Positions 1 to 64,000 of a stretch of DNA of 64,000 bases are shown one piece after another. Below the pieces are notes generated by a model. The model had not been told where the DNA came from and searched no databases. It saw only the letters and a program-made list of their open reading frames with translations. Made by a program: the position numbers and the translations under genes. This DNA is from Macrostomum lignano (taxonomy: Eukaryota), in contig NIVC01001542.1 of NCBI GenBank assembly GCA_002269645.1, positions 1-64,000 on the forward strand, in the 5' to 3' direction. The number at the start of each line of letters is the position of its first letter. The first letter of the stretch is position 1.

Positions 1-897
1 CTCAGCCACGCTGCGGGCAGAAACAACGGCTGCGGGCAGAAACAACGATTCGGCCCGGGATTATAGTCTATGATAAAGATGGTATATCGAAAAACTGCAT
101 ATACTTTGCTTAGCCTGCATCTAGGAGGGCCGAAATGAAGTGATGCGGCCCGCGAAGTATATGATACAATAGAAATATGCAGCCCTCGTATTTGTGCCGT
201 TTCGGCCCTAGGAAGCATAGACATATCTATATATTTAGAAATTTACTTTTAGTTATTTGTTATTTGTCAACTTTTTAAATATCATTGATGTTTAGACTAG
301 ACCATAGACCTTTTTTTAAGTCGAAAAATGTTCAAACGTTCTGGCCATAGACTATTGCAGCTTTCCGGTGTCAGATGCATTATAACACGTTTTGAAGCAT
401 AGAATAAGTGTTTAATTAGGCTTAAGTCTCTTAAAAGTATTTAATTGTACTTGAAAGTTTGTAGAAAACTTTTCTGGAGTTGAAATAATTTAACAAACGA
501 AACTTGACAATTGCCCAATGTTCAAGTTGCAATTTCCAAGTCAAGTCAAGTCGATACAATAATGCAATCACATCAAATCAATACATACCATTCTGAGAAA
601 TCAAGTATGCTTGCTTAAAATAAAATTGAATGATTCGTGTAATACGGTGTTACTGTAAAATGTCCACAATTTCGGAAACAGCTGGTCATTGAAATTGCAA
701 TTTATATGCACCTAGCATTTTCTTAGGCTTTTTTTACTTGGAACAAAATTTTGAACATAAGAGCGGACTGACTACTGTGTTAAGAAAGTACAACAAAAGG
801 CGATAAAAAATTTACAATTTTAGTACTAAATTTTTAGTTGTAGTAATTAAGTACTATTATAATTAAAATATTTAAAGTTAAATATATTATATTACAT

Positions 898-978
898 CGT
901 TCGCCGAAGTGGATTATCCGAAATGGTCTTTCGCCGAAGTGGCCTTCGCCGAAGTGGGCTTTCGCCGAAATGGACTGA
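898..978. repeat. Short tandem motif cluster (ttcgccgaa[a/g]tgg x4-5)
   Basis: ttcgccgaagtgg/ttcgccgaaatgg repeated; resembles subterminal repeats of non-autonomous DNA elements. Confidence 0.7.
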
Positions 979-1041
979 AACTAAATTTAGACTAAGACAC
1001 TAAATTTAGAGATTTTTTCACTTGTCGTCTTGTGGGTAGCA

Positions 1042-1108
1042 GGACAGTTCGGTAACAGACAATTCGGTAACAGACGATTCGGTAACATTATGGACAATTC
1101 AGTAACAA
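1042..1108. repeat. Short tandem motif cluster (acaattcggtaacag x4)
   Basis: ttcggtaaca repeated three times plus a ttcagtaaca variant. Confidence 0.7.
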
Positions 1109-2593
1109 AGCATCGACTAGGCCTAAAGCATCGACTAAACTAGGGCCCTAAAGTTTAAGTTATAGCTATTATACTATTCATTAGACATAGAGCCTAGGCG
1201 TAGATCCTAGGCCTATCGATATTTCTTTAGTAAAAAGGTAGGTTTTTGTTATTCAGTAAAGCCAGAAAAGCCAGAGTAGGTAATTATTATAACTACAATG
1301 AAGAATCATTGCATAGGCCTGATGATAACAAAGAGGGGTTAATCCTTTTATTTTTAATTTGCAATGTAGTATTGTAACAAATGCTTATCATGGTTTTTGT
1401 TATTTGGTCAATAAATAGTTTTGCTATTCTAAATTTTAGTTCCTAGTTATAGTAGGCCTAGTATAGTAGGCCTTATAATGATCTAATTTATATTAGGGCC
1501 TATTATGGGTCTACTAAGAATTTTTTTAAATCTCAAGTTTTGATAATATCACTTTATAAATGATATAGGGTCTTCCTCTGTCTTTAATTAAATCTCACAA
1601 AATGCCACCAAAGTTGTAATAGGGCTTTACTTCTCTCTACTCTATTAATTTCCTAATGCTAGTAGCTGCCACCAAGACTAGGCCTTATTTTATTAAGGTG
1701 GGGACGAAGAAATGAAAATAAGAATTTTAACTTGGCTTGATGTTAACTGACACCAAATGTGGGCAGTGTAATTTTGAATTGCCACTGATGTTGAGTTTGC
1801 ATAAATTAAATCTAAATAATTGCACTGATAAATCTCATTCTCAATAAAATTTCTCTTGATATTCTGGCTGCTAGGGTCTTTTTCAATTCCAGGGAGAGGG
1901 TAGTTTTGGTCGTAGATAAGCAGTCTTTGTTAGACGCGAGCATTCAGAGTAGGTCCTTAGACCAAAATTAATGTACCTTAAATGCTTGACTGATTACTTT
2001 CAGTAGAGTAGCATTGCCACCACCATAATTTACATATTTATGGAACGTTAAAAGTCTCAGAGCTTTCTTCAAGTTAAGACTACGTTATTTTACGCTCTAT
2101 TGGCAAATGACTTAAGATAAACTATGGCTCCTAATCTAGTAAAACACTAAGAAACAACTTAACACTTGTTTATTATCAACAAAATTATTATACACAAGAG
2201 AATCAACTTAACAAATGAATGATTTGGGGGTGCCACAGTGCAGGGCTCTTAAACTAAATTAATGTTCAGTTAGCAAGAATTAATAAGAATTAAGTTGATT
2301 TTGAGTAGAGGTCAGTTGGGAAGAAAAAGGAAATAGGGAAAGGGTTTAAGGGGGGGATAGGCACAAGGAAGGTGGGGTTAAATACCTGAAACACAGAGCA
2401 AAAGGTGGTCAAAGAAGACCAGGAATGGGATAGGGCAAGGACACCAAGGTCCAGAACATGGTGAGAGAAAAATTCTGCAGAAAAGCACAGGAAAAACAAA
2501 AATAACCAGAAAAAGCATACAAAAACTAGAAAAAGGGGCTAAAATATATCATTGCTTGTGCCAGGGGGTGGATAGGTAGGACCACAAACATGC

Positions 2594-2743
2594 GCAACCT
2601 TGGATTCACCGGCCGTTTCTATTGGCAACACATACATGTAAGTTGCTATTGGCTAAGAGCAGTCACGTGACTACTATTCTGTCCAATAGCGATTTACATG
2701 TGTGTGTTGCCAATAGAGATGGCTGGGTGAATCCCAAGGTTGC
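2594..2743. repeat. ~150-bp long inverted repeat (hairpin or palindromic MITE)
   Basis: Arms 2594-2652 and 2683-2743 are reverse complements with 6 substitutions and 2 single-base indels; the 30-nt loop contains the palindrome agtcacgtgact. Confidence 0.85.
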
Positions 2744-3229
2744 ACCCAAGCATGTAGGACCATATATTGGAGCACAGTAAATTAGAATGTCCATAGAATG
2801 TTATTGAAAAAAGATTCAAATTAACCAATCAAAGTGGTAGTGTCAACTACCACACTATTATAAATTTATTATCCTAGAACAAGTCTAAGAAAATTTCTTA
2901 GAATCAGTCTGTGTATATATCTAACTATTTGTCTGAGAATTTTATCTAAGCATAGGTCTAAGTTATTTGTATAATAATTATTCTTAGTATAGATTAAGTA
3001 TTAATTAAACTCTCATAGGTAATGTTCTGCTGTTATTTTGGTAGCCTTCTTAACTTCTTCTGTTATCCTGGCCTGAGCAGTATATGGATTATGGTCTACT
3101 AGTATATGTACTGCATATATGTTCTTTCCAGTCCTGAGTGTTACCATGATTAGTGGGTCACGCCATCATGGCCCTTATATGTTCTAAGATCTACTTTGTA
3201 TTTCTTTTCCTTCTATTGTTCTACTTCTC

Positions 3230-3522
3230 CAGTGGCAGTTTAGGGGGGGGGAGGGCAGCTGCCCTTGGTGACAACAGGTCATTATCTCAAGGGAGGGTAA
3301 CTACCCCACTATCCCCATAGCCCTTAAAGAGACCCTAGGAAAAAAGCAGATGGTCACCCCTGGCATTTTTATAAAAAATTTAGTGTTGTACATTCATTTT
3401 GTAAGAAGTGTGTCATAATTTATTTTTAATTTTTACTTTCTTAAAAGGGGGTGCCCATCTAAAGAAGGGGTGACCACCTAACTACTGCCCCCCCCCCAAC
3501 CAGAGATACTGTGCTGCCACTG
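3230..3522. mobile_element. hAT-type MITE
   Basis: Termini cagtggcag...ctgccactg; perfect 8-bp TSD tacttctc at 3222-3229 and 3523-3530. Confidence 0.85.
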
Positions 3523-5447
3523 TACTTCTCAGTAGTATATACTGTATGCACTTCCTTCTACATCACTTCACTTAGAAAATGAATCAACATGGAAAAACAC
3601 TTCTTAAAATATTTCATCAGAACTCTCAAGAGATTTCTCAACTAACCATTAAGGTTGAAGGCTGATTCGAAGCTTGAATAAGAAAGCATGCTTCTTCTTA
3701 CCACAAATTCGTGTCTATTTATACTACAATTTCAGTTCATTTAAAACAAAAAATAAATTGCAAAAATTTATTTTGAGAAATACAATTATTAAAACAAAAT
3801 ATTTTTTAGAAACATACAGATTTTAAAATGGCAAAGAAAGTTTGTTTTTTGCATACAAGTAAAGAATAAAACTACCTTCCATATATGCCTTTAGGCTTTA
3901 TGGCTGGGCCTATGTTTTTAAGTGCAACAATACTAAACTTTTGGACATCTTAAACTTTAGGTAGCTAAAATAGTTGCAGTTTTGACAAGATCATAATTTT
4001 GTCTCTATAGGGGTTTTTGGCGGTGCTAGCCTAATTTCAAATTTGAGCTTCATGAATCATTTTTTGTAGCCTAAAGCCAACTATCAGGGCATGGGGAATA
4101 GGGGGTTTTAGGATGGGAAAAATTTTCATGGGGAATAATTTTATATACCTAAACTTCAATAGAGGCATTAAGGTCTATTGATAGGTAGATAAATTTGGAG
4201 ACTGAGAGAAAGAGGCAACTCTTAGGGGATAGGGGGGGTGTTAACAACCATAAACAAAAATGACAAATTGCTCAACATTTGTTAGAACTTAACCCTTTCA
4301 TATATGCACAACCCCCTGATTTACACTAGGCCTCCCCTAGCCATGCAAGTTACTTTTTAACCAAAAATGCAACTTACCTGTGAAAGAAACCTTAAAGCAA
4401 AAATAATGCAATCTTGGGTAAATGGCAAGAGTAATGACTAACTATCTTATAAAGGCTAAAGGCCTTATTATCTAATTAAGACATACTATGTCCATATTCT
4501 TTAAGGTGGGCATTTTTGTGACTTACCCCTAGTCTATTACAATTAATAATGGCCAAATTGGCTAGGTTGGCCAGCAGTTGCATATTTATGCTTTCATAAT
4601 TACCTTACTGAGCATAACAAAATCATTTAGAAAATTTAAATTAACCTATATTTTATTTTTTGTCCCCCTATTTTTTAATAAAAGTATAAAAAATTATCTA
4701 ATCTTGTTTCAATTTTTAAAAAGAAATTTTGGATTTCTTGGTAAAAAATATGAAGATCTTATCTCAAATTTTTCTTGTCAAGATCTTGTGATTTATGAAA
4801 TCTATGCAAATTAGAATAATTAAACTGAATTTAATCAATTTAAAGTTTTTTTCAATAAAAAAATATAGAAAACATTTGACATTTTAGGACTTACTATAAG
4901 TCCAGGGTATTTTCTAATGAACATATCAATTGATTGTTTATTAGCATCTAGTAAATCTTATAGAATATAAAGTTTTTTTAAATAAATAGATCAATAGATG
5001 CTTCTACCTGGGAGAAGTTAATTGAAATAAGGAATTACCAGTGGCAAAGGCAAAAGTGGGGCATTTGGCTATAATTGGTTGGTAGGATGGCAGGTTAGGG
5101 TAGGTTAGCCTTTATAAACGGGCTATTAGCCTATGCCTGAGAGTATTGAACTGATGGCACCCTAAAGTATATTATGTCTTAAGAGAGATGATATATTTAC
5201 TCTTTAGAATGACAATAAATATACATCTTTTTAAATATATTATTAATTAAGAATTAAAACTTTATGTAGTATATATTTTGCTTTGTTTTGAAAATATACC
5301 TCTCACATACCTCTTGCACATATTAGGCTTTCATTTATATACCAAAGATATCTGAGGTTTATCATAGTCAATTTAATGACTTATGCCCAAATTTATATTA
5401 TGTATGTCTGCTTTTTGAATGATTTTTTTTCAGCCACTGTGAAGAGC

Positions 5448-6305
5448 ATGTATGGTCAGGGCCATTCAAATTATCCACATTCATATGGTATGCCAAGCCA
5501 AGCACCTAGCTACCCTATGGCTCATCCATCTCAGTCTCAACAGCCACCACCATATGGCTTATATGCACCGCCTTTGCCAAGTTTTGCTGCTGGCAATATG
5601 CCTGACCAGATGCCAATGCCTTTGTGTCAGCCAGGACAGCCACCTTACCAGCCAGGCCAGCCACCTTACCAGCCAGGCCAGGCACCCTACCAGCCAGGCC
5701 AGCCACCTTACCAGCCAGGCCAGCCACCTTACCAGCCAGGCCAGCCACCTTACCAGCCAGGCCAGCCACCCTACCAGCCAGGCCAACCACCTTACCAGCC
5801 AGGCCAGCCACCCTACCAGCCAGGCCAGCCACCTTACCAGCCAGGACAGCCACCTCACCAGCCACCCTACCAGCCAGGACAGCCACCTCACCAGTCAGGC
5901 CAGCCACCTTACCAGTCGGGCCAACCACCTCACCAGCCAGGCCAACCGCCTTGTCAGTCAGTGTCACAGCCCTACCAGCCAGGACTGCAATCTTATTCAC
6001 CGGGTTCCCAGCCTTACCAGCCAGCATCCCAGCCATACCAGCCGGGACAATCGTCGCAGTCACCATATCAACAAAGCCAGTTCTCAGCCAGTAGTCACAA
6101 TAAAAGGCTCGCGGATCATGCACAGCCAGCGGCATCGAAAGCCTCGTCTGTTGAACCTTCCGCGCCGCCGCCGCCTCCTTCGCCGCCGCTGCCAACGCCG
6201 CAGTCTGCCGCCCAGCCAGCTTCTACAGGCTCGGGCAACAATACAGGCAAAGAGGCCGCTTTAGACGCCTTGGCCCAGATGATGCAAGGCGATGTCAATC
6301 TTTGA
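5448..6305 (+). CDS. Pro/Gln/Tyr-rich low-complexity protein with YQPGQPP heptad repeats (~285 aa)
   Basis: GC-rich ORF inside AT-rich flanks; acceptor-like tttttttcag at 5433 just before ATG 5448; 21-bp repeats encode YQPGQPP; non-repetitive N- and C-termini stay open in frame. No recognisable globular domain. Confidence 0.65.
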   Translation: MYGQGHSNYPHSYGMPSQAPSYPMAHPSQSQQPPPYGLYAPPLPSFAAGNMPDQMPMPLCQPGQPPYQPGQPPYQPGQAPYQPGQPPYQPGQPPYQPGQPPYQPGQPPYQPGQPPYQPGQPPYQPGQPPYQPGQPPHQPPYQPGQPPHQSGQPPYQSGQPPHQPGQPPCQSVSQPYQPGLQSYSPGSQPYQPASQPYQPGQSSQSPYQQSQFSASSHNKRLADHAQPAASKASSVEPSAPPPPPSPPLPTPQSAAQPASTGSGNNTGKEAALDALAQMMQGDVNL

Positions 6306-6343
6306 CAGAAATGGGAAGAGACAGCTCTTCCTGTCAAGAGACA

Positions 6344-7640
6344 CCTTGATTTGTAGCTTAGATCAGCCTACAATTGACCTTGATTTGTAGCTTAGATCAT
6401 CCTACAGTTGACCTTGATTTTTAGCTTAGATCAGCTTACAGTTGACCTTGATTTGTAGCTTATATCAACCTACAGTTGACCTTGATTTGTAGCTTAGATC
6501 AGCCTACAATTGACCTTGAATTGTAGCTTAGATCAGCCTACAATCAACCTTAATTTGTAGCTTGGATCAACCTACAGTTGACCTTGATTTGTAGCTTAGA
6601 TCAGCCTACAATTGACCTTGATTTGTAGCTTAGATAACCCTACAGTTGACCTTGATTTGTAGCTTAGATCAGCCTACATAATGACCTTGACCTTGATCAA
6701 ATGACCTTGATTTGTAGCTTAGATCAGCTTACAGTTGACCTTGATTTGTAGCTTATATCAACCTACAGTTGACCTTGATTTGTAGCTTATATCAACCTAC
6801 AGTTGACTTTGATTTGTAGCTTATATCAGCCTACAGTTGACCTTGATTTGTAGCTTATATCAACCTACAGTTGACCTTGATTTGTAGCTTAGATCAGCCT
6901 ACAATTGACCTTGAATTGTAGCTTAGATCAACCTACAATTGACCTTGATTTGTAGCTTAGATCAGCCTACATAATGACCTTGACCTTGATCAAATGACCT
7001 TGATTTGTAGCTTAGATCAGCTTACAGTTGACCTTGATTTGTAGCTTATATCAACCTACAGTTGACCTTGATTTGTAGCTTATATCAACCTACAGTTGAC
7101 TTTGATTTGTAGCTTATATCAGCCTACAGTTGACCTTGATTTGTAGCTTATATCAACCTACAGTTGACCTTGATTTGTAGCTTAGATCAGCCTACAATTG
7201 ACCTTGAATTGTAGCTTAGATCAACCTACAATTGACCTTGATTTGTAGCTTAGATCAACCTACAGTTGACCTTGATTTGTAGCTTAGATCAACCTACAGT
7301 TGACCTTGATTTGTAGCTTATATCAACCTACAGTTGACCTTGATTTGTAGCTTATATCAACCTACAATTGACCTTGAATTGTAGCTTATATCAACCTACA
7401 GTTGACCTTGATTTGTAGCTTAGATCAGCCTACAATTGACCTTGAATTGTAGCTTAGATCAACCTACAATTGACCTTGATTTGTAGCTTAGATCAGCCTA
7501 CAATTGACCTTGAATTGTAGCTTAGATCAACCTACAATTGACCTTGATTTGTAGCTTAGATCAACCTACAATTGACCTTGATTTGTAGCTTAGATCAGCC
7601 TACAATCAACCTTAATTTGTAGCTGAGATCAGCCCACGAT
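6344..7640. repeat. 34-bp minisatellite (gaccttgatttgtagcttagatcaacctacagtt), ~38 copies
   Basis: Direct tandem repetition; a variant block (cctacataatgaccttgaccttgatcaaat) recurs at ~6673 and ~6966, indicating ~293-bp higher-order duplication. Confidence 0.95.
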
Positions 7641-8156
7641 TGGCCTTCATAGTTTGCTGATCGCTTTGTTTCTGGAATTTTCTAATTCATTCATATTGAT
7701 TTCTAATCCATTTTTGCATTCCGCCTTGGCTAACCATTCTAACCATTTTTGAATGAAGCAGAAATCAGAATCCAAAGCTATTTAACTAGCCCACTACTAC
7801 GATCGTAGATGTGAAGTAGATATTTAAAAATGTGTGCTCGTAAGATAGTGTATATCTGATGAAGTTAAAATAAAATAACAAAGTCCATCAGCTTCCTGAT
7901 TAATGACTTATTACGAGAATATTTAATGAAAGTAAGAGTCTCGTATATTTTAGATTCTTGCGCCAACCAAAAACTCTGCCGTTAACTTTAAAGTTTTTTA
8001 ACAAAATGTATTTTTGTTTTCAATATAACTAATGACAGTGGTGCCTTATTGTTTATTTAGAAGATAAATTTTGTCTGGCTTATTTTTAATGCATATAAAA
8101 TCTTACTATAACGTAATAATTTAGTTACTTAGTGAATAGAGTGAAGTGTGAAAAAT

Positions 8157-9483
8157 TTAAGCACCAGAGGTATTCAGAGATTTAAGCGCCGCAGATGTCA
8201 GAGATTTAAGCGCTACAGGTATCAGAGATTTAAGCGCCGCAGATGTCAGAGATTTAAGCGCTACAGGTATCAGAGATTTAAGCGCCACAGGTGTCAGAGA
8301 TTTAAGCGCTACATGTATCAGAGATTTAAGCGCCGCAGATGTCAGAGATTTAAGCGCTACAGGTATCAGAGATTTAAGCGCCGCAGATGTCAGAGATTTA
8401 AGCGCTACAGGTATCAGAGATTTAAGCGCCGCAGATGTCAGAGATTTAAGCGCTACAGGTATCAGAGATTTAAGCGCCACAGGTGTCAGAGATTTAAGCG
8501 CTACAGGTATCAGAGATTTAAGCGCCGCAGATGTCAGAGATTTAAGCGCTACAGGTATCAGAGATTTAAGCGCCGCAGATGTCAGATTTAAGCGCTACAG
8601 GTATTAGATATTTAAGCGCCACAGGTATCAGAGATTTAAGCGCTACAGGTATTAAATATTTAAGCGCCACAGGTATTAGAGATTTAAGCGCCGCAGATGT
8701 CAGAGATTTAAGCGCTACAGGTATCAGAGATTTAAGCGCCACAGGTGTCAGAGATTTAAGCGCTACAGGTATCAGAGATTTAAGCGCCGCAGATGTCAGA
8801 GATTTAAGCGCTACAGGTATCAGAGATTTAAGCGCCGCAGATGTCAGATTTAAGCGCTACAGGTATTAGATATTTAAGCGCCACAGGTATCAGAGATTTA
8901 AGCGCTACAGGTATTAAATATTTAAGCGCCACAGGTATTAGAGATTTAAGCGCCACAGGTATCAGAGATTTAAGCGCCGCAGATATCAGATTTAAGCGCT
9001 ACAGGTATCAGAGATTTAAGCGCCGCAGATGTCAGATTTAAGCGCCACAGGTATCAGAGATTTAAGCGCTACAGGTATCAGATTTAAGCGCTACAGGTAT
9101 TAGATATTTAAGCGCCACAGGTATCAGAGATTTAAGCGCTATACAGGTATCAGAGATTTAAGCGCCACAGGTATCAGAGATTTAAGCGACGCAGATGTCA
9201 GATTTAAGCGCTACAGGTATCAGAGATTTAAGCGCTACAGGTATCAGATTGAAGCGCTACAGGTATTAGATATTTAAGCGCCACAGGTATCAGAGATTTA
9301 AGCGCTACAGGTATCAGATTTAAGCGCTACAGGTATTAGATATTTAAGCGCCACAGGTATCAGAGATTTAAGCGCTACAGGTATCAGAGATTTAAGCGCC
9401 ACAGGTATCAGAGATTTAAGCGACGCAGATGTCAGATTTAAGCGCTACAGGTATCAGAGATTTAAGCGCCGCAGGTATCAGAG
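8157..9483. repeat. 24-bp minisatellite (tcagagatttaagcgc-core) with alternating variants
   Basis: Units ...gctacaggta and ...gccgcagatg alternate as 48-bp dimers; 22-bp deletion variants appear in the distal half. Confidence 0.95.
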
Positions 9484-9553
9484 TGCCACGAAAAAAGTGA
9501 TAATGGTCGGTGAAATTTGAATAATTATTCATTATACTTGTGACGCATTTCAG

Positions 9554-12500
9554 GCCGAATCGAGCTCCGATCGTTTGGCCGCCTTCCAACAGGAAGTGGA
9601 GGCTCTGGTGCGATTCAAAGACGAATACTTTGCCCAGCAACAGGAGCAGCAGCAACGGGGCGGTCGTTCAGCGGCAGTTGAGGCTCGGGTTGAGCAGATC
9701 GCCTCCCGATACGCCGATGTCGGCGCCTCAATCAGCGGCCCGGACAGTCGCTGCGCCCACGCCCTGTCTATGGGCAAACTCTACCACTGCTTGGAGGAAT
9801 TCGACCAGCGAGCCTTGGACAATTTGACTACGGCCGCGAAACTGAAGCCGGACCAGCCGGAGGCCTGGCGCTTGCTCGGCGAAACCTACTGGAAACGGCG
9901 GGACTATCAGTCCGCTTATAACTGCTTCAACAGCGCATTGCAGCACGGCAGGGATAGCGCTGTGCTGCGCAATCTGTCCATGGTGCTGCGAGCTCTGCCG
10001 TTTGCCAGTGCGGCAGATCGGCTGGCTAAGGTTGAGGAGAGTCTGGCCAAGGCTAAGGAGGCCCTGCAGATGGATATTAAGGTGAGGCGCGAGATTCTGT
10101 AACTCCTGTCTGGGCTGTGTGCACCCTGTCACATTGTCACCACAACCGGCGAGAGGCACACATAGCGTGGGGATCAAGGACTACTTAGGACGGGAAAATA
10201 CGTTTCTCGGAAAACTTTAAGAGGCAGGCTTTTCAGAAAGGCAAGACATCGAAAGATGAACTCTGGGTCTGCCACCTTTAAAAAGCAATAACCATTTTTT
10301 GTGCTGAAAATGAAAGCCTTCTATCTTCGTTATCCTTGGCAGTCGTACGCACAGGCTCACATTTACACAGGAGTGTACAGGGGCCCTGACTTTATTTATC
10401 GTTAGGCATGTACACTTCACTTGTGCTTTGGGGGTTGGACCTCGAGGGCGCTAATTATTTAGCCCCAAATGAATGCCACTGCACTTGGAATCGAGCCTGG
10501 GCCGCTGGCTCATCATTGGCTATACGGCTCCCCTTGTAGGTAAAAAAAGGTAAATCTGTAGGTTGGTAAGAATAAGAACCGGATAACAGGTGAATTATAT
10601 AACAGCCCTCTGTCTCACTCACTCGAAACAATTTCCCTGAAATGAGTTACCTCTGAAACAGCAAGGGGTTTGTCTACGTATCGTGCCTTTGATAGTAGTA
10701 TATTCTGCATCTATAGATTTGATTAAATTCTCATTTAATAAATCTACTTGCAATGCCGCAGGACGGGCGCAGCTGGGCGGTGCTTGGCAACGCCTACCTG
10801 AGCTGCTACTTCACCAAGGACCAGTCCAGCACCTCCATGCGCTTGGCCATGTCCGCCTACAGCAACGCTATGAAGGACCCGGTGGCCAGCAGCGACCCGG
10901 ATCTGCACTACAACTCTGCCATGGCGCACGTCTACCTGGATCAGTACGAGCAGGCGCTCAGCGGATTTCGGATGGCCCACAGGCTTGACCCTAGTTGGCC
11001 GCAGGCTCAGGTAATCTCGGATGCGGCAGTGTTGAGATGCTGGGAATAAAAAACATTTCGGAAATAATTGGAAGTGGAAGTAATTGATTGCACCTGCCCT
11101 ACTCGGCCAGATGTGCAACCGGCAGCTCAGCCGCAGCTATTGCGCGGCGCATCCAAGGACGGGGGGGGGTCGTCACACACACCCTCAATTACCCGGCACA
11201 GCTAATGCTGGCACCCATTTTACAACTGGGTGAACTGAAGCAATGCCGTGTTTAAGTGTCGGCAGTGGGTCGGGATTCGAACCCCTGACCTTTCAGTCTT
11301 AATTCGGCACTGTAACCACAAGGCTACACCCCTAATTAATTAGTCTTTAATTCAAAGATTATGGAATAAGAAAAGAATGCCTTTGATGAGGCTATAGGAT
11401 TCTGAAGATCTCAGAAGATCTGTAAGTCGGTATGATGCTGTGTAGTGATGAGGCTGGTGCTATTTGATAAAAACTGGCTCTTATCCTGCAGGAGAAAGTC
11501 ACCCAGCTGCCTCGCATGCTGAGTAGCATCCAGGACATCATCGACAGTCGCGGCCGTTTGAAGCCTCGCGTCTATAAATCCATGATGGAAGGCTTCGCCC
11601 AGCGCCGGGTCAAGGATCTCGGCCCCTACGCTGGTGGCGGCTACTCTGACAGCCGAGGCGAGAGCGTCGCCCTCGCCGAGGTTCGTCTGAGCCAGCTAAA
11701 AGTGGGAGCCAACCCTGAGACTGTGCTGCTGCTGCGAGTGATCGGGCTGCCCCGAGCTGATGACCAGGTAGGTACTTCCGGCGGCTGCTTTTACTCGGTT
11801 TCTTTCGCACTTCCGGTTTTTACTTTAAGTAGCAAATTTATAATTTAGGTTGGTGTTAGAAGTAACAATGTTACACTTCCGGGTTGTATATTTCAGTAGC
11901 TAATTGATACTTCCGGGTTGTATATTTCAGTAGCTAATTGATACTTCCGGGTTGTATATTTCAGTAGCTAATTGATACTTCCGGGTTGTATATTTAAGTA
12001 GTTATTTAATACTTCCGGTTGGTATATTTTAGTAGTTAATTAATACTTCCGGTTGGTATATTTCAGTAGTTAATTAATACTTCCGGTTGGTATATTTCAG
12101 TAGTTAATTAATACTTCCGGTTGGTATATTTTAGTAGTTAATTAATACTTCCGGTTGGTATATTTCAGTAGCTAATTAATACTTCCGGTTGGTATATTTA
12201 AGTAGTTAATTAATACTTCCGGTTGGTATATTTTAGTAGTTAATTAATACTTCCGGTTGGTATATTTCAGTAGTTAATTAATACTTCCGGTTGGTATATT
12301 TTAGTAGTTAATTAATACTTCCGGTTGGTATATTTTAGTAGTTAATTAATACTTCCGGGTTGTATATTTAAGTAGTTATTTAATACTTCCGGTTGGTATA
12401 TTTTAGTAGTTAATAATACTTCCGGTTGGTATATTTCAGTAGTTAATTAATACTTCCGGTTGGTATATTTCAGTAGTTAATTAATACTTCCGGTTGGTAT

Positions 12501-13801
12501 ATTTTAGTAGTTAATTAATACTTCCGGTTGGTATATTTTAGTAGTTAATTAATACTTCCGGTTGGTATATTTCAGTAGCTAATTAATACTTCCGGTTGGT
12601 ATATTTTAGTAGTTAATTAATACTTCCGGTTGGTATATTTCAGTAGCTAATTAATACTTCCGGTTGGTATATTTAAGTAGTTAATTAATACTTCCGGTTG
12701 GTATATTTTAGTAGTTAATTATTACTTCCGGTTGGTATATTTCAGTAGTTAATTAATACTTCCGGTTGGTATATTTTAGTAGTTAATTAATACTTCCGGT
12801 TGGTATATTTTAGTAGTTAATTAATACTTCCGGGTTGTATATTTAAGTAGTTATTTAATACTTCCGGTTGGTATATTTTAGTAGTTAATTAATACTTCCG
12901 GTTGGTATATTTCAGTAGTTAATTAATACTTCCGGTTGGTATATTTCAGTAGTTAATTAATACTTCCGGTTGGTATATTTTAGTAGTTAATTAATACTTC
13001 CGGTTGGTATATTTTAGTAGTTAATTAATACTTCCGGTTGGTATATTTCAGTAGCTAATTAATACTTCCGGTTGGTATATTTCAGTAGTTAATTAATACT
13101 TCCGGTTGGTATATTTCAGTAGTTAATTAATACTTCCGGTTGGTATATTTTAGTAGCTAATTAATACTTCCGGTTGGTATATTTCAGTAGCTAATTAATA
13201 CTTCCGGTTGGTATATTTCAGTAGTTAATTAATACTTCCGGTTGGTATATTTCAGTAGTTAATTAATACTTCCGGTTGGTATATTTTAGTAGTTAATTAA
13301 TACTTCCGGTTGGTATATTTCAGTAGTTAATTAATACTTCCGGTTGGTATATTTCAGTAGTTAATTAATACTTCCGGTTGGTATATTTCAGTAGTTAATT
13401 AATACTTTAGGTCGGTATATTCAACTAGTTAGTTGATAATTCGATAGCAGAAAACGTTTACAAAATTTTCGACCGTGTTTTGTTAAAATTTAAACTTTCA
13501 ACCGCTCCATTAGGTTTGCCTCTCGGTATGCGCAATGGACTCAGACGAAGCCTGCTCACTCGTCAACATATTCAATATCTCGGCGGACCGAGGCCTCACA
13601 GTCGGCGACGCCATGGCGATCCCGGAGCCCACGCTAAGCAGGTTGGATTTCGCTGACAGCGAGACGGGCCGGAAGTTCCAGTTCCCAATAGTGCGGGTGC
13701 CCTCGCCAGACTGCCTGGTGGTGAATGGCAAGAAGGCCAAGGCCAGTGCATGGCGCAGCGCCACCGTGTTCTCATCCCAGGTGTCCAGCTCGTCCACCTG
13801 A
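9554..13801 (+). CDS. TTC5: Tetratricopeptide repeat protein 5 (TTC5/STRAP) orthologue, ~447 aa; exons 9554-10081, 10762-11010, 11492-11767, 13514-13801
   Basis: All introns GT-AG and phase 0. Motifs AAKLKPDQPEAWRLLGETYWKRRD, LRNLSMVLR, QMDIK|DGRSWAVLGNAYLS, DPDLHYN, LDPSWP, GDAMAIPEP and VRVPSPDCLVVNGK match recalled human TTC5 (EAWNQLGEVYWKKGD, QMDVHDGRSWYILGNSYLS, GDSVAIPEP, LVVNGK). The initiator Met lies upstream of the 9553 acceptor. Confidence 0.93.
10146..10530 (-). mobile_element. Interspersed repeat family 2 (probable tRNA-derived SINE) in TTC5 intron 1
   Basis: Shares acacaggagtgtacag, atttatcgttag.catgtacacttcac and tttagccccaaat..atg..actgcacttggaatcgagcctgggcc with 29270-29550; the minus strand has a B-box-like GGCTCGATTCC near its 5' end. 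Confidence 0.6.
11097..11331 (-). mobile_element. tRNA-headed SINE family 1 (CORE-like body) in TTC5 intron 2
   Basis: Minus strand has A-box TAGCCTTGTGG, B-box GGTTCGAATCC, then GCATTGCTTCAGTTCACCCAGTTGTAAAATGGGT; homologous to four other copies in the window. Confidence 0.8.
11872..13410. repeat. 34-bp intronic minisatellite (tacttccggttggtatattttagtagttaattaa), ~45 copies
   Basis: Fills most of TTC5 intron 3; highly homogeneous units. Confidence 0.95.
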
Positions 13802-13942
13802 GCTCGGCTTGGACTGTCCGCAGGCGGGGGAAGTTCTTGCCAATTGGCTGCAAGAATGAATCGATTGATTGTCCTGTGAATTCTAAATCCCAATGTCCTC
13901 AGATTTCCGGCCTTCTCCCAGTTCCACAACACTTAAAGCCTC

Positions 13943-14170
13943 ATCATCACTCCTAGCCTCATCACTCCAGCCTCATCATTCCCAGACTCCCAGTCTCATC
14001 ACTCCCAGAAATCCAGCCTCATCACTGCCAGGCCTCCAGCCTCATCAACCCTGACTCATTATTTCCAGCCTCATCAATCCCAGACTCATCCTCCCAACCG
14101 CAACTCCCAGCCTCATCACTCCCAGCTTTATCAACCCAGCCTCATCACTCCCAGCCTTATCACTGCCAGC
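13943..14170. repeat. Degenerate ~15-bp repeat (cctcatcactcccag)
   Basis: Repeated cctcatcac/tcccag motifs just 3' of TTC5. Confidence 0.7.
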
Positions 14171-14848
14171 ACAATCGCTTTATTCGATTGATAGTAAATT
14201 CCAGAAAACCAGTTTTTAATACTTGTCACCGCCCTATAAAATCTCTCGATAATTCCCAGTTAGCATGCTATTGCTGCATGCAAGCACTTGAGCCACTGGA
14301 ATTTTTATTCCTTTTGCAGAAACTTGCAGAAATCTCAACTTTCCATTGTGTATTGCCTGATTAACTTTACTACGAGCTAGAACTTCGTCACCCACTTACT
14401 CTGCACTTTGTTGCTTATGCTTATCTTGTATCGTATTTTCTCGTTTTGCTTTTGCTCTAAGCTGAGCTTATACAATACATGCCTTGTGGCAGTCATGCTA
14501 TTTTTGCTTTTCCATTTTCATATTTTTACCGTCCAGTTGTACGCACAGCGTGAATATTTATCTTTGTTATTTGCCCTGTTTGCTGTCTTGTTTAATTTTG
14601 TTACTATAACAGAAACGTTATCACTTGCCCTGTGTGATGATTTGCAACTCGCTTGACTTTCTAGTTTTTTCATGTGCGTCATCAAAAATTTGCTGTTCCT
14701 GAAAGCCAACATTGCATGCTGGGCATAGATGTTTAGCCTTATTCATTACCTTTTGCTTGTATTTATTTAGGTAGTAAATAAAAGAGTTTGTTTCGATTTC
14801 TATTTGATGTGAATGCATTAGACTAGCGCACAAGTATTTTTTTCATTT

Positions 14849-14944
14849 GGATCCTTTAGTAACCAGATTAGCTAGTTGAAGCTAGAAGTTCAGTTAGGAT
14901 CCTTTAGTAACCAGATTAGCTAGTTGAAGCTAGAAGTTCAGTTA
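14849..14944. repeat. Perfect 48-bp tandem duplication
   Basis: ggatcctttagtaaccagattagctagttgaagctagaagttcagtta at 14849 and 14897. Confidence 0.9.
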
Positions 14945-15651
14945 GTTTAGAAATCTACGAAGAAGTTAAACTAAGACATAATTTATAGCTACCTACCATT
15001 TGAAGCAGCCGTCAAATTGACTCTTCTCTTCTACTCGTCCATGTTGACAACCCGTTATTGTAGCCAAATATACCCGGTAGATAATAAATAAAAACCATCT
15101 GGAAGCTTTCAGATCCTCAAAATACTCTCTGAGTATTATTTTAGGTATTACTCCTATTAGTATGTCTTTCATTAGGTAAAATTTATTTGTGTCCTACTAA
15201 TTTTTAAATCAAGGACCACTAGAAGTACATCAATCAGGACGCTGCAGTCAAAGATGGTATAATTTTTGGAGGCTGATTTCCGTAAAAAAATGCACTGCGG
15301 AGATTAGAAAAAATCAACTCTATTTTATATAGTTGTGCAGTGAAAGTTTTGTTTTTACATTTTTTATAAGCCCGAAGTTGTTAATACTCACAAGTTGAAT
15401 TACGAGCGTAGTTACATAAAATACACCAGAGCAACATGCTGTTCATGCTAAATTAAAAGAATGCTAATCTTCACTAATCCAGATCAAATGCAATCATTGA
15501 TTTTGTAATGAGCCTTCAAAAGAATTACACGATCTTTGACTGTAGCGTCCTGATTTACTGCTAGTGGTCCTTGATTCAAATCAGAACTTTACCGAAAGCG
15601 AACCCATCCAACCTGCTCTCTTTACAGAAGACTTGCATTTTTTTGAGAAAC

Positions 15652-16920
15652 ATGGACGGTCAAAGCAGCAATGCGACTTCCGCCGGTACAGGACAACTCG
15701 AAGCGGCGTCAACTTTGAGTGAACGTCAGCGAGACCAGATCCAGCATATTAGTCGGTATAGAGATGTGCTTCTTCTAAGACTTGAATCCATGCAGATAAA
15801 CCAGGCTGGCCAGCCGCTCAGTCTTCGGCATTTAAGCAACGTAGTTGACTGGCCAGAGTATTACGTTCGAGTCCAGACTGGCTCTAGTAAAGTAGACGAG
15901 TTGATTGCAGATTTAGATACGTTTTTCGGCGCCAGTCTGGCTCAGCTGAATCAGGTGCGCGATGAGGCCAGACAGAAGCTGGCAAGATTTTTTCCGAGCT
16001 CAGTGGAAGCGGAGCAGCTTGAGTTGCGCATGTTCCAGCGTCTAAGATCTTGTCAGGAGGCCAACGAGTCGAATTTCGAAGAAATCTATCAATTTGCAAT
16101 GGTCGCTCTGTGCTCATTTCTGCACTGGCTGCAGCCGTCGCCTTGGGAGCGTCGGCAGCAACTTAGCAAACGAATGCACTGGCTTCACGAGCAGTACCAG
16201 GACACCATCAAGCAGCGCATTGACGCAGAGTATCGAAGTAATCCTTTCTATGCTCAGACGCTTCAGAGGTTGTGCCTTGTGTTGAAAGCGCCGGATTCTT
16301 TCTTGGAGAAGCGCTCATACTCCGAGGGCATTGTCGGACCGGTTGATCGTCTGGAAGCGTTTCTGCAAAACTTCTCCAATCAGACGGCTGAGCAGCGCCT
16401 TAAAGACCAGCTGATCTGTCGGATGCGGATTTTCCATCGGCAGCACGGAGATTACATCAGAAAGCGCATGGAAACTAGCAGTATTAGCCCGGTCGTCTTG
16501 GACAAGCTTCGTAAAATGCTCGCCGACTTTGAATCACCCGAGTCATTTTTCCTGCATTATAAAGACGATTTGGAAGCCATGCAAAAATTGCTGGATCGAT
16601 CCGAGTCCACTCTTGAAGCCGTATTGCCGGACAAATTGCATCCGAGCTTGCGCAAAGTCCGCACAGAGGCTCGCGCGAAATTGGCGCAATTGTATCGGAG
16701 TCCCGCACTTGGTGACTACTATGTAGACCTGCTGCTGAAGCTGTACCCGAAACCAGAGAAGCTGGAGACTCACCTGTACAACCGGTGTCGAAGGGTTACA
16801 TCGGACAGTGCCGAGCTGGTTTTATACGAGCGATACATAAAGAATCTACTGATTGTGCTCAACGGTCGCTGGCATGAGAGCCTGTTAAGACCGTTTCTAA
16901 TCGAAGAACGCGAGCTTTAG
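15652..16920 (+). CDS. MED15-derived shuffled protein (middle-domain/KIX/middle/middle/KIX), ~422 aa, single coding exon
   Basis: 449-codon ORF with ATG at 15652 after acceptor ctctttacag. Segments LSERQRDQIQHI, ERRQQLSKRMHWLHEQY and EQRLKDQLICRMRIFHRQH resemble NERQQVQVQRMRQLHQQH of the 26203 gene; RTEARAKLAQLYRSPALG matches the KIX repeat RVETRRKLANLYRSPAPG. Confidence 0.8.
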   Translation: MDGQSSNATSAGTGQLEAASTLSERQRDQIQHISRYRDVLLLRLESMQINQAGQPLSLRHLSNVVDWPEYYVRVQTGSSKVDELIADLDTFFGASLAQLNQVRDEARQKLARFFPSSVEAEQLELRMFQRLRSCQEANESNFEEIYQFAMVALCSFLHWLQPSPWERRQQLSKRMHWLHEQYQDTIKQRIDAEYRSNPFYAQTLQRLCLVLKAPDSFLEKRSYSEGIVGPVDRLEAFLQNFSNQTAEQRLKDQLICRMRIFHRQHGDYIRKRMETSSISPVVLDKLRKMLADFESPESFFLHYKDDLEAMQKLLDRSESTLEAVLPDKLHPSLRKVRTEARAKLAQLYRSPALGDYYVDLLLKLYPKPEKLETHLYNRCRRVTSDSAELVLYERYIKNLLIVLNGRWHESLLRPFLIEEREL

Positions 16921-17011
16921 TATCGTAGCTACGCTCGTAGTTTGCGCGACTTTTTGGTGATTGGGTTTCTTAGGCCTAATGGAGAGATGTGCAACAGCTC
17001 AGGCGTAGGTT

Positions 17012-17237
17012 TAGTGCGACGCATCTGAAGGCTGTTTACGGCTGTTCAGTCAAAGGACCGGGATAGGGGGTCGCCGCACACACCCTCAATTACCTCAGCT
17101 AATGCTGCTGGCACCCATTTTACAGCTGGTTGAACAATGCAGAGTTAAGTGTCATGCTTGTTTCAAGTCGGTCAAGAATCGAACCCCCGACTTTTTAGTC
17201 GTGAGTCCGACGTTCTAACCACTAGGCTACAACCCCC
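17012..17237 (-). mobile_element. SINE family 1 copy
   Basis: Minus strand GGGGGTTGTAGCCTAGTGGTTAG...GGGGGTTCGATTC head, CCAGCTGTAAAATGGGTGCCAGC body and shared 3' body. Confidence 0.8.
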
Positions 17238-17830
17238 AATTGATAATATATATATAATACCTGAACACTATTCGAATACATGTATATTGAAATCTACTGA
17301 TCTTGTAGGTCATTGTTATAAAATAAGATTTTATCTTGATTCTGGGATTTTGATCGTTTTGCACGCCGATAGCTGAACACGTCTGCGAAGTGTTATTTGT
17401 GCTCACCACAAAACGTACTCGTTGTCGAAGTCTGCTAAAACTGGCAATTGAAGTTACGCAAAGAACCCAGCTTCTAATCTGCGGGGTCTATCAGTGTGCA
17501 TTTCTACTGTAGGTGTAAAACTCTGTTGCCTTTGATTGCTTTTATTGCATTCATTTATCTGCTTTTATTCGAAACTAAGTACGAAATTTTGACTGGCGCT
17601 CAGACTTTATAAATCAGTAAAGCAAAGTTTTTTCAGTTTCCGCATTTCAACACTGCCGCTCAAGTTTAACGTTTGTATGCAATTTTGTAGTTTTCAGAAA
17701 ATACAAAAATGACTAAACTTGTTTGCTCTTATCTTTGATAATTTTTCTTGTTTTTCTTTAAATTGATTTCAAACCAACATACTAGGATAGAAAAATGGAA
17801 GTGCTAGACTGCTCTACATTTCTTAAATAG
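17012..17830 (+). repeat. Segmental duplicate A (3' flank of the 15652 gene)
   Basis: SINE plus ~600 bp colinear with 21360-22240 (e.g. tattcgaat, gatct.gtaggtcattgtt.taaaata, ttcatttatctgcttttatt, gctcaagtttaac). Confidence 0.85.
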
Positions 17831-18017
17831 AAAGATACAGTCAGTTAATAAAATTATTATTTTAAAACTTCGAAAGCGAACTATACCAACGACGTTTTTA
17901 GCTATATGAAAATATAAAAAAATTGTTATGTAATCCTGGGTCCAAACCTAGGAATATATAGATCGTATATTCACTACATAGGCCACTATATTTACTACTT
18001 GGGCGCGTCAATAGAGT

Positions 18018-18948
18018 CCTAGGGGTGTTTGGGGTTAGGTCGGGGTTCGTGGTCGAGATTAGGGGTCGGGGTTCGGGGTCCCGATGAATGTTCGGGATGG
18101 GGTTCGGGGTTCCCGATAAATGTTCGGGATCGGGGTTCGGGACGGGATTTTGGACCGGGATTTCGGGGTTTTCGGGGTTTCGCAACTTTTCTGAATTCCC
18201 ATAGAACTACGAAAAAATCCTTATGAATTAGCTTTTTTCGTTTTTATCGTGATCGCTTAAGGCTTACGACGCTTAAATCCAAAGCTTTATTTAATGCTTT
18301 TCTGTGGTCGTAAGTTTCGTTAATAACATTTATAAATACGCGCTCTTTCAAATACTATATTGCAAAACTCGTACGATCGTACTTAAATAACTTTTGCATA
18401 AATATTGCCTTCTATTCTGAATTACTCTTAAATACACTGAAATATATTGGCCAAACAGGCTTCTTGCCTGAGCCAAACTTACTACTACTACTGTGCACGT
18501 GAATATTCCAATACATACTTTACATGACTGACTTAGCTTTTGACACGTGCCGTGCCGTCCATAAACTGCGATGATTATCAAGTCAAAAATATTTTTTCAA
18601 CTTATGGTATAGTATTAGTACTATTAGTACTATTATTTTTCTATAATTAAGTTTATATGTTTTTAAGGTATTGTTTCTTAGAAAAAGATTTAGAATCTTA
18701 AGAATTTTAAGAATCATAGAAATGTTTGAATTTATAGACTTATTCTTCAATAGAGGGTCATATCTCTATTAAGTAACAGGTTTATAAAATAAAATCCCCC
18801 AATAATGTCCCCAGGTCCTAGATAGATGATCCGATGAGGTTATCGGGGTCGGGATTAGGGTTCAGGACGGGGTTCGGGGTTCCCGATAAATGTTCGGGAT
18901 CGGGGTTAACCCGGAACCCCGAAAAAAACGCCGTCCCGAACATCCCTA
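18018..18948. mobile_element. Probable hAT-like non-autonomous element with GGGGTTCGGG subterminal repeats
   Basis: Termini taggggtgtttggg and cccgaacatcccta are imperfect TIRs; cggggttcggggttcccgataaatgttcgggatcgggg occurs near both ends. No clean TSD found. Confidence 0.5.
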
Positions 18949-19069
18949 CAATAGACCCATGTATTTCTTGAAAATTTTAGCGACCACCGTCTACTTAGAT
19001 ATAGTTTAAGTTCAGTAGTTTGAGCGATAAGTGCGTACATTATTGTGCTATAATTTTCCAATCCACATG

Positions 19070-19250
19070 TACTCAGCAACATTGAAAATTCGCCACTCTA
19101 TGCAACACCAGTGAGCAATTTCTCTTGGACTGTTGTGAAATAAAAGATACGAGAAAACTAATCGGGGTAGCTTTAATCCGTCCGACAAGTTGCGTCACTA
19201 GCAAAGAATTGAGAGACTTTACCTGCACTCTCAAAAGTTTTCGATTTTTC
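19070..19250 (-). mobile_element. Partial copy of the ACTCAGCAACAT MITE
   Basis: Reverse-complement homology to 30243-30530 (cgtatct.ttatttca, gagagactttacctgcactctcaaaag). Confidence 0.7.
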
Positions 19251-20170
19251 GTTATTCTTTTACGCCTAAAAACCATTAAAATGGCACGACTCAGCTCATT
19301 GGTTTTATGATTATATTTTATCATATTAGCTGACTGTGTAACAGAGATGATAAAATAGATTCAAAAAACCAAAGGTTCAAGCTGTGCCATGCATTTTTAA
19401 TGACTTTTAGATACAGGAAATGCACGTAAAATCGAAAAACTATTTAGAATCCTAATTTTCTGAGAGAAAGCTTTATAAATATCAATAGAGCTATAACAAA
19501 GGCACAACATATCAAAATATAAACATTGGGTCTGCCTCCTATCGAAAGCAAAAAAAAATTTGTGTTCAAAAATAAAGACTTCCTTTTTTCGTAGGGTATT
19601 TTTCGGTGAACAGTGGCCTTCAAAACGTTTTTAATAGATTTCGAGTGTTGCGTCCTTCTACTTTAGTATGGTCTACTTAACATGGTTGTTGCAGTCTCAC
19701 GCAGAAACTGCGCGAGTTCAAACCCAATTGCGTCATTCCAAAGAAGCCTCTATGTTCCTTTCGCTCCTCGACACTCAAAATATAGATTTTTTGGACTAAA
19801 CTTGTACACACGAAGCCTTGAATGCCCTAGATATGTGCAAGTTTAGTCTATAAAAATCTATGAGAATTATTTTGAGTTTCGCTTCCTGATGAGCTAAAGG
19901 CTTCCTTAGCTTGCTTTTCAAGTTTTCGTTAATATAAGTCCAATTTTCGTAACTTTTTTGTCAAACCCTGCTTGCTAGTGTCATTGTGAGCAGAATGACA
20001 CATCATTTGTGTACATAGGTTACTCGGGCTCCACTTTATGAGCTCAAGTTGACAGGCCCTTTGGTTAAAGTAGTTCAGAAGCTGGATCCATTTATGCTAA
20101 TTCATATCGAAAGTTATCAAATTAAGTTTAAAAACCATCTTCATGCGCTACCGCGGCTTCAGAGAGTAAA

Positions 20171-21249
20171 ATGGATAACCAAAACCGTGCCCTACGATAC
20201 GTCATTGTGCCGCCACCGCAGCAGCTGCGTGCTGAGACTCGATGCAAGCTGGCTAATCTGTACCGCAGCCCTGCACCTGGAAACCAGGTAGCTCAGCTGC
20301 TGGACCGCTATCCACCGCTGAACAACTTGAAGATTCCATTTTCAGGCATTGTCAGGCTCAGCAGCGGAGTGGTGGCGTCAGCTTTGATCAGCACCAGTAC
20401 CTGAGCCTTGTGTCCAAGGTGGAAGACGCGCTGACGGGTCGCCTGTCGCATCAGCGACAGCAGCTGCGTGCTGAGACACGACGCAAATTGGCTAATCTGT
20501 ACCGCAGCCCCGCACAGGGACACCATGTAACCGAGCTGCTGAACCGCTGTCCCACCGCTGAACAGCTAGAAGATTGCCTTTTCAGGTATTGTCATTCTCG
20601 CCAACAAAATGGTGGTGTCAGCTTTGATAAGCAGAAGTACCTGCACGCTGTGTCCACTATGGAAGGCGTACTGACCGGTCGCCTGCCGCTTAAGCCACAA
20701 CAGCTGCAGCAGATGCGTGTTGAGACTCGGCGCAAATTTGCTAATCTGTACCGCAGCCCTGCACCTGGAAATCTGGTAGCCGATCTGCTGAGACAATATC
20801 CTACTGTTGAGCAGCTGGAGGATTTGGCTTTCAGGCGTAGTCAGGTGCAACAGCAGAGAAGTCGCGCCAGCTTTGATCAGCAGTACCTGAGCATTGTGTC
20901 CAAGCTGGAAGACTTACTGACAGGTCGCCTGCCGCCGGCGCAAGAGCAAAAGCTGGAGCAGATGCTGCAGCAACAGCAGCAGCGGGAGCAGCAGCTGCGT
21001 GTTGAGACTCGACGCAAGCTGGCTAATCTGTACCGCAGCCCTACACCTGGAAACCTGGTAGCCCAGCTGCTGAGCCGCTATCCCACCGCTGAACAACTTG
21101 AAGATTTCGTTTTCAGGCGTAGTCAGGCGCACCAGCGGAGTGGTGGCGCCAGCTTTGACCAGCAGTACCTGAGCCTTGTGTCCAACCTGGAAGGCATACT
21201 GACGGGTCGCATGCTAAGCCTGCTTCCATTCGATGAACGCGAGATTTAA
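20171..21249 (+). CDS. Tetra-KIX protein derived from the MED15 N-terminus (~359 aa if one missing C at ~20312 is restored); possible pseudogene or assembly error
   Basis: Four ~75-aa repeats QQLR.ETRRKLANLYRSP.PG...YPT.EQLED..FR......SFDQQYLS.VS.LE..LTGR. Repeat 1 reads tatccaccgct where repeats 3-4 and the 26203 gene read tatcc[ct]ac; adding one C joins ORFs 20171-20404 and 20410-21249. Confidence 0.8.
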
Positions 21250-21359
21250 TATCGCATCTAGTTCGTGCCACATGTAACTAATTGTTTGTCCGATATATAA
21301 GCATTATTTAGTGTAATAATAAGTAATAATTTACTACAACTGGCCTAATAGGAAAACCC

Positions 21360-22240
21360 ACTATGGCGTATCGGAAAGCTGCGTACGGCTGTTCGGTCAA
21401 AAGACTGGAGTTGCCACACGTTCCAAGTAGGTCGAGAAACGAACCCCCCCTACCTTTTAGTCGTGCTCCGATGCTCTAACCACTGGTTTTAATAGAACCC
21501 CCAATTTGTTATATATGAAGGACCTGAATATTATTCGAATGCATATTTGAATCTAGTGATCTCGTAGGTCATTGTTTTAAAATATGATTTTAGTCGTATT
21601 GCACGCTAGTTGCTAAACGCGTCTGCCCAAAGTGTTATGTATGCTGACCAAAAAATGTACTCGTTGCCGTATTTATCCCTGCCTGCCGAAGCCTGCTGAA
21701 ACAGGCAATTGAAATTGCGCAAAGAACCCAAAGTAGCTACTATCTAAAACAGTAGCAACTTGCGCCCATATGCGGTCTATCAATGTGCATTTTTACTAAT
21801 GGTGTAAAACCCGTTAAGAACGTTACCATGGCAAGAATCGCTAAAGAGTCATTGTAAACAACTCTCTAGTGAGTCTAGCGACTCTGGTGCAACTATTATG
21901 ACTTTTTAACGACTCATGCGACGGAGAGGCGACTGTTGCGTCACAAGCGCGTCACGTGAGTTGCAGAATCGTGAAACAGTCGTTCTATTGTATTCATTTA
22001 TCTGCTTTTATTAAGTACGAAACTGGCTGGCGCTCCGAATTTTTAAATCAGTGACGCAAAACTGTCGCAGTCGGTAGTTTTTTTCAGTTTGCGCATTTCA
22101 ACAATTAACTACTGCTCAAGTTTAACAACTTTTGTATGCAATTTTGCCGTTTTATCCAGAAAGTAGATACGAAAAGGACTGAATTTGTTTGTTCCATCTT
22201 TGGTAATTTTATTGGTCTTTTCTTAATTTATTTCAAACCA
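21360..22240 (+). repeat. Segmental duplicate B (3' flank of tetra-KIX gene) with internally deleted SINE1 copy at 21360-21503
   Basis: Colinear with 17012-17830, with an extra insertion at ~21810-21985. Confidence 0.85.
21810..21985 (-). mobile_element. Fragment of the GAGTC/GACTC-rich element
   Basis: cccgttaagaacg...gaatcgct...gtcattg.aaacaact.tcta.tga.tc.agcgactct matches the reverse complement of 44250-44368; absent from the paralogous position in duplicate A. Confidence 0.7.
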
Positions 22241-23319
22241 ACAGGAAAACACTACGAGACTGACTTGAAGCCAAAAGCTACGTTATAATTCTCGACTCTT
22301 ATTTTCGTTACCTCTTATACTTTTACGTTGACCATACACAATATTTCTATGGCTAACTGTGCCAGAATCATTTGAAGCGTGCATTCTTCACTTTGGTTGG
22401 TAAAGTTGACTTTTAGCGACACAAATGGACACCTAATGCCAAACGAGCGTAAATCAAGAACAGCTGGCAACAGACCTCGGCAATCACACTAAGAGAGCCA
22501 ACCAGCTAGGGTTCCTCACTGCCGCAAAATCTATAGGCAGTAGCACAAACACGTGCTGGACTATTGACACCCCTGTACTGACTCACTGGGGCGGAGCGGG
22601 GGTAGTGTGGAAAGGCGCGGTTGGAGGATTTCAGCTGCGGGGTAAGAGCCAACAAATGAGCCTTGGTTTTAAAAATGCAATAAAATGCTTCTGTTTAACT
22701 TACTACTGAACTGAAAGTAGCTTACACGCAAATGTGCTGAGTGGCTCATCTAGTTATTCTAGTATCTGGGTTTTTTGTCAGTTGAATGCACGCTTTATTT
22801 GATTCTGGCACAATTATTGCCGGATGGTTAATGTTTTGTCTATGGGCTTGCCAATGTCCAACAAGCATCATAGCTGAGACGCTGACATTCCAGCGTTACT
22901 CCACAGCCCACAGATGGTTGCGAGTAGGCAAGAGCTGTCAGCCTTGCTACATTAAGCAAACGTATCTCGGATTAAATTCAAGGCGCTTAAGCACAAATAG
23001 GCTGCAAAAAGCTATATTAAATACTTAATTATTTATAGGGTACAAGCTGTTGAAACCCGCGGATTTTGAACCCGGGGAATTTCAATCCCTGGAACTATTT
23101 TTGCATGTACTCGTATTCTAAAATCTGAGGTCAAACTCAAACAAAAACTCGTTAATATATAGTTAGGTTAGAATTAAACATAAAATAGAGTACATTTGTG
23201 AAAAATTAGGATTTGAGGCAAACATTTATATTGTTGGCTGGGGTGCTGCGAACAGGCAAACTCTGGCCTCTGCCTCTCCTTATGTCCCTTGGATTCTTAG
23301 AAACTTCGACCTTCTCTTC

Positions 23320-23621
23320 TGTTTCCTCTCCTCTCTCTTGTCTCTGTCTCTTCTCTCTCTCTCTCTCTCTCTCTTCTATCCCCTATTCTCTCGTCTATTC
23401 TCTCTTCCTTCTATTTTTTTATCCCTCCTCTCCTCCCTCCTCTCTACTCTCTCCTCTCTCCTCTCATCTCTTCTCTTCTTTCCTCTCTCCTCTCTCCTCT
23501 CTTCTATTGTCTCTTCCCTCACCTCTCTTCTCTCTTGTCTTTGCTCTCTTATCTATCTCTTCTTTTATCTTTTCTCTCTTCTCTCTTCTCATTCTTTCTG
23601 CATGTTTTCTCCTCTCTCTTT

Positions 23622-23698
<77 letters not shown>

Positions 23699-24416
23699 CT
23701 CTCTGCTCTCTCCTGTCCCATATCTCTTTCTCCTCTAATCTCTCCCCTGTTTCCTCTCCTCTCTCATCCTTTCTCCTCTTTCCCCTGTCCTCTCGGTTTT
23801 CTCTCCTCCCCTCCTCTCTCCTCACTCACTTCTCTCTCCCTTTGTCTCACCTCTCATCTCTTATTTCTATCCTTTTTTTCTTTTCACTCTCCCATCTCTC
23901 GTCTGTTCACTCTCGTCTCTGGTCTCTCATCCCCCTCTCTCATCTGCCATCTTTACTCACTTATACTCGTATGTTTTCTCACCTCTCTTATCTGTACTCT
24001 TCTCTTTCCCCTCTTTTGACTCCTCTCTTTCCTTTCTCCTTTTTCCCTTCTCTTCTCTTCCCTCTTCTATTCTCTCCCTCTCTTGTCTTCTCTCTTCTTT
24101 CTTCACTCTCCTCTCTCCTCTCATATATCGCGTTCACTCTCATCTTTGCTCTCTACCCCCTCTCTCTTCTGTCATCTTTACTCTCCACTCTCCTGTGTAC
24201 TCTTCTCTTTCCCATCTACTGAATCCTCTCTTCTTACTCCTCTTCTCTTCCCTCTTCTATACTCTCTCCCCTCTATTCTCTTCTCTTGTCTCTTTGCACT
24301 CTGCTCTCTCTTCCTTCATCTCTCATCTCTACTCTCTCATCTCCACAATCTCATCTTTCCTCTCTCCTCTTCTTCCCTTTACTCTATCATTTCTCCTTTC
24401 TCCTCTCTTCTTTCTC

Positions 24417-24478
<62 letters not shown>

Positions 24479-24790
24479 TCTTATCTCCTCTCTTCTCACT
24501 CCTCTCTCCCTCTCTCTCCCCTCCTATCTCCTCTCTGTTCTCTATTCTCTATTCTCTTCTCACTCTTCTCTACTCTCCTCTCTCATCGATCCTCTGTCTC
24601 ATCTCTCCCCTCTTCTCTCTTCCTCTTCTCACCTCTACTCTTTCCTCTCCCTCCTGTCTCCCCTCCTCTCGCTTCCTCCTCCCATATTCTCTGCTCTCTC
24701 CTCGTCCTCACCCCACTCGTCTCTCCTGTTATCTTATATTTTTTCTCTTACCCCCCTCTCGCCCTTTCTCTCTTTCTAATAGTCTATTCC
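23320..24790. repeat. CT-rich polypyrimidine low-complexity tract with (CT)n cores
   Basis: Almost purine-free top strand; pure (CT)n at ~23625-23695 and ~24418-24475. Confidence 0.95.
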
Positions 24791-25599
24791 TTTTCTTTTT
24801 CACTCTCATCTGGCCCGCAGCCATGTGCCCATGACTCCATGAGCTGGATTCTTTATCTGGCCTTTGAGTTAAAAATCTACCGATCCCTGCTTCGAAAGCC
24901 AGTTTGTGGGATGTAGTACTATCATGGTTATCATTTCTCATGCTTTAATCACGTCACCTTTCTGGCCAATTAGCAGCCCTGAGAGGAATTTGTGTATCTC
25001 CAGCTCCACCACCACAGTCTGCACTCTGCAGCAGTCTAACAACCAAGGAAATGCGCATTTCTTAGGAGTCATTTAAATTTTAAAGTTACCCTATGCGAAA
25101 CTTTATGTTAAAAGCTTCATGGTGTAACTAATTTAGTAGGTTTGCATTGTAATAAGTTATTCATTAATTTTTCGCTATTTTTACAAACCATCCCGCATCG
25201 CCTTGATTTGCCTGTTTGCCATTCACTGTTAAACTGCTGCAGACTTGTCTATACAGAGGACAGTGGATTGAATCTCTCGCTGAAACTGTCTCTCCTCTCC
25301 ACGCCTCTCCACTCGCGGGGGTGCAGAGAAGGCTATTAAAAGTTATTCCAAAACACTGTACGTTGCCATGTACATTCAGCCCTATCGCCTGACCCTTCGT
25401 CTGGGCTGGGGCAATGAGTGAGTGAGTGGCACAAACAACAGAAAAAGCAGACAAACTTCACATGCTTACAGTTTCCGTCCTGATTGAGATACAGAGTTGA
25501 AACTTTACATTTAGATAGAGAATGAGTCAATGAAGAATTGTGTCAAGTTTAAAGTCAATCGCTTTACGTGGAGCAAACTTATGGCAGCTGAAAGTTAGT

Positions 25600-26062
25600 C
25601 AATTTTGAAACCCTTTTACACATCTGGGCCCAGATCGGTATCGGGAAAGAGAGGCAGGCGGGCGGAGGTTGGGGTGGTTGCTACGCTGAAAAAAACAGCC
25701 TAACTTTAAAAGTGCACAGCGGCTTTCAGGATTAACTTTGAGATTTGAAATTTTACACGATTGTGACAAAATAGTTGAAAATTGCCTGTGTCAAATTTGA
25801 AGAGAATCGGTAGAAGTGGAGCGGCGCTATGGAGGATTTAGTGAAAAAATTGCGCATTTTGAGCAGTTTTTTGCACTTTTAGGTAGGAAGACTTGAGTCT
25901 AGGAAATTAAAAGGTAGCCTAAGACATTCTCCGTAGTAAGTTTAGGGTGGGTGTAAAGTTTGGTGTAATTTGGTTGAGCGGTTTGGGAGTCCATAGCGAT
26001 CAAAATTGTCCACACACAGACAGACACACAGACAGAGTTTTGATTTTTATAGGTAGAGAATA
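25600..26062 (+). mobile_element. Helitron/Helentron-like non-autonomous element (DINE-1/Lep1-like 3' end)
   Basis: caaatttgaagagaatcgg and aagtttggtgtaatttggttgagcggtttgggag followed by an ACAG/ACAC microsatellite and ttttataggtagag, the layout recalled for these elements. Confidence 0.5.
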
Positions 26063-26202
26063 AAATACTTTTGTAAACCTAATTTGTAGTGTTCCGTAAA
26101 CTCAATCTCATTTCATATAAATTCATACCGTAAGCTGTAAAATAAAGTTTTGAAAAATGAAATCACCATCGTTATCTTTCTGAGCTACCGGCTTCAGAAA
26201 AA

Positions 26203-28916
26203 ATGGAGCCGAACCAAAACTATGGCCAACGATACCCCATCATGCAGCAACAACAGCTGCAGCAGCTGCGTGTTGAGACTCGACGCAAGCTGGCTAATCT
26301 GTACCGCAGCCCTGCACCTGGAAACCAGGTAGCCCAGCTGCTAAACCGTTATCCCACCGCTGATCAACTGGAGGATCACGTTTTCAGGCGTTGTCAGGCT
26401 CACCAGCAAGGTGGTGGCGTCAGCTTTGACCAGCAGTACCTGAGCATTGTGTCCAAGCTGGAGGACGCACTGACAGGTCGCCTGCCGCAGCCGCAACAGC
26501 CGCAGCAGATGATGCAGCAGCAGCAGCCGCCGCCTACTCAAGTGATGCAACAGCAATTGCAGCAGCAGCAGCAGCAGATGATGCAACAGCAGCCTCCGCC
26601 GCAACCTCAGCCTCAGGTGATTCGGCCTCAAATGCCGACAGATCCGCTGGTGTCGCTTTCAAACATGGTCGGCGGCGGCCCGGTTGGCGTCAGCAACATC
26701 GTTGTCGGTGGTGCCCGGATGGGGCAGCAGAGTGTGCCGTTGCAGCCTCGCATGGGGACCAGGCCTGTTCCGCAGCAGCAGCAGCAGCCGCCTCCCAACC
26801 AGCTTCCACCATTGAATGAGCGTCAGCAGGTTCAAGTGCAGCGCATGCGGCAGCTCCACCAGCAGCACAGCGAGACGGTCAGAGCCCGGATGGAAAATTC
26901 GCACGGCAATGCGGCCAATTTTGAGAAGCTGCGCCAGATTTGCAACATTCTCGAGACGCCAGAAAATTTTGTACGCAACCAGCGGGATCCGGATAAAATT
27001 GACAACACAATCAGGCAGTTGGAGAGCATTCTGCGGCCCAATGCGCCTCACGCTCAGGCACTGCAGCAGCAGCAGCAGCAGCAGCAGCACATGCTACAAC
27101 AACAGAGACTTCAGCAGCAGCAGCAGCAGCAAATGCAACAGCAGCAACTGCAGCACCAGCAGCTACAGCAGCAGCAACAACTCCAGCAACAGCAGCAGCA
27201 GCAACTGCAACAACAGCAATTGCAGCAGCAGCAATTGCAACAACTGCAGCAGCAACAGCAATTTCAGCAGCAGAAATTGCAACAGCAGCAGATGATGTCG
27301 CAGATGCAGCAACAACAACAGCAGCAGCAGCAATCGCCAATGCCCATGTCCAGTGCAGCTCCTGACAGCGTCGCTGCTTCGTCGCATGACATTCCTCCGG
27401 CGCCTCGTCGACTTGGTGAAACACTTCTTAAAGTACGTTAAAGTACGCCAACCAATCACCTCTTAGTTGACTCTATAAATTCGCTGTCAAGGTTCACCTT
27501 TAATACAAAAGAGTTCGGCCTCCAATACCTTTTTTTAGAGCAAAACATCATCAACTTGGTGTTTTTAAAGCCGTTCCCTATCTGTCCGTTGCCCAACGAT
27601 TCAAAATCACTAACAAGTTTTCTCCAGCCAACGATTGAAAGAAGCAACCAGAATCCATGGAACATTCTGTCACGATAGATTGCATCCGCCGTCAGTTGCG
27701 TCCCCACCGGAGTGGAGAGGGGGGCATGTCCCCCGGCCCCAGTAAAAGCTGTGGGGGGGGGACATGCCAGTGCTTTGTCCCACCCGCCTCACCTTGTAAC
27801 CCGCTACGGAAATCAATCATTTCTCCTTTGGGTGCCAAAATGTAGCGCCTTTGGCGCCAAAAAGAGTGCCTGCGGCGCCAAAATGGGTGTCTGCATGCGG
27901 TGCCAAAATAAGTGCCTGTCTGCGGCGCCAAAATGAGTGCCTGTCTGCAGCGCCAAAATGAGTGCCCGTCTGCGGCGCCGAAATGATTGCTAGAAACACC
28001 GATTCCTAAAAATGTAGGAACTCAGTCATGTAGAATTCTTGGCTTTGTCCCCCTCCCTACTAAGAAGTCCATTGGCGGCGCCCCTGTCTGCCGTCACAAG
28101 TAAAGATTTTTACCAACAAAATCATCTCTTCCACTCCTCCAGGAAATCGAATCTGTTCTCAAAAGTCCCGTCTGCGATTCCGTCTGGTCTCGCTTCGCCT
28201 CTGAGGTCCGTTCGGCGAATCAGGGCATTGTCCCGCCTCGTGACACTCTGTTCATCCCCGTCTCCGTTGACTCGGCAGCTGTTGGCGCCTCCGACGCGCC
28301 GCCGGTGACTCCCGCGCCGGCTCCGGATCAGCCGTTGCGCTCCGAGCTCGCCGACCTGCCGCCCTACTGGCGCGTCCGAGTCCTGACCAGCTCGGCCGGC
28401 CCTGTCGATCCGGACAGCAGCAAAGACGACGCCGCCGACAATCAGGAAGACGAGTCGGTGGATGCTGCCGACGCTTCTAAAGTTGAGGGCAGCGACGCGG
28501 TAACCTCTAGACGGGTTCGTCTGCGCGCCGTCTACACGAACCGGCACTTGATGCCCGACGGCGCCGCGCCGGAGCTGCTGATCACCCTGGCGCCCGGCTA
28601 CCCGACTGTCCGGTCCGCCACCGCGCGACTTCTGCCGCCGCGCCTATCGGCAGCTGATAGCGCCGACAATGGCAGCGACAAGAGCAGCAACTGCAGTCGG
28701 AGCGCCGAGCTGACCGCGGACGCCGCCGAACTGCGCCGGCTGATCCAGACCGAGTGGCGGTCGGCCTACGTGGAGTACAAGCGGGTCTATCGGGACAGGA
28801 ACAGCCTCACGGGAGTGCTGGACGCCTACCACAAAGCCCTGCTAGTGGCCTACGATAGCTGGGCCCCCGGCAGTGAGTTCAGCCTGGCTCAGGTGCGAGC
28901 CTTTATGCGGCGCTGA
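26203..28916 (+). CDS. MED15: Mediator subunit 15 (MED15/ARC105) orthologue, ~667 aa; exons 26203-27432, 28143-28916
   Basis: N-terminal KIX-like LEDHVF...QQYLSIVSKL (human MESHVF...DEYLSLVARL), polyQ tracts, middle domain FEKLRQICNILETP (LSKMKSLLDILTDP). The phase-0 splice gives TLLK|EIESVLKSPVCDSVWSRF (PLLDAVLANIRSPVFNHSLYRTF). C-terminal LRSELADLPPYWRVRV...PELLITLAPGYP...SLTGVLDAY matches LQGEVARLDPKFLVNL...PPLELSVPADYP...SVTALLNTW. Confidence 0.85.
27693..28086. mobile_element. hAT-type MITE in the MED15 intron
   Basis: Imperfect TIR cagttgcgtcccca / tggcggcgcccctg; 8-bp TSD tccgccgt vs tctgccgt; internal ~24-bp repeats gcggcgccaaaatgagtgcctgtct. Confidence 0.7.
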
Positions 28917-29269
28917 TAGGTGTTGTACTCTCAGTACAGTAGGGGGACAACTTGCTGACTTGATTTGCTGCTGTAAGTCACAATTCTTAATTAGCATGCT
29001 TATTACAGTTGTTTATATTTATGCAGTATTGATAAAGCTCAATTGTGCTAATTATATCAAGCTTACAAGCTTACTATGTGCTTCGAGCTCTGTTGTAAGA
29101 AAATTCGAAATTGCTAAGCAAATTTATTTGTGTCTCTTTCATTCGTTTGTTTCTTTGGGGGGCTACTACAGATCATAGCTCGTACCTACTAATTTTTATA
29201 AAGTGAATTCCAATAATTCCAGTGACGTAACCAAAGGGGGTGTGTGAGCTGGGGCAAAAATCCCAATGG

Positions 29270-29550
29270 AGCCCCCAACGGCGAGAGGCATTACTGCATA
29301 TTCCTCCGACTCCCCTGAGCAGGCACACAAGCGCGCAAGGATACGTACGCAGGCACACACTCACACAGGAGTGTACAGCGGCCCTAACTTCATTTATCGT
29401 TAGCCATGTACACTTCACTCAAGGGCGTTAATTGCACGAGCAGAGCCAAGCTGAGATTCCAATTTAGCCCCAAATCAATGTGACTGCACTTGGAATCGAG
29501 CCTGGGCCCCTGGCACATCTTGCTAGCAACCAATACGATAGTCCCGTAAT
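29270..29550 (-). mobile_element. Interspersed repeat family 2 copy (probable SINE)
   Basis: Homologous to 10146-10530. Confidence 0.6.
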
Positions 29551-30242
29551 GCAGCCCCACAATAAAATCCTGGATACATCCCTGAATAGTAATTGTTTTA
29601 ACATTTATCCTTTGTTTTCTCTCTTAGCTTATATTACTTAAAGTACTTCCTAAGCTGTTCTGTCTACTTAGATCGGCCTTGGTTTAGGTCAACTTAGATA
29701 TTTGTTTTTTAATAATTAAAACATTAATTATGACGCCGCCATCTGTTGAGAGAACCTGCTACTGGAAGGTTAAAGAAACAATGGAACTAAATATCGCACT
29801 GTTTACTCGGAATTAGACGAAGTGCAGACGCTAAAAACCAAGGATTTTTGTTTTCTATTACGGCTCGTACTTAAAAATCACTTGAAGTAAAGATTAATAA
29901 TCATAACGTCAGCTAGTTTAATGAGAAAAATACGAGTATAGGATAGAATCAGCACGCTTATTGCAGGTATATGCTATAAGTTTTAGTGGATACCAAATAG
30001 AGAAAAACTGAATAATTGAGACACACGCAGAAGTTTACTGTTGCTAGTTGGCTTAAAGTTAACTTGAGTAAGCTTGGAAAAGAGGGAAAAAACAAGTGGT
30101 CAAAAAAGTATTCGTGTGGTCAAAAAAGTACTCAGATTAACTTATTTGTTTTTGTGCGAAAAAATGTAGAAAAGGCAAAGTGCACAAAAACTGCAAATTC
30201 CAACGCAGCAATTTTATGGCTATAAAAAGATTTGCATAAATA

Positions 30243-30530
30243 TACTCAGCAACATCGAAAGTCACCATCACAAAAGATTCCGTCTGTGGTCGCCACTTTT
30301 GAGAGTGCAGGTAAAGTCTCTCTCAATCTTTGCGAGTGACGCAACTCAGCTACGCCGCGCAGCCGCGGCAGACTTGAGTTGAGCTATGAAGTGGGGGGAG
30401 CGGTGTGCGAGGCTTGGACGGATTAAAGCCACCCCGATCAGTTTTCTCGTATCTCTTATTTCAGAATAGTCCAAGACAAATTGCTCTCTGGCGCATAGAG
30501 TGGCGACTTTACAATGTTGCTGAGTATATT
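30243..30530. mobile_element. TA-flanked MITE with TIR (TAT)ACTCAGCAACAT
   Basis: atatactcagcaacat at the left end and atgttgctgagtatat at the right end; related fragments at 19070 and ~61945. Confidence 0.8.
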
Positions 30531-30939
30531 GTTTCTTTAAAATTTATTACAAAGCGAAGTTCAACTCGCTTTGATCATCACGACATGTAACATGTAGATA
30601 ACTTGTCTAGAGCTTTTACAGTTGCTATAATTTCCTTGGGAATCCAAAAGTCACACTTAGCTCTTCTGCAGGCCAGGTCAAGATCAACCCCATGATTTTT
30701 ATTTTTTATATTGTGCATCTTCGTAATTCACAAGCTTTTGCACCAGGTACTACTTTAAAAGTAAATAGTAGTCCTTACTTCACACGTTTAAATTATAATC
30801 GCTACTGATAACTGTACTGCGTTCAACTTCGCGTCAGTTTAAGTCAACGTTTGAACCAACAATGTCTTTCCCTGTGTCTTTCCAACAGTACATACAGTAA
30901 TTCACAGAATAGTAAGCAATAAGCAGTAATCCGGGCGCT

Positions 30940-33900
30940 TCACTGCTGCTGGCAAGATGGTCCGGTTTCCTCATCCTCTTCCCCCTGCGGCGACCGGGCT
31001 CTGCTACCCATTCGCTCATCGTCCGTGCCCCGGGCGTCGGATTCTTCCTCGCCAGCTTCCGCTACCGAACGCAGGTAGTTCGATGGGTTCAACATCGAAC
31101 TGCTGAGCTCCATGAGCGCTCTGGCTTCGGCCGGGCTGCAATTTTACAGTTCATTTGTTATTAGCTTGCAACTCGTACGCATTTGTCAATGAGGCTTTTC
31201 ATGTGCGTGCAACAAAATGAAAGCCAGCTTACATCTCCGGCACTTCCGTAAGGCTGCTTCCCACGCGTTCATCAGCGTTCGCCTGTATAGCTTCCTGCTG
31301 GCACTGGCGCGGTATGGAATGTTCGCACAGCTCCATGTCAATGTCGACGCCTACTTCGTTGGGCCTGGAATAATAGTTGAAATTAAGGTTTCCACGTTTT
31401 ATGTGCGACAAAATGCTAGTTCTTCACATGTCTACCTGTAGGTGATAAAAATCATTGTCAAAATACCTCTCTCCTGTGGCAGCCGGCAGCTGAACTCCCA
31501 GCAGTCTCTCGACCTCCTGACGCACCTCAGCGCTCGCCCAGACGGCCAGCTCTCCCAGCCGGTCTCTACTGCTGCCTTCGCCGATTTCCGCCTTCTCAGC
31601 CAGCAGCTGGACGCAGTCCAGGTTGTCGCGGTGCACCGCGATCATCAGAGGAGTCGCACCGCTTCTGTCCTCAGCATCGAATCGAGCTCCGTGTTGCGAG
31701 AGGGCATCGAGGATGTCAGATCGACCAGCGATGGCTGCCAGGTGAGCTGCGGTTGATCCTTGCTGGTTGGGCTTGCTTGGGTCGCACTGACCGCTGATCA
31801 GCAAGAAGTCCGCGATGTCTTTGAAGCCCTGACGGCAGGCGTACATCAGTCCCGTGTTGCCCTGGTCATCTGGTTCGTCCAAGGGGATTTCTCTATCGGC
31901 AGCGAATTTGACAATTTCCAACTGGCCTTTCTTTTCCGAACCGATGCAAGCCAAGTGGACAATGCTCCTCTGCTTTTTGTTCTTATGGTTCAAGTCGCAA
32001 CTGAACTCAACTAGCAGTTTCATGGCGTCAATGTTGCCATTGATTGCGCAGTCAGACAGTGGTGTGTCGCCATCGCTATCAGCGATATCTAGCAGTGCGC
32101 CTTTCTCTTTGAGCATCGACATGATGTGACGAAGATCTTTTGCGGCAGCTGCTTGCATGGGTGTGTTGCCGTGCTTGTTGACTGTATTGACGAAGTCGCC
32201 TCTGCCCAAATATCGCTTAACCAAGTGAAAGCTTCCTGACGACACGGCAACTCTTAAAGGAACGTCTCCGGTTTCAGGATCAACAGCGTCCATGTTGGCA
32301 CCTCGCTTTTCCACCCAGTCCACCATATGCTGGTTTCCTAGCGCCAGTGCCTGGTGCACGATGCACTCGGGGAGACTGCTTGTCTGAGAAGCATTCGGGA
32401 GTCTGGAAGACTGCTTACACTTGTACAAAAAGTTTGCAATTTTTTCATGTCCATTCAGCACTGCACATTGAATTGGGATGAATCCGGATACATTGCTTTC
32501 TAAAAACATCGCCAACACTGCTTCTGACTCTGGGTCCCAGATGTGCTGCAGGACGTGCAGGTTGCCATGAATGGCTGCAAAGTGAGCACAGTTCATGCCG
32601 TCTTTACTTTTGGTAGCTTCAGAGAACCCCTTCTGCTCAAGAAACTTGAACACCTCCAGGTTTCCCTTGATCGCTGCCAGGTGTAGAGGTGAGCGGGTCT
32701 CTGGTTCGGCAGTTTCTGGTTGACAGGAGCTTGGACAGTTGTCGCAGACCCACTTCACCAGCGCCAGCTTGTTTTCGATTGTAGCGACGTGCAAAACGGA
32801 ATGTTGCTTGTTGTTTCTGAGGTCCGTGCGGCATTGGAGTTGGAGCAGCACTCTCGCCATGTCCAGCCTGCCTCTCATGATGGCCAAATGAAGCGCTGTG
32901 TCTCCGTAGTTGTCTTTATGATCAATTATGTCTTTACATATAAACAAATATTTCGGAGCCCGCAAAGCTTCTAGCACTCTTATATCTCCCAATAGAATAG
33001 CATGCTGCAACAGAGTCTTTCCATTCTCCACTTTCTTGCCATCGAAGCCGTGGCTTAACAAGAAATCCAGATGATTCAAGTCTCTTCTCTTGAAAACCGT
33101 GCTTAACGACAGATGTCGGATCACAGCTTGGGCATCAAAGCTTGCATTTTGGCTTTTTAGCAAATTAACTACTTTATCGTCGTTCAGGCTGAGGGCGAGT
33201 GAGTATGGACTCAGCCCATTCTTGTTGACGATATTGACGTCAGCGCCTTCGTCAATCAACAGCTGAACGGCTTTAGCCTTTCCTTTTCTAACGGCAGAAA
33301 ATATTGGCGTTTCCCCGTCGCAGTCCTTTCTATTGATTGTCTCGGCAGCTCGAGCCAGGATTATTTTCATTACTTGCTTGCTTCCATCGAGGCATGCTAA
33401 ATGAAGGGCCGTTTTACCTGAGTTGTTTACCTCGTTGGCATCTGCTCCCGCCTCTAGCAAGTTATTCAGTTGCTCAATTAAAGCTTTCTTGCCAACGCAA
33501 TCTGTCAGCTGCAAGCCCTTCTTAACTAGGGCGTCTGGAAGAGCTCGTGTCTTTTCGATCATCTTCAATAACCCCGGCTTCATTGACTCAGGCCCTTGGT
33601 CCACTTGCTGCTTTAAAGTCTCAATCTGCTCTTCAGTCTGCGCTTTGAGATCTTGCATCTTGTCAAGGGCGCTTGAGCAGGATTTTCGACACAAAATATG
33701 CAGCACAGTGTCACCATCTTTATTCTAAGCCGCTATTTTAATTCCCTTGCCTAGAAGTATGGGAATAAGATTTAAGTGGGATTTCTTAGCTGCAATGTGC
33801 AAGGCGTTATCTCCACTAAGGGTTTTGTAGTTAATATTCAAATTCTTCTGAAGCAGATATTTCAGAACTTTCTTGTGCCCATTCGAGCACGCGATGGTAA

Positions 33901-36583
33901 GGCAGGTTTCTCCATCCGCGGAGCGACTGCTGATAGACACCTGATCGTGGACCAATTCCGTTAGCAGCTGCAGGTTCCCCTCCTTGCACGCGAAGTGGGC
34001 GGCATTTCTGGAATCGCTGTCGAAATTGTCGTTAAGCATTCCTCCATTTTTCTTTAAAGTTGACAAAATCGACGTCTGATTTTGCTTAACGCTCAATAAA
34101 ACCGGAGAGTTTCCGAAATCGTCCAAGGCATTTGGATCGAGTCCTTTCTCGATTAAGTATTGAATAACAGCTTCGTTTTTTCCGTTGACGGCAAAGTGAA
34201 GCGCTGTTCTCATTTTGGCGTCTAACCTGTGCAGATCACATTTCTGGTCACCAAGATACTTTAAAACTTCCGTTTTCTGTCGTTCTGCAGCCAGCATAAT
34301 TGGAGTGACTCCATCAAGGTCGCTCACATCCAGATTTGCTCCTTTCTCTTTGATTAGCTTCAGGACCTGCAGTGACCCAGACTTGCATGCGTAGTGAGCC
34401 GGGGTTTTTCCTTTGTGTGTTACAGTGTTCACGTCTGCTTCCTTGCGAATCAGAAACTCAACAATGTCTGGCTTGTTTTGGGCGCAAGCAAAAATCAAAG
34501 GCGTTTTTCCTTCCTTGTCTTCTTGATCCAAATGGCAACCAAAAAGGGAACAACATTGAATAAGCTTTAAATCTCCTTTCTTAGCTGCGATGTGGACAGA
34601 GCTTCTTCCTTTCATATTTCGTCGATTGACGTCAGCTCCAACAGCTTTTAGGATTGTGATGAGCGCTTCATTGTCCTGCTCAGCGCCTATCATGAACGGA
34701 GTCATTCCCGTGCGATCTTGCGAATCGAACGGGCATCCGAAATCGAGCAGCAGCATCAGAGCATCATTCTTCTGCTGCGTGCAAGCGTAGTGCACGGCGC
34801 TTCGTAAAAAATCGTTCGTCGCTTGCAAATCGCAGCCATTCTTGATGAGATAAAGTAGCATCTCGTAAGCTTTTTTGTGCTTCAGACTCTCTAGAAGAGG
34901 CGTGTTTCCTTCATGATCGGTGGCACCCAGATCTGCACCTTTTTCATGCAAAAGTTTTACTAAATCAATTTTGCCTGAAGCGACCGCAATGTGCATGGCT
35001 GTGCCGCCGTTTAGGTTTCTGTGGTTTATGTTACACAGCTTCGGAGTGCTAGTGAGCTGCTTGATTGCCTCCAGTGACCCGGCTTTCACTGCCGCCATGA
35101 GAGGGGTAAAGCCCCTGGCGTCTGGCTCGTCAAGGCAGACCTTCTTTTGCTGCAGATATCTTAGAAGGGGAACGTTGTCCTTTTCCACCGCATAAGCGGC
35201 AACCGTTTTGCCGCTGAAGTCTTTCACGTCTAGCTTGCAGCCACTTTCAGCCAGGTAGCGAACCATGGAGAGGGACTTGTTTCTGGCTGCGCACAGCATG
35301 GCGCTGTCTCCGGTTCGCTTGTTGGGGAGGTCCAATCGGGCGCCCTTCTCCGCAAGCAACATCAAGATCTCCTCCTGATTGTTGTGAGCCGCTCTCAGAG
35401 CGGGAGTCACTCCTCGGTGATTTTCTGCGTTTGGATTGCAGCCGTGCGCCAGCAGAAGTTCAACTGCTTCGAATGGTCCATTTTGGCTAGCTGCCAGCAG
35501 CGGCGTTTCGCCTGATTCTTTGTCTAATTCGTCGATTGGGTACTTGTTTTCGGCCAGGTACCTCAAAACATCCGTCTTTCGTTTGCTGGCTGCAATTAGG
35601 GCTAGCGACCCTAGCTTCTTGTGCGGCTCGGGAGAGCATCCCTTCTCCACTAGGTACTTGAACATCTCAAAACTGCCTTGAACAATGGCTAGCTGAACTG
35701 GAGTTACTTCCTTCTCATCTGGTTTCATCATTGGTGCACCGTTCTCCAGTAGCAGCTTAAGAATTTCGAAATGATTTGCCACAATCGCCATCCTGACAGC
35801 ATCATCACTGTCGGCAAGCTTGCACCCATTTTTCAGCATGTAATCCACCGCGTCAATGAATCCGTTTTGCACTGCACAGAGCAGTGGGCTGCGTCCGTCA
35901 CTTGTTTTCTCATGAAATTCCACCTTGAAATACTCCAGCATTTCTGTGTGACCGCACAGAGCCGCTTGGGATGCGATCAGCTGCTTATTTCGGTATGAAA
36001 CATCGCACTTTCTGTCCGCCAAAAACCGCACAACGCCCAACCAGTTCTTGGAGACGGCCCTCATGTAGGTCGCAACCAGGGGTTCCTCCTGCAGGTCATG
36101 CACGCATGAGTGCCTTTGTTCAAGTTTTTCAGCTATCCCGATATGTCCGTTAAACAGAGCATAAAAGATCGCAGATCTTTTTTTGTTGTTTTTCATTGTA
36201 ATGTTCACGCCTTTCTCAAGCAGCATGTCAACTATGCGCTCGCATCCTTTCTGGCAGGCGCACATCAAAGGGGTGATTCCCTCATGATCGGTTCGATCTG
36301 GACTTGCGCCTCTGTTTAACAGAGCCCCGAATATGTCCTGGTGGTCATTCAGAGCGGCCATGTGTAAACCAGACCTACCGTGCTTGTCTGTTGCGTCTGG
36401 GCTCACATCTTTTAGCAGAAAGCCCTGGACAGCCTTGTTGTCTCCTTGTTGAATGGCACCGAAAAATAGTTTGGTTTCGATCGGAGTCGAATCCTTTTTC
36501 TGCGATTTTGGTGCAAACGGCATGGAGATGTCTGGATTTTCTTTCATAAACTCTTGTAGAGCTTTTTCGAAAGCTTCTTCCAT
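30940..36583 (-). CDS. Giant ankyrin-repeat protein copy 1 (~1814 codons) with in-frame TAG at 33725-33727; exons 36583-31467, 31364-31233, 31135-30940; possible pseudogene
   Basis: ORFs 33725-36583 and 31424-33706 are in the same frame and together colinear with 46281-51446; dozens of G.TPLH.A-type repeats; both introns GT-AG and phase 2. Confidence 0.85.
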
Positions 36584-38699
36584 TTTATAGAACTGGAAAT
36601 TGCGATGTAGCTCTAGTTACTTGTAGCGTCTCCGCTACGAGTGATTAGTGTTTTAGTTTGTTAAATTTTGCAATCGTTTCGTCAGTTAAGTCTTTTCGTT
36701 AGTATTTTGTCGGTGCAAAAACAATTTAATTAGCTGCTGTCAAATGGGTTTTAGATTGTTTTATGTCCAACTATTCAATGTACGTTTGCCTGTCCACACG
36801 TACTGAATGCTGTACTTGCCTTGTACAGCCACTGGACAGCCTTGTGCAGTGATACAAGGCAAGTTTCCTTTTCTCCTTACCTGCACTTGCTTATCACAAT
36901 TCCACTTTTATCATAGATAGAAGACCTTAGGGCAAGGCAAGTCCACGGTATTTCCACGGCAGTTCCAAAGACAGGAAAACGCAGCAGCCATGTTAATAAT
37001 ATTTACGAGCTACTCGTGTTTGGTGTTTAGTTAAAAATTAGCCTCCCGCGTCTATTTTTGCGTTCCAAATACAGCATTCACGTTTTTTTATGAATTGCTA
37101 TTTAAATCAGCCGCATAGAGAGAAGTAAAGAGGAAATTCTGAGCATCGAAGGGAGATCTGAAGGGAATCCCTCTGAAGGGAACACTCAATACTAGGGACG
37201 TGAGACAACAAAGGTTGGAGACCTCATTTTAGTGTATTTCCTTAAATTCAGTGACTTTTTGCTTGTGGTAAAGCCTAGCTAATTACCGGTAATGTTTTTC
37301 GAAGACTAAGGCAGTTGGACTCGGCGCACTCAGAGCTGAAGAGAGTGTCCGGACCGCGGCTCTGAACGATCGGGCCAAGCTTCAGTGCCTCTTCATCATC
37401 CAGCGACTTCAACTGGCGGGCGGGCCACGTGATCTGGGCCGGAGGCTACTGCTCCCAACCTTTTCAGGACGTCCTGCTGCTCAACTTGCAGGGCCCCTTC
37501 AGGTGGGGTCAGGCCTGAACCCGTCATAGGTGGACTGTCTGCTGTGCAACGCTGGGGCGCCCGACATTGCTAATGGGGCGGATTCTGTTCGCTCTCAGGC
37601 TCTGCGGGGTGCCATCTGACGCGCCCTGCTCTAACTGACCTGAATGCGGGGCTGCGTACTTTGTTGTTGTTGTTGTTGAGGACTAAGTTGAGGACTAAGT
37701 TCAAAACATCAGTTTCCATATTTTGTATTGTGTAGTCCCTGGGTCCCTTTTCTAGGTAGCAAATACTCGCTATATCGCTAGAAATATTGCATTTGTTTGG
37801 GCAAGGAGGGGCAGGAGGGGCAGGAGGGGTGCTTTCACAAGCTCGAAATTTCACGTCGAAAACCTAAATTAACAAGAACCATGAATTAGTTTTCGGAGTT
37901 GTGAAATTTTGACCTTGTGAAGGGGGTTGCTATTCGAGTTATCGGCATCGTGAAATTTTGAGTTTTTGAACCCCCCCCTCGCGTAGGAGAGCAGGGCGCA
38001 GGAAGGGGGTGTGTGCTTTGAGACACTTTACTGGAGCCTACGGAGCAGGCCCAGTGTAAAGCAGACATTAGCCCGCAACCTCACCAGCATAGACAGAAAG
38101 GCAAAGGCGACGGGGTGGCAGCGAGCAAAAAACAGCGTCGAGGAGGGCAAGGCGACCCCAACGCCGAAAGAAGAAAAAATGAGTGAAGAAGAGAAACCAA
38201 AGAGTAACTAAGTCAAAGAGGGTTTGAAAACCCATGGCACGCGGCGGAGGGGCCCTCCAGATCTTAGCTTTTTGGTTTCCAAAACAATATCAGTGTCTAG
38301 TATATTGAGGATATCTGCTTGGATGTACTCTCTGTCATAGTTGTCAGGATCAGCCCTATCCCGATGGTAAGCAAGACCCCTGATCCTGTTGATGGCATTT
38401 GAGCAGAATATTTCATGAGACGATCATATAGTCTCTGATTTCATCAAAAAAATTTCTATTTGGGTGGGGCTGCAGTTTTGATACCATCTCTAAAACATTT
38501 CTCGTTAGCATCTTTGCTTCTAGTAAATAATGCAATAAATGGAGTTGTTTTGGCTAGCTTTTGAAATAATTCTAACAGCTCCGTCAAACTGCAGATGCCT
38601 GACAGTTTTACTAAGGTAGTCAACGCGACCTTCTGCCTCCACGGCCACAAGAACGTTTTTTACGATGAATGACATTATATTTGGGGATTTGTGACGCTT

Positions 38700-39260
38700 T
38701 CTCAGCCAATCATTTTCTTGGTAGACCGGCCGCGTGACTGGGTATCCATGACTCAGCTGCAGGGGGCTCCGTGCATCCGGATGCAGCGAGGGGCGTTGCT
38801 GCCCATTTCGCTAACCCCTGGCGACCACGGGCAACTGGTGCTGCGGTGTCGTGCAGGGAGATCCGGTGGTGCCAGTGTCCGCAGCGCGGTCCCCCTCCGG
38901 AGAGTCCAGGAGGTGGATGGTCTCTCGCCCCGTAGCCCTTACATGTAGGTAGCGTAATAAGAGATGGCAGAGATTCTCGGGCTTGAAAACGTCGGAGAGG
39001 TCCGGGTTTGGGCCGAGGTAGGTGAGCCTGTCCTGAGTAAAGGCAGGGCATTTGCAGATGGAGCGCTCCGCATTCTCGACACCAGAGAGGCAGAAGGGGC
39101 ATTCCTCACTACGGATTTTTCTATGGAGGTGACGATGCCTGTAGCAAACAGCCATGACCCGAGAGGGCCATGGTCACCGCCCTGATGTCCCTGCCAGGCC
39201 CTGTGCAGGGCGGAGGGACTGGGTATCCATTGATTTCTTTGACTTGTTGTGAAGCCGTAA
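38700..39260 (-). mobile_element. 5'-truncated, frameshifted non-LTR retrotransposon 3' end (I/R1/LOA-like ORF2 C-terminus)
   Basis: [13 protein letters not shown] followed, after a frameshift, by [32 protein letters not shown]...R..YLG: the degenerate GH..HL..CxxC..ET.xH...CP motif recalled for these clades. Confidence 0.7.
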
Positions 39261-41936
39261 GTACTGTAGCTATTACTGTATTCATATTCTGCAAATTATA
39301 GGTGAAAACACACACTTTCGGGGTTATAGTAGATTGACAGATTATATTCCAATATCATCAAAAAAGTTTTTGGGAACAGTTGAAATGTGATAAGATTATT
39401 GGCCTCCAGCTTAATTTCAGAGACAACTGATATAGTATTACAACTGATTAAATATTTTTTGATTAAATTTCCAATTAATCTTAGTGCACTTTAGATTAGG
39501 TTGCATGGATGGATAGTGCACTTCAGTAGATTGCTTGGCCAGCTGTTAACCGGACTGTTGTACGTGTTGCCAGTTTATTGCTTTCTAGTTGTTTATGATT
39601 TAGTTTGGCTTCAGGATTAACGAGGACCTGCTGATTAGTTGCAGGACTAGTTGTAACGATTGCGAACTAACCTGTTTAACAGCTGAATCGCTGTTTGTTT
39701 TACTTTGTCTGGGCATATTGTTTGAAACGAAATCTTTTGGCTTGATTATTTCTTTGGTGTGACGTTGTCAGTTTAAGTAGCCCCGTCAAGGGCCGTTTTA
39801 GCGTACGGTACCAATCTATAATATTGTCGGTTTCGTACTCTCCTACTTTTTTTTCCAGCCGGCCAATAGAAAAGCCGCGCATTAATTATGTTAAGTTTTC
39901 CTCGCGCGCCCACCCCCAGTCCGCTCCTTATCAGTCCTGTCTGGCTGGGGCGCTCGGGTTAACCTGGTTTTGCGTCCCCGCCTGTAGACCCTTGCCGCCC
40001 CGGCACTACTGTTTGTCTACCTTTTCTCTCTCTCTCTGCCTCGCTCCACCACGGTTTTAAACCACGCCTCTGCCAAGCCTCAGCCACGCCACTTCTACTG
40101 TCTGTTCGAGCTCTCACTACGACCACCGCCACCGTACGTTCACCGCCATCACTTCGTCACCATTGCCTCAGACTCATCGACCCACTCTGCCTTTTACCAT
40201 CTAACTTATTGTTGTGTAGCCGCCAGTGCATCTTCTACGAATTCAACTAGTACTTTGATCTATCTCTGTTGACCGCCCAGACGAAATTTATAATAGCAAG
40301 CCTAGCTGTCCTCTCGTACGTTACAATAAACAAAGTCTACGGCCGTCGCCCGCATCAGTCGTCATTATTGCCAAGTGCTACCGCTACAAAATTGCGTCTG
40401 CCGTATTGTCTTCGTTAATTATTTTCGAGGCCGCCACATTAATCGTCACAATGGTTTCTCTTTTCCTGTTCTGCCATGCGTTTGATGGGTTCGTCATGGT
40501 CAAGATCACAGGTTACATTTCTGTGAAAACCTGACACGAGTATTTTGTTTGCGTATCAGATTTATCAGATGTATAAATATATCAGACTTGGTTGGAAAAT
40601 TAATAATCTTCGCAACAGATATTGAGGAACCAAAAGTCAAAATTGTGAGTTGAACTCGTGGGGATTAACCAGAATAATTATTTGGCATCACACAACTATT
40701 TATTTGATATTTGGATGCACGGCAAATCGTAGTTTTGTTTTTTTGTAGATTTTTTATAAGCGCTATAAAGATCAGCCTACAGAACAGACTACAGTTAGTC
40801 GTAGAGAGAAAGCGTTAGTAACACTTGTATATAAAAAATAAATTTTGCAGGTTAGTGTTCAAGGACTACTCAAGAAGAGGAGTAATTAAAATACTTAAGT
40901 AGTCCTTGTTGGCATATCGACGCGCTAGTGCTCGTAGTCCTAATCAATAACTAAACTTTTTAACTAAAATACAAATAAAAATTAAGGTTGGTTGATCTTA
41001 TGTATGAAAAATACAAGCACAGAAAATCCATAAACAACAGTACGTATTAGACTCAGCAAATCATTTTAAAACAATGCGCCAAGATGCTAGAATAATAATA
41101 AAAAACTATTTCTCAAACCACTAACATTTTTTACCAAAACTGTCCCGCATGCTACTTCTAAATTAAAAAAGAAAAAAGACATTGAATAAATAAGTGGCTA
41201 TAGCAGGCGAGCGGTAAAATAGTCATGAGCTATCTGGAATAAACAATTGTTTGCGGTAGCTATAGAGCATGTCAAAGATTCGCTACTGAAATAACTACTC
41301 ATCCGAATAAAGCATTGGGATTAAATGTGGTTTAAGAGAGTAATAAAAAGTAGGCGTGTAGCAAAGGTATAACAAAAATTGTATACATGTCTTGAATATC
41401 ATTTTAACATAATTTTTATTATAATAAAGTCTGGCATCTGATAAACAAGTGAAGATTATTAGAACGCAGGGCAACAGAGAGCAAAATAAATTTCTAAATT
41501 TTGGTTAAAAAGTTCTGTAGAGATTAGCCCCAGGGTCCAGCTCTGTGATTTAAGAAAATTATAGACTTTATCATTAAGTGAGTATTATGGGTGCTATTAG
41601 CTAATGAACTGAGTCCATATTCTACATGCTAGTTTTGCAAAGAAAGTTTTATAGTGACACGTAGCGTAAATCAACAGAGTTTTCAATTTAGAATTTTATT
41701 TTCATATCAGATGCCATGTGCGTCGTAGATAGCTGGCCGTGTAACTCAATAAATTGCTATAGCTACCAAAACTTTTTTAGCACCGACCCTTGAAACTTCA
41801 AGCTAGACAGAATTTCCAAAACTATTGAAATACGACGTACATGTTGCGATACTAAAGACAGAACACCACACAAGCGTCGCAATGTACATGTAAGGGGTAA
41901 AATTCAAACTTGAAGTTACATGTAAACAATTTTCTG

Positions 41937-43087
41937 TTAAAACTCACGAATGTTTTCACACACCCCAGGATAAAAAGAAAGCATTTCATTATTGCTGGCA
42001 TGGGACTGTGGCTCTTCGTCCGGACTGGGCCGGGGTGTATCTCTACCATTGCTCTCGCTATCGATATTCGACTCATTGCCACCATCTTCTCCTTCCTCTT
42101 GATCATCTTCGTCTTCATGATCTGCTGACTCTTGTTCACTGGGGGTGCCAGCCATCGATGCCACCTCGATTGGCATCAAGTCGGTGGCTTCAGTTTGGCT
42201 GTGAATCACAAATTATTTGGGGGCATGATCATGATTTACCAATTAGGTCTAAAAAATAGGTACACTAGCTGTCCTTTGTAGCATACAATTTATTTCATCA
42301 TTAGAAATTGATTCATTATGCTTTTTACGAGCTAACTTAATACATGTAGATGCCGACTGTAAAAGTAGGTAATATACTCGTACATGTAGTTAACTACAGC
42401 AACAAAAATAGACTTACAACATCGAATATCCAAATGGATTATTGGAGTCCACTTGGGGGTCGTATGGCCGATTTTCTTGTTGATCTGAATAAGCACTAAG
42501 CTGCATGTCAATGTCAACGCCCACCTGGTTTGGACTGAAGTGACAAGTAAGGTAAAAAGTTAATGTGCAAAAAATCAGATCTTTTTTCTTTATCTAATCG
42601 TACAATGAATCGATTCTTACCGACTTCGCTCGTCCTGAGAATTTTGCAGCTGAACTCCCAACAGTCGCTCGACCTCTTGACGCACCTCGTCACTCGCCCA
42701 GACGGCCAGCTCTCCCAGCCGGTCTCTGCTGCTGCCTTCGCCGATTCCCGCCTTCTCAGCCAACAGCTTGACGCAGTCCAGGTTGTCGCGGTGCACCGCG
42801 ACCATCTGAGGAGTCGCACCGCTGCTGTCCTCAGCATCGAGTCGAGCTCCGTGTTGCGAGAGAGCATCGAGGATGTCGGACCGACCGGCCATGGCTGCCA
42901 GGTGAGCTGCGGTTGATCCTTGCTGGTTGGGCTTGCTTGGGTCACACATACTGCTGGTCAGCAGGAAGTCCGCGATGTCCTTGAAGCCCTGACGGCAGGC
43001 GTACAAAAGTGTGAGCACTTTGCTGCTGATAGATCGAGCTGCGGGCCGGTGGCGTTGTGGGCCAGTTGAGGTCATAGGCACCAGCAT
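41937..43087 (-). pseudogene. Truncated/chimeric ankyrin copy 2: last ~3 repeats plus intact tail exons (42621-~43004, 42418-42534, 41937-42198) fused to unrelated 5' sequence
   Basis: YACRQGFKDIADFLL...QEVERLLGVQL nearly identical to copies 1 and 3; exon RPNQVGVDIDMQL matches RPNEVGVDIDMEL; both introns phase 2; homology stops abruptly at ~43004. Confidence 0.75.
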
Positions 43088-43440
43088 CCTCGAGGCCGAG
43101 GGCAGGGGCAGCAGTGGATGGTTGTGCTGATGATGATGCTGCTGGTACGTATGCCATTGTGGTGATCCGTCGGTAGCGTGGTGGGGCCTGCAGCGCAGAA
43201 AAGTGCACCGATGCTTCGTCCGACGTGTCCGCCTGTGCTGCTGGGACAAGGCGTTGCCGAGGTGAGCCGCATCGACGTCGCAGCGTCGGGTGGGGCGTTG
43301 CAAGCAAACTTTGGCAGGCGAGAGCCCCTTACCCGGATTGCACTGCTCACCTACTGCATAACCGCAGTGACCAGGAATCAGTCATGGTCACTTTGATGCG
43401 GCTCCAGTCAGAAGCGCTGAGCCGGATGCAGGGATCGAGG

Positions 43441-43545
43441 TGGCCGATGGCTTTGGCTGGACTCGGAAAACCTGGTGGCCGATGGCTTTGGCTGGACTCG
43501 GAAAACCTGGTGGCCGATGGCTTTGGCTGGACTCGGAAAACCTGG
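43441..43545. repeat. 35-bp tandem triplication
   Basis: tggccgatggctttggctggactcggaaaacctgg x3. Confidence 0.9.
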
Positions 43546-43812
43546 CGGCCGAAACTGTGACGAGGCAGCGGGCGAAAAGCTTGAAATACTCAGCTACGGC
43601 TGAGTATAGTCGGGCTCACCACTGAAGCGGTTCGCGTGCGGCGAGATGAAGACCGCTTGTCTTTTAATAAAGTGCTGCGGCTGGGCCTTTTACGGGTTTA
43701 TTTGGGCCATAGACAGTTTGAGCAGTAGTGGCTGGCTCTGTCAAAAGTACATGTGTCCGCTACAACGTATTAATACCGCAAAGTTTATCAATGAGTTTCA
43801 ATTTACCCGATG

Positions 43813-44368
43813 AAAACGGTACCCAGGCCAAGAAGCGTTCCAGAGTCACTTGCGTCGCTCCGGAGTCGTTTCAGAGTTTTGCAGGTAACACAGGTAAAGT
43901 AGGAAAGAAGTAACTCTAGACGATTCTAAAACAACGAGATGTCACGGTAAAAGTTGCCAAAGAGTCGTCAAAAAGTCGCCTAAGAGTCACTCTGGAGCGT
44001 TTCATTGTCTGCGACTCAGAAACGACTCTGGTGCGACGGTATAACGACTCCGGGGCTTGCTAGAGTCGCAGTAAATGCGCAGAGTTGTATTTGAAGCGCA
44101 TTTACGTCGTTTGATGAAATACTCGTAAAGTCACATTTCTAGCGAAAGTTGAGGGCCAACACAACGATTCTTGGACGACTCTTTCGGGACTCTTGCGCTT
44201 CTATAACTCACTTGACGCACTTGCAACGCAACAGTGGCCTTTCCGGCGCATTAGACGCATTTAAGTCGTGAAAAAGTCACAAGAGTCGCTCGAGTCATTA
44301 GATAGTTGTTTGCAATGACTTTTCAGAGCGATTCCTGTCAAACACAATATCGTTGTTAACGGGTTATT
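43813..44368. mobile_element. GAGTC/GACTC-rich non-autonomous DNA element
   Basis: Imperfect TIRs tacccgatgaaaacg / cgttgttaacgggtta; many gagtc/gactc motifs; partial copy at 21810-21985. Confidence 0.6.
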
Positions 44369-44561
44369 CAGAAGTAATAATTTTTTGATTATACAACAAA
44401 ATTCCGCAAATTGGATGGATTTGCGTCAGTAATTACAATTAAGATGAATTTTTTCTGCGCTTTTCGTGAATTCAACAAGTTTATTATTAGGAAGCCTAAT
44501 AATAGTAGCTTAGTAGCTTAGTAACTTTCTATTGCATCGTCATCGCTGGAAAAGAAGCGAC

Positions 44562-44661
44562 CACGGACTACTTAACTGTCGTTTATACTAAGTAATCCGT
44601 GGACTGGACTACTTTACTTGGTACGGACTGCTGCTAATCCGTAGCACTTAAATAGTCCGTG
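44562..44661. repeat. ~100-bp mini inverted-repeat element
   Basis: ccacggacta ... tagtccgtgg termini, with internal atccgtggac and acggact motifs. Confidence 0.5.
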
Positions 44662-45289
44662 GAAGTAACAAAATGGTTCATAAAAATAACTCTGTCTCTG
44701 ACTCTGTCAGCCTAAAATAATGTATAATATTTGAGTGGCTAATCTTAAAAGATTGACCTGACCGCCTTAAGAGCGGTTTGTTTTGTATGCAGGCAGCGCT
44801 TCTGCCAAACTAGAATTGCTTGATAGTTTAAAATCGAATTAGCTTGAAGTAGAATTTGAAGAATAGTAGAATAACTGGTACAGGTAATCGAATGTGAGAC
44901 CACTTTAGAGGGGGATTCACAAATGTGTGAAGGAATTCAACGCAAGAGTCAGACGCTTAATCGCTCATTGGCTCTGTGTGCAGGTCCCCTAACGAGGGCA
45001 ACAACAGCAGTATTTTAAGGTCTTTCTCCACTTTTAGTATTCGTATCGAATCCAATGGCTAAACTACATTTGAGCTGTAATGACCCGAATGAGTTCTCCA
45101 GTTTATTAATTAATTTTTTCAGAACGAAGGTAGGAAAACTATAACTTAGAACTTTAAGTTCCTGAGGTCACTAACCGGGCAATGAGCTAGTAAGTTTTCG
45201 GGTTGAAAGAAAAGTTCAGTTGAACGTTAGATTATGTATCATTCATGGATGTGGATATGCATTCAGTATTGTTCACCCAAGCTTCAGCT

Positions 45290-48200
45290 TCAGTCAATGC
45301 TCATCAGAAGCAGAGCAGGAGCAGTCAATGGTACTGCAGCTGGTCCACTTTCACTGATTGAGTCGGCATCGTCTCCATTTTCGGCGCGCTCGTTTCGGCC
45401 TCCGGCCTCGTTAGTCCTTCCAGATTGCACAGACTGGGCTGGTTCAATCGGTATTTCGTCCAGCACTGTGTATTGACTGCATTGGTCGAAGTGTAACAAA
45501 CGATGTATTTTATTTTTGCTAATCGACTGGGTTGTCACTATTACGAATAGAAGCATTTAAATGTAAGCAATAGGAACTGCATATCTGGATCTTAAATGCC
45601 TTTTCTTAAGTATTCGCAAGATCGTCATTGCCTGCTCATATTTGAAAATATCTCTTCTACTGGTTTGTCGAGAATAGACGATGACTGGTCAAAGAGCTGA
45701 TAAAACCCAGCACCTTAGATCTACTGCATTCCGTAATAAATATTATAATGTTCACCGACCTCAGTGAGAACTAAGGCCACACTTGTATACTGCATTTGTT
45801 GCATTTGTTTTAAATCGGTCTTTAAGAAAACCGAAGTCAGTTGAATGCATTTTGCCTTGAATGCCTTGAAACAGATCGGGAAAAACTAAAGCCGAACCTA
45901 CCGTAAATGAGATCGGTTCTTGATGGCTGTGAGGCTAGCCTTACTCAGGAAAAATCAAAGAAGCAACAGTTAAAACCACATGTTCATGTATACGATAGCT
46001 ATGAGTACTCTCGTAGCTATCCCTAACCCCCAATAAAATCAATCAATAAAACTTGAGCGCCTACGTTCGGGGAAATTCCGCTTCGCTCGTCATCCGGTTG
46101 CACTCGGACGATTCGGATTCTGGCGGCCCTGAAGGCCCTGGCGGACCTAGCGACCCTTGCGGATGAGAGACGTCAACTCGTCGAGGTTCTGGTGTGTCAT
46201 GTTCCATTTTGACGTCTCTAACGGCCAGTTCGGGTCTGAATAGTTTAAAAAATTCCATTGAAAAAATTGACACGGAAAAACTAATAATAGTACATACAGA
46301 TATATTTATAATACAGCTGTGTACTCGAAAACAAAACTCCCCACCTCTCTCCTGTGGCAGCTGGCAGCTGAACTTCCAGCAGTCGCTCGACCTCCTGATG
46401 CACCTCGGCGCTCGCCCAGACGGCCAGCTCTCCCAGACGGTCTCTGCTGCTGCCTTCGCCGATACCCTCCTTCTCAGCCAGCAGCTTGACGCAGTCCAGG
46501 TTGTCGCGGTGCACTGCGATCATCAGAGGAGTCGCACCGCTGCTGTCCTCAGCATCGAGTCGAGCTCCGTGTTGCGAGAGAGCATCGAGGATGTCAGATC
46601 GAGCGGCCATGGCTGCCAGGTGAGCTGCGGTTGATCCTTGCGTGTTGGGCTTGCTTGGGTCGCACTGACTGCTGGTCAGCAGGAAGTCCGCGATGTCCTT
46701 GAAACCCTGACGGCAGGCGTACATCAGGCCCGTGTTTCCTTGAACATCTTCTTCATCAAGCGGTAGATTTTGCTCATTGGCAAATCTCAGTATTTTCAAG
46801 TGTCCGGTTCCGTTCAAGCCAATGCAAGCAACGTGTACAATGCTTCTCTGTCTTTGGTTTTTATGCGTTGAATCGCAACCAAATTCGATGAGCATCTTCA
46901 TCGCATCCAGATGGCCGTTTAAGGCACAGTCAAACAGTGGTGTGTCGCCCTCCGCGTCAGGAATGTCGAGCTGAGCACCTTGCTCTTTCAAATACACCAA
47001 AATATGCTTGAGATCTCTGGCTGCCGCTTGTTGTGCCGGTGTGTTTCCGTGATTGTTGGCAGCATTCAAACTATTTAAGTTTGTGAATCGTTTAACTAAA
47101 TGGAAGTTTCCAGAACTGACAGCGGCTCTGAGAGATGTCTCACCTGTAGCAGGATCGATTGCAGATAGTTCAACGCCTCGCTTCTCCACCCAGTCCACCA
47201 TGTGCTGGTTTCCTAGCTCCAGTGCCTGGTGCACGATGCACTCCGGAAGGGAGGGTTCAAGCTCGTACAGTAGATTCGCAATATTCTCGTGCCCGTTTAG
47301 TACTGCACATTGAATCGGAGTAAATCCCGAGGTGTTTTTTTGGACTAGAATTTCTACTGCATTTCTATTTGCATCCCTGATGTGCTGCAGGACGTGCAGG
47401 TTGCCATGAATGGCTGCAAAGTGAGCACAGTTCATGCCGTCTTTACTTTTGGTAGCTTCAGAGAACCCCTTCTGCTCAAGAAACTTGAACACCTCTAGGT
47501 TTCCCTTGATCGCAGCCAGGTGTAGAGGTGAGCGGGTCTCTGGTTCGGCAGTGTCTGGTTGACAGGAGCTTGGACAGTTGTCGCAGACCCACTTCACCAG
47601 CGCCAGCTTGTTTTCGATTGTAGCGACGTGCAAAACGGAATGTTGCTTGTTGTTTCTGAGGTCCGTGCGGCATCCGAGCTGGAGCAGCACTCTCGCCATG
47701 TCCAGCCTGCCTCTCATGATGGCCAAATGAAGCGCTGTTTGTCCGTCGGCATTTACAAGGTCTAAGAGCTCTTTTGCTAAGTCATGGTTGCATTTGATGA
47801 ACTCTTGAAGCAAGTTTACGTCACCAAGCAAAATTAGATGATGCAATAGAGTCAGGTCTTTTTGCATTTTCTTGCCGTCGAAGCCAAATGTCATCAGATA
47901 CTTGAAGTGATCCAGGTTTCCTGCCTTGAATATTGCCTTGAAAGTAACATTCTTAAGAGCCACGTCTTTGTCGAACTGACCGTTCTGCTCTTGAAGAATA
48001 TGAGTGATAACGGTTTCGTTCAGAGCCAACGCCACAGACATAGGCGTGTCTCCTGTCACACTATAGACGTTTGGATTTGCACCTTTTCGTAACAGAAATT
48101 GCACAGCGCCGATCTTCCCATGTCTGATTGCGGTGAAGATCGGGGTCTCTCCATTGCTGTCTGTGAGGTTTAGAGCTGCACCGTTTTTGAAAAGCAGATT

Positions 48201-51200
48201 AATCACTTTCCGACTACCGCAGGCGCAAGCAAAGTGCAAGGCACTTCTTCCGTTTCTGTTGACTTCATTGGCGCTCACTCCGGCCTTTATAATACTGGTC
48301 ATCTGCTCGATCAATTCTTTCTTGCTGACGCAACCTTCTGGCAAACTCTTCTTGGTTCCCTGACTTTCAATTAGCTTAATCACTTGATTCTGATCCTTCT
48401 GCGAAAAGGATTGCTTGATTCTCTCTATCTGCTGCTGCTTGGATTCATTTTCCCGCTTGGCTCTGTCTGGGTGTGACGAGGAGTTTTTGCTGCTCAGAAT
48501 GTGCAGCACGTTGTTGCCTTCACCGTCCTTCTCGCTAACTCGAATTCCCGCCTCCAGCAGCAAAGGAATCAAACTCAGGTGCGACTTCTGAGCTGCGATG
48601 TGAAGCGAATTCTGACCGCGAGCATTTTTATAGTTAATGTTGGGCCGCTGCTCGAGCAAAAACTTCAAAACCTCCTCTTGGCCGTTCAGGCAGGCAATGG
48701 TGAGGCAGTTCTCTCCGTCAGCTGTGCGGCTGCTGATCGACAACTGGCCTTTCAAGTACTCTTTGAGCAGGCTAACATTTCCCTGCTGACAGGCGTAGTG
48801 AGCAGCGCTCCACGAATTGTTATCAAACATTTCGGTCAAATTTACTCCCTTGCTGCTCAGCAGAGACAGAATTGAATTTCTGTTCAATTTAACACATAAT
48901 AGAACTGGTGAGGTCCCTGACTCGTCAAGCGCATTGGGATCGAGCCCTTTGCTGATGAGGAAGTCAATGACCGACTCATTGTTGTCACTTACTGCGAAGT
49001 GTAGAGCGGTCTTCATCGAGTTGTCGGTTCTGCTCAAGTTGCATCCCTGGCTGCAGAGAAAGCTGAGAAACTCCTCATTCTGCTTGGCTGCAGCCAGCAG
49101 GATTGGAGTGACTCCGTCGAGGTCGGCTTTGTCCAGCTCAGCACTGTGCTCGTGAAGCAGCTTCAGAATTTCCAACGATCCGTAATAGCATACAAAATGT
49201 GCTGGGGTTCTTCCTTTGTGCGTGACCGTGTTTATGTCTGCTCCTTTGCTGATCAGGAATTCGGCCATCGCAGGGTTCTTCTTAAAGCATGCAATCATCA
49301 GAGGAGTGATTCCCATCTTGTCCTCCTGGTCAATTCGGCAGCCAAACATGGCAAAGTAGCGAACGATTTTTGCATTACCGGTCTTCGCTGCCAGATGAAG
49401 AGCATTCTCACCGAGGAAATTTCTCCTGTTCACGTCGCCATTGATGGCACTGCTGATGATGGCGAGGGACTCGCTGCCCTGAGCTGCGCACAGCATGAAC
49501 GGTGTTGACCCGGTCTCGTCCTGTGTTTCGGTAGGACATGCGGCTTCCAGAAGGACCATTGCTGCATCATTGTCTGCTTTGGTGCAAGCAATGTGTAGTG
49601 CGCTCTGCAGTTTGTCATTGGTGGCTTGCAAATCCTTATCACCTTGCAAGGCCAAGTACTTTAAAATTTCGAGGTTACTAGTATGGATTAGACAAACAAG
49701 CAGGGGTGTGTTTCCTTCTTCATCAACGACACTTAAATCTGCACCATTCTTGTGCAAGTGTTTGACAATATCCAAACTGCCAGTGACCACTGCATAATGC
49801 AGAGCAGTCCGTCCCATCGTATCTCGGTGATTGATGTCACAAGCGTGTGGCGTATCGGTCAGATACTTCGCAGCATCGAAAGCTTTGTTCCTGACAGCCA
49901 TCATGAGCGGCGTCATCCCAGTGATGTCTGCTTCGTCCAGTGTCACGTTTTTCTGCCGCAAATACCTCAGCAGAGGTGCGTTGTTCGTCCCGGCGGCGTG
50001 AAAAGCAATGGTTTTGCCGTTCCGATCTTTTGTAGTAAGTTTGATGCCTGCTTCTGCCAGTAGGCGGACCATTGAGTATGAGTTTTTTCTAGCTGCAGCT
50101 AGAATGGCCGTTTCTCCTGTATGCAGATTGGGCGTTACCAAGTCTGCGTTTTTCTCTGCTAGAATCTGCAAAATTTCCTCAAGCTTGCAGCTTGCTGCCC
50201 TGAGAGCTGGAGTCACCCCTTTATGATTGCTGTGACTCGGATTGCAGCCTTTCTCCAGAAGAAACTCCACCACTTCAACAGGCCCTCTCTGACACGCTTC
50301 TAGTAGGGCAGTTTCTCCGTTTTTTGGGTCGATCTCATCAATGACCTCTGTGTTCTCAGCCAGGTATTTTAACACCTCAAGATTCTGCTTCATAGCAGCA
50401 ATGTGAGACAGCGGTCCCATCCTCTTGCTTGACTCGAGAGAGCAACCCTGCTCAACTAAGTAGCTAAAGAGTTCATATGTTCCATATAGAATTGCAAGTT
50501 GGACAGGTGTGTCTCCATCTTTATCTGCCTCGAACAGAGGAGCTCCTTTCTCACGAAGAAGCTTCAGAACTGTACAGTGTCCACTAATTATTGCGACTTT
50601 GACTATCTCTTCATTAGTTGTGACGTCACAGCCATTTTCCAGCATGTACTTCACCGTATCATAAAATCCATTTTGCACGGCTCCGCGTAGAGGGCTTCGT
50701 CCATCGGATGTTTTTTCATCGAATTTCACATCGAGCAACATGAGTATGTCGGTGTGACCAAGAAGGCCTGCAGCGGAGGCTACCATCTGCTTGCTGCTGT
50801 GAGTCACGTTGCAGCCACGATCTGTAAGCAACTTCACTACTTCTGACCAGTCTTCCTGCGTAGCCTTCAACATGATGTCTGTCAATTTCTGCTCATTCAA
50901 ATCTCGAATACAGGATTTCCGCATCTCAAGTTTTTCAGCAATTTTAATGTGTCCGTTGTACAAAGCATAGAACACAGCAGACCTACCGCCGATTTCTTTC
51001 TTGGAAACGTCAACTTCTTTTGAAAGCAAAGTATTGATGGTGGCTTCGTTTCCCTTCTGGCTGGCGCACATCAGAGGTGTGATGCCTTGCTTGTCACTCC
51101 GCTCTGGGTCGGCTCCTTTGCTCAGCAGAGTGTTGAACACATCTTGATGACCGCCCAGAGCTGCCATGTGCAGGCCTGTTCTGCCTTGATGGTCTGAGAC

Positions 51201-51305
51201 GTTTGGTTCAAGATTTTGCGTCAGATACTTGTATACAGTCCGATTGTCTCCTGCCTTAACTGAAGCAAAGAATATGTCTCTAGCGGCTGTTGGTGCAGCT
51301 GCCAT
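45290..51305 (-). CDS. Giant ankyrin-repeat protein copy 3 (~1772 aa, intact); exons 51305-46345, 46235-46065, 45476-45290
   Basis: 1721-codon ORF, likely ATG at 51305 (MAAAPTAARDIFF); continuous ankyrin repeats; two phase-2 GT-AG introns as in copies 1 and 2. Confidence 0.9.
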
Positions 51306-51933
51306 GACTCTGCTGTTGAAAGTTCTAGCAGCAAAATTGCTTAGATTACAAGCCGACTGCAGTCGGTTCAAACAATCGTCTTTAAACTGCCATCCTACGG
51401 AATTAAATAAAATACTATACAAGCTATGAAGGCAAGCAATGTGCACACAGTATTGTTCTGCTGTACAGATTAAATTGAAACACTGTATTCTAGGTGCAGT
51501 AATAGATGAACATTCACAAGTACAATGAGCCCAGCCAACCAGGGTAGAAATGGAAGTTCAGCTTTTTGATGCCTGTACAAGAGTACAGAGAGGGCTGTAC
51601 GGCAAGCAGAGTTGCAGCACTCTATCCCTTGTTTCTACCAGTGCGCACAGACGGAAACACAGCTGTGCGGAAAACTATGAGCTAAATTTATCTTTAGTGA
51701 TAAATAGCAAGATAAAAGCAATTGTACATGTATATATAAAATTTGCACTGAAATGTGTGGCAGTTAGAAACAAAATTAGCAAATGAACATTAAACAGTGT
51801 GATTAAAAATGACGTAAACATTTATCGCCGTGTGAAAATTACCAAAACTCGGTGTAATACAGTAGCGCATGCAGAAACTTTAACTGGTGGACGGCAACAC
51901 TTATAAAAGATGCGATTTAAAAATTCGACCTAT

Positions 51934-52070
51934 TGGTGGGCGTCCCCTGTCTCTTGGTGGGCGCCCCTGTCTCTTGGTGGGCGCGCTCTGTCTCTTGGTG
52001 GGCGCCCCTGTTTCTTGGTCCCCTGTCCCTTGGTGGACGTCTCTGTCTCTTGGTGGGCGTCCCTGTCTCC
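51934..52070. repeat. ~20-bp tandem repeat (ggtgggcgcccctgtctctt) x6-7
   Basis: Direct repetition upstream of ankyrin copy 3. Confidence 0.85.
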
Positions 52071-52495
52071 TTCACTTAGGTCCGGGAGGAATGCAAGTTT
52101 TACTTTTATGAAAGGGCCGTACCTTTGAGGGGACAATTATGAGGGGTAACCTCTTTTGGGTACGCCACAGGTGTTTCCTTACATTAAACTACTGATAATT
52201 GATTTTTATACTTTTATACGTTTTGTAGGCTGTAAACTAATCTGTAAAAATTCTACTGTAAGTAGGATATGCACACAGCAAAAGCTATTTTTTGAAACTC
52301 CGCACATTTTGTTGAAATTTTATCTACGTCTGATATGATGCGAGCCAGTCTCATCCAATCTCAAAAGGCGGATCTCGAGCAGCGATTTCCATTGGTTTTT
52401 AGCTTGTCATGCCTTCTCTATAAAACCCCTCTCTTATGAGCTTAAAATTTGATTAACACAATTCTAAAAACTCTTATCAGTTGAAAATATAAAAA

Positions 52496-53371
52496 ATGCA
52501 ACTGAAAATTATTAATTGGGTGTCGATTATTTTGATTGCCGTCTGCCTGCTCGGCTCGTCTGTCTGCCTGGACAGAGCTGCCGCCGGCATCATTTCCGGG
52601 ATCGAATTCGACTTACTTCGACGCGCTTGTCCAGCGTCCGACATCGCGGCCGGAGTTGCTAGCTGGACGGCCCGGCAGAGCCACCTGATGCTGTGCCTCG
52701 GCCAGTGCGCCGCGACCGCCGACTCCACATCGGCGCCGGGATGCTCGGCTGCCATCTACCGCGACTCCGACGGTCTCTGCGGCCTGTTGAACTCGAGCCA
52801 GCTGGCCAGCCTGCTCGCTGCCAAGACTGCCGCCGAAGTGTCCTCCACGGGATGTCCTGGACGGCAGGTCTGGGTGGCCAGTGCCAAGCCTGAAAATATG
52901 ACAACTGTTGAAGCTACAACCACTGCGGTTGGTACTACAGAGTCGAGTACCACTGCAGTCAGCAGCACCACTGCAGTCAGGACCATCACTGCGCTATCTG
53001 GGGCCAGTAAGTCAGAGGTTGAGGCTCTGGCATGATTGTCATTATATTGCTCACCAATCTATATAATTTATTCCATGCAATGCTTTGCAGCTTACATTGG
53101 ATGCTATGCAGACAGCAGTTCGAAACTCGATTTGGACAAGGATTACAAAACCTCGGCTTTAATGTCCCGTCTCGTGTGCCTGAGCTACTGCCGATCTGGC
53201 AAGAAGTCGTACAAGTACTTCGGCTTGCAAAACAGCAAAGATTGCTACTGCGACCAGAACTATGGACGTCACGGATCTGTTCCCGAGACCGACTGCCGGC
53301 TCCCGTGCAGCGGCAATCCCGCCGAAATCTGCGGCGGTAGGTCGCAGAATTCGGTGTACAGCATCCCGTGA
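52496..53371 (+). CDS. Secreted protein: signal peptide, PAN/apple-like Cys domain, Thr-rich linker and WSC domain (~263 aa); exons 52496-53006, 53091-53371
   Basis: Hydrophobic N-terminus; CLGQC...C.AAIY....LCGLLN; phase-1 GT-AG intron; YIGCY.D...CLSYC...YFGLQNSKDCYC...C..PCSGNPAEICGG is a WSC signature. Confidence 0.88.
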
Positions 53372-53553
53372 TGTCACGGTGCGAATCAACGTTTTTTCTG
53401 AGAATTCAAAAATCGAAAAAGATATCAAAAATGTAAAACACAGAAATTTTAATTCGGTAACTTTGTTTGCGTTAGAAACCTATTTGATAGCTATCTGCGT
53501 CTCTTCTTTCTTTGTAGGATCTATCCTATTTATAAAAAATTCAGAAATTCAAA

Positions 53554-53815
53554 GGGAGTCGTAGTCTGGTGGTCAGAGCATCAGACTGGCGACTTGAATG
53601 TAAAATTTGTGTTTTTGAGCAAGACAAGATACGAGCATTGCTTCAGTTCACCCAGCTGTAAAATGGGTTGCCAGCATTAGCTGGGGTAATTGAAGGTGTG
53701 TGGCGACCCCCCAGTCCTTGGACTGAACAGCCGTACGCAGCCTTCAGATGCTCCGCGCAAATTGCTGCGGCTGAGCTGTCGGTAGCAAATCTGCCCATTG
53801 GGGCAGGTGTAATCA
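53554..53815 (+). mobile_element. SINE family 1 copy (plus strand, near full length)
   Basis: gggagtcgtagtctggtggtcagagcatcagactggcgac head, ttgagcaagaca...gcattgcttcagttcacccagctgtaaaatgggt body and shared 3' region. Confidence 0.8.
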
Positions 53816-54448
53816 AATAAATTATTAATATTCTTTTACATTCTCATTGAAGAATCGGACCTGTCGAGGGACATTGGGATGGTCAGTTGACCCCCTTGAC
53901 TCCCCTGTGTAGCTGGCATAACGGACTGTTAAGATGGATGTCTGGATAAATTATTTGAAAAATAAAACTGCCTCAGTTAGTGTTGAACAACTTTATTTTG
54001 CGTAAAACAAAACACACTTAGTCAAGTTTTTGTGTCACTCAAATGTATCTTCAGCAGAGAAGGCAATTCTCTCTTCAAGCAAATCTCCATAGAAACGGCA
54101 GATCAACATGCATGTAAAGTTTTTTTTAATTTCCGTTTGTTATACAAAGATTTATTATCTGAAACATTTTACCGCAAAGTTTGTTTAACATTTAATTTCC
54201 CTGGTTCAACAGCATGTTTCAACCTCAGAAACTTCACGGCTATGGGAAAAAGGAAGTTTGCTGTAAAACAAGTTTGTTCAACACTCTTCCTTTGTTATAA
54301 TTTTTGGAAGCCTCTTTCCACAGAAATTGACAAGAGATTTATCGATTATTTTATAGATAGCAGCACTACAAGTTTTGAGACTGTGAGAAAGAAACTGCGA
54401 TTAAAAAACTTGCTTTTATCACTTAGTTGCTTTGATCAGCTGCATGTA

Positions 54449-55128
54449 AGCTGACTGAAGAGAGGGTGAAGCTGACTGAGGAGAGGGTGAGGCTGACTGA
54501 GGGGAGGGTGAAGCTGACTGAAGAGAGGGTGAAGCTGACTGAGGAGAGGGTGAGGCTGACTGAGGGGAGGGTGAAGCTGACTGAAGAGAGGGTGAAGCTG
54601 ACTGAGGGGAGGGTGGAGCTGACTGAGGAGAGGGTGAAGCTGACTGAGAAGAGGGTGAAGCTGACTGAGGGGAGGGTGAAGCTGACTGAGGGGAGGGTGG
54701 AGCTGACTAAGGGGAGGGTGAAGCTGACTGAGGGGAGGGTGAAGCTGACTGAGGGGAGGGTGGAGCTGACTGAGGGGAGGGTGGAGCTGACTGAGGAGAG
54801 GGTGAAGCTGGCTAAGGGGAGGGTGAAGCTGACTGAGGAGAGGGTGAAGCTAACTGAGGGGAGGGTGAAGCTGACTGAGGAGAGGGTGAAGCTGACTGAG
54901 GGGAGGGTGAAGCTAACTGAGGAGAGGGTGAAGCTGGCTAAGGGGAGGGTGAAGCTGACTGAAGGCAGAGTAAAGCTAACTGAGGAGAGGGTGAAGCTGA
55001 CTGAAAGGAGGGTGAAGCTGACTGAGGAGAGGGTGAAGCTGACTGAGGAGAGGCTGAAGCTGACTGAAGGGATGGTGAAGCTGACTGAGGAGAGGCTGAA
55101 GATGACTGAGGAGAGGGTAAAGCTAACT
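54449..55128. repeat. 21-bp purine-rich minisatellite (gtgaagctgactgaggagagg), ~32 copies
   Basis: Direct tandem repetition. Confidence 0.95.
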
Positions 55129-55388
55129 TTAGAGTTGGGTAAAGGTAGATAGATGTACGTACAAGCGTATTTAATCGTGAGCTAAAATAATTTAACTGGA
55201 TGGAGTTATTTGATGTCTATGGAAGTTAAAAATAAAATAGAATTAGCAAGCTTATTTAGCTCAAAAATTATAACAGAGTAAAGAGCCACAGTGCAGTTGC
55301 ACTTCAGGTAATCACACATACGAGTATACCCTGATATACACATGATTTTTGCTTTATGTTCTTCGTACTGACTGCGTCAAAGCAGACC

Positions 55389-56558
55389 ATGACGGAATCC
55401 TTCCAAGAAGTGTTTGTTTTGTTTGTCGTAATATTAGCGGGTTTTGGTATCAACGTATCAGGTAAGTTGTGTTTGAGTTGCGTATACACTGACCGAAGTT
55501 ACTGCTGAAGTTCCCGAGTGTTGACGGCACTACAACAGCCAACTCTTCCACACAGCTCTGACGCACTCAGCAGACTCTGGCGACGGCTTTGTGGTGATCA
55601 ACGACGAGCAAGACTTTCTCGTGAAAATCGGCCGTGCAAGTGTCGACTGCGACTACGGCGTTCGCGACCCGTACGAAGTCTGGGCGCGAGCCGTTGACAT
55701 TGTGATGTGTCCGAAGACGTCTAGGTGCGCCGAATTAGAAGGGCCATCAGTTTTTGGCGATGGTAGATACGTGGTGAGTGGCTGTGTGGAGAGGTGATGC
55801 TATAGATGACGGGTCATGAATGTGCAGATCAGAGGTGATGCTCTGAATGACAGCTCAAAGGTCTGGAGATTAGAGGTGGATGCTCTGTAGGATAGCTCAA
55901 AGGTCTGGAGATTAGATGTGATGCTCTGTAGGATAGCTCAAAGGTCTGGAGATCAGAGGTGATGCTCTGTAGGATAGCTCAAAGGTCTGGAGATCAGATG
56001 TGATGAAGGCCGTTGCAAAATAATGTCCGTTATTGTCTTTTGTTAGGAATTCAAGAGGCGTTAAGAGATGAAAATATTCGAAAGACAATTTGGGAATTGT
56101 GGGTACTCTTTGAAAAATCGAAGCATTATAATATTATGTAAAATTTAACATAGGACGAGTTAAAATGTTTCTTTAAACTTCTTTTCCTGCAGAGCTACAA
56201 GGCCGGCTGCGAGGATATTTGTCCTAAACAGCTTCCACCGGGCTACAAATGCCGGCTGTGCCATGCGAGCTTTTGCAATCTGAAGCTGCAGGGTGAGATA
56301 GTTAATAATACGCTGCGGTGTCTCAGCAACCTCGTGCAGCCCTATCGGATGGAGAGCGCCGTGGCGTACTTTTGCAGTCGAGATGTGCAGTACTGCTACC
56401 TGAGACTGGCGGCCACCGTAGGTTGGATGGACGGATGGATGGATGGATGGACGGATGGATGGATGGATGGACGGATGGATGGATGGATGAATGGACGGAT
56501 GGATGGATGGATGGATGGACGGATGGATGGATGGATGAATGGATGGATGGATGGATGA

Positions 56559-56590
<32 letters not shown>

Positions 56591-56602
56591 ATGGATGGAT
56601 GA

Positions 56603-56634
<32 letters not shown>

Positions 56635-56876
56635 ATGGATGGATGGATGGATGGATGGATGAATGGATGGATGAATGGACGGATGGATGGATGAATGGAC
56701 GGATGGACGGATGGATGGATGGATGAATGGACGGATGGACGGATGGATGAATGGACGGATGGATGGATGGATGAATGGATGGACGGATGGATGGATGGAT
56801 GAATGGATGAATGAATGGATGGATGGATGGATGAATGGATAGATAAATGGATGAATGGACGGATGGATGGATGGAT

Positions 56877-56909
<33 letters not shown>

Positions 56910-57094
56910 AATGGATGGATAAATGGATGAATGGATGGATGGATGAATGGATGAATGAATGGATGAATGGATGGATGAATGGATGGATAAATGGATGAAT
57001 GGATGGATGGATGAATGAATGGATGGATGAATGAATGGATGGATGAATGGATGGATAAATGGATGAATGGATGGATGGATGAATGGATGGATGG

Positions 57095-57130
<36 letters not shown>

Positions 57131-57877
57131 ATGGATGGATGAATGAATGGATGAATGAATGGATGAATGGATGGACGGATGGATGGATGAATGGATGGAT
57201 GAATGGACGGATGGATGGATGAATGGATGGATGGATGAATGGATGGATGGATGGATGGATGGACGGATGGATGGATGAATGGATGGATGGATAGATGGAT
57301 TGGATGGATGGATGGATGGATAGATGGATTGGATGGATGGATGGATCAATCGCGAGTTTAATTAATTAATTGTCAAAGTCTACTAGTAAAAATCGATTAA
57401 TTGATTGATTGATACTCGGATTGTGTGCACTTGCGCGCCTAAGAATTAGCTCTCATACCGCGCACCAACTTGCAGAAGGACCGAATACTTGGCGGCTGTT
57501 ACCAGAGCAGCGACAAGAAACGGCTGTGCGAAGGTCCGGACGGAACCGGTGCCTGCGAATTCTGCTCTACGAACGAGTGCAACAAGCCGTCCGGTCGAAT
57601 TCTGCGCGAACTGCAGGCTCATCAGGCTGCAGGCAGGGGCCATGGCCCGTCTGCAGGCTCAAATGCGGGTCCAGCAAATCATGCATCTGGTTCCACCGGT
57701 TTCCAGCCGATCCCTCAAGAACCAACAAAGCCGCCAGAACCCATTGACTTGACGCTGTACATGGATCCAGATCTGAGCTTTGCCCCAGAAGAAGTAACTC
57801 AGGCGGCTGTAGCCACTGGCGGATCGCCTCGAAGCGTTCTGGTTGTTGCTACAATCTTGTTAAGTCGGTGCCTCTGA
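55389..57877 (+). CDS. Three-finger/Ly6-uPAR-like (DUF753-like) protein with two 8-Cys domains, signal peptide and probable GPI signal (~305 aa); exons 55389-55461, 55556-55773, 56193-56417, 57476-57877
   Basis: [25 protein letters not shown] signal; phase-consistent GT-AG junctions (1,0,0); domains end in [10 protein letters not shown] and [10 protein letters not shown]; hydrophobic tail [14 protein letters not shown]. Confidence 0.75.
55795..56005. repeat. ~41-bp intronic tandem repeat x~5
   Basis: gtgatgctctgtaggatagctcaaaggtctggagatcagag repeated. Confidence 0.85.
56424..57348. repeat. (GGAT/GAAT/GGAC)n tetranucleotide microsatellite filling an intron
   Basis: Direct repetition between donor 56418 and acceptor 57475. 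Confidence 0.97.
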
Positions 57878-58501
57878 TCTGATCGCGCTATATATGAACC
57901 GCTACATCACTATAGGCTTAAACTACACAGTACACTTGCTTAGTATACGTTTAAATCTCGTAAAGAAGGACTAAAAATGCATTCATAGCATGCATGTACA
58001 GTGGCAGAAGATTGGCGTCTTGACGGCCTCTCTAATCTAGACTATATTTATAAGCATTTAGCTTACCTCGAGATTATTTATTATTCTGGTAATTCAACTT
58101 AAAATGCTTATGTTGCGCACGCGTACCTTGATATGCATTCAGCAAGCCAAAACTTTGAGAATACTCAAAAATAATTGCTAAAGTATATGTACCCAAGGAT
58201 TGTTTTTAGGCTTGCGGGAAAACTTTTTTGAATCACATCCCTAAACCGGTATACTAAGAGTACATGTATACGGTTACTGTGATGTACGTTATAAAACTTA
58301 CATGTGGAAATGTTGATCAAGTCTGAATCAACGGACACCAAAAACGTAAAATAGTAATTTTTATTTAAAATTCTTGTGTCTGCAAACGACTGATATGCAT
58401 GTTTGGAGAGAAAAAAATCATGTAATATATACATACTTTGCATGCATGACAAGAGAATTTCCTTTCGGACAATGTATTCATTATGTAGATTCATGATACA
58501 T

Positions 58502-58502
<1 letters not shown>

Positions 58503-58561
<59 letters not shown>

Positions 58562-58705
58562 TTAAATGAATATTAATATAAAATAATTGATAATGCCTGC
58601 CCATGGAGAAGATGTTAAACCCCGACGGCTTAGCCGCAGCTATTGCGCAACGCATCTGAAGGCTGCGTACGGCTGTTCAGTCCAAGGACTGGGGCCGGTC
58701 TAAGG
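58503..58705 (-). mobile_element. 3' fragment of SINE family 1 with an (ATT)n tail
   Basis: cttagccgcagctattgcgc..cgcatctgaaggctgcgtacggctgttcagtccaaggactggg matches other copies; (taa)n at 58503-58561 lies at the element's 3' end. Confidence 0.75.
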
Positions 58706-59697
58706 TACCCCACTAGTAAAGGCTATGTACAGCCTACAAGGTCCCATTAGGCCATAGTTAGCTTGAATTTGTCTTATAAGTCCAATTGAGGTGCACAGAT
58801 ATTATGAACCGATCGTATTACTAGTACTAAAGCTAAAATTGAAAATTCGGCAGCGTTTACAGTGTCTTTTCTTAGATACTGCACACTTCTACATAACACT
58901 TTTGTTATAGTTATGAGGCTTTTTAGATAAAATCCGTGGGAACTGCACGAACGAACTCGAATTCGTTGGCAGCTTTTATACAGACCCTGTGAACTGCACG
59001 AACGAACTCGAATTTAATATTTGGCGGCCGGTCCGCAAGTAGTTCAACTCAAACAACTTAGGCTAAGTCCTAAGAGTTGCATCTTGAGGATTTTTTATAT
59101 TAAACCAACCAAGTCTATATTGTAGTTGACATAATTTTTGCTTCACTTCAAAATTGCTTCATTTCATGGTAGGCTTAGGCTAGGTGCATAGCTTGGCTGA
59201 GAACCAGTTATTTTGGTGACAGTTCAGTGACAGTCACTTCTATGCCTGCCCTGGCTTTTGCTTTTTTGCCTTTTGAAATTATTAATTACGGGGTTAAGGG
59301 CATAAGCTTTAGACCAATAGCAATGGTTAGACCTATGCAGGCCTAATGGAATGGGCTAGGTTTTTTTGTCACCCTAGCGCCTAGACAAGGTGCAAAATTG
59401 CTTGCACCTTATGCCTAATTTTAACTTTCAAGGTGCAATTTTAAGGTTCAGAGTGCAATTTCTCTTTTTTCTTGTTTTTTTTCTTTTTTTAAAATAGACC
59501 TAGTGCAAGTGAGGCTTAAAAGGAAAAAAGGTTATGTTATGAGACTACACCTAAAGTAAACCATACACTTTTTCAATTTTAGGGTGTGATTTCAAAATTT
59601 AGAGTGCCTACATACTGTGCACAAAAACCTAGCTAGGCCCTAGGCCTAATGTTTACAATTTACAAATGGCCTTGTTTCATTATCCTGACCTAAGCTA

Positions 59698-60168
59698 CCA
59701 TAGCTGGGAAGGTGGCAGTTTTTGGTGAATTTTCCAGCGCAAATTGGCCCTTTTTTTTGGCACACACAGCGCACACAGGGTACAAGGAAAAATTGGAAAT
59801 GCTCTGGTGGCGCACATGGCGCATGGTGCTGAAAAAATATATAGTTACACTTCGTTATACTTAGCAAAATATATAGTGTCAGGCCTAATTCCATAATTTA
59901 AAATAAAATATTATACTATCAAAGAGTACTAAAATTAGGTAAATCATGATATAAAATATGTAAATGAAATTCAAATTTGTCTACCATAAATTCACATTTG
60001 TTTACCAGTGAATTATTAATTACCTTACCTTGGCTTACCTTACCTTAGACTTACCTTATCATGGCGCGCTGCGGCGCACAATATATTTTCTTCACGGCGC
60101 ACGGCACACAGTGCTCAAAAGCCATCAAAATAGTTCCGGCGCACACTATGCCACCTTCCCAACTATGG
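59698..60168. mobile_element. MITE with 20-bp TIR and perfect 8-bp TSD
   Basis: ccatagctgggaaggtggca / tgccaccttcccaactatgg; TSD ctaagcta at 59690-59697 and 60169-60176 (8-bp TSD fits hAT, P or Merlin). Confidence 0.9.
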
Positions 60169-60296
60169 CTAAGCTATACTTTTATAGTTATAAGATATAT
60201 TAAATTTAGTTTCAAATTATATAGGCCTATGACTGACTAGTCTGACTTCTAAGTTCTAAAGTTTAAGTAAGCCCATATGGCAAATAAAGTGAATAC

Positions 60297-60703
60297 TAGA
60301 GGTCAGATAGGATCTTGATCCCAAACCCAAAATCTTAGGATCCTGAGGAAAATTGGATTCCTGTGGGACTAGAATCTTGACCTTAAAAAACAAGAATTGA
60401 AAACAGGTCTTTTGATTAAAAATTTATAGAATTAGTGATTACTTAAAAGTATTTTGTTTTATCTTGTACTCATTACATTATTACTTTGTTGGTTACAAAA
60501 CTTTGCATCAATTTTGTTGTGTTTTACTTTTTGATCTTGACATTTTTTGCTTAAATTTGTTTAACTTTTTTGGGCCTATGAGCTACAATACACTAAAGGA
60601 CCTGATCCCCACTCCTGAATCTTGATCCCAATCCCAATCCCAAGAAAAAAATTATTCCCTATCCCAATCTTGCCCAAAAAAAATTTATCCTTTCTGACCT
60701 CTA
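60297..60703. mobile_element. hAT-type MITE
   Basis: TIR tagaggtcagatagga / tcctttctgacctcta; TSD gtgaatac vs gtgaatat. Confidence 0.8.
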
Positions 60704-60765
60704 GTGAATATAGTCAAAGTTGTCATTCAAAATAATTGTATAATAATATCATGATCAATGATTTG

Positions 60766-61340
60766 AATTCCAGTTGTTTTGCCCCCAAACTGTTTTGGCC
60801 ATGGACATTCCCCCCCCCCCTATACCAATTTGCCCATAGTCCATTTCACCCATAAACCAGTTTGGCTATATGTAGGCATTTTGGCCAAAATAGTGATTAT
60901 TTAATTTAGAGATACAGCCATACGTGCATCTTTCTTTTCTTTTTTCAATGTAATTTTTAGTTTTAAAGTGTAAAAAATGATGATCTGAATTGTTGCTACA
61001 ACAATTGTGTTATTGCAATTTTGTTTATTACAATTGTAAATAATACAAGTTTTTTAAAAGTCATTCCTTTTGAAAGTGTGACAATTAAAGCCAGTTTGAA
61101 TAGCTGAGAATGAGAAAGGGTTTTGGTTACAGCAAGGTAAAGCCAGAAATACAAAAGGAATAAGATTTGTCACCAAAATTGAAAATCAAAGCACAGAGTT
61201 TAAAACTATAAAGTTTAAAAATGGTCCATGGCTGAAATGGTCTATAGACAAAACAGTCTGGGCAAAACAGTCTGTGGGCAAAATGGTATAGGAGCAAAAT
61301 GTCCATGGCCAAAATAGTTTATAGGCAAAACAACTAATTA
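60766..61340. mobile_element. MITE with long imperfect TIRs (MULE-like?)
   Basis: agttgttttgcc...actgttttggccatggacatt mirrored by aatgtccatggccaaaatagt...ggcaaaacaact; flanked by the direct repeat atca[a/g]tgatttga. Confidence 0.6.
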
Positions 61341-62699
61341 TCAGTGATTTGACCAAATCAATAGAAAGTCCTAGGCCTATGTAATAAGACTAAACTAAAC
61401 ATTTAAATATGATGACTTTGACTATAAGAAAAATAGGCCAACATTTTTAATGAAATTAAATTATTAATGTCTTGATATTTGTATTTGTGTTAGCCTCCCC
61501 TATCTTCAAATTATTTTTGCCAATTTAAATATTTATAAGGTTATATTATGTATGGAAGGTCTCTTTTTATTCTTTATTTAACAAAAAATTATAAAACTTT
61601 AATGCATTTTAAATCTAGGCAAATCTAAGATAAACTTTTTGTTTAACTATTTGTATTTCCCAAAATATTTTCCCAATTTAATTTTTGTTTTAAATAGTTA
61701 AAAAATAATATAAATAGACAAACTTTTGATGAAGAAAAGACAACTTGTCTTGACTGGTTCAAGCTTCAAATCAGCTTTCAATCCTTTATGGTTAGTTGAA
61801 AAATCTATTAGGGCTAGGCCTAGTAGTATATAAAAATGAAAACTTTTATTATTTTAATACAGAATAGTTTAATATTGCAAAACTTTAAAACTAAAAATCA
61901 GTTAATATGGAATATAGCATTTTTTGTTTAGAAAAGTGGTTATATATACTCAGCAACATATTAAAGTTTTCACCCCAAAGCCAATGGTCAACTTCTGAAT
62001 TATTCATCAGTTGAATAATGAATAAATAAATAAATAAATTAATTCTTATTATTAATACAATAATATCAGTTTATTTTTCTTCATATCAACTTGATTGCAA
62101 AATTAGGCCATATAAGCCTGCAGATTTAGTGTGAACTGCATCACCCGGGTCTAAGATCTGAGAAAACTTGACCACTAGTTTTGAGGTAAAAACATTAACA
62201 TATAAATTTTAAAATAAAAATGTTTATCTTCAGTTTGTAGGAAACTGTCATAGATTTAAATGACCTCTTTTTTAAAAAAACACTTGTTTGAGTTAAATGA
62301 CCTTTTTAGGGAAAACTTTGATAAGGACTTCACTCAGTAAGGGTCCTATGTATAGGCCCATGACTTGCCAATATGCATGCAAAAGGCAAATTCAAATATG
62401 AAAGAATTTGATACTTTTGTCTTGTAAGTTTCAATGATAAACAATTCTATCTTACTATATTATGTAATGTTTTGTTATATTGCTTAAAAATTAAACTTTC
62501 CATAAAGTGCTAATATTTGATTCTATTCATTTAGACAGAACACAAAGATTTATAAAACACAAAGCAGTTGTTATAATTTATTACTCTCTGGCATTAGTGT
62601 GAGTTTAATTAAATTTAATGTACTCTATGTAATCAATTTCAGCTAGTCAAAATTAGCAGCCCTTAGCAGCTCTCAATCAGCTCACAGAGAAAGCAAATC

Positions 62700-63056
62700 A
62701 TGTCACAGTCTGCTACCAGAAAAAGCAATTCGTCTTTAGTCCTGACAGCATCTGCACCACCTGATGGAGTGTTTCAGGTTGGCATTTTCTTTAACTATTA
62801 TCATATCTGAGGCCTAGTGGGCGTACTAATTGTACTAATTGTACTAATTGTACTTTATTGTACTTCAATTGCCTTCCTCAGAGTGCCAAAGTGTTCGAAG
62901 CCATTCGCGCTGGCCTAGCCGAAGAGGGCAAAGAACTTGTGAACCGAATCAAGGGCGTCTTCGCCTTCAAGGTTACTGGGGGCAGGGATGGCGCTGAAGG
63001 ACTTTGGATTGTTGACTGCAAAACTGGCACCGGCTCTGTGGAGTTTGGCGGGAAAG
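62700..63056 (+). CDS. SCP2: Sterol carrier protein 2 (SCP2 domain), first two exons 62700-62777, 62882-63056; continues beyond window
   Basis: SAKVFEAIRAGLAEEGKELVNRIKGVFAFKVTGGRDGAEGLWIVDCKTGTGSV matches recalled human [53 protein letters not shown]; GT-AG junctions, phase 0 then 1. Confidence 0.88.
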
Positions 63057-63069
63057 GTGAGTGAGTCCA

Positions 63070-64000
63070 TTGGATTCTCCTTTATTGCTGGGCCACCCTC
63101 CCAGATCCTCGGTTGCTGGGCCAGCCTCCAAGATCCTCCTTTATTGCTAGACCAGCCTCCAAGATTCTCCTTTATTGCTAGACCAGCCTCCAAGATTCTC
63201 CTTTATTGCTAGACCAGCCTCCAAGATCCTCCTTTATTGCTAGACCAGCCTCCAAGATTCTCCTTTATTGCTAGACCAGCCTCCAAGATCCTCCTTTATT
63301 GCTAGACCAGCCTCCCAGATCCTCCTTTATTGCTAGACCAGCCTCCAAGATTCTCCTTTATTGCTAGACCAGCCTCCAAGATCCTCCTTTATTGCTAGAC
63401 CAGCCTCCAAGATCCTCCTTTATTGCTAGACCAGCCTCCAAGATTCTCCTTTATTGCTAGACCAGCCTCCAAGATCCTCCTTTATTGCTAGACCAGCCTC
63501 CAAGATCCTCCTTTATTGCTAGACCAGCCTCCAAGATCCTCCTTTATTGCTAGACCAGCCTCCAAGATTCTCCTTTATTGCTAGACCAGCCTCCAAGATC
63601 CTCCTTTATTGCTAGACCAGCCTCCAAGATTCTCCTTTATTGCTAGACCAGCCTCCAAGATCCTCCTTTATTGCTAGACCAGCCTCCAAGATCCTCCTTT
63701 ATTGCTAGACCAGCCTCCAAGATTCTCCTTTATTGCTAGACCAGCCTCCAAGATTCTCCTTTATTGCTAGACCAGCCTCCCAGATCCTCAGTTGCTGGGC
63801 CAGCCTCCCAGATTCCCAGTTGCTTGGGCAGCCTTCCAGATCCTCAGTTGCTTGGGCAGCCTACCAGAGTGTCAGTTGCTGGGCCAACTTCCTAGACCTG
63901 TTGCTGGGCCACCCGCCTCCCAGATCCTCAGTTGCTGAGCCACCAGCCTCTCAAATCCTGTTGCTGGGCCACCAGCCTCTCAGAACCCCTGTTGCTGGGC
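63070..64000. repeat. 31-bp intronic minisatellite (gatcctcctttattgctagaccagcctccaa), degenerating distally
   Basis: Period 31 from ~63132; related but diverged units at both edges. Confidence 0.95.

Follow-up and report, generated by a model that had tools for sequence, protein, structure and literature searches.

Three co-oriented neighbouring genes, here called A, B and C, lie on the + strand within 13.3 kb of the 64-kb stretch of DNA that was analysed (the window). Two modules are common to them, namely a repeat of ~75 aa, named K, and a helical segment of ~80 aa, named M; the gene C copies are referred to as C_K and C_M. Gene C has a single K and a single M, gene B has four K units arranged head-to-tail, and gene A has two copies of K and three of M. 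The features of the cluster are as follows.

15652..16920, + strand: gene A, a single 422-aa ORF, intact, with the modules M1-K1-M2-M3-K2 and then a 13-aa tail
15715..15936, + strand: gene A M1, aa 22-95, from alignment; tblastn against C_M, E=1e-4 to 6e-3
15937..16137, + strand: gene A K1, aa 96-162, a short form, from alignments
16141..16383, + strand: gene A M2, aa 164-244, from alignment; tblastn E=1e-3
16384..16632, + strand: gene A M3, aa 245-327, from alignment; tblastn E=1e-5
16639..16878, + strand: gene A K2, aa 330-409; tblastn against C_K, E=1.9e-9
16879..17779, + strand: gene A tail codons, stop and 3' flank, homologous to the gene B tail and 3' flank, with a SINE-like repeat inside
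20171..21249, + strand: gene B, an ATG, four tandem K units and a tail
20210-20451, + strand: gene B K1, the first tandem unit, which carries a frameshift
20452-20691, + strand: gene B K2, tandem unit
20701-20937, + strand: gene B K3, tandem unit
20983-21219, + strand: gene B K4, tandem unit
21209..22243, + strand: gene B tail and 3' flank, homologous to those of gene A and unlike the gene C 3' flank
26203..27432, + strand: gene C exon 1, 410 codons, with K, a P/Q-rich linker, M and polyQ
26251-26490, + strand: gene C K (C_K), single copy
between K and M, + strand: gene C P/Q-rich linker, aa 97-203, 32% Q
26812-27042, + strand: gene C M (C_M), single copy
27049-27336, + strand: gene C polyQ, aa 281-385 being 67% Q
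27433..28142, + strand: gene C intron, GT...AG, 710 nt, with a 25-nt tandem repeat inside
28143..28916, + strand: gene C exon 2, encoding a C-terminal region of ~260 aa that is unique to this gene
28143-28226, + strand: gene C hairpin-like stretch, in exon 2
28332-28388, + strand: gene C LQGE-like motif, in exon 2
28389-28508, + strand: gene C acidic insert, in exon 2
28509-28616, + strand: gene C core, in exon 2
28725-28862, + strand: gene C terminal helix region, in exon 2

A preliminary description of this DNA had reported three co-oriented genes with common modules, and all three were found where it placed them on the + strand, with alignments and tblastn in agreement. Genes A, B and C are a tandem family that shares modules. 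The M modules of gene A are 26-30% identical to C_M in protein alignments (tblastn E values of 1e-5, 1e-3 and 6e-3). By tblastn, the last ~260 aa of gene C have no counterpart elsewhere in the 64-kb window, genes A and B included, which upholds the earlier observation that this region belongs to gene C only. A TTC5 gene adjoins the cluster, and one of its exons matches mammalian TTC5 with E=6e-23.

Gene C has a single intron. Its donor, AAA/GTACGT at 27433, is the sole consensus donor within exon 1, the acceptor reads tctcttccactcctccag directly before GAA, and the splice joins ...GETLLK to EIESVLKSPV.... Tandem Repeats Finder (TRF) reports a GCA-type repeat at 27063-27332. As in MED15, a Q-rich linker is present between K and the C-terminal half. 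Gene C was compared with a reference profile of 20 real MED15s, split into KIX, middle and C-terminal blocks. In hhalign, K against the KIX block gave the best probability of all (14.5%, P=0.0019), with only α2-α3 aligned and LEDHVF…QYLSIVSKL paired with mEnHvF…eYLsLVARL. M matched the middle block (human ~527-597) at P=0.0033, from a shifted register, and the two C-termini matched at P=0.021, with the terminal helix DRNSLTGVLDAY set against DKHSVTALLNTW. Non-matching block pairs gave P=0.044-0.72. When the matching blocks were scored with hmmsearch, the score was equalled by none of 1000 shuffles for K, by 7 of 1000 for M and by 40 of 1000 for the C-terminus.

Individual motifs were compared with 32 natural-like decoys. 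An ungapped matrix of KIX α2 scored 28.8 in gene C against a decoy maximum of 18.8 (0/32), and the terminal helix motif at aa 629 was likewise equalled by no decoy. The best match of the M helix 2 matrix, at aa 240, and the hairpin helix 1 motif, at aa 405, were each equalled by one decoy, and the LQGE motif at aa 474 by two; the best match of the core motif, at aa 557, is not significant, yet collinear. The six motifs with the lowest p values (aa 55, 78, 240, 405, 474 and 629) stand in the exact order of MED15, an outcome expected once in 720 by chance, and the longest increasing run takes in 8 of the 13 motifs (P=0.01). The slots occupied by the best motifs are the N-terminal domain, the stretch between the polyQ tracts, the position immediately behind the second polyQ and the very end of the protein. 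Residue shuffles overstate significance, as a reversed-sequence control gave a Fisher statistic of 47 for reversed gene C compared with 60 for the real one. Because reversed gene C also scores high, the case for MED15 rests on a few short motifs and their order.

Standard searches were negative. None of the ORFs matched the Med15 Pfam families PF09606, PF21538 and PF21539 (hmmscan, E≤1), although real MED15s carry all three, and no ORF matched the KIX profiles PF02172 and PF16987 by hmmscan. When a K profile was run against 177,635 distinct sequences from the PDB, no KIX came back at E≤10, and PDB sequence searches gave no match for the cluster proteins. The C_K model is predicted to contain helices at residues 2-19, 25-33, 37-53 and 59-75 (pLDDT 89.6), and the AF2 model of gene A K1 has three (4-21, 25-46 and 50-68; pLDDT 82). 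The K models are all-helical with the helix order of KIX, and a short extra helix predicted in C_K takes the place of the KIX G2 3-10 helix (for the fold, see PMC3936767). For these two confident K models, Foldseek against the PDB returned six matches each, all with E≥2.5 and none a solved KIX domain such as 2GUT or 1SB0; the best E values were 2.5 and 5.6, and Foldseek has limited power on small helical bundles. A phmmer search of gene C exon 2 against 1.84 billion proteins found no MED15, only two spurious bacterial repeat proteins, and pairwise BLASTP against human MED15 gave E~1.5-1.9. Homologues of the family were found neither among 5.8 billion clustered nor among 1.84 billion representative proteins. 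The KIX and Med15 assignment first given to the repeats and the C-terminus thus drew no match from Pfam (for exon 2, no Med15 family even at E≤10), and Foldseek yielded no KIX for the two confident K models. In KIXBASE, InterPro, Pfam and Prosite detected a KIX in 36, 2 and 0, respectively, of 597 MED15-domain proteins (PMC5668377). The negative profile, PDB and Foldseek results leave MED15 homology unrefuted; against the 20-MED15 profile the matching blocks outscore non-matching blocks, shuffles and natural-like decoys.

Gene C is probably a MED15 homologue that has diverged very far, and it may be a paralogue of a canonical MED15 that escaped detection. The sequence signals behind this are weak, though block-specific and in MED15 order. 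The preliminary description had called it a full-length MED15, which is too strong: gene C has diverged much further than its TTC5 neighbour. There is a real chance that gene C is a diverged paralogue (for instance an intron-poor duplicate or retrocopy with rapid later evolution), that the canonical, well-conserved MED15 lies elsewhere in the genome and that A, B and C form a satellite family. The TTC5 exon next door is readily recognised against mammals (E=6e-23), and in the M and C-terminal regions ordinary invertebrate MED15s are 43-54% identical to human MED15, yet gene C is missed by every standard search; the single intron and the 410-codon first exon also fit a duplicate. Against this, gene C holds all MED15 regions in order, anchor motifs included, and Med15 is markedly divergent both between and within phyla (PMC2475620); moreover, the view taken here is that of a 64-kb window. 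An unlikely reading is that of an orphan Q-rich helical family unrelated to MED15, in which the motif matches reflect chance or the convergence of amphipathic helices. It would account for the negative curated-profile, PDB and fold searches, the lack of homologues in both large protein sets, the BLASTP values against human MED15 and the reversed gene C standing well above shuffles. It accounts poorly for matching blocks that consistently outscore non-matching ones, for a KIX α2 score 10 units above the best of the 32 decoys, and for six best motifs collinear with MED15 in matching architectural slots.

Gene A carries neither polyQ nor a C-terminal anchor region. Its K1, at 33% identity, is missing 14 aa between helices 1 and 2. 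In a scan of gene A with the MED15 KIX α2 matrix, K2 was the best match (equalled by 2 of 300 shuffles) and K1 the second best, and the score of M3 against the middle-block HMM of MED15 was equalled by 9 of 1000 shuffles. The frame stays open although the modules share only ~30% identity with those of gene C. Gene A is an old array whose frame is kept open by selection; at its composition, 422 codons would be open by chance with a probability of ~1e-9.

The K units of gene B repeat with a 249-nt period (TRF) and are 68-79% identical to C_K at the protein level (tblastn E 1e-14 to 1e-35); polyQ and anchor elements are absent here too. Judged by its sequence, gene B is a chimera. Its start codon and a leader of ~30-38 nt match gene C at 81.5% identity, whereas its last ~13 codons are common to gene A (ending …LLRPFLIEEREL and …LLPFDEREI in A and B, respectively, each before the stop), and the 3' flanks of A and B are alike over ~860 nt at 60-74% identity (blastn, 16880-17779 against 21209-22243). 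Gene B does not read as a single clean ORF, because its K1 has lost 1 nt (TATCC[C]ACC at 20314-20316) and the frame shifts there. As a result of the missing base, the frame started by the ATG ends at 20404, truncated at 77 aa, and the remainder lies in another frame. Gene B may be broken.

That gene B, or less likely gene A, is a decaying pseudogene, a by-product of unequal crossing-over devoid of any role, strikes us as rather improbable, if by no means negligible. The 77-aa ORF is in line with decay, as is a dN/dS of about 0.41-1.0 among the gene B units. The upstream match to gene C spans only ~30-38 nt, so a promoter was not obviously copied, and the 800 nt downstream of A and of B contain no canonical poly(A) signal. 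However, the frameshift consists of one C lost from a CCC run, which is typical of long-read assembly errors. Past it, no stop occurs in 330 codons despite unit divergence of up to ~28% at the nucleotide level (neutral expectation for four units, 0.002-0.09), and synonymous differences are found in 13 of 38 columns in which the amino acid is invariant; gene A, for its part, is very old yet fully open. We consider it highly improbable that A and B are instead alternative 5' exons within one long MED15 transcription unit, spliced to the exon at 28143 and giving isoforms with different ligand-binding heads. The three genes are indeed co-oriented upstream of a single C-terminal exon, with acceptor-like sequences just upstream of all three ATGs. 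Even so, there is no consensus splice donor inside the coding sequence of gene A or gene B, compared with exactly one in gene C exon 1, and the coding sequences of A and B close with conserved tails that include the stop, followed by conserved 3' flank.

On balance, we somewhat favour the reading that these are three fast-evolving tandem paralogues, with no detectable public relatives, for which the Mediator tail subunit MED15 is the most likely source. Gene C would have kept the whole MED15 layout, comprising the KIX-like K, the Q-rich linker, M, the second polyQ and a C-terminal region that would correspond to the Mediator-anchoring part of mammalian MED15. The anchor elements are those of the mouse structure (PMC7921410); in mammalian MED15 this part comprises a hairpin inserted between MED27 and MED29, a loop that runs along MED14 and a folded domain placed between MED23 and MED24. 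Genes A and B may have arisen by duplication and shuffling of K and M only. Gene A would then be the older M-K-M-M-K array, maintained by selection, and gene B a younger chimera, to which the 5' end of gene C contributed the start codon and the four K units, and an A-like copy the last codons and 3' flank.

If expressed, genes A and B would supply Mediator-free, multivalent copies of the MED15 ligand-binding modules, and their proteins might compete with, or bridge to, the partners of K and M, most plausibly the activation domains of transcription factors. The decoy or adaptor role of genes A and B is proposed here by inference only. M had earlier been counted among the activator-binding modules, which is not established: its mammalian equivalent falls just upstream of what the tail structure resolves and has been given no partner (PMC7921410), and no organism is known in which M has one assigned. 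The full scenario, in which a eukaryotic and probably animal lineage made the ligand-binding modules of MED15 into separate anchor-less, multivalent proteins (M-K-M-M-K and K×4), which would be off-Mediator competitors or adaptors for the activation domains of transcription factors beside an unusually fast-evolving MED15, is one we put forward as doubtful. If true, it would mean that the docking surface of the Mediator tail had diversified in an arms-race-like or regulatory way.

Among known systems, the closest comparison is with MED15/ARC105/Gal11 itself. The parts of gene C follow one another as they do there, from a small N-terminal helical domain through a Q-rich linker and a conserved helical middle to a C-terminal region, with short collinear matches to KIX α2-α3, M helix 2, the MED27/MED29 hairpin, LQGE and the last helix. 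It differs in having no Pfam Med15 or KIX, PDB or Foldseek match, and in its acidic and serine-rich C-terminal inserts, an extra 14-aa helix in K and its one intron. The Med15 paralogues of plants, oomycetes and Candida glabrata are, so far as known, full-length subunits, each able to enter Mediator. They number several per genome and have markedly different sequences, as with Gal11A/B of C. glabrata (PMC2475620, PMC3936767). In the present cluster, by contrast, two of the three copies are amplified modules with no anchor, and the copies are in tandem.

In plants, KIX8 and KIX9 bridge PEAPOD to TOPLESS. Both belong to the KIX-PPD repressor complex (PMC7160150, 10.1101/2020.02.07.938977). Plant proteins with one or several KIX-type domains but not the rest of MED15 or CBP are documented (PMC5668377, PMC3936767), and KIXBASE records as many as six KIX domains in tandem for Brassica oleracea (PMC5668377). 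Gene B, with its four K units, resembles these tandem-KIX proteins, as does gene A in part. However, K is missed by every KIX profile and fold search, there is no sequence relationship, and the interleaving of K with M seen in gene A has no described counterpart among the plant proteins.

In Candida albicans, a Mediator-free pool of the amplified tail subunit TLO/Med2 competes for the targets of DNA-bound transcription factors (PMC5065183). The likeness lies in the lineage-specific gain of copies of a tail subunit gene, and applies only if the MED15 origin holds. Tlo keeps its Mediator-interaction and activation domains, whereas A and B have no anchor but carry putative ligand-binding modules, and the three copies here are in tandem and not subtelomeric. 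The preliminary remark that no such family had been described was therefore too strong: MED15 paralogue families, plant tandem-KIX proteins and the free Tlo pool of Candida are, by analogy, precedents for this cluster.

Three neighbouring genes on the + strand, located between 15.6 and 28.9 kb, are built from common modules, as the preliminary description had proposed. The window around them is eukaryotic in character (GT-AG introns, microsatellites and SINE-like repeats), and its other genes include an orthologue of TTC5 and giant genes with ankyrin repeats. In the list that follows, K denotes a repeat that is a candidate KIX-like domain and M a helical segment that is a candidate for the MED15 middle region.

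9575-10102 (+): TTC5 exon, 175 aa with TPR repeats; aa 4-169 match mammalian TTC5 (PDB 6t59, E=6e-23)
15652-16920 (+): gene A, one intact ORF of 422 codons, module order M-K-M-M-K
20171-21249 (+): gene B, a start codon and then four head-to-tail units of ~80 codons (TRF period 249 nt), module order K-K-K-K
26203-27432 joined to 28143-28916 (+): gene C, 667 aa, in the order K, P/Q-rich linker (32% Q), M, polyQ (67% Q), unique region of ~260 aa

The K module is ~75-80 aa long, bears the motif R.E.R.KLA.LYRSP…QLE…F…Y noted previously, and is found once in gene C, four times in gene B and twice in gene A. Identity to the gene C copy is 68-79% for the gene B units (E=1e-14 to 1e-35, tblastn within the window), and 39% and 33% for the two gene A copies; A's K1 is without a 14-aa stretch, and A's K2 is matched by the gene C copy at E=1.9e-9 in the same search. 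The M module, a helical segment of ~80 aa, has one copy in gene C and three in gene A, with 26-30% identity (tblastn within the window, E=1e-5 to 6e-3). No relatedness between K and M could be detected (hhalign P=0.08). The C-terminal region had been described as confined to gene C, and tblastn within the window indeed found no counterpart in A or B. Five close K copies (26251-26490; 20210-21219) have near-identical codons for ANLYRSPA (GCT AAT CTG TAC CGC AGC CCT GCA); the sole two departures are CCC (synonymous) in the second gene B unit and ACA (A to T) in the fourth, and the flanking codons are more variable. This nucleotide uniformity could reflect gene conversion or constraint beyond the protein, and the S-P pair may be a site for proline-directed phosphorylation.

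In gene C, AAA/GTACGT is the sole consensus donor of exon 1, and the acceptor is preceded by a clean pyrimidine tract. Its only intron contains a 25-nt tandem repeat in about 5 copies (GCGCCAAAATGAGTGCCTG-type, 27825-27990). Immediately 5' of gene A lies a ~75-nt inverted repeat (15203-15278 and 15507-15580, 83% complementary), possibly a hairpin or MITE-like element. Genes B and C are separated by a ~1.7-kb CT-rich low-complexity tract (23200-24900), strongly negative in both GC and AT skew, which gives rise to long but spurious S/L-rich ORFs in each of the three + frames.

The proposal that gene C is a full-length MED15, and A and B derivatives of it, is partly supported: curated-profile and fold tests failed, and directed tests of collinear motifs were in its favour. 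With HMMER, no Pfam KIX, KIX_2 or Med15 family matched any ORF at E<=1, and gene C exon 2 stayed without such a match even at E<=10. PDB sequence searches with profiles of the two modules and with the gene C C-terminus retrieved neither a KIX nor a MED15 chain at E<=10. The sole PDB match of the K profile, motif YRSPAPGNQVAQLLNR against helix 5 of the ETV6 SAM/PNT domain (YRSPHSGDVLYELLQH, E=0.44), is most likely due to chance. An AlphaFold model of the gene C K module (pLDDT 89.6) has helices at 2-19, 25-33, 37-53 and 59-75, and that of A's K1 (pLDDT 82) has three helices; Foldseek returned no KIX fold for either (best E=2.5). A word-indexed search of 5.8 billion proteins gave nothing for the C-terminal ORF or the K profile, not even a self match, and a metagenome scan with the K alignment gave 77 pattern matches, of which 0 were confirmed. 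Exhaustive HMMER of gene C exon 2 against 1.84 billion representatives gave two bacterial repeat proteins only, which were judged spurious from their sequences. The profile, PDB, fold, protein and metagenome searches having all failed, public data hold no relative of the family that could be detected. Exact-sequence look-ups of the products of gene A, gene C exon 1 and one ankyrin ORF likewise matched no recorded protein. Aligned pairwise by BLASTP with a human MED15 sequence, gene C gave E~1.5-1.9.

For the directed tests, this human sequence was used as bait, and retrieved database MED15s 94-98% identical to it, carrying PF09606, PF21538 and PF21539. KIX, middle and C-terminal blocks were cut from a reference alignment of 20 diverse MED15s, ranging from vertebrates to molluscs, annelids, spiders and insects. 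Comparisons by hhalign gave P=0.0019 for K against KIX (LEDHVF…QYLSIVSKL on mEnHvF…eYLsLVARL), P=0.0033 for M against the middle block and P=0.021 for C-terminus against C-terminus (DRNSLTGVLDAY on DKHSVTALLNTW), with P=0.044-0.72 for the six non-matching block pairs. In hmmsearch, the scores of the gene C matching blocks were equalled by 0, 7 and 40 of 1000 shuffles, that of A's M3 by 9/1000 and that of A's K2 by 35/1000. When 13 ungapped MED15 motif matrices were run along gene C, top matches fell at aa 55 (KIX α2), 78 (KIX α3), 240 (M helix 2), 405 (hairpin helix 1), 474 (LQGE motif), 557 (core) and 629 (last helix), and the longest increasing run of motif order was 8/13 (P=0.01). The two best sites in gene A for the KIX α2 matrix are K2 and K1, with a score equalled by 2/300 shuffles. 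A control with reversed gene C gave a Fisher statistic of 47, against 60 for the real gene, showing that with helical sequence a test by residue shuffling is too lenient, and it was therefore redone with a set of 32 natural-like decoys made up of ankyrin segments and of MED15s, gene A and gene C in reversed form.

Natural-like decoys that reach the gene C score, by MED15 motif
KIX α2: 0/32 (28.8 vs 18.8 for the best decoy)
Last helix: 0/32
M helix 2: 1/32
Hairpin helix 1: 1/32
LQGE motif: 2/32
KIX α3: 4/32
Seven motifs with an off-site top match: 8/32 to 23/32

The six best motifs stand in exact MED15 order in gene C (1/720 by chance), each within the matching architectural slot. Published work describes Med15 as markedly divergent, both between phyla and within them (PMC2475620). 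In KIXBASE, InterPro, Pfam and Prosite detected KIX in 36, 2 and 0 of 597 MED15-domain proteins, respectively, and KIX identity across kingdoms is only 26-28% (PMC5668377). From the collinear motifs, gene C is probably a MED15 homologue. Whether it is also the organism's only MED15 appears evenly balanced; we rate this lower because the neighbouring TTC5 is easily recognised and because ordinary invertebrate MED15s are 43-54% identical to the human protein. A well-conserved TTC5 orthologue adjoins the very divergent A-B-C cluster.

Genes A and B have in common their last ~13 codons (…LLRPFLIEEREL and …LLPFDEREI, each followed by a stop) and ~860 nt of 3' flank at 60-74% identity, SINE-like insert included; both flanks are unlike that of gene C. 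Genes B and C, in turn, have in common the start codon, the first residues and ~30-38 nt of leader (81.5% identity), and the K units of B are 80-87% identical in DNA to the gene C K module. This combination of an A-like tail and 3' flank with a C-like start, leader and K units marks gene B as a chimera, with a 5' end recently copied from C and amplified four-fold, and with its tail and 3' end from an A-like copy. The far greater divergence of the gene A modules means that A is much older than B. Mis-assembly as the origin of the copies was rejected, as they differ by 12-40% in nucleotides and their flanks differ.

Gene A is kept by selection, because its 422 codons are open despite modules only ~30% identical to those of gene C (chance ~1e-9 at its composition). 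For gene B the evidence points both ways. No stop interrupts the four units, whose DNA differs by up to ~28%, and under simulated neutral change of 6-18% per site four units stay stop-free with P=0.09 to 0.002; synonymous differences occur in 13/38 amino-acid-invariant columns. Counting against function are a dN/dS of 0.41-1.0 among the units and a frameshift. One base is missing from the first unit (TATCC[C]ACC, 20314-20316), so the ATG-started frame stops at 20404, and the other 330 codons are open in a different frame. The missing base is one C of a CCC run, and a one-base loss in such a run is a typical long-read assembly error; gene B may be a recent pseudogene, or the frameshift may be an assembly artefact. 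A codon-usage (RSCU) frame test gave no discriminating signal in the genome of this window. The reading of A and B as alternative first exons of gene C is argued against by the lack of a consensus splice donor within either.

MED15 is a main docking subunit for activators that recruit Mediator. In a mouse Mediator structure, MED15 residues 654-674 run along MED14 and residues 678-787 fold into a domain that sits between MED23 and MED24, while the N-terminal ~530 residues, KIX included, are flexible and activator-facing (PMC7921410). Exon 2 of gene C begins within the first hairpin helix (GETLLK/EIESVLKSPV vs QPLLDAVLANIRSPV, own alignment), and would on this basis carry all anchor elements. 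M would correspond to human MED15 ~527-597. No binding partner for this middle region was found, so the activator-binding role previously assigned to M is a hypothesis rather than established knowledge. As they hold K and M only, A and B are predicted to lack every known means of entering Mediator. Gene C would then be a MED15-type tail subunit, and A and B would offer its K and M surfaces in free, multivalent form. Nuclear expression of A and B might let them compete with Mediator-bound MED15 for its ligands or, alternatively, link those ligands to something else.

Elsewhere in the window, a dispersed SINE-like repeat occurs at 16994-17240, 21367-21419, 53646-53779 and 58625-58693, with copies at equivalent spots in the A and B 3' flanks. 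Its end resembles a minus-strand tRNA (…GGTTCGATTC…); Rfam and ARAGORN called nothing in the window, this repeat included. Giant single-exon ankyrin-repeat paralogues of ~1700 aa lie at 31424-36583 (-) and 46281-51446 (-), with near-identical C-terminal ends, and a short fragment copy lies at 42617-43303 (-). The copy at 31424-36583 is broken by one in-frame stop (33725-33727) into two ORFs in the same frame, 18 nt apart. ORFs encoding the repeats PGQPPYQ, RFKRYRYQ, (LTEERVK)n and (HPSI)n, at 5376-6305 (+), 8148-8591 (+), 54466-55152 (+) and 56396-57349 (-), are probably minisatellites rather than genes, the P/Q-rich one perhaps excepted; the (LTEERVK)n and (HPSI)n ORFs lie within a 4-kb stretch with a GC skew of +0.36 to +0.43.

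No literature report was found of MED15-derived genes clustered in tandem and carrying interleaved arrays of K and M. If the MED15 origin is not confirmed, this is one more lineage-restricted Q-rich orphan family. Should both that origin and expression of A and B be confirmed, the cluster would be a naturally occurring case of MED15's small helical modules arrayed without the anchor, and a ready-made system for asking what the conserved middle region binds. It would also illustrate how far a MED15-type gene can drift past every curated profile. Structural precedents are the Med15 paralogue families of plants and oomycetes, with three to five per genome (PMC2475620), and plant KIX8 and KIX9, which belong to the KIX-PPD repressor complex (PMC7160150). 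Functionally, the nearest parallel is the Med2/TLO family, amplified in Candida albicans, and on the same two conditions the cluster would show whether docking modules that are free fine-tune the contacts between activators and Mediator or work against them, as proposed for free Tlo/Med2 in Candida.

What the first reader, a model, noticed from the sequence alone, without database searches (positions are those of the whole stretch)
15652..16920. Intronless M-KIX-M-M-KIX shuffled MED15 derivative
Seen: three segments (~15715, 16147, 16390) resemble the MED15 middle domain of the 26203 gene and two (~15952, 16651) resemble its KIX. The order differs from MED15, polyQ is absent, the repeats are strongly diverged, and the frame is intact over 420 codons. 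Inference: an older derivative maintained by selection, with a new domain architecture.
Basis: partly seen in the sequence, partly recalled or inferred. Interest (0 to 1): 0.72.

Follow-up and report, generated by a model that had tools for sequence, protein, structure and literature searches.

The report
Flatworm gene built from shuffled MED15-like domains
A Macrostomum lignano flatworm gene encodes a 422-residue protein made only of five reshuffled copies of the two small helical domains of the neighbouring MED15-like coactivator gene; it has stayed intact in all three genome copies and may act as a free-floating binder of transcription-factor activation domains.

Summary
Window 15652-16920 (+) is an uninterrupted 422-codon ORF, with 0 stops against 11-23 in the other frames. 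It consists of five diverged helical units in the order M-KIX-M-M-KIX. Each unit is homologous to one of the two folded segments of the gene at 26203 (HH probability 82-97% per unit, 98% for the unit profiles, controls 1.2% or less).

The window is Macrostomum lignano (assembly Mlig_3_7).

Selection is supported:
- Synonymous sites against the parent units are saturated.
- All three assembly copies keep the ORF.
- The most diverged copy has 9 nonsynonymous and 8 synonymous changes (dN/dS about 0.3).
- That copy has no indel in the ORF, against 10 indels in 1.1 kb of flanks.

A database gene model from NCBI starts exactly at a TTACAG trans-splice-type acceptor 24 nt upstream of the ATG.

What is not established is the label. 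Neither the parent gene nor the target reaches significance against Pfam, PDB or canonical bilaterian MED15 profiles. Only weak, cognate-specific signals and the parent's KIX-polyQ-M-polyQ-C layout point to MED15.

No orthologue was found outside this genome.

Best reading: a lineage-specific, selected array of MED15-type activator-binding domains. It lacks the polyQ linkers and the Mediator-anchoring C-terminus, so it probably works off-Mediator, for example as a competitor for activation domains. The function is inferred.

The parts
15622..15627 (+). TTACAG, a putative spliced-leader trans-splice (or cis 3') acceptor, 24 nt upstream of the ATG
   Evidence: It matches the M. lignano trans-splice acceptor motif [T/C]TNCAG (PMC8629364) and is the only such motif in the 120 nt upstream. 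The NCBI-sourced gene model P0001 begins at 15628, immediately after it. A 1-nt indel at 15638 in the third assembly copy shows that 15628-15651 is untranslated.
15652..16920 (+). Complete ORF: 422 codons plus TAG, 49.6 kDa, no polyQ
   Evidence: The protein is identical in copy L001 and has 9 amino-acid changes but remains intact in copy L003.
15697..15930 (+). M1 (residues 16-93), the most degenerate M unit
   Evidence: SW z 13.2 and hhalign 85.7% probability against the parent M. tblastn E 3e-6.
15931..16134 (+). K1 (residues 94-161), a KIX-like unit lacking the roughly 14-residue segment between helices 1 and 2
   Evidence: SW z 8.3 and hhalign 82.4% against the parent KIX. The alignment is A1.
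16135..16371 (+). M2 (residues 162-240)
   Evidence: SW z 16.7 and hhalign 92.7% against the parent M. z 9.3 against M3.
16372..16629 (+). M3 (residues 241-326)
   Evidence: SW z 16.9 and hhalign 96.1%. The AlphaFold2 model built with paralogue rows gives three helices (residues 6-34, 40-62 and 67-84 of the construct), with block-mean pLDDT 79-89 across the unit's helices and lower only at the linker to K2.
16630..16917 (+). K2 (residues 327-422), a KIX-like unit plus the C-terminal tail LLRPFLIEEREL
   Evidence: SW z 21.4 and hhalign 97.3% against the parent KIX. The tail, the stop codon and about 25 nt of 3' UTR align with the 3' end of the KIX-array gene at 21160-21275.
20171..21249 (+). 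Sister derivative: four tandem KIX-like units. In this copy a 1-nt deletion (CCC to CC) near 20305 breaks the first unit.
   Evidence: It is an intact 359-aa ORF in copy L001, annotated in GenBank as PAA59367.1, BOX15_Mlig028310g4. Its 5' end and upstream sequence align with those of the 26203 gene.
26203..28916 (+). Parent-type gene, MED15-like by layout. KIX-like at 26245-26496, polyQ, M at 26797-27057, polyQ, an intron, then a C-terminal ORF at 28305-28916.
   Evidence: Annotated products are 668-672 aa in the three copies. Links to canonical MED15 are weak and cognate-specific only.

Best explanation
It is a real, selected, lineage-specific protein-coding gene of Macrostomum lignano.

Origin. 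It arose by duplication of the first exon of a MED15-like coactivator gene lying 10 kb downstream. The polyQ linkers were lost and the two small helical modules were multiplied and reordered. These modules are a KIX-like bundle and an 'M' three-helix unit, which by position corresponds to the activator-binding domain ABD3 (Pfam Med15 central domain) of MED15. The result is M-K-M-M-K. The gene shares its 3' end with a younger sister gene made of four KIX units.

Proposed mechanism (inferred, not shown). [quoted passage not shown] It therefore cannot be built into the Mediator tail. It would bind transcription-factor activation domains off-Mediator, acting as a multivalent competitor, buffer or adaptor that modulates MED15-dependent activation.
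For: Shown:
- Homology of all five units to the two parent segments, with clean negative controls.
- Intact ORF and coding-frame signal.
- A star-like pattern in which each M unit is closer to the parent M than to its sister units, and saturated dS with dN 0.55-0.82. Both point to old, independent divergence of the units.
- Three assembly copies all keep the ORF. L001 differs by 2 changes, both at synonymous third positions. L003 has 9 nonsynonymous and 8 synonymous changes, dN/dS 0.30-0.32 by NG86 and LWL85, and binomial P 0.02. L003 has 0 indels in 1269 nt of ORF against 10 in 1100 nt of flanks, P about 5e-4. By contrast the sister KIX-array gene carries different frameshifts in two of the three copies.
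- Expression is indirectly supported. The NCBI-sourced model P0001 starts exactly at the TTACAG acceptor. The annotation of this assembly was built from RNA-seq transcriptional units cut at experimentally mapped trans-splice and poly(A) sites (PMC5730564; motif in PMC8629364).
- The AlphaFold2 model of M3-K2 is all-helical, with mean pLDDT 76.7. M3 forms three helices, as does the human MED15 ABD3 solution structure 8J9A, which binds YAP/TAZ activation domains (PMC12022045).

Inferred:
- MED15 identity of the parent. It rests on the KIX-polyQ-M-polyQ-C layout and weak but cognate-specific profile signals. The K family vs the canonical KIX scores 20.8, reached by 0 of 300 column shuffles. The M family vs the canonical central domain scores 17.7, reached by 2 of 300. 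In both cases the cognate domain is the best of three.
- No Mediator docking. The target has no counterpart of the parent's C-terminal ORF. [quoted passage not shown] Mediator structure 6W1S chain J holds only human-numbering residues about 619-785 of MED15.
Against: - No significant match of the target or the parent to Med15 Pfam families, to MED15 chains in the PDB, or to canonical MED15 profiles. HH probabilities are 0.5-13%. The concatenated HMM scores 1.6 bits and is reached by 46 of 2000 shuffles. The C-domain comparison is no better than shuffles.
- Foldseek of the model against the PDB found nothing (best E 5.9), so a KIX or ABD3 fold is not demonstrated.
- No orthologue was found in two very large protein searches.
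- There is no canonical AATAAA or ATTAAA within about 900 nt after the stop.
- YN00 gives dN/dS 0.78.
- There is no clear nuclear localisation signal (only RKR at residue 270).
- No binding or expression data were examined directly.
Confidence: 0.5

Rival explanations
1. It is a real, selected gene, but the helical units have been co-opted for something unrelated to activator binding, for example a structural or scaffold role, or a fast-evolving lineage-specific role. The MED15 ancestry would then say little about its present function.
For: The units are only 27-42% identical to the parent and less alike among themselves. K1 has lost a segment. No orthologues were found. There is no nuclear localisation signal.
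Against: The hydrophobic core pattern and the 'hhxhhxxP(D/E)x(F/Y)' motif of the M unit are kept in all copies. Both domain types were retained and multiplied rather than one degenerating. There is no signal peptide or transmembrane segment at the N-terminus.
Confidence: 0.22
2. The parent at 26203 is not MED15 but a lineage-specific Q-rich protein. The target would then be a shuffled derivative of that protein, and all Mediator-based inference would fall away.
For: Every direct test against MED15 was non-significant: Pfam, PDB and hhalign at 13% probability or lower, and the C-terminal domain no better than shuffles. Foldseek found nothing.
Against: - The layout is three-helix N-domain, polyQ, three-helix M, polyQ, then a C-domain.
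- Profile scores are reciprocal-best and cognate-specific, exceeding 298-300 of 300 column shuffles.
- Motif-level collinear matches occur at the expected places, for example EQLEDHVFRRCQ..QYLSIVSKLE vs EMENHVFQKAKT..EYLSLVARLI, and ELLITLAPGYP vs PPISITVPEDYP.
- Med15 is known to be markedly divergent between phyla (PMC2475620).
Confidence: 0.18
3. It is a non-functional relic: a transcribed or untranscribed decaying duplicate whose open frame is accidental.
For: No homologues outside the genome were found. The gene is not annotated on two of the three contigs. The sister KIX-array gene is visibly decaying. There is no nearby poly(A) hexamer.
Against: A frame of 422 codons is open although synonymous sites are saturated relative to the parent. 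The ORF is intact in three copies, with no indels inside it while the flanks have 10 (P about 5e-4), and there is an excess of synonymous changes (P 0.02).
Confidence: 0.06
4. The ORF is only the last exon of a larger gene whose upstream coding exons are cis-spliced to the acceptor at 15627.
For: The reading frame is open from 15571 through the acceptor, and the database model is 5'-partial.
Against: - No convincing + strand coding ORF lies between the TTC5-like gene end (about 13803) and 15627.
- A 1-nt indel in copy L003 lies between the acceptor and the ATG, which would break any upstream frame.
- The acceptor fits the trans-splice motif.
Confidence: 0.06

Closest known systems
MED15 (ARC105, Gal11, MDT-15), Mediator tail subunit. 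Pfam PF09606, PF21538 and PF21539.
   Same: It is built from the same two kinds of small helical module as the adjacent MED15-like gene: a KIX-like bundle and the central three-helix unit. In human MED15 the central unit is residues 528-601, called ABD3 (PDB 8J9A), an activation-domain binding site.
   Different: The target has no polyQ or intrinsically disordered linkers and no C-terminal Mediator-association domain. It has five modules in a permuted order, M-K-M-M-K. It does not reach any Med15 family threshold.
The neighbouring four-KIX gene (window 20171-21249; GenBank PAA59367.1, BOX15_Mlig028310g4, on the sister contig)
   Same: It derives from the same parent and has the same C-terminal tail, stop codon and start of 3' UTR. 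It also lacks polyQ and the C-terminal domain.
   Different: It contains KIX units only and is much younger (dS 0.23-0.45, dN/dS 0.53-0.70). It keeps the parent's 5' end. It is frameshifted in two of the three assembly copies.
MED15 paralogue sets in plants and oomycetes
   Same: They are a precedent for duplicated, rapidly diverging Med15 genes (PMC2475620).
   Different: The source describes them as Med15 paralogues that may form alternative Med2-Med3-Med15 triads, not as arrays of activator-binding modules without an anchor. Whether each keeps a Mediator-binding region was not checked here.
Stand-alone KIX proteins (plant KIX8/KIX9 adaptors) and the KIX domains of CBP/p300. Recalled from general knowledge, not tested here.
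   Same: They show that a KIX module outside Mediator can serve as an adaptor for transcription-factor motifs.
   Different: They are of unrelated origin and have a single KIX. KIX8/9 carry repressor-recruiting motifs. There is no M unit.

Membership tests
MED15 / Med15 (Pfam PF09606, PF21538, PF21539) | An N-terminal KIX domain recognisable by the Med15 or KIX profiles | tested here: not met
   There was no Pfam hit at E up to 10 and no PDB hit with the K-family profile. hhalign of the target K units vs 14 bilaterian MED15 KIX sequences gives 0.5% probability. The whole K family gives 13% (P 0.002; 0 of 300 column shuffles reach the score).
MED15 / Med15 | The central domain (PF21538; human ABD3, residues 528-601) | tested here: inconclusive
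   There was no Pfam or PDB hit. hhalign of the target M units vs the canonical M profile gives 2.4% probability, P 0.019, reached by 4 of 300 shuffles. The cognate domain is the best of three. The number of helices in the AF2 model agrees with 8J9A, but Foldseek gives no match.
MED15 / Med15 | [quoted passage not shown] | tested here: not met
   The target ends after K2. No segment resembles the parent's C-terminal ORF at 28305-28916 or the canonical C-domain HMM.
MED15 / Med15 | Gln-rich low-complexity linkers | tested here: not met
   The longest Q run is 2 and Q content is 7%.
Local MED15-like gene family of M. lignano (26203 gene, four-KIX gene, target) | Significant homology of its units to the K and M segments of the 26203 gene | tested here: met
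   hhalign gives 82-97% per unit and 98.6% and 97.7% for the unit profiles. SW z is 8-21. Controls are negative.
KIX fold (three-helix bundle binding activation domains) | A three-helix bundle superposable on MED15 or CBP KIX, with a hydrophobic TAD-binding groove | tested here: inconclusive
   The AF2 K2 model is helical, with block-mean pLDDT falling from about 83 to 48 along the unit. It has four to five helices including an inserted one. There was no Foldseek match to any KIX entry. Binding is not testable here.
Processed retrogene | Loss of parental introns, a poly(A) remnant and a dispersed location | tested here: not met
   The parent's K and M already lie in one exon. The copy is 10 kb upstream on the same strand in a tandem cluster. 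No poly(A) tract follows the stop.

The most novel reading that the evidence does not exclude
M. lignano has evolved, from its own MED15, a free multivalent 'activation-domain sponge'. This would be five activator-binding modules without a Mediator anchor, acting as a natural competitor or buffer of MED15-dependent transcription. Together with the younger four-KIX gene it would form a small, lineage-specific system for tuning coactivator access.
Probability: 0.25. Interest if true: 0.7.

Novelty: new variant of a known kind. Interest (0 to 1): 0.45.

Why it matters
If the reading is right, this is a natural experiment in coactivator design. Evolution has taken only the activator-binding modules of a Mediator tail subunit, discarded the disordered polyQ linkers and the Mediator anchor, and kept the product under selection.

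It would give a testable case of endogenous 'squelching' or buffering of activation domains. It would also provide a set of highly diverged KIX and ABD3-type modules for studying how these small bundles recognise activation domains.

It is also a clean example of new-gene birth by exon duplication and domain reshuffling, visible at three ages in one 12-kb cluster: parent, old derivative and young derivative. This occurs in a neopolyploid genome whose homeologous copies allow selection to be read directly.

If the MED15 link fails, it remains an orphan helical-repeat gene of modest interest.

Tried and rejected
- Pfam scans of the target, the four-KIX gene and the pieces of the 26203 gene gave only sub-threshold noise and no Med15 family. 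One scan failed on a frame error.
- The precomputed 'PF26249' on P0002 is a faint 4HB_RdRP3_N hit and is irrelevant. A literature search for it found nothing.
- PDB sequence searches with the single proteins and with the K and M profiles gave no MED15.
- The word-indexed search and the exhaustive 1.84-billion-representative search found only the protein itself and the four-KIX gene. A composite query of the parent found only the four-KIX gene.
- hhalign and HMMER against 15 bilaterian MED15 sequences were not significant by standard criteria.
- AlphaFold2 from the single sequence failed, with pLDDT 38.
- Foldseek of the better model (pLDDT 77) against the PDB gave no match.
- A first MAFFT alignment misplaced the last M helix onto the last KIX helix and was discarded.
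- The bacterial promoter and terminator scan and the tRNA scan are irrelevant for this eukaryote.
- The poly(A) hexamer search found none within about 900 nt of the stop.
- Literature searches for the scaffold names and for Macrostomum plus MED15 found nothing useful.
- The exact look-up of the upstream 289-aa gene model, meant to read its locus tag, failed. The idea that the target is gene 'g3' of transcriptional unit Mlig028310 therefore rests only on counting genes.
- A retrogene origin was rejected (see the membership test).
- Use of the spliced leader's terminal AUG as start codon was rejected, because copy L003 has a 1-nt indel between the acceptor and the ATG.
Full report
**Where the window comes from**

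The target protein is carried by contigs of assembly GCA_002269645.1. That accession is cited in papers on the Macrostomum lignano genome, and its NIVC prefix is the annotated M. lignano assembly Mlig_3_7, NIVC01000000 (PMC5730564). The window is the first 64 kb of contig NIVC01001542.1, because locus L002 is 100% identical to window 10398-31249.

Two further assembly copies of the locus exist:
- NIVC01002272.1 (L001), 98-99.9% identical.
- NIVC01001545.1 (L003), about 96-98% identical.

This fits the known redundancy of the assembly and the recent polyploidy of the species (PMC10733133 listed).

**The observation**

Window 15652-16920 (+) is one open frame of 422 codons plus TAG.
- The other five frames of the same stretch contain 11-23 stops.
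- A codon-usage log-odds score trained on other long ORFs of the window is positive only in the proposed frame, +0.14 bits per codon against -0.05 to -0.30.

| Segment | Window position | E-value |
|---|---|---|
| M-like | 15715-15927 | 3e-6 |
| M-like | 16141-16365 | 5e-8 |
| M-like | 16414-16641 | 1e-9 |
| KIX-like | 15943-16149 | 1e-3 |
| KIX-like | 16648-16791 | 2e-10 |

Smith-Waterman scores against 500 shuffles give z = 13-17 for each M unit vs the parent M. They give z = 8.3 and 21.4 for K1 and K2 vs the parent KIX. Every M-vs-K pair has z of 1.5 or lower.

hhalign gives 82-97% probability for single units. The profiles of the three M units and the two K units reach 98.6% (E 6e-16, 78 columns) and 97.7% (E 2e-12). 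Cross controls stay at 1.2% or lower.

The longest Q run is 2, against 9 in the parent's first exon.

**Anatomy**

After a 15-residue N-terminal leader come M1 (residues 16-93), K1 (94-161), M2 (162-240), M3 (241-326) and K2 (327-422).
- K1 lacks the roughly 14-residue segment (SPAPGNQVAQLLNRYPT in the parent) between the first two helices.
- All M units keep R28, L42 and P52 of the parent unit and a 'hhxhhxxP(D/E)x(F/Y)' motif.
- Each M unit is much closer to the parent M than to its sister units. Only M2-M3 reach z 9.3 between themselves. This star-like pattern fits early internal duplications followed by long, fast, independent divergence, with the parent changing little.

A single-sequence AlphaFold2 run failed, with pLDDT 38. 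A run on residues 241-422, with all window paralogue units as alignment rows (A7), gave mean pLDDT 76.7.
- M3 forms three helices, with block-mean pLDDT 79-89 across them.
- K2 forms helices 91-109, 116-124, 128-142 and 148-163 plus a tail helix.

Foldseek against the PDB found nothing, with a best E of 5.9. The folds are therefore helical bundles but are not identified by structure.

**The cluster**

Three related genes lie on the + strand.
1. The gene at 26203-28916 has a KIX-like domain, polyQ, M, polyQ and, after an intron, a C-terminal ORF. Its annotated products are 668-672 aa.
2. The gene at 20171-21249 is four tandem KIX-like units, which TRF sees as a 249-bp repeat. Its start codon, first residues and upstream sequence align with those of the 26203 gene.
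3. The target.

The target's C-terminal tail (LLRPFLIEEREL), stop codon and the next 25 nt or so align with the 3' end of the four-KIX gene (LLPFDEREI). The two derivatives therefore share an ancestor that had already gained a new 3' end.

Nei-Gojobori estimates:

| Comparison | dS | dN or dN/dS |
|---|---|---|
| Four-KIX units vs parent KIX | 0.23-0.39 (up to 0.45 between units) | dN/dS 0.53-0.70 |
| Target units vs parent units | 2 or more, or not computable | dN 0.55-0.82 |

The target is thus the older derivative. Because the parent carries KIX and M in one exon, the uninterrupted ORF says nothing about retroposition. Tandem exon duplication with internal reshuffling is enough to explain it.

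**Is it under selection and expressed?**

Copy L001 differs from the window at two positions in the ORF, 16251 and 16848. Both are third-codon positions and the protein is identical.

Copy L003 keeps all 422 codons.
- It carries 17 substitutions, 9 nonsynonymous and 8 synonymous.
- dN/dS is 0.30-0.32 by NG86 and LWL85, and 0.78 by YN00.
- The excess of synonymous changes has binomial P = 0.02.
- The 1269-nt ORF has no indel, while the 1100 nt of aligned flanks have 10 indel events (P about 5e-4 if placed uniformly).
- One of those indels, at 15638, lies between the upstream acceptor and the ATG. This shows that translation starts at 15652.

The four-KIX gene is an instructive contrast. It is intact only in L001 (359 aa). 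It carries a 1-nt deletion in the window and a different 22-nt deletion in L003.

For expression I have only indirect evidence.
- The model P0001, whose only listed source is NCBI, starts at 15628, exactly after TTACAG.
- The gene models listed for these contigs match the GenBank annotation. The 367-aa model is PAA59367.1, BOX15_Mlig028310g4.
- That annotation was built from RNA-seq transcriptional units cut at experimentally mapped spliced-leader and poly(A) sites, followed by TransDecoder (PMC5730564).
- The M. lignano trans-splice acceptor motif is [T/C]TNCAG (PMC8629364). The target, the four-KIX gene and the parent each have exactly one such motif in the 120 nt before the ATG, 24, 8 and 5 nt upstream respectively.
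- No AATAAA or ATTAAA lies within about 900 nt after the stop, so the 3' end is undefined.

**Is the parent MED15?**

This is the weak link. Pfam holds three Med15 families (PF09606, PF21538, PF21539), as seen on true MED15 proteins. No piece of the target, the four-KIX gene or the 26203 gene hits them. PDB sequence and profile searches do not reach MED15 chains.

I verified human MED15 528-788 against 7EMF chain O and collected 15 bilaterian MED15 sequences. Results against their domain profiles:

| Query | Canonical profile | hhalign score and probability | Shuffle control |
|---|---|---|---|
| K family | KIX | 20.8; 13%, P 0.002 | reached by 0 of 300 column shuffles |
| M family | central domain | 17.7; 4%, P 0.011 | reached by 2 of 300 |
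| Three target M units alone | central domain | 16.5; 2.4%, P 0.019 | reached by 4 of 300 |
| Parent C-terminal ORF | C-domain | 14.6 | reached by 35 of 150 |

- In each of the first three cases the cognate domain scores best of the three canonical domains.
- The C-terminal comparison aligns at the expected motifs but is not above shuffles.
- A concatenated K+M+C HMM gives 1.6 bits and is reached by 46 of 2000 shuffles.

The MED15 assignment therefore rests on the domain layout plus weak, cognate-specific signals. Med15 is known to be markedly divergent between phyla and between paralogues (PMC2475620), so the failure is not strong negative evidence. I put the assignment at roughly 80%, as an inference.

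**What the modules do in MED15**

- Human MED15 528-601, the position corresponding to M, is the three-helix 'ABD3' domain solved as 8J9A. It binds the YAP/TAZ activation domains through a hydrophobic groove on helices 2 and 3 (PMC12022045).
- The KIX domain binds SREBP-1a (PMC5138257).
- Mediator structure 6W1S holds only the C-terminal region of MED15.

**Mechanism proposed**

The target keeps and multiplies only the activator-binding-type modules. It has neither the disordered Q-rich linkers nor any counterpart of the anchoring C-terminus.

The most economical reading is a soluble, multivalent binder of activation domains that cannot dock on Mediator. It would compete with, buffer or re-route activators that use MED15.

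Homology, architecture, age, ORF conservation and a helical fold are shown. The MED15 identity of the parent, nuclear action, activation-domain binding and competition are inferred.

**Rivals**

- A selected gene whose modules were co-opted for another role.
- A parent that is not MED15.
- A decaying relic. This is made unlikely by the three intact copies, the indel contrast and the saturated dS.
- A terminal exon of a larger gene. This is made unlikely by the UTR indel, the lack of upstream coding ORFs and the acceptor motif.

**Novelty and score**

No orthologue or similar architecture was found in two very large protein searches. No literature on Macrostomum MED15 was found. Med15 paralogues are known in plants and oomycetes, where the source presents them as possible alternative Med2-Med3-Med15 triads rather than anchorless module arrays.

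I rate this a new variant of a known kind, with interest 0.45. It is a well-supported case of gene birth by domain reshuffling with a testable and attractive mechanism. It is still an orphan with no functional data and an unproven family label.

Noticed in passing
window 20171-21249; L001 16542-17621; L003 9500-10591: The four-KIX gene is intact (359 aa) in only one of the three assembly copies. The window copy has a CCC to CC 1-nt deletion near 20305. L003 has an unrelated 22-nt deletion near the start of unit 1. Either the gene is decaying independently in the homeologues or these are assembly errors.
   Followed up: partly
window 15622-15627, 20157-20162, 26192-26197: All three family members have a single [T/C]TNCAG trans-splice-type acceptor, 24, 8 and 5 nt before their ATG. 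The GenBank locus tag ending in g4 for the four-KIX gene suggests that several of these genes belong to one annotated transcriptional unit together with the upstream TTC5-like gene. That rests on counting genes and was not verified.
   Followed up: partly
window 16560-16630 vs 16840-16880 (and the parent M and KIX ends): MAFFT first aligned the last helix of the M units (..IRQLESILRP, ..VDRLEAFLQN) onto the last helix of the KIX units (..VSKLEDALTGRLP). M and KIX may be distantly related three-helix modules. The pairwise score is not significant (z 1.5).
   Followed up: no
window 23042-26054 and about 19530: There are structural differences between assembly copies. A CT-rich microsatellite block of about 3 kb (TRF 23311-24703) is absent from L001, and L001 has about 2 kb extra at window position 19530 or so.
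   Followed up: no
window 11875-13442: A 34-bp tandem repeat of 46 copies at 95% identity lies inside the TTC5-like gene (Pfam TTC5_OB and TPR, product 444 aa), presumably in an intron.
   Followed up: no
window 31424-36583 (-), 46281-51446 (-), 42617-43303 (-): There are very long ORFs (760, 952 and 1721 aa) that read as ankyrin-type repeat proteins with near-identical C-terminal ends, plus a 228-aa fragment copy. This looks like a locally duplicated family. They were not scanned against Pfam.
   Followed up: no
window 5376-6305 (+): An ORF of 309 aa is dominated by PGQPPYQ heptad repeats. It is annotated as a 289-aa gene on the sister contig.
   Followed up: no
window 54466-55152 (+), 56396-57349 (-), 63081-63600: These are minisatellite-like stretches with extreme GC skew. 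They read as (E/G)RVKLTE heptads and HPSI repeats in open frames, and there is a 31-bp-period array carrying AATAAA on the minus strand. They are probably non-coding repeats.
   Followed up: no
The search for homologous proteins: A composite query made of exact pieces of the 26203 gene did not return that gene's own annotated 668-672-aa products. The word-indexed search evidently misses some Q-rich proteins, so 'no homologue found' from that tool is weaker than it looks.
   Followed up: no

Follow-up and report, generated by a model that had tools for sequence, protein, structure and literature searches.

What is the origin, and what is the standing, of a gene whose product would consist of little more than four tandem copies of a neighbour's N-terminal domain, and whose reading frame is broken in the assembly? 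The question is raised by contig NIVC01001542.1 of the Macrostomum lignano assembly Mlig_3_7, whose first 64,000 nucleotides (hereafter the window) hold, downstream of TTC5, a tandem cluster of three genes, here called A, B and C. Gene B, the array, lies at 20171–21249. In our best explanation, to which we assign as a whole a probability of roughly 0.55, it is a young, Macrostomum-restricted, intronless, SL-trans-spliced stem-cell gene (transcript family Mlig028310), in which a four-unit array derived from gene C is combined with a gene A 3′ end, and whose protein would bind the partners of gene C as a competitor, buffer or scaffold. The method by which M. lignano gene models were annotated is given in PMC5730564.

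Architecture of gene B

Gene B contains four units of ~73 aa on the forward strand, at 20225–20442 (K1, which reads LRAETRC...LTGR after restoring a missing C), 20464–20682 (K2, the most diverged), 20713–20928 (K3) and 20995–21210 (K4). TRF reports the array with a 249-bp period and a score of 743. The units are 57–79% identical to one another and 68–83% identical to the N-terminal unit of gene C, which begins at 26203; they are separated by linkers of 7, 10 and 22 residues, and the length differences between them are all in frame. When the 64 kb were searched with the gene C N-terminal domain (tblastn), all four units were matched at E values from 1e-15 to 1e-36, the only other match being the second helical unit of gene A (16648–16791, E 1.2e-10). 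Behind K4, the protein closes with a 12-residue tail, MLSLLPFDEREI, and a stop codon (21211–21249, forward strand); the tail is common to the gene at 15652 (gene A), where its homologue reads LLRPFLIEEREL.

A reading made from the sequence alone had described this locus as a protein of four tandem KIX-like domains, similar to the KIX of the gene at 26203, and as lacking a middle or C-terminal part. The layout holds: there are four copies of the N-terminal domain, with the 12-residue tail besides, and each resembles the gene C domain. The KIX identity is weakly supported, as neither Pfam, hhalign nor Foldseek gave a significant KIX match (see below). An assembly artefact is rejected as the source of the repeats, because the identical four-unit layout occurs in three contigs with different flanks. 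The Mlig028310 mRNAs are listed with lengths of 2067 and 1871 nt (PMC5816591 Suppl. Table 2).

Probable origin from two neighbours

Both neighbours are on the same strand. Gene A (15652–16920, 422 aa, matching the predicted protein P0004) is a mosaic of two module types in the order M-K-M-M-K, ending in the tail of gene B. Gene C (26203–28916), the parent of the unit, has two exons and encodes a K unit, a polyQ stretch, an M unit, a second polyQ stretch and a C-terminal domain; its intron is likely at 27381–28105, which fits the annotated 668-aa product.

Gene B becomes homologous to gene C at 20137/26174, some 10 nt before the splice acceptor; the homology amounts to an 81.5% match from the acceptor onward, and ends within the CDS. 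It includes the 5′ leader (20140–20170, forward strand), where a three-way alignment places the TTTCAG trans-splice acceptor in the other two copies of gene B. At the opposite end the likeness is to gene A: the tail and the 3′ flank match it at 70–86%, with the 3′ UTR and downstream flank at 21250–21810 (forward strand) aligning to 16932–17521, downstream of gene A. We thus have head-to-tail, in-frame units, homology to neighbouring genes, and an own start, stop and UTRs, which is what marks a partial duplication. The proposed course of events is that the 5′ leader, start codon and repeat unit were taken from the 5′ end of gene C, that amplification turned the ~73-aa, putatively four-helix N-terminal domain into a tandem of four, and that the C-terminal tail and 3′ UTR would have an origin in common with gene A. 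A retrocopy or processed pseudogene is rejected, since the 3′ end comes from the gene A tail and flank and not from gene C, the copy stands in tandem on the same strand, and homology to gene C begins upstream of the acceptor.

Gene A shares with gene B a K unit (E 1e-10), the C-terminal tail, the 3′ flank and an annotated start after an AG acceptor, consistent with trans-splicing, and it shares with gene C the M unit (E 1e-9). Unlike gene B, it combines two module types, its units are far more diverged (37–40% identical to the B and C units), and it is intact in 3/3 copies. Outside M. lignano, no homologue was found among 1.84 billion representatives, in libraries that apparently lack gene C's own product. 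This exhaustive search returned P0001 (the annotated product of gene B), P0004 and a weak match to an unrelated Cys-rich repeat protein, P0005 (E=6e-4), which we regard as spurious. A search with the N-terminal 287 aa of gene C returned the window's own protein as the sole match.

Three copies and a frameshift

Syntenic copies of gene B lie on two further Mlig_3_7 contigs, giving three near-identical copies in total. One of them, annotated as PAA59367.1 (Mlig028310.g4), is fully open over 359 codons. The third, on NIVC01001545.1, has a 22-bp frameshifting deletion in unit 1 with GTGC microhomology at its ends, and two synonymous differences set this copy apart. Two of the three gene B copies are thus frameshifted in unit 1; for A, C and TTC5, every copy seen is intact. 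Over 6 kb of flanking sequence there are 38 substitutions and 7 indels, in addition to kb-scale differences in the spacers; the copies are therefore distinct loci, as opposed to a single locus that entered the assembly three times. Their number fits the three subgenomes, S, L1 and L2, described for this assembly (PMC10733133).

In the window copy the sequence is CGCTATCCACC, with CC at 20312–20313 (forward strand) where both other genomic copies have CCC, as do gene B units 2 and 4 at the homologous position. The missing C near 20312 had been noticed earlier and is confirmed by this comparison. Its consequence is that the normal ATG at 20171 opens a frame of 77 codons (20171–20404, forward strand), which contains the first part of unit 1 and stops at 20402–20404, and that the frame further downstream stays open to 21249. 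The latter had been counted as 279 codons; the open frame stands, and the count takes a GTG as its start, as the bacterial code allows. The assignment of the missing C as the sole lesion has to be revised, for the acceptor upstream of the ATG is altered as well, from TTTCAG to TTCATG (20140–20145). Nor would a product with three units be expected from a downstream start: the first in-frame AUG, at 20659, leaves two complete units (196 aa), and it is preceded by two out-of-frame uAUGs. The annotated CDS on this contig, P0001 (20398–21249, forward strand, 283 aa, 5′-partial), begins straight after an AG (CACCAG/TAC). For the other copies, the annotated mRNA and CDS start immediately 3′ of the TTTCAG acceptor; PAA59367.1 begins ATAASESKMDNQ at the second base after the acceptor AG, and the base before it serves to complete the reading frame. 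Across the cluster, an AG acceptor precedes each of the four annotated CDS starts.

Is the frameshift real? That it might be a long-read homopolymer error was already suggested from the sequence alone, and the presence of an intact copy on another contig supports this. The assembly was built with Canu from PacBio reads and polished with Pilon (PMC5730564), and we consider an unpolished PacBio error somewhat more likely than a real lesion. Slightly less than even odds would go to the frameshift being a true, subgenome-specific lesion, in which case the window copy would make at most the 77-aa fragment or the 196-aa two-unit product. A true lesion would be in keeping with the undoubtedly real 22-bp deletion in unit 1 of another copy, which indicates that disabling mutations are tolerated at the gene B locus, and with the lack of frameshifts in neighbouring CDS on these contigs, which suggests that residual assembly errors in coding sequence are uncommon here; moreover, the annotated 5′ end on the window contig (20398) differs from that of the intact copy. 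However, comparison of the window with the intact copy over the 1.2 kb of gene B shows indels only, one of them in a C homopolymer, and 0 substitutions, whereas in the flanks substitutions outnumber indels 5:1. This is the signature of PacBio error, and near-identical, multi-copy sequence should, judging from the published method (PMC5730564), be hard for Pilon to correct. Programmed frameshifting is rejected as uncalled for, given the intact copies. Whichever origin the deletion has, an intact copy of gene B is kept in the genome.

There is an annotation lesson in this. The three subgenome copies in Mlig_3_7 may differ in lesions, or in uncorrected long-read errors, within one and the same gene, so a frameshift in a single contig tells little alone. 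A tRNA-like stretch downstream of gene B was also inspected with ARAGORN, which found no tRNA.

Expression in neoblasts

The published expression table lists Mlig028310.g4/g5 as {TRANSSPLICED}, trans-spliced and ‘non-conserved’ (PMC5816591 Suppl. Table 2), in the categories Irradiation, S/G2/M, Neoblast and Neoblast stringent (PMC5816591). Between G1 and G2/M cells the logFC is 2.38 (FDR 5e-14), with 1.86 in cut heads and 2.33 in juveniles (PMC5816591), which corresponds to an expression about 5-fold higher in S/G2/M cells; after irradiation, expression is lower, with logFC of -0.44, -0.54 and -0.60 (logCPM 3.5–5.8; PMC5816591), these values not being copy-specific. The listing as trans-spliced, the enrichment in S/G2/M cells and the fall after irradiation together argue that gene B is a transcribed gene and not merely an open reading frame. 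Its mRNA is enriched in proliferating somatic neoblasts, an enrichment that belongs to the family and is not attributable to one copy.

Among the 489 stringent neoblast clusters, 69 are species-specific (Grudniewska et al. 2018, PMC5816591). Conservation is by far the rule for neoblast-enriched genes in M. lignano, with human homologues for 83% of the stringent set. Gene B belongs to the Macrostomum-specific ‘stringent neoblast’ transcripts (PMC5816591). In that study it appears in the table only, under the labels CAMSAP CH and DUF3837, and its repeat structure and descent from neighbouring genes are not described there. Neither label is meaningful, both being chance sub-threshold Pfam matches.

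Is the unit a KIX domain, and is gene C MED15?

The label KIX for the unit is weak. Three Pfam models were tried, Med15_N (PF09606), KIX (PF02172) and KIX_2 (PF16987). The two KIX models gave no match in the units, and a human KIX control in the Pfam scan scored 99 bits; Med15_N gave at best E=0.17 and 12.1 bits against a cut-off of 24.1, over profile positions 31–48 of 72 and in one unit of seven. With the repaired array, P0001 or single units as queries, Pfam otherwise returned chance sub-threshold matches (CAMSAP_CH, DUF3837, uDENN and FERM_M). Med15_N is the sole transcription-related family among the weak Pfam matches of the units. Profile alignment of the units to the human MED15 KIX (hhalign) had a probability of 0.6%, and sequence searches of the PDB, whether started from gene C or from profiles of the unit or the M unit, returned no KIX or MED15 chain. 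The AF2 model of one unit is confident (pLDDT 86, pTM 0.68), with four helices at residues 2–20, 26–34, 38–53 and 60–76. Foldseek, which is weak on small all-helical domains, found nothing in the PDB for this model at E<=0.001 and no KIX among 12 matches at E<=10, the best being the Rx coiled-coil four-helix bundle (E=1.4).

The evidence for a relationship comes from pairwise comparison. The unit stretch ‘QLEDHVFRR...QQYLSIVSKL’ aligns with ‘DMESHVFLKAKTRDEYLSLVARL’ of the human MED15 KIX, in helices 2–3, with Smith-Waterman scores of 38–42 and a shuffle p of about 0.002–0.006 for the K unit, and it is in this stretch of the unit that its predicted helices 3 and 4 lie. By unit, those of gene C and B1, B3 and B4 reach z of 3.2–5.2 (p 0.002–0.0125, for a hypothesis chosen after inspection), and B2, A1 and A2 do not reach significance. 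We framed the shuffle tests only once the resemblance had been noticed; six off-diagonal (wrong-domain) comparisons and reversed-KIX comparisons, run as controls, were all not significant. Like the KIX of MED15 (ARC105/Gal11; 2GUT), the unit stands at the extreme N-terminus of a Q-rich protein, gene C, with a MED15-like order of regions. It departs from that KIX in that an extra short helix and a conserved ‘LYRSPxPG’ loop separate helices 1 and 2, and in that helices 2 and 3 are set further apart by a 9-residue insertion; gene B, in turn, departs from MED15 in holding the unit four times over with nothing else attached.

For gene C as a whole the picture is similar. Pfam recognised no family in exon 1 at E<=1, none in the M unit and two downstream ORF pieces (one of which, 28305–28916, is coding sequence of exon 2) at E<=10, and none in the 264-aa C-terminal segment at E<=0.01. 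Human MED15, the control, was matched by Med15_M (PF21538) at 2e-51 and Med15_C (PF21539) at 3.5e-38; gene C matches neither. No MED15 chain was found for gene C in the PDB by phmmer and hmmsearch, hhalign gave 2.6% for the M-unit alignment against human MED15, and pairwise BLASTP against human MED15 gave HSPs that are colinear and all non-significant. The M unit with the segment after the polyQ scored 49 against human Med15_M (p=0.004), colinear over positions 1–106; the C-terminal domain showed no similarity to human MED15 (p=0.28), and its AF2 model (269 aa, without alignment) has a pLDDT of 38.7. The order of parts in gene C mirrors that of MED15: an N-terminal helical domain, polyQ, a central helical region, a ‘PTK..PLL....SPV’ motif and a C-terminal domain. 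This layout, together with the weak colinear similarity, points to a highly divergent MED15, and gene C is probably a very divergent MED15-like coactivator.

One may instead suppose that gene B is functional, that its unit is a lineage-specific four-helix module and not a KIX, that gene C is not MED15, and that the resemblance arose by chance among helical, Q-rich sequences. We find this rather doubtful. In its favour, every profile and fold test is negative, from the partial Pfam match (E=0.17, one of seven units) and the hhalign values (0.6% and 2.6%) to the top Foldseek matches, which are four-helix bundles and not KIX; likewise, gene C lacks the Med15_M and Med15_C matches that human MED15 gives at 1e-51 and 1e-38, its C-terminal domain is at p=0.28, and units B2, A1 and A2 show no KIX similarity. 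Chance would, however, have to account for two independent segments that match their human MED15 counterparts in order (p=0.002 and 0.004), for null results in the six wrong-partner and the reversed-sequence controls, for predicted helices 3 and 4 falling on the stretch aligned to KIX helices 2 and 3, and for a domain order in gene C like that of MED15.

The statement that KIX normally occurs once per protein was too strong, as tandem arrays are already known in plants, with up to six KIX domains in Brassica oleracea (KIXBASE) and arrays also in rice, along with stand-alone KIX proteins (PMC5668377, PMC3936767). As in gene B, the activator-docking domain of a coactivator is there repeated or alone, without the rest of the coactivator (PMC5668377, PMC3936767). 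The plant arrays are recognisable KIX, whereas gene B is from an animal, species-restricted and below recognition by KIX profiles.

Selection on the array

Compared with their consensus, the gene B units have an omega of about 0.77, whose departure from 1 is not significant (p=0.12); the parent unit has 0.25. Omega is 1.64 for the B1–B4 pair and 1.5–1.6 for units 1 and 4. Thus the proposed dN/dS comparison among the repeats gave a value below 1 but statistically indistinguishable from neutrality, and the array is under relaxed constraint. Nevertheless, 92 substitutions have not brought a single stop codon into the array (neutral simulation P=0.037). The units have diverged from the consensus by 5–17%, and 32 of 72 positions, clearly patterned, are the same in all five units compared.

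These numbers bear on the possibility that gene B arose as a side product of local duplication and is now decaying, transcribed through retained gene C 5′ signals, with a protein that has no selected function and with the frameshifts in two of three copies as the onset of pseudogenisation. The near-neutral omega and the values of 1.5–1.6 for units 1 and 4 would fit such decay, as would the 22-bp deletion with its GTGC microhomology in the NIVC01001545.1 copy, which cannot be a sequencing error, the loss of the upstream acceptor in the window copy, and the lack of a homologue found outside the species. We nonetheless hold decay to be unlikely. One copy is open over all 359 codons despite the 5–17% divergence of its units (P(no stop)=0.037), with its indels in frame; the 32/72 invariant positions across five units, and a strong, reproducible, cell-type-specific expression in three independent sorted-cell comparisons, also count against it. 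Furthermore, once a genome has multiplied, even functional genes are expected to lose surplus copies.

Possible role and significance

Returning to gene B as a functional stem-cell gene, its protein would present four copies of what may be the ligand-binding N-terminal domain of a coactivator, free of polyQ and of the C-terminal, putatively complex-anchoring part. Having four domain copies and no such part, it could bind the same partners as gene C multivalently, uncoupled from the complex, and might thereby compete, buffer or serve as a scaffold in stem cells. The sequence-only reading had suggested an activator trap, a role that is conjectural. A bolder version, which we put forward as decidedly speculative, is that MED15 itself spawned the adjoining, taxon-restricted, module-shuffled genes A (M-K-M-M-K) and B (K x4), and that gene B is a stem-cell-enriched, KIX-derived array which, free of Mediator, binds activators multivalently and tunes neoblast transcription as an endogenous sponge or clustering scaffold. 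If so, no KIX-array protein would have been known from animals before it, and it would amount to a naturally occurring dominant-negative of a Mediator tail subunit.

Few neoblast-enriched genes are species-specific; gene B is among them, and its origin is readable directly from the locus: as read here, the 5′ end of a Q-rich neighbour was partially duplicated, its unit was amplified four-fold, and the 3′ end came from a second neighbour. M. lignano is a stem-cell model tractable for transgenesis and RNAi. Should the unit be a diverged KIX, gene B would represent a natural experiment that separates activator binding from Mediator anchoring.

Results

Gene B (20171–21249) was studied on contig NIVC01001542.1 (Macrostomum lignano, assembly Mlig_3_7, GCA_002269645.1), within its first 64 kb, where window and record coordinates coincide. 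It comprises four head-to-tail units of 72–73 codons, each running from LR[AV]ETR to LTGR and all on the forward strand: B1 (20225–20442), B2 (20464–20682), B3 (20713–20928) and B4 (20995–21210). Between the units lie Q-rich linkers (7, 10 and 22 residues), and B4 is followed by a 12-residue C-terminal tail, MLSLLPFDEREI. TRF detects the array (period 249, score 743), inter-unit identity is 57–79%, and the units share 68–83% identity with the N-terminal domain of gene C, which begins at 26203 (tblastn E 1e-15 to 1e-36). These data, together with the reading of the window, bear out the four-unit array proposed in the sequence-only reading. Gene B is a genuine repeat gene, species-restricted, annotated before but uncharacterised.

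An exhaustive profile search of 1.84 billion representatives recovered only P0001, the annotated gene B protein of this contig, and P0004, the product of the neighbouring gene A (15652–16920, +). Gene A encodes 422 aa built from two module types in the order M-K-M-M-K, where K is the repeat unit of gene B (K_A2 versus K_C, E 1e-10) and M is a helical module of ~80 aa, present once in gene C (M_A3 versus M_C, E 1e-9). It shares its C-terminal tail with gene B (…PFLIEEREL in gene A). Gene C (26203–28916, +) is Q-rich, encodes about 662–667 aa and has two exons and a MED15-like layout, in the order K, polyQ, M, polyQ and C-terminal domain; joining donor 27381 to acceptor 28105 reproduces the annotated product of 668 aa. 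This product is seemingly absent from the protein libraries searched.

At the DNA level, the 5′ end of gene B (20137–20467) is 81.5% identical to that of gene C (26174–26506), starting ~10 nt ahead of the acceptor, while its tail, stop codon and ~560 bp downstream match the gene A 3′ end at 70–86%. Gene B is therefore a composite but complete transcription unit, with a 5′ end like that of gene C, a K unit amplified four-fold and a 3′ end like that of gene A. A retrocopy origin was rejected given these two ends.

Several features of the surroundings may be recorded. The stretch after gene B (21367–21810) is homologous to that after gene A (17020–17521) at 70–86%, and a tRNA-like-looking segment without an ARAGORN call (~21360–21480) is possibly a SINE remnant in the 3′ UTRs. 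The gene C intron carries short 'GGCGCCAAAATG(A/G)GTGCCTGTCTGC'-like repeats (27830–27990) with overlapping spurious ORFs on both strands. Upstream of the cluster lie exons of a TTC5-like gene (~9575–11850, +; TPR and TTC5_OB Pfam matches among precomputed calls), syntenic in the other copies. Between its last ORF seen, ending at 11848, and gene A is a 34-bp minisatellite (11875–13442, ~46 copies, 95% matches), the NIVC01002272.1 counterpart of which can be aligned in many registers. Other minisatellites occupy 5628–5952 (21-bp CAGCCAGGCCAGCCACCTTAC, x11), 6343–7647 (34-bp, x38), 8155–9483 (24-bp, x56), 54448–55128 (21-bp, x32), 56424–57346 ((TGGA)n, 0.9 kb) and 63073–63789 (31-bp, x23); a strong G skew at 54–58 kb comes from the last members of the series.

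P0001 (283 aa, CDS 20398–21249) clusters with two further proteins. P0003 (PAA59367.1, 'hypothetical protein BOX15_Mlig028310g4, partial'), on NIVC01002272.1, is an intact four-unit protein, identical to window gene B with one base restored; P0002, on NIVC01001545.1, has 196 aa. The order TTC5, gene A, gene B, gene C on one strand is common to all three loci. In a three-way DNA alignment, window and intact gene B differ over 1.2 kb by no substitutions and by two differences, the missing C and an acceptor changed from TTTCAG to TTCATG upstream of the ATG. The third copy has lost 22 bp close to the beginning of unit 1, a deletion that shows GTGC microhomology, and has two synonymous changes besides. 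Across 6 kb of flanking sequence, 38 substitutions and 7 indels separate the window from NIVC01002272.1, and the B–C spacer, which measures 4.9 kb in the window, is 1.9 and 2.6 kb long in the remaining copies. These differences indicate three separate loci and rule out one locus assembled three times. Three paralogous subgenomes (S, L1 and L2; SNP divergence 1.9–2.4%) are present in the 'haploid' Mlig_3_7 assembly (PMC10733133), and the three loci are most simply these subgenomes. Gene A is intact in all three copies, the third being ~11 amino acids different. The window spacer, ~3 kb longer than either other, includes ~1.4 kb of CT-rich low-complexity sequence (23311–24703) that yields long spurious 'SLSLSL' ORFs.

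The frameshift noticed in unit 1 is present in the window sequence: 'TATCCACC' at 20310–20317 has CC in place of the expected CCC, so that the ORF from ATG 20171 stops at 20402–20404 and the next frame is open up to 21249. A three-KIX product from a downstream start had been envisaged; under eukaryotic rules, however, the first in-frame AUG past the lesion, at 20659, gives 196 aa with two complete units, and has two out-of-frame AUGs ahead of it.

Discussion

The lesion is specific to the window copy, and is possibly an artefact. Mlig_3_7 is a Canu assembly of PacBio reads polished with Pilon (PMC5730564), and we consider a sequence error, the homopolymer error suggested earlier, slightly the better bet. 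The deletion lies in a C homopolymer, window and intact copy differ within gene B by indels only where their flanks show five substitutions per indel, and a near-identical three-copy region makes short-read polishing difficult. The evidence runs both ways, however: the third copy proves that the locus tolerates disabling mutations, and genes A, C and TTC5 are free of frameshifts in every copy, as would suit a real lesion. With either reading, one intact gene B copy remains in the genome.

Selection was gauged from the units themselves. Pairwise dN/dS among gene B units is 0.48–0.76, with 1.64 for the B1–B4 pair, and 0.39–0.61 against the gene C unit. Relative to a five-way consensus, omega is 0.25 for the gene C unit and ~0.77 for the four gene B units jointly, the latter indistinguishable from 1 (p=0.12). 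Although it bears 92 substitutions, the intact copy is free of stop codons (neutral simulation P=0.037); unit length changes are in frame throughout, and invariance at 32 of the 72 positions follows a pattern. These data fit a gene that is young and subject to weak or partly diversifying selection, and would also accommodate one in early decay.

Standard tests do not show the unit to be a KIX domain. The best Pfam match among K units was a partial one to Med15_N, for the gene C unit only (E=0.17, 12 bits; cut-off 24.1), with none to KIX or KIX_2; hhalign of a seven-unit alignment with human MED15 KIX gave 0.6%, and PDB sequence and profile searches with the units did not find KIX. A confident AF2 model of the unit (pLDDT 86.1, pTM 0.68; helices 2–20, 26–34, 38–53 and 60–76) gave no Foldseek match in the PDB at E<=0.001, and KIX was absent among those at E<=10. 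What stands is a specific but weak Smith-Waterman signal to human KIX above shuffles for units C, B1, B3 and B4 (score 38–42, z 3.2–5.2, p 0.002–0.0125). Reversed KIX and six wrong-partner pairs were null. In this alignment, helices 3 and 4 of the prediction fall on KIX helices 2 and 3 (QLEDHVFRR...QQYLSIVSKL with DMESHVFLKAKTRDEYLSLVARL). In gene C, spliced consistently with the annotation, the M unit and the segment after the second polyQ are colinear with human Med15_M (score 49, p=0.004), taking in PTK..PLL....SPV. Both similarities are hints, since the tests were framed once the resemblance was seen. Gene C had no significant Pfam hit, Med15_M and Med15_C included (human MED15, checked against 7EMF_O, reaches 1e-51 and 1e-38), and its C-terminal domain gave nothing against human MED15 (p=0.28) and no usable AF2 model (pLDDT 38.7). 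We take gene C to be a probable, highly divergent MED15, and the repeat unit to be a putative equivalent of its KIX into which a short helix has been inserted; for the gene B unit the KIX label is weakly supported. Tandem KIX arrays are also on record, one KIX per protein having earlier been given as the norm: up to six occur in a Brassica protein (KIXBASE), and rice has tandem KIX proteins too.

Gene B is transcribed, trans-spliced and neoblast-enriched. Transcript cluster MligTCv3c-11554.1 joins Mlig028310.g4 (2067 nt) and Mlig028310.g5 (1871 nt) (Grudniewska et al. 2018, Supplementary Table 2, PMC5816591), is labelled TRANSSPLICED and 'non-conserved', and falls in the categories Irradiation, Int S/G2/M, S/G2/M no gonads, Neoblast and Neoblast stringent (PMC5816591). 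Its values, which refer to the whole cluster rather than to a genomic copy, rise from logCPM 3.5 (G1) to 5.8 (G2/M cells; logFC 2.38, FDR 5e-14), with logFC 1.86 for cut heads and 2.33 for juveniles, and fall after irradiation (logFC -0.44, -0.54, -0.60) (PMC5816591). Being both stringent neoblast and non-conserved, it belongs to the 69 clusters that are species-specific out of 489 in the stringent neoblast set (PMC5816591 main text). Gene models derive from a genome-guided transcriptome, with mRNA ends placed by spliced-leader and poly(A) reads (PMC5730564). Each annotated 5′-partial CDS of the gene cluster begins directly after AG: gene A after CTTTACAG (then AAG), the intact gene B copy after TTTCAG, gene C after TTTCTGAG (then CTA) and window P0001 after CACCAG (then TAC) at 20398. 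This is consistent with spliced-leader acceptors. Positions given for such starts are 20398, 15628 and 26185 in the window, and 10000 in L002. The P0001 start is an AG internal to unit 1, the sequence context of which is found again in units 3 and 4.

Architecture, origin and the three copies with their different lesions are documented here. As for function, the gene B protein would carry four copies of a putative coactivator N-terminal docking domain and lack the polyQ and the coactivator's C-terminal part. Extrapolating from this composition, essentially as first suggested, we infer that it would bind the coactivator's partners multivalently, uncoupled from the complex, and might act as a competitor, buffer or scaffold.
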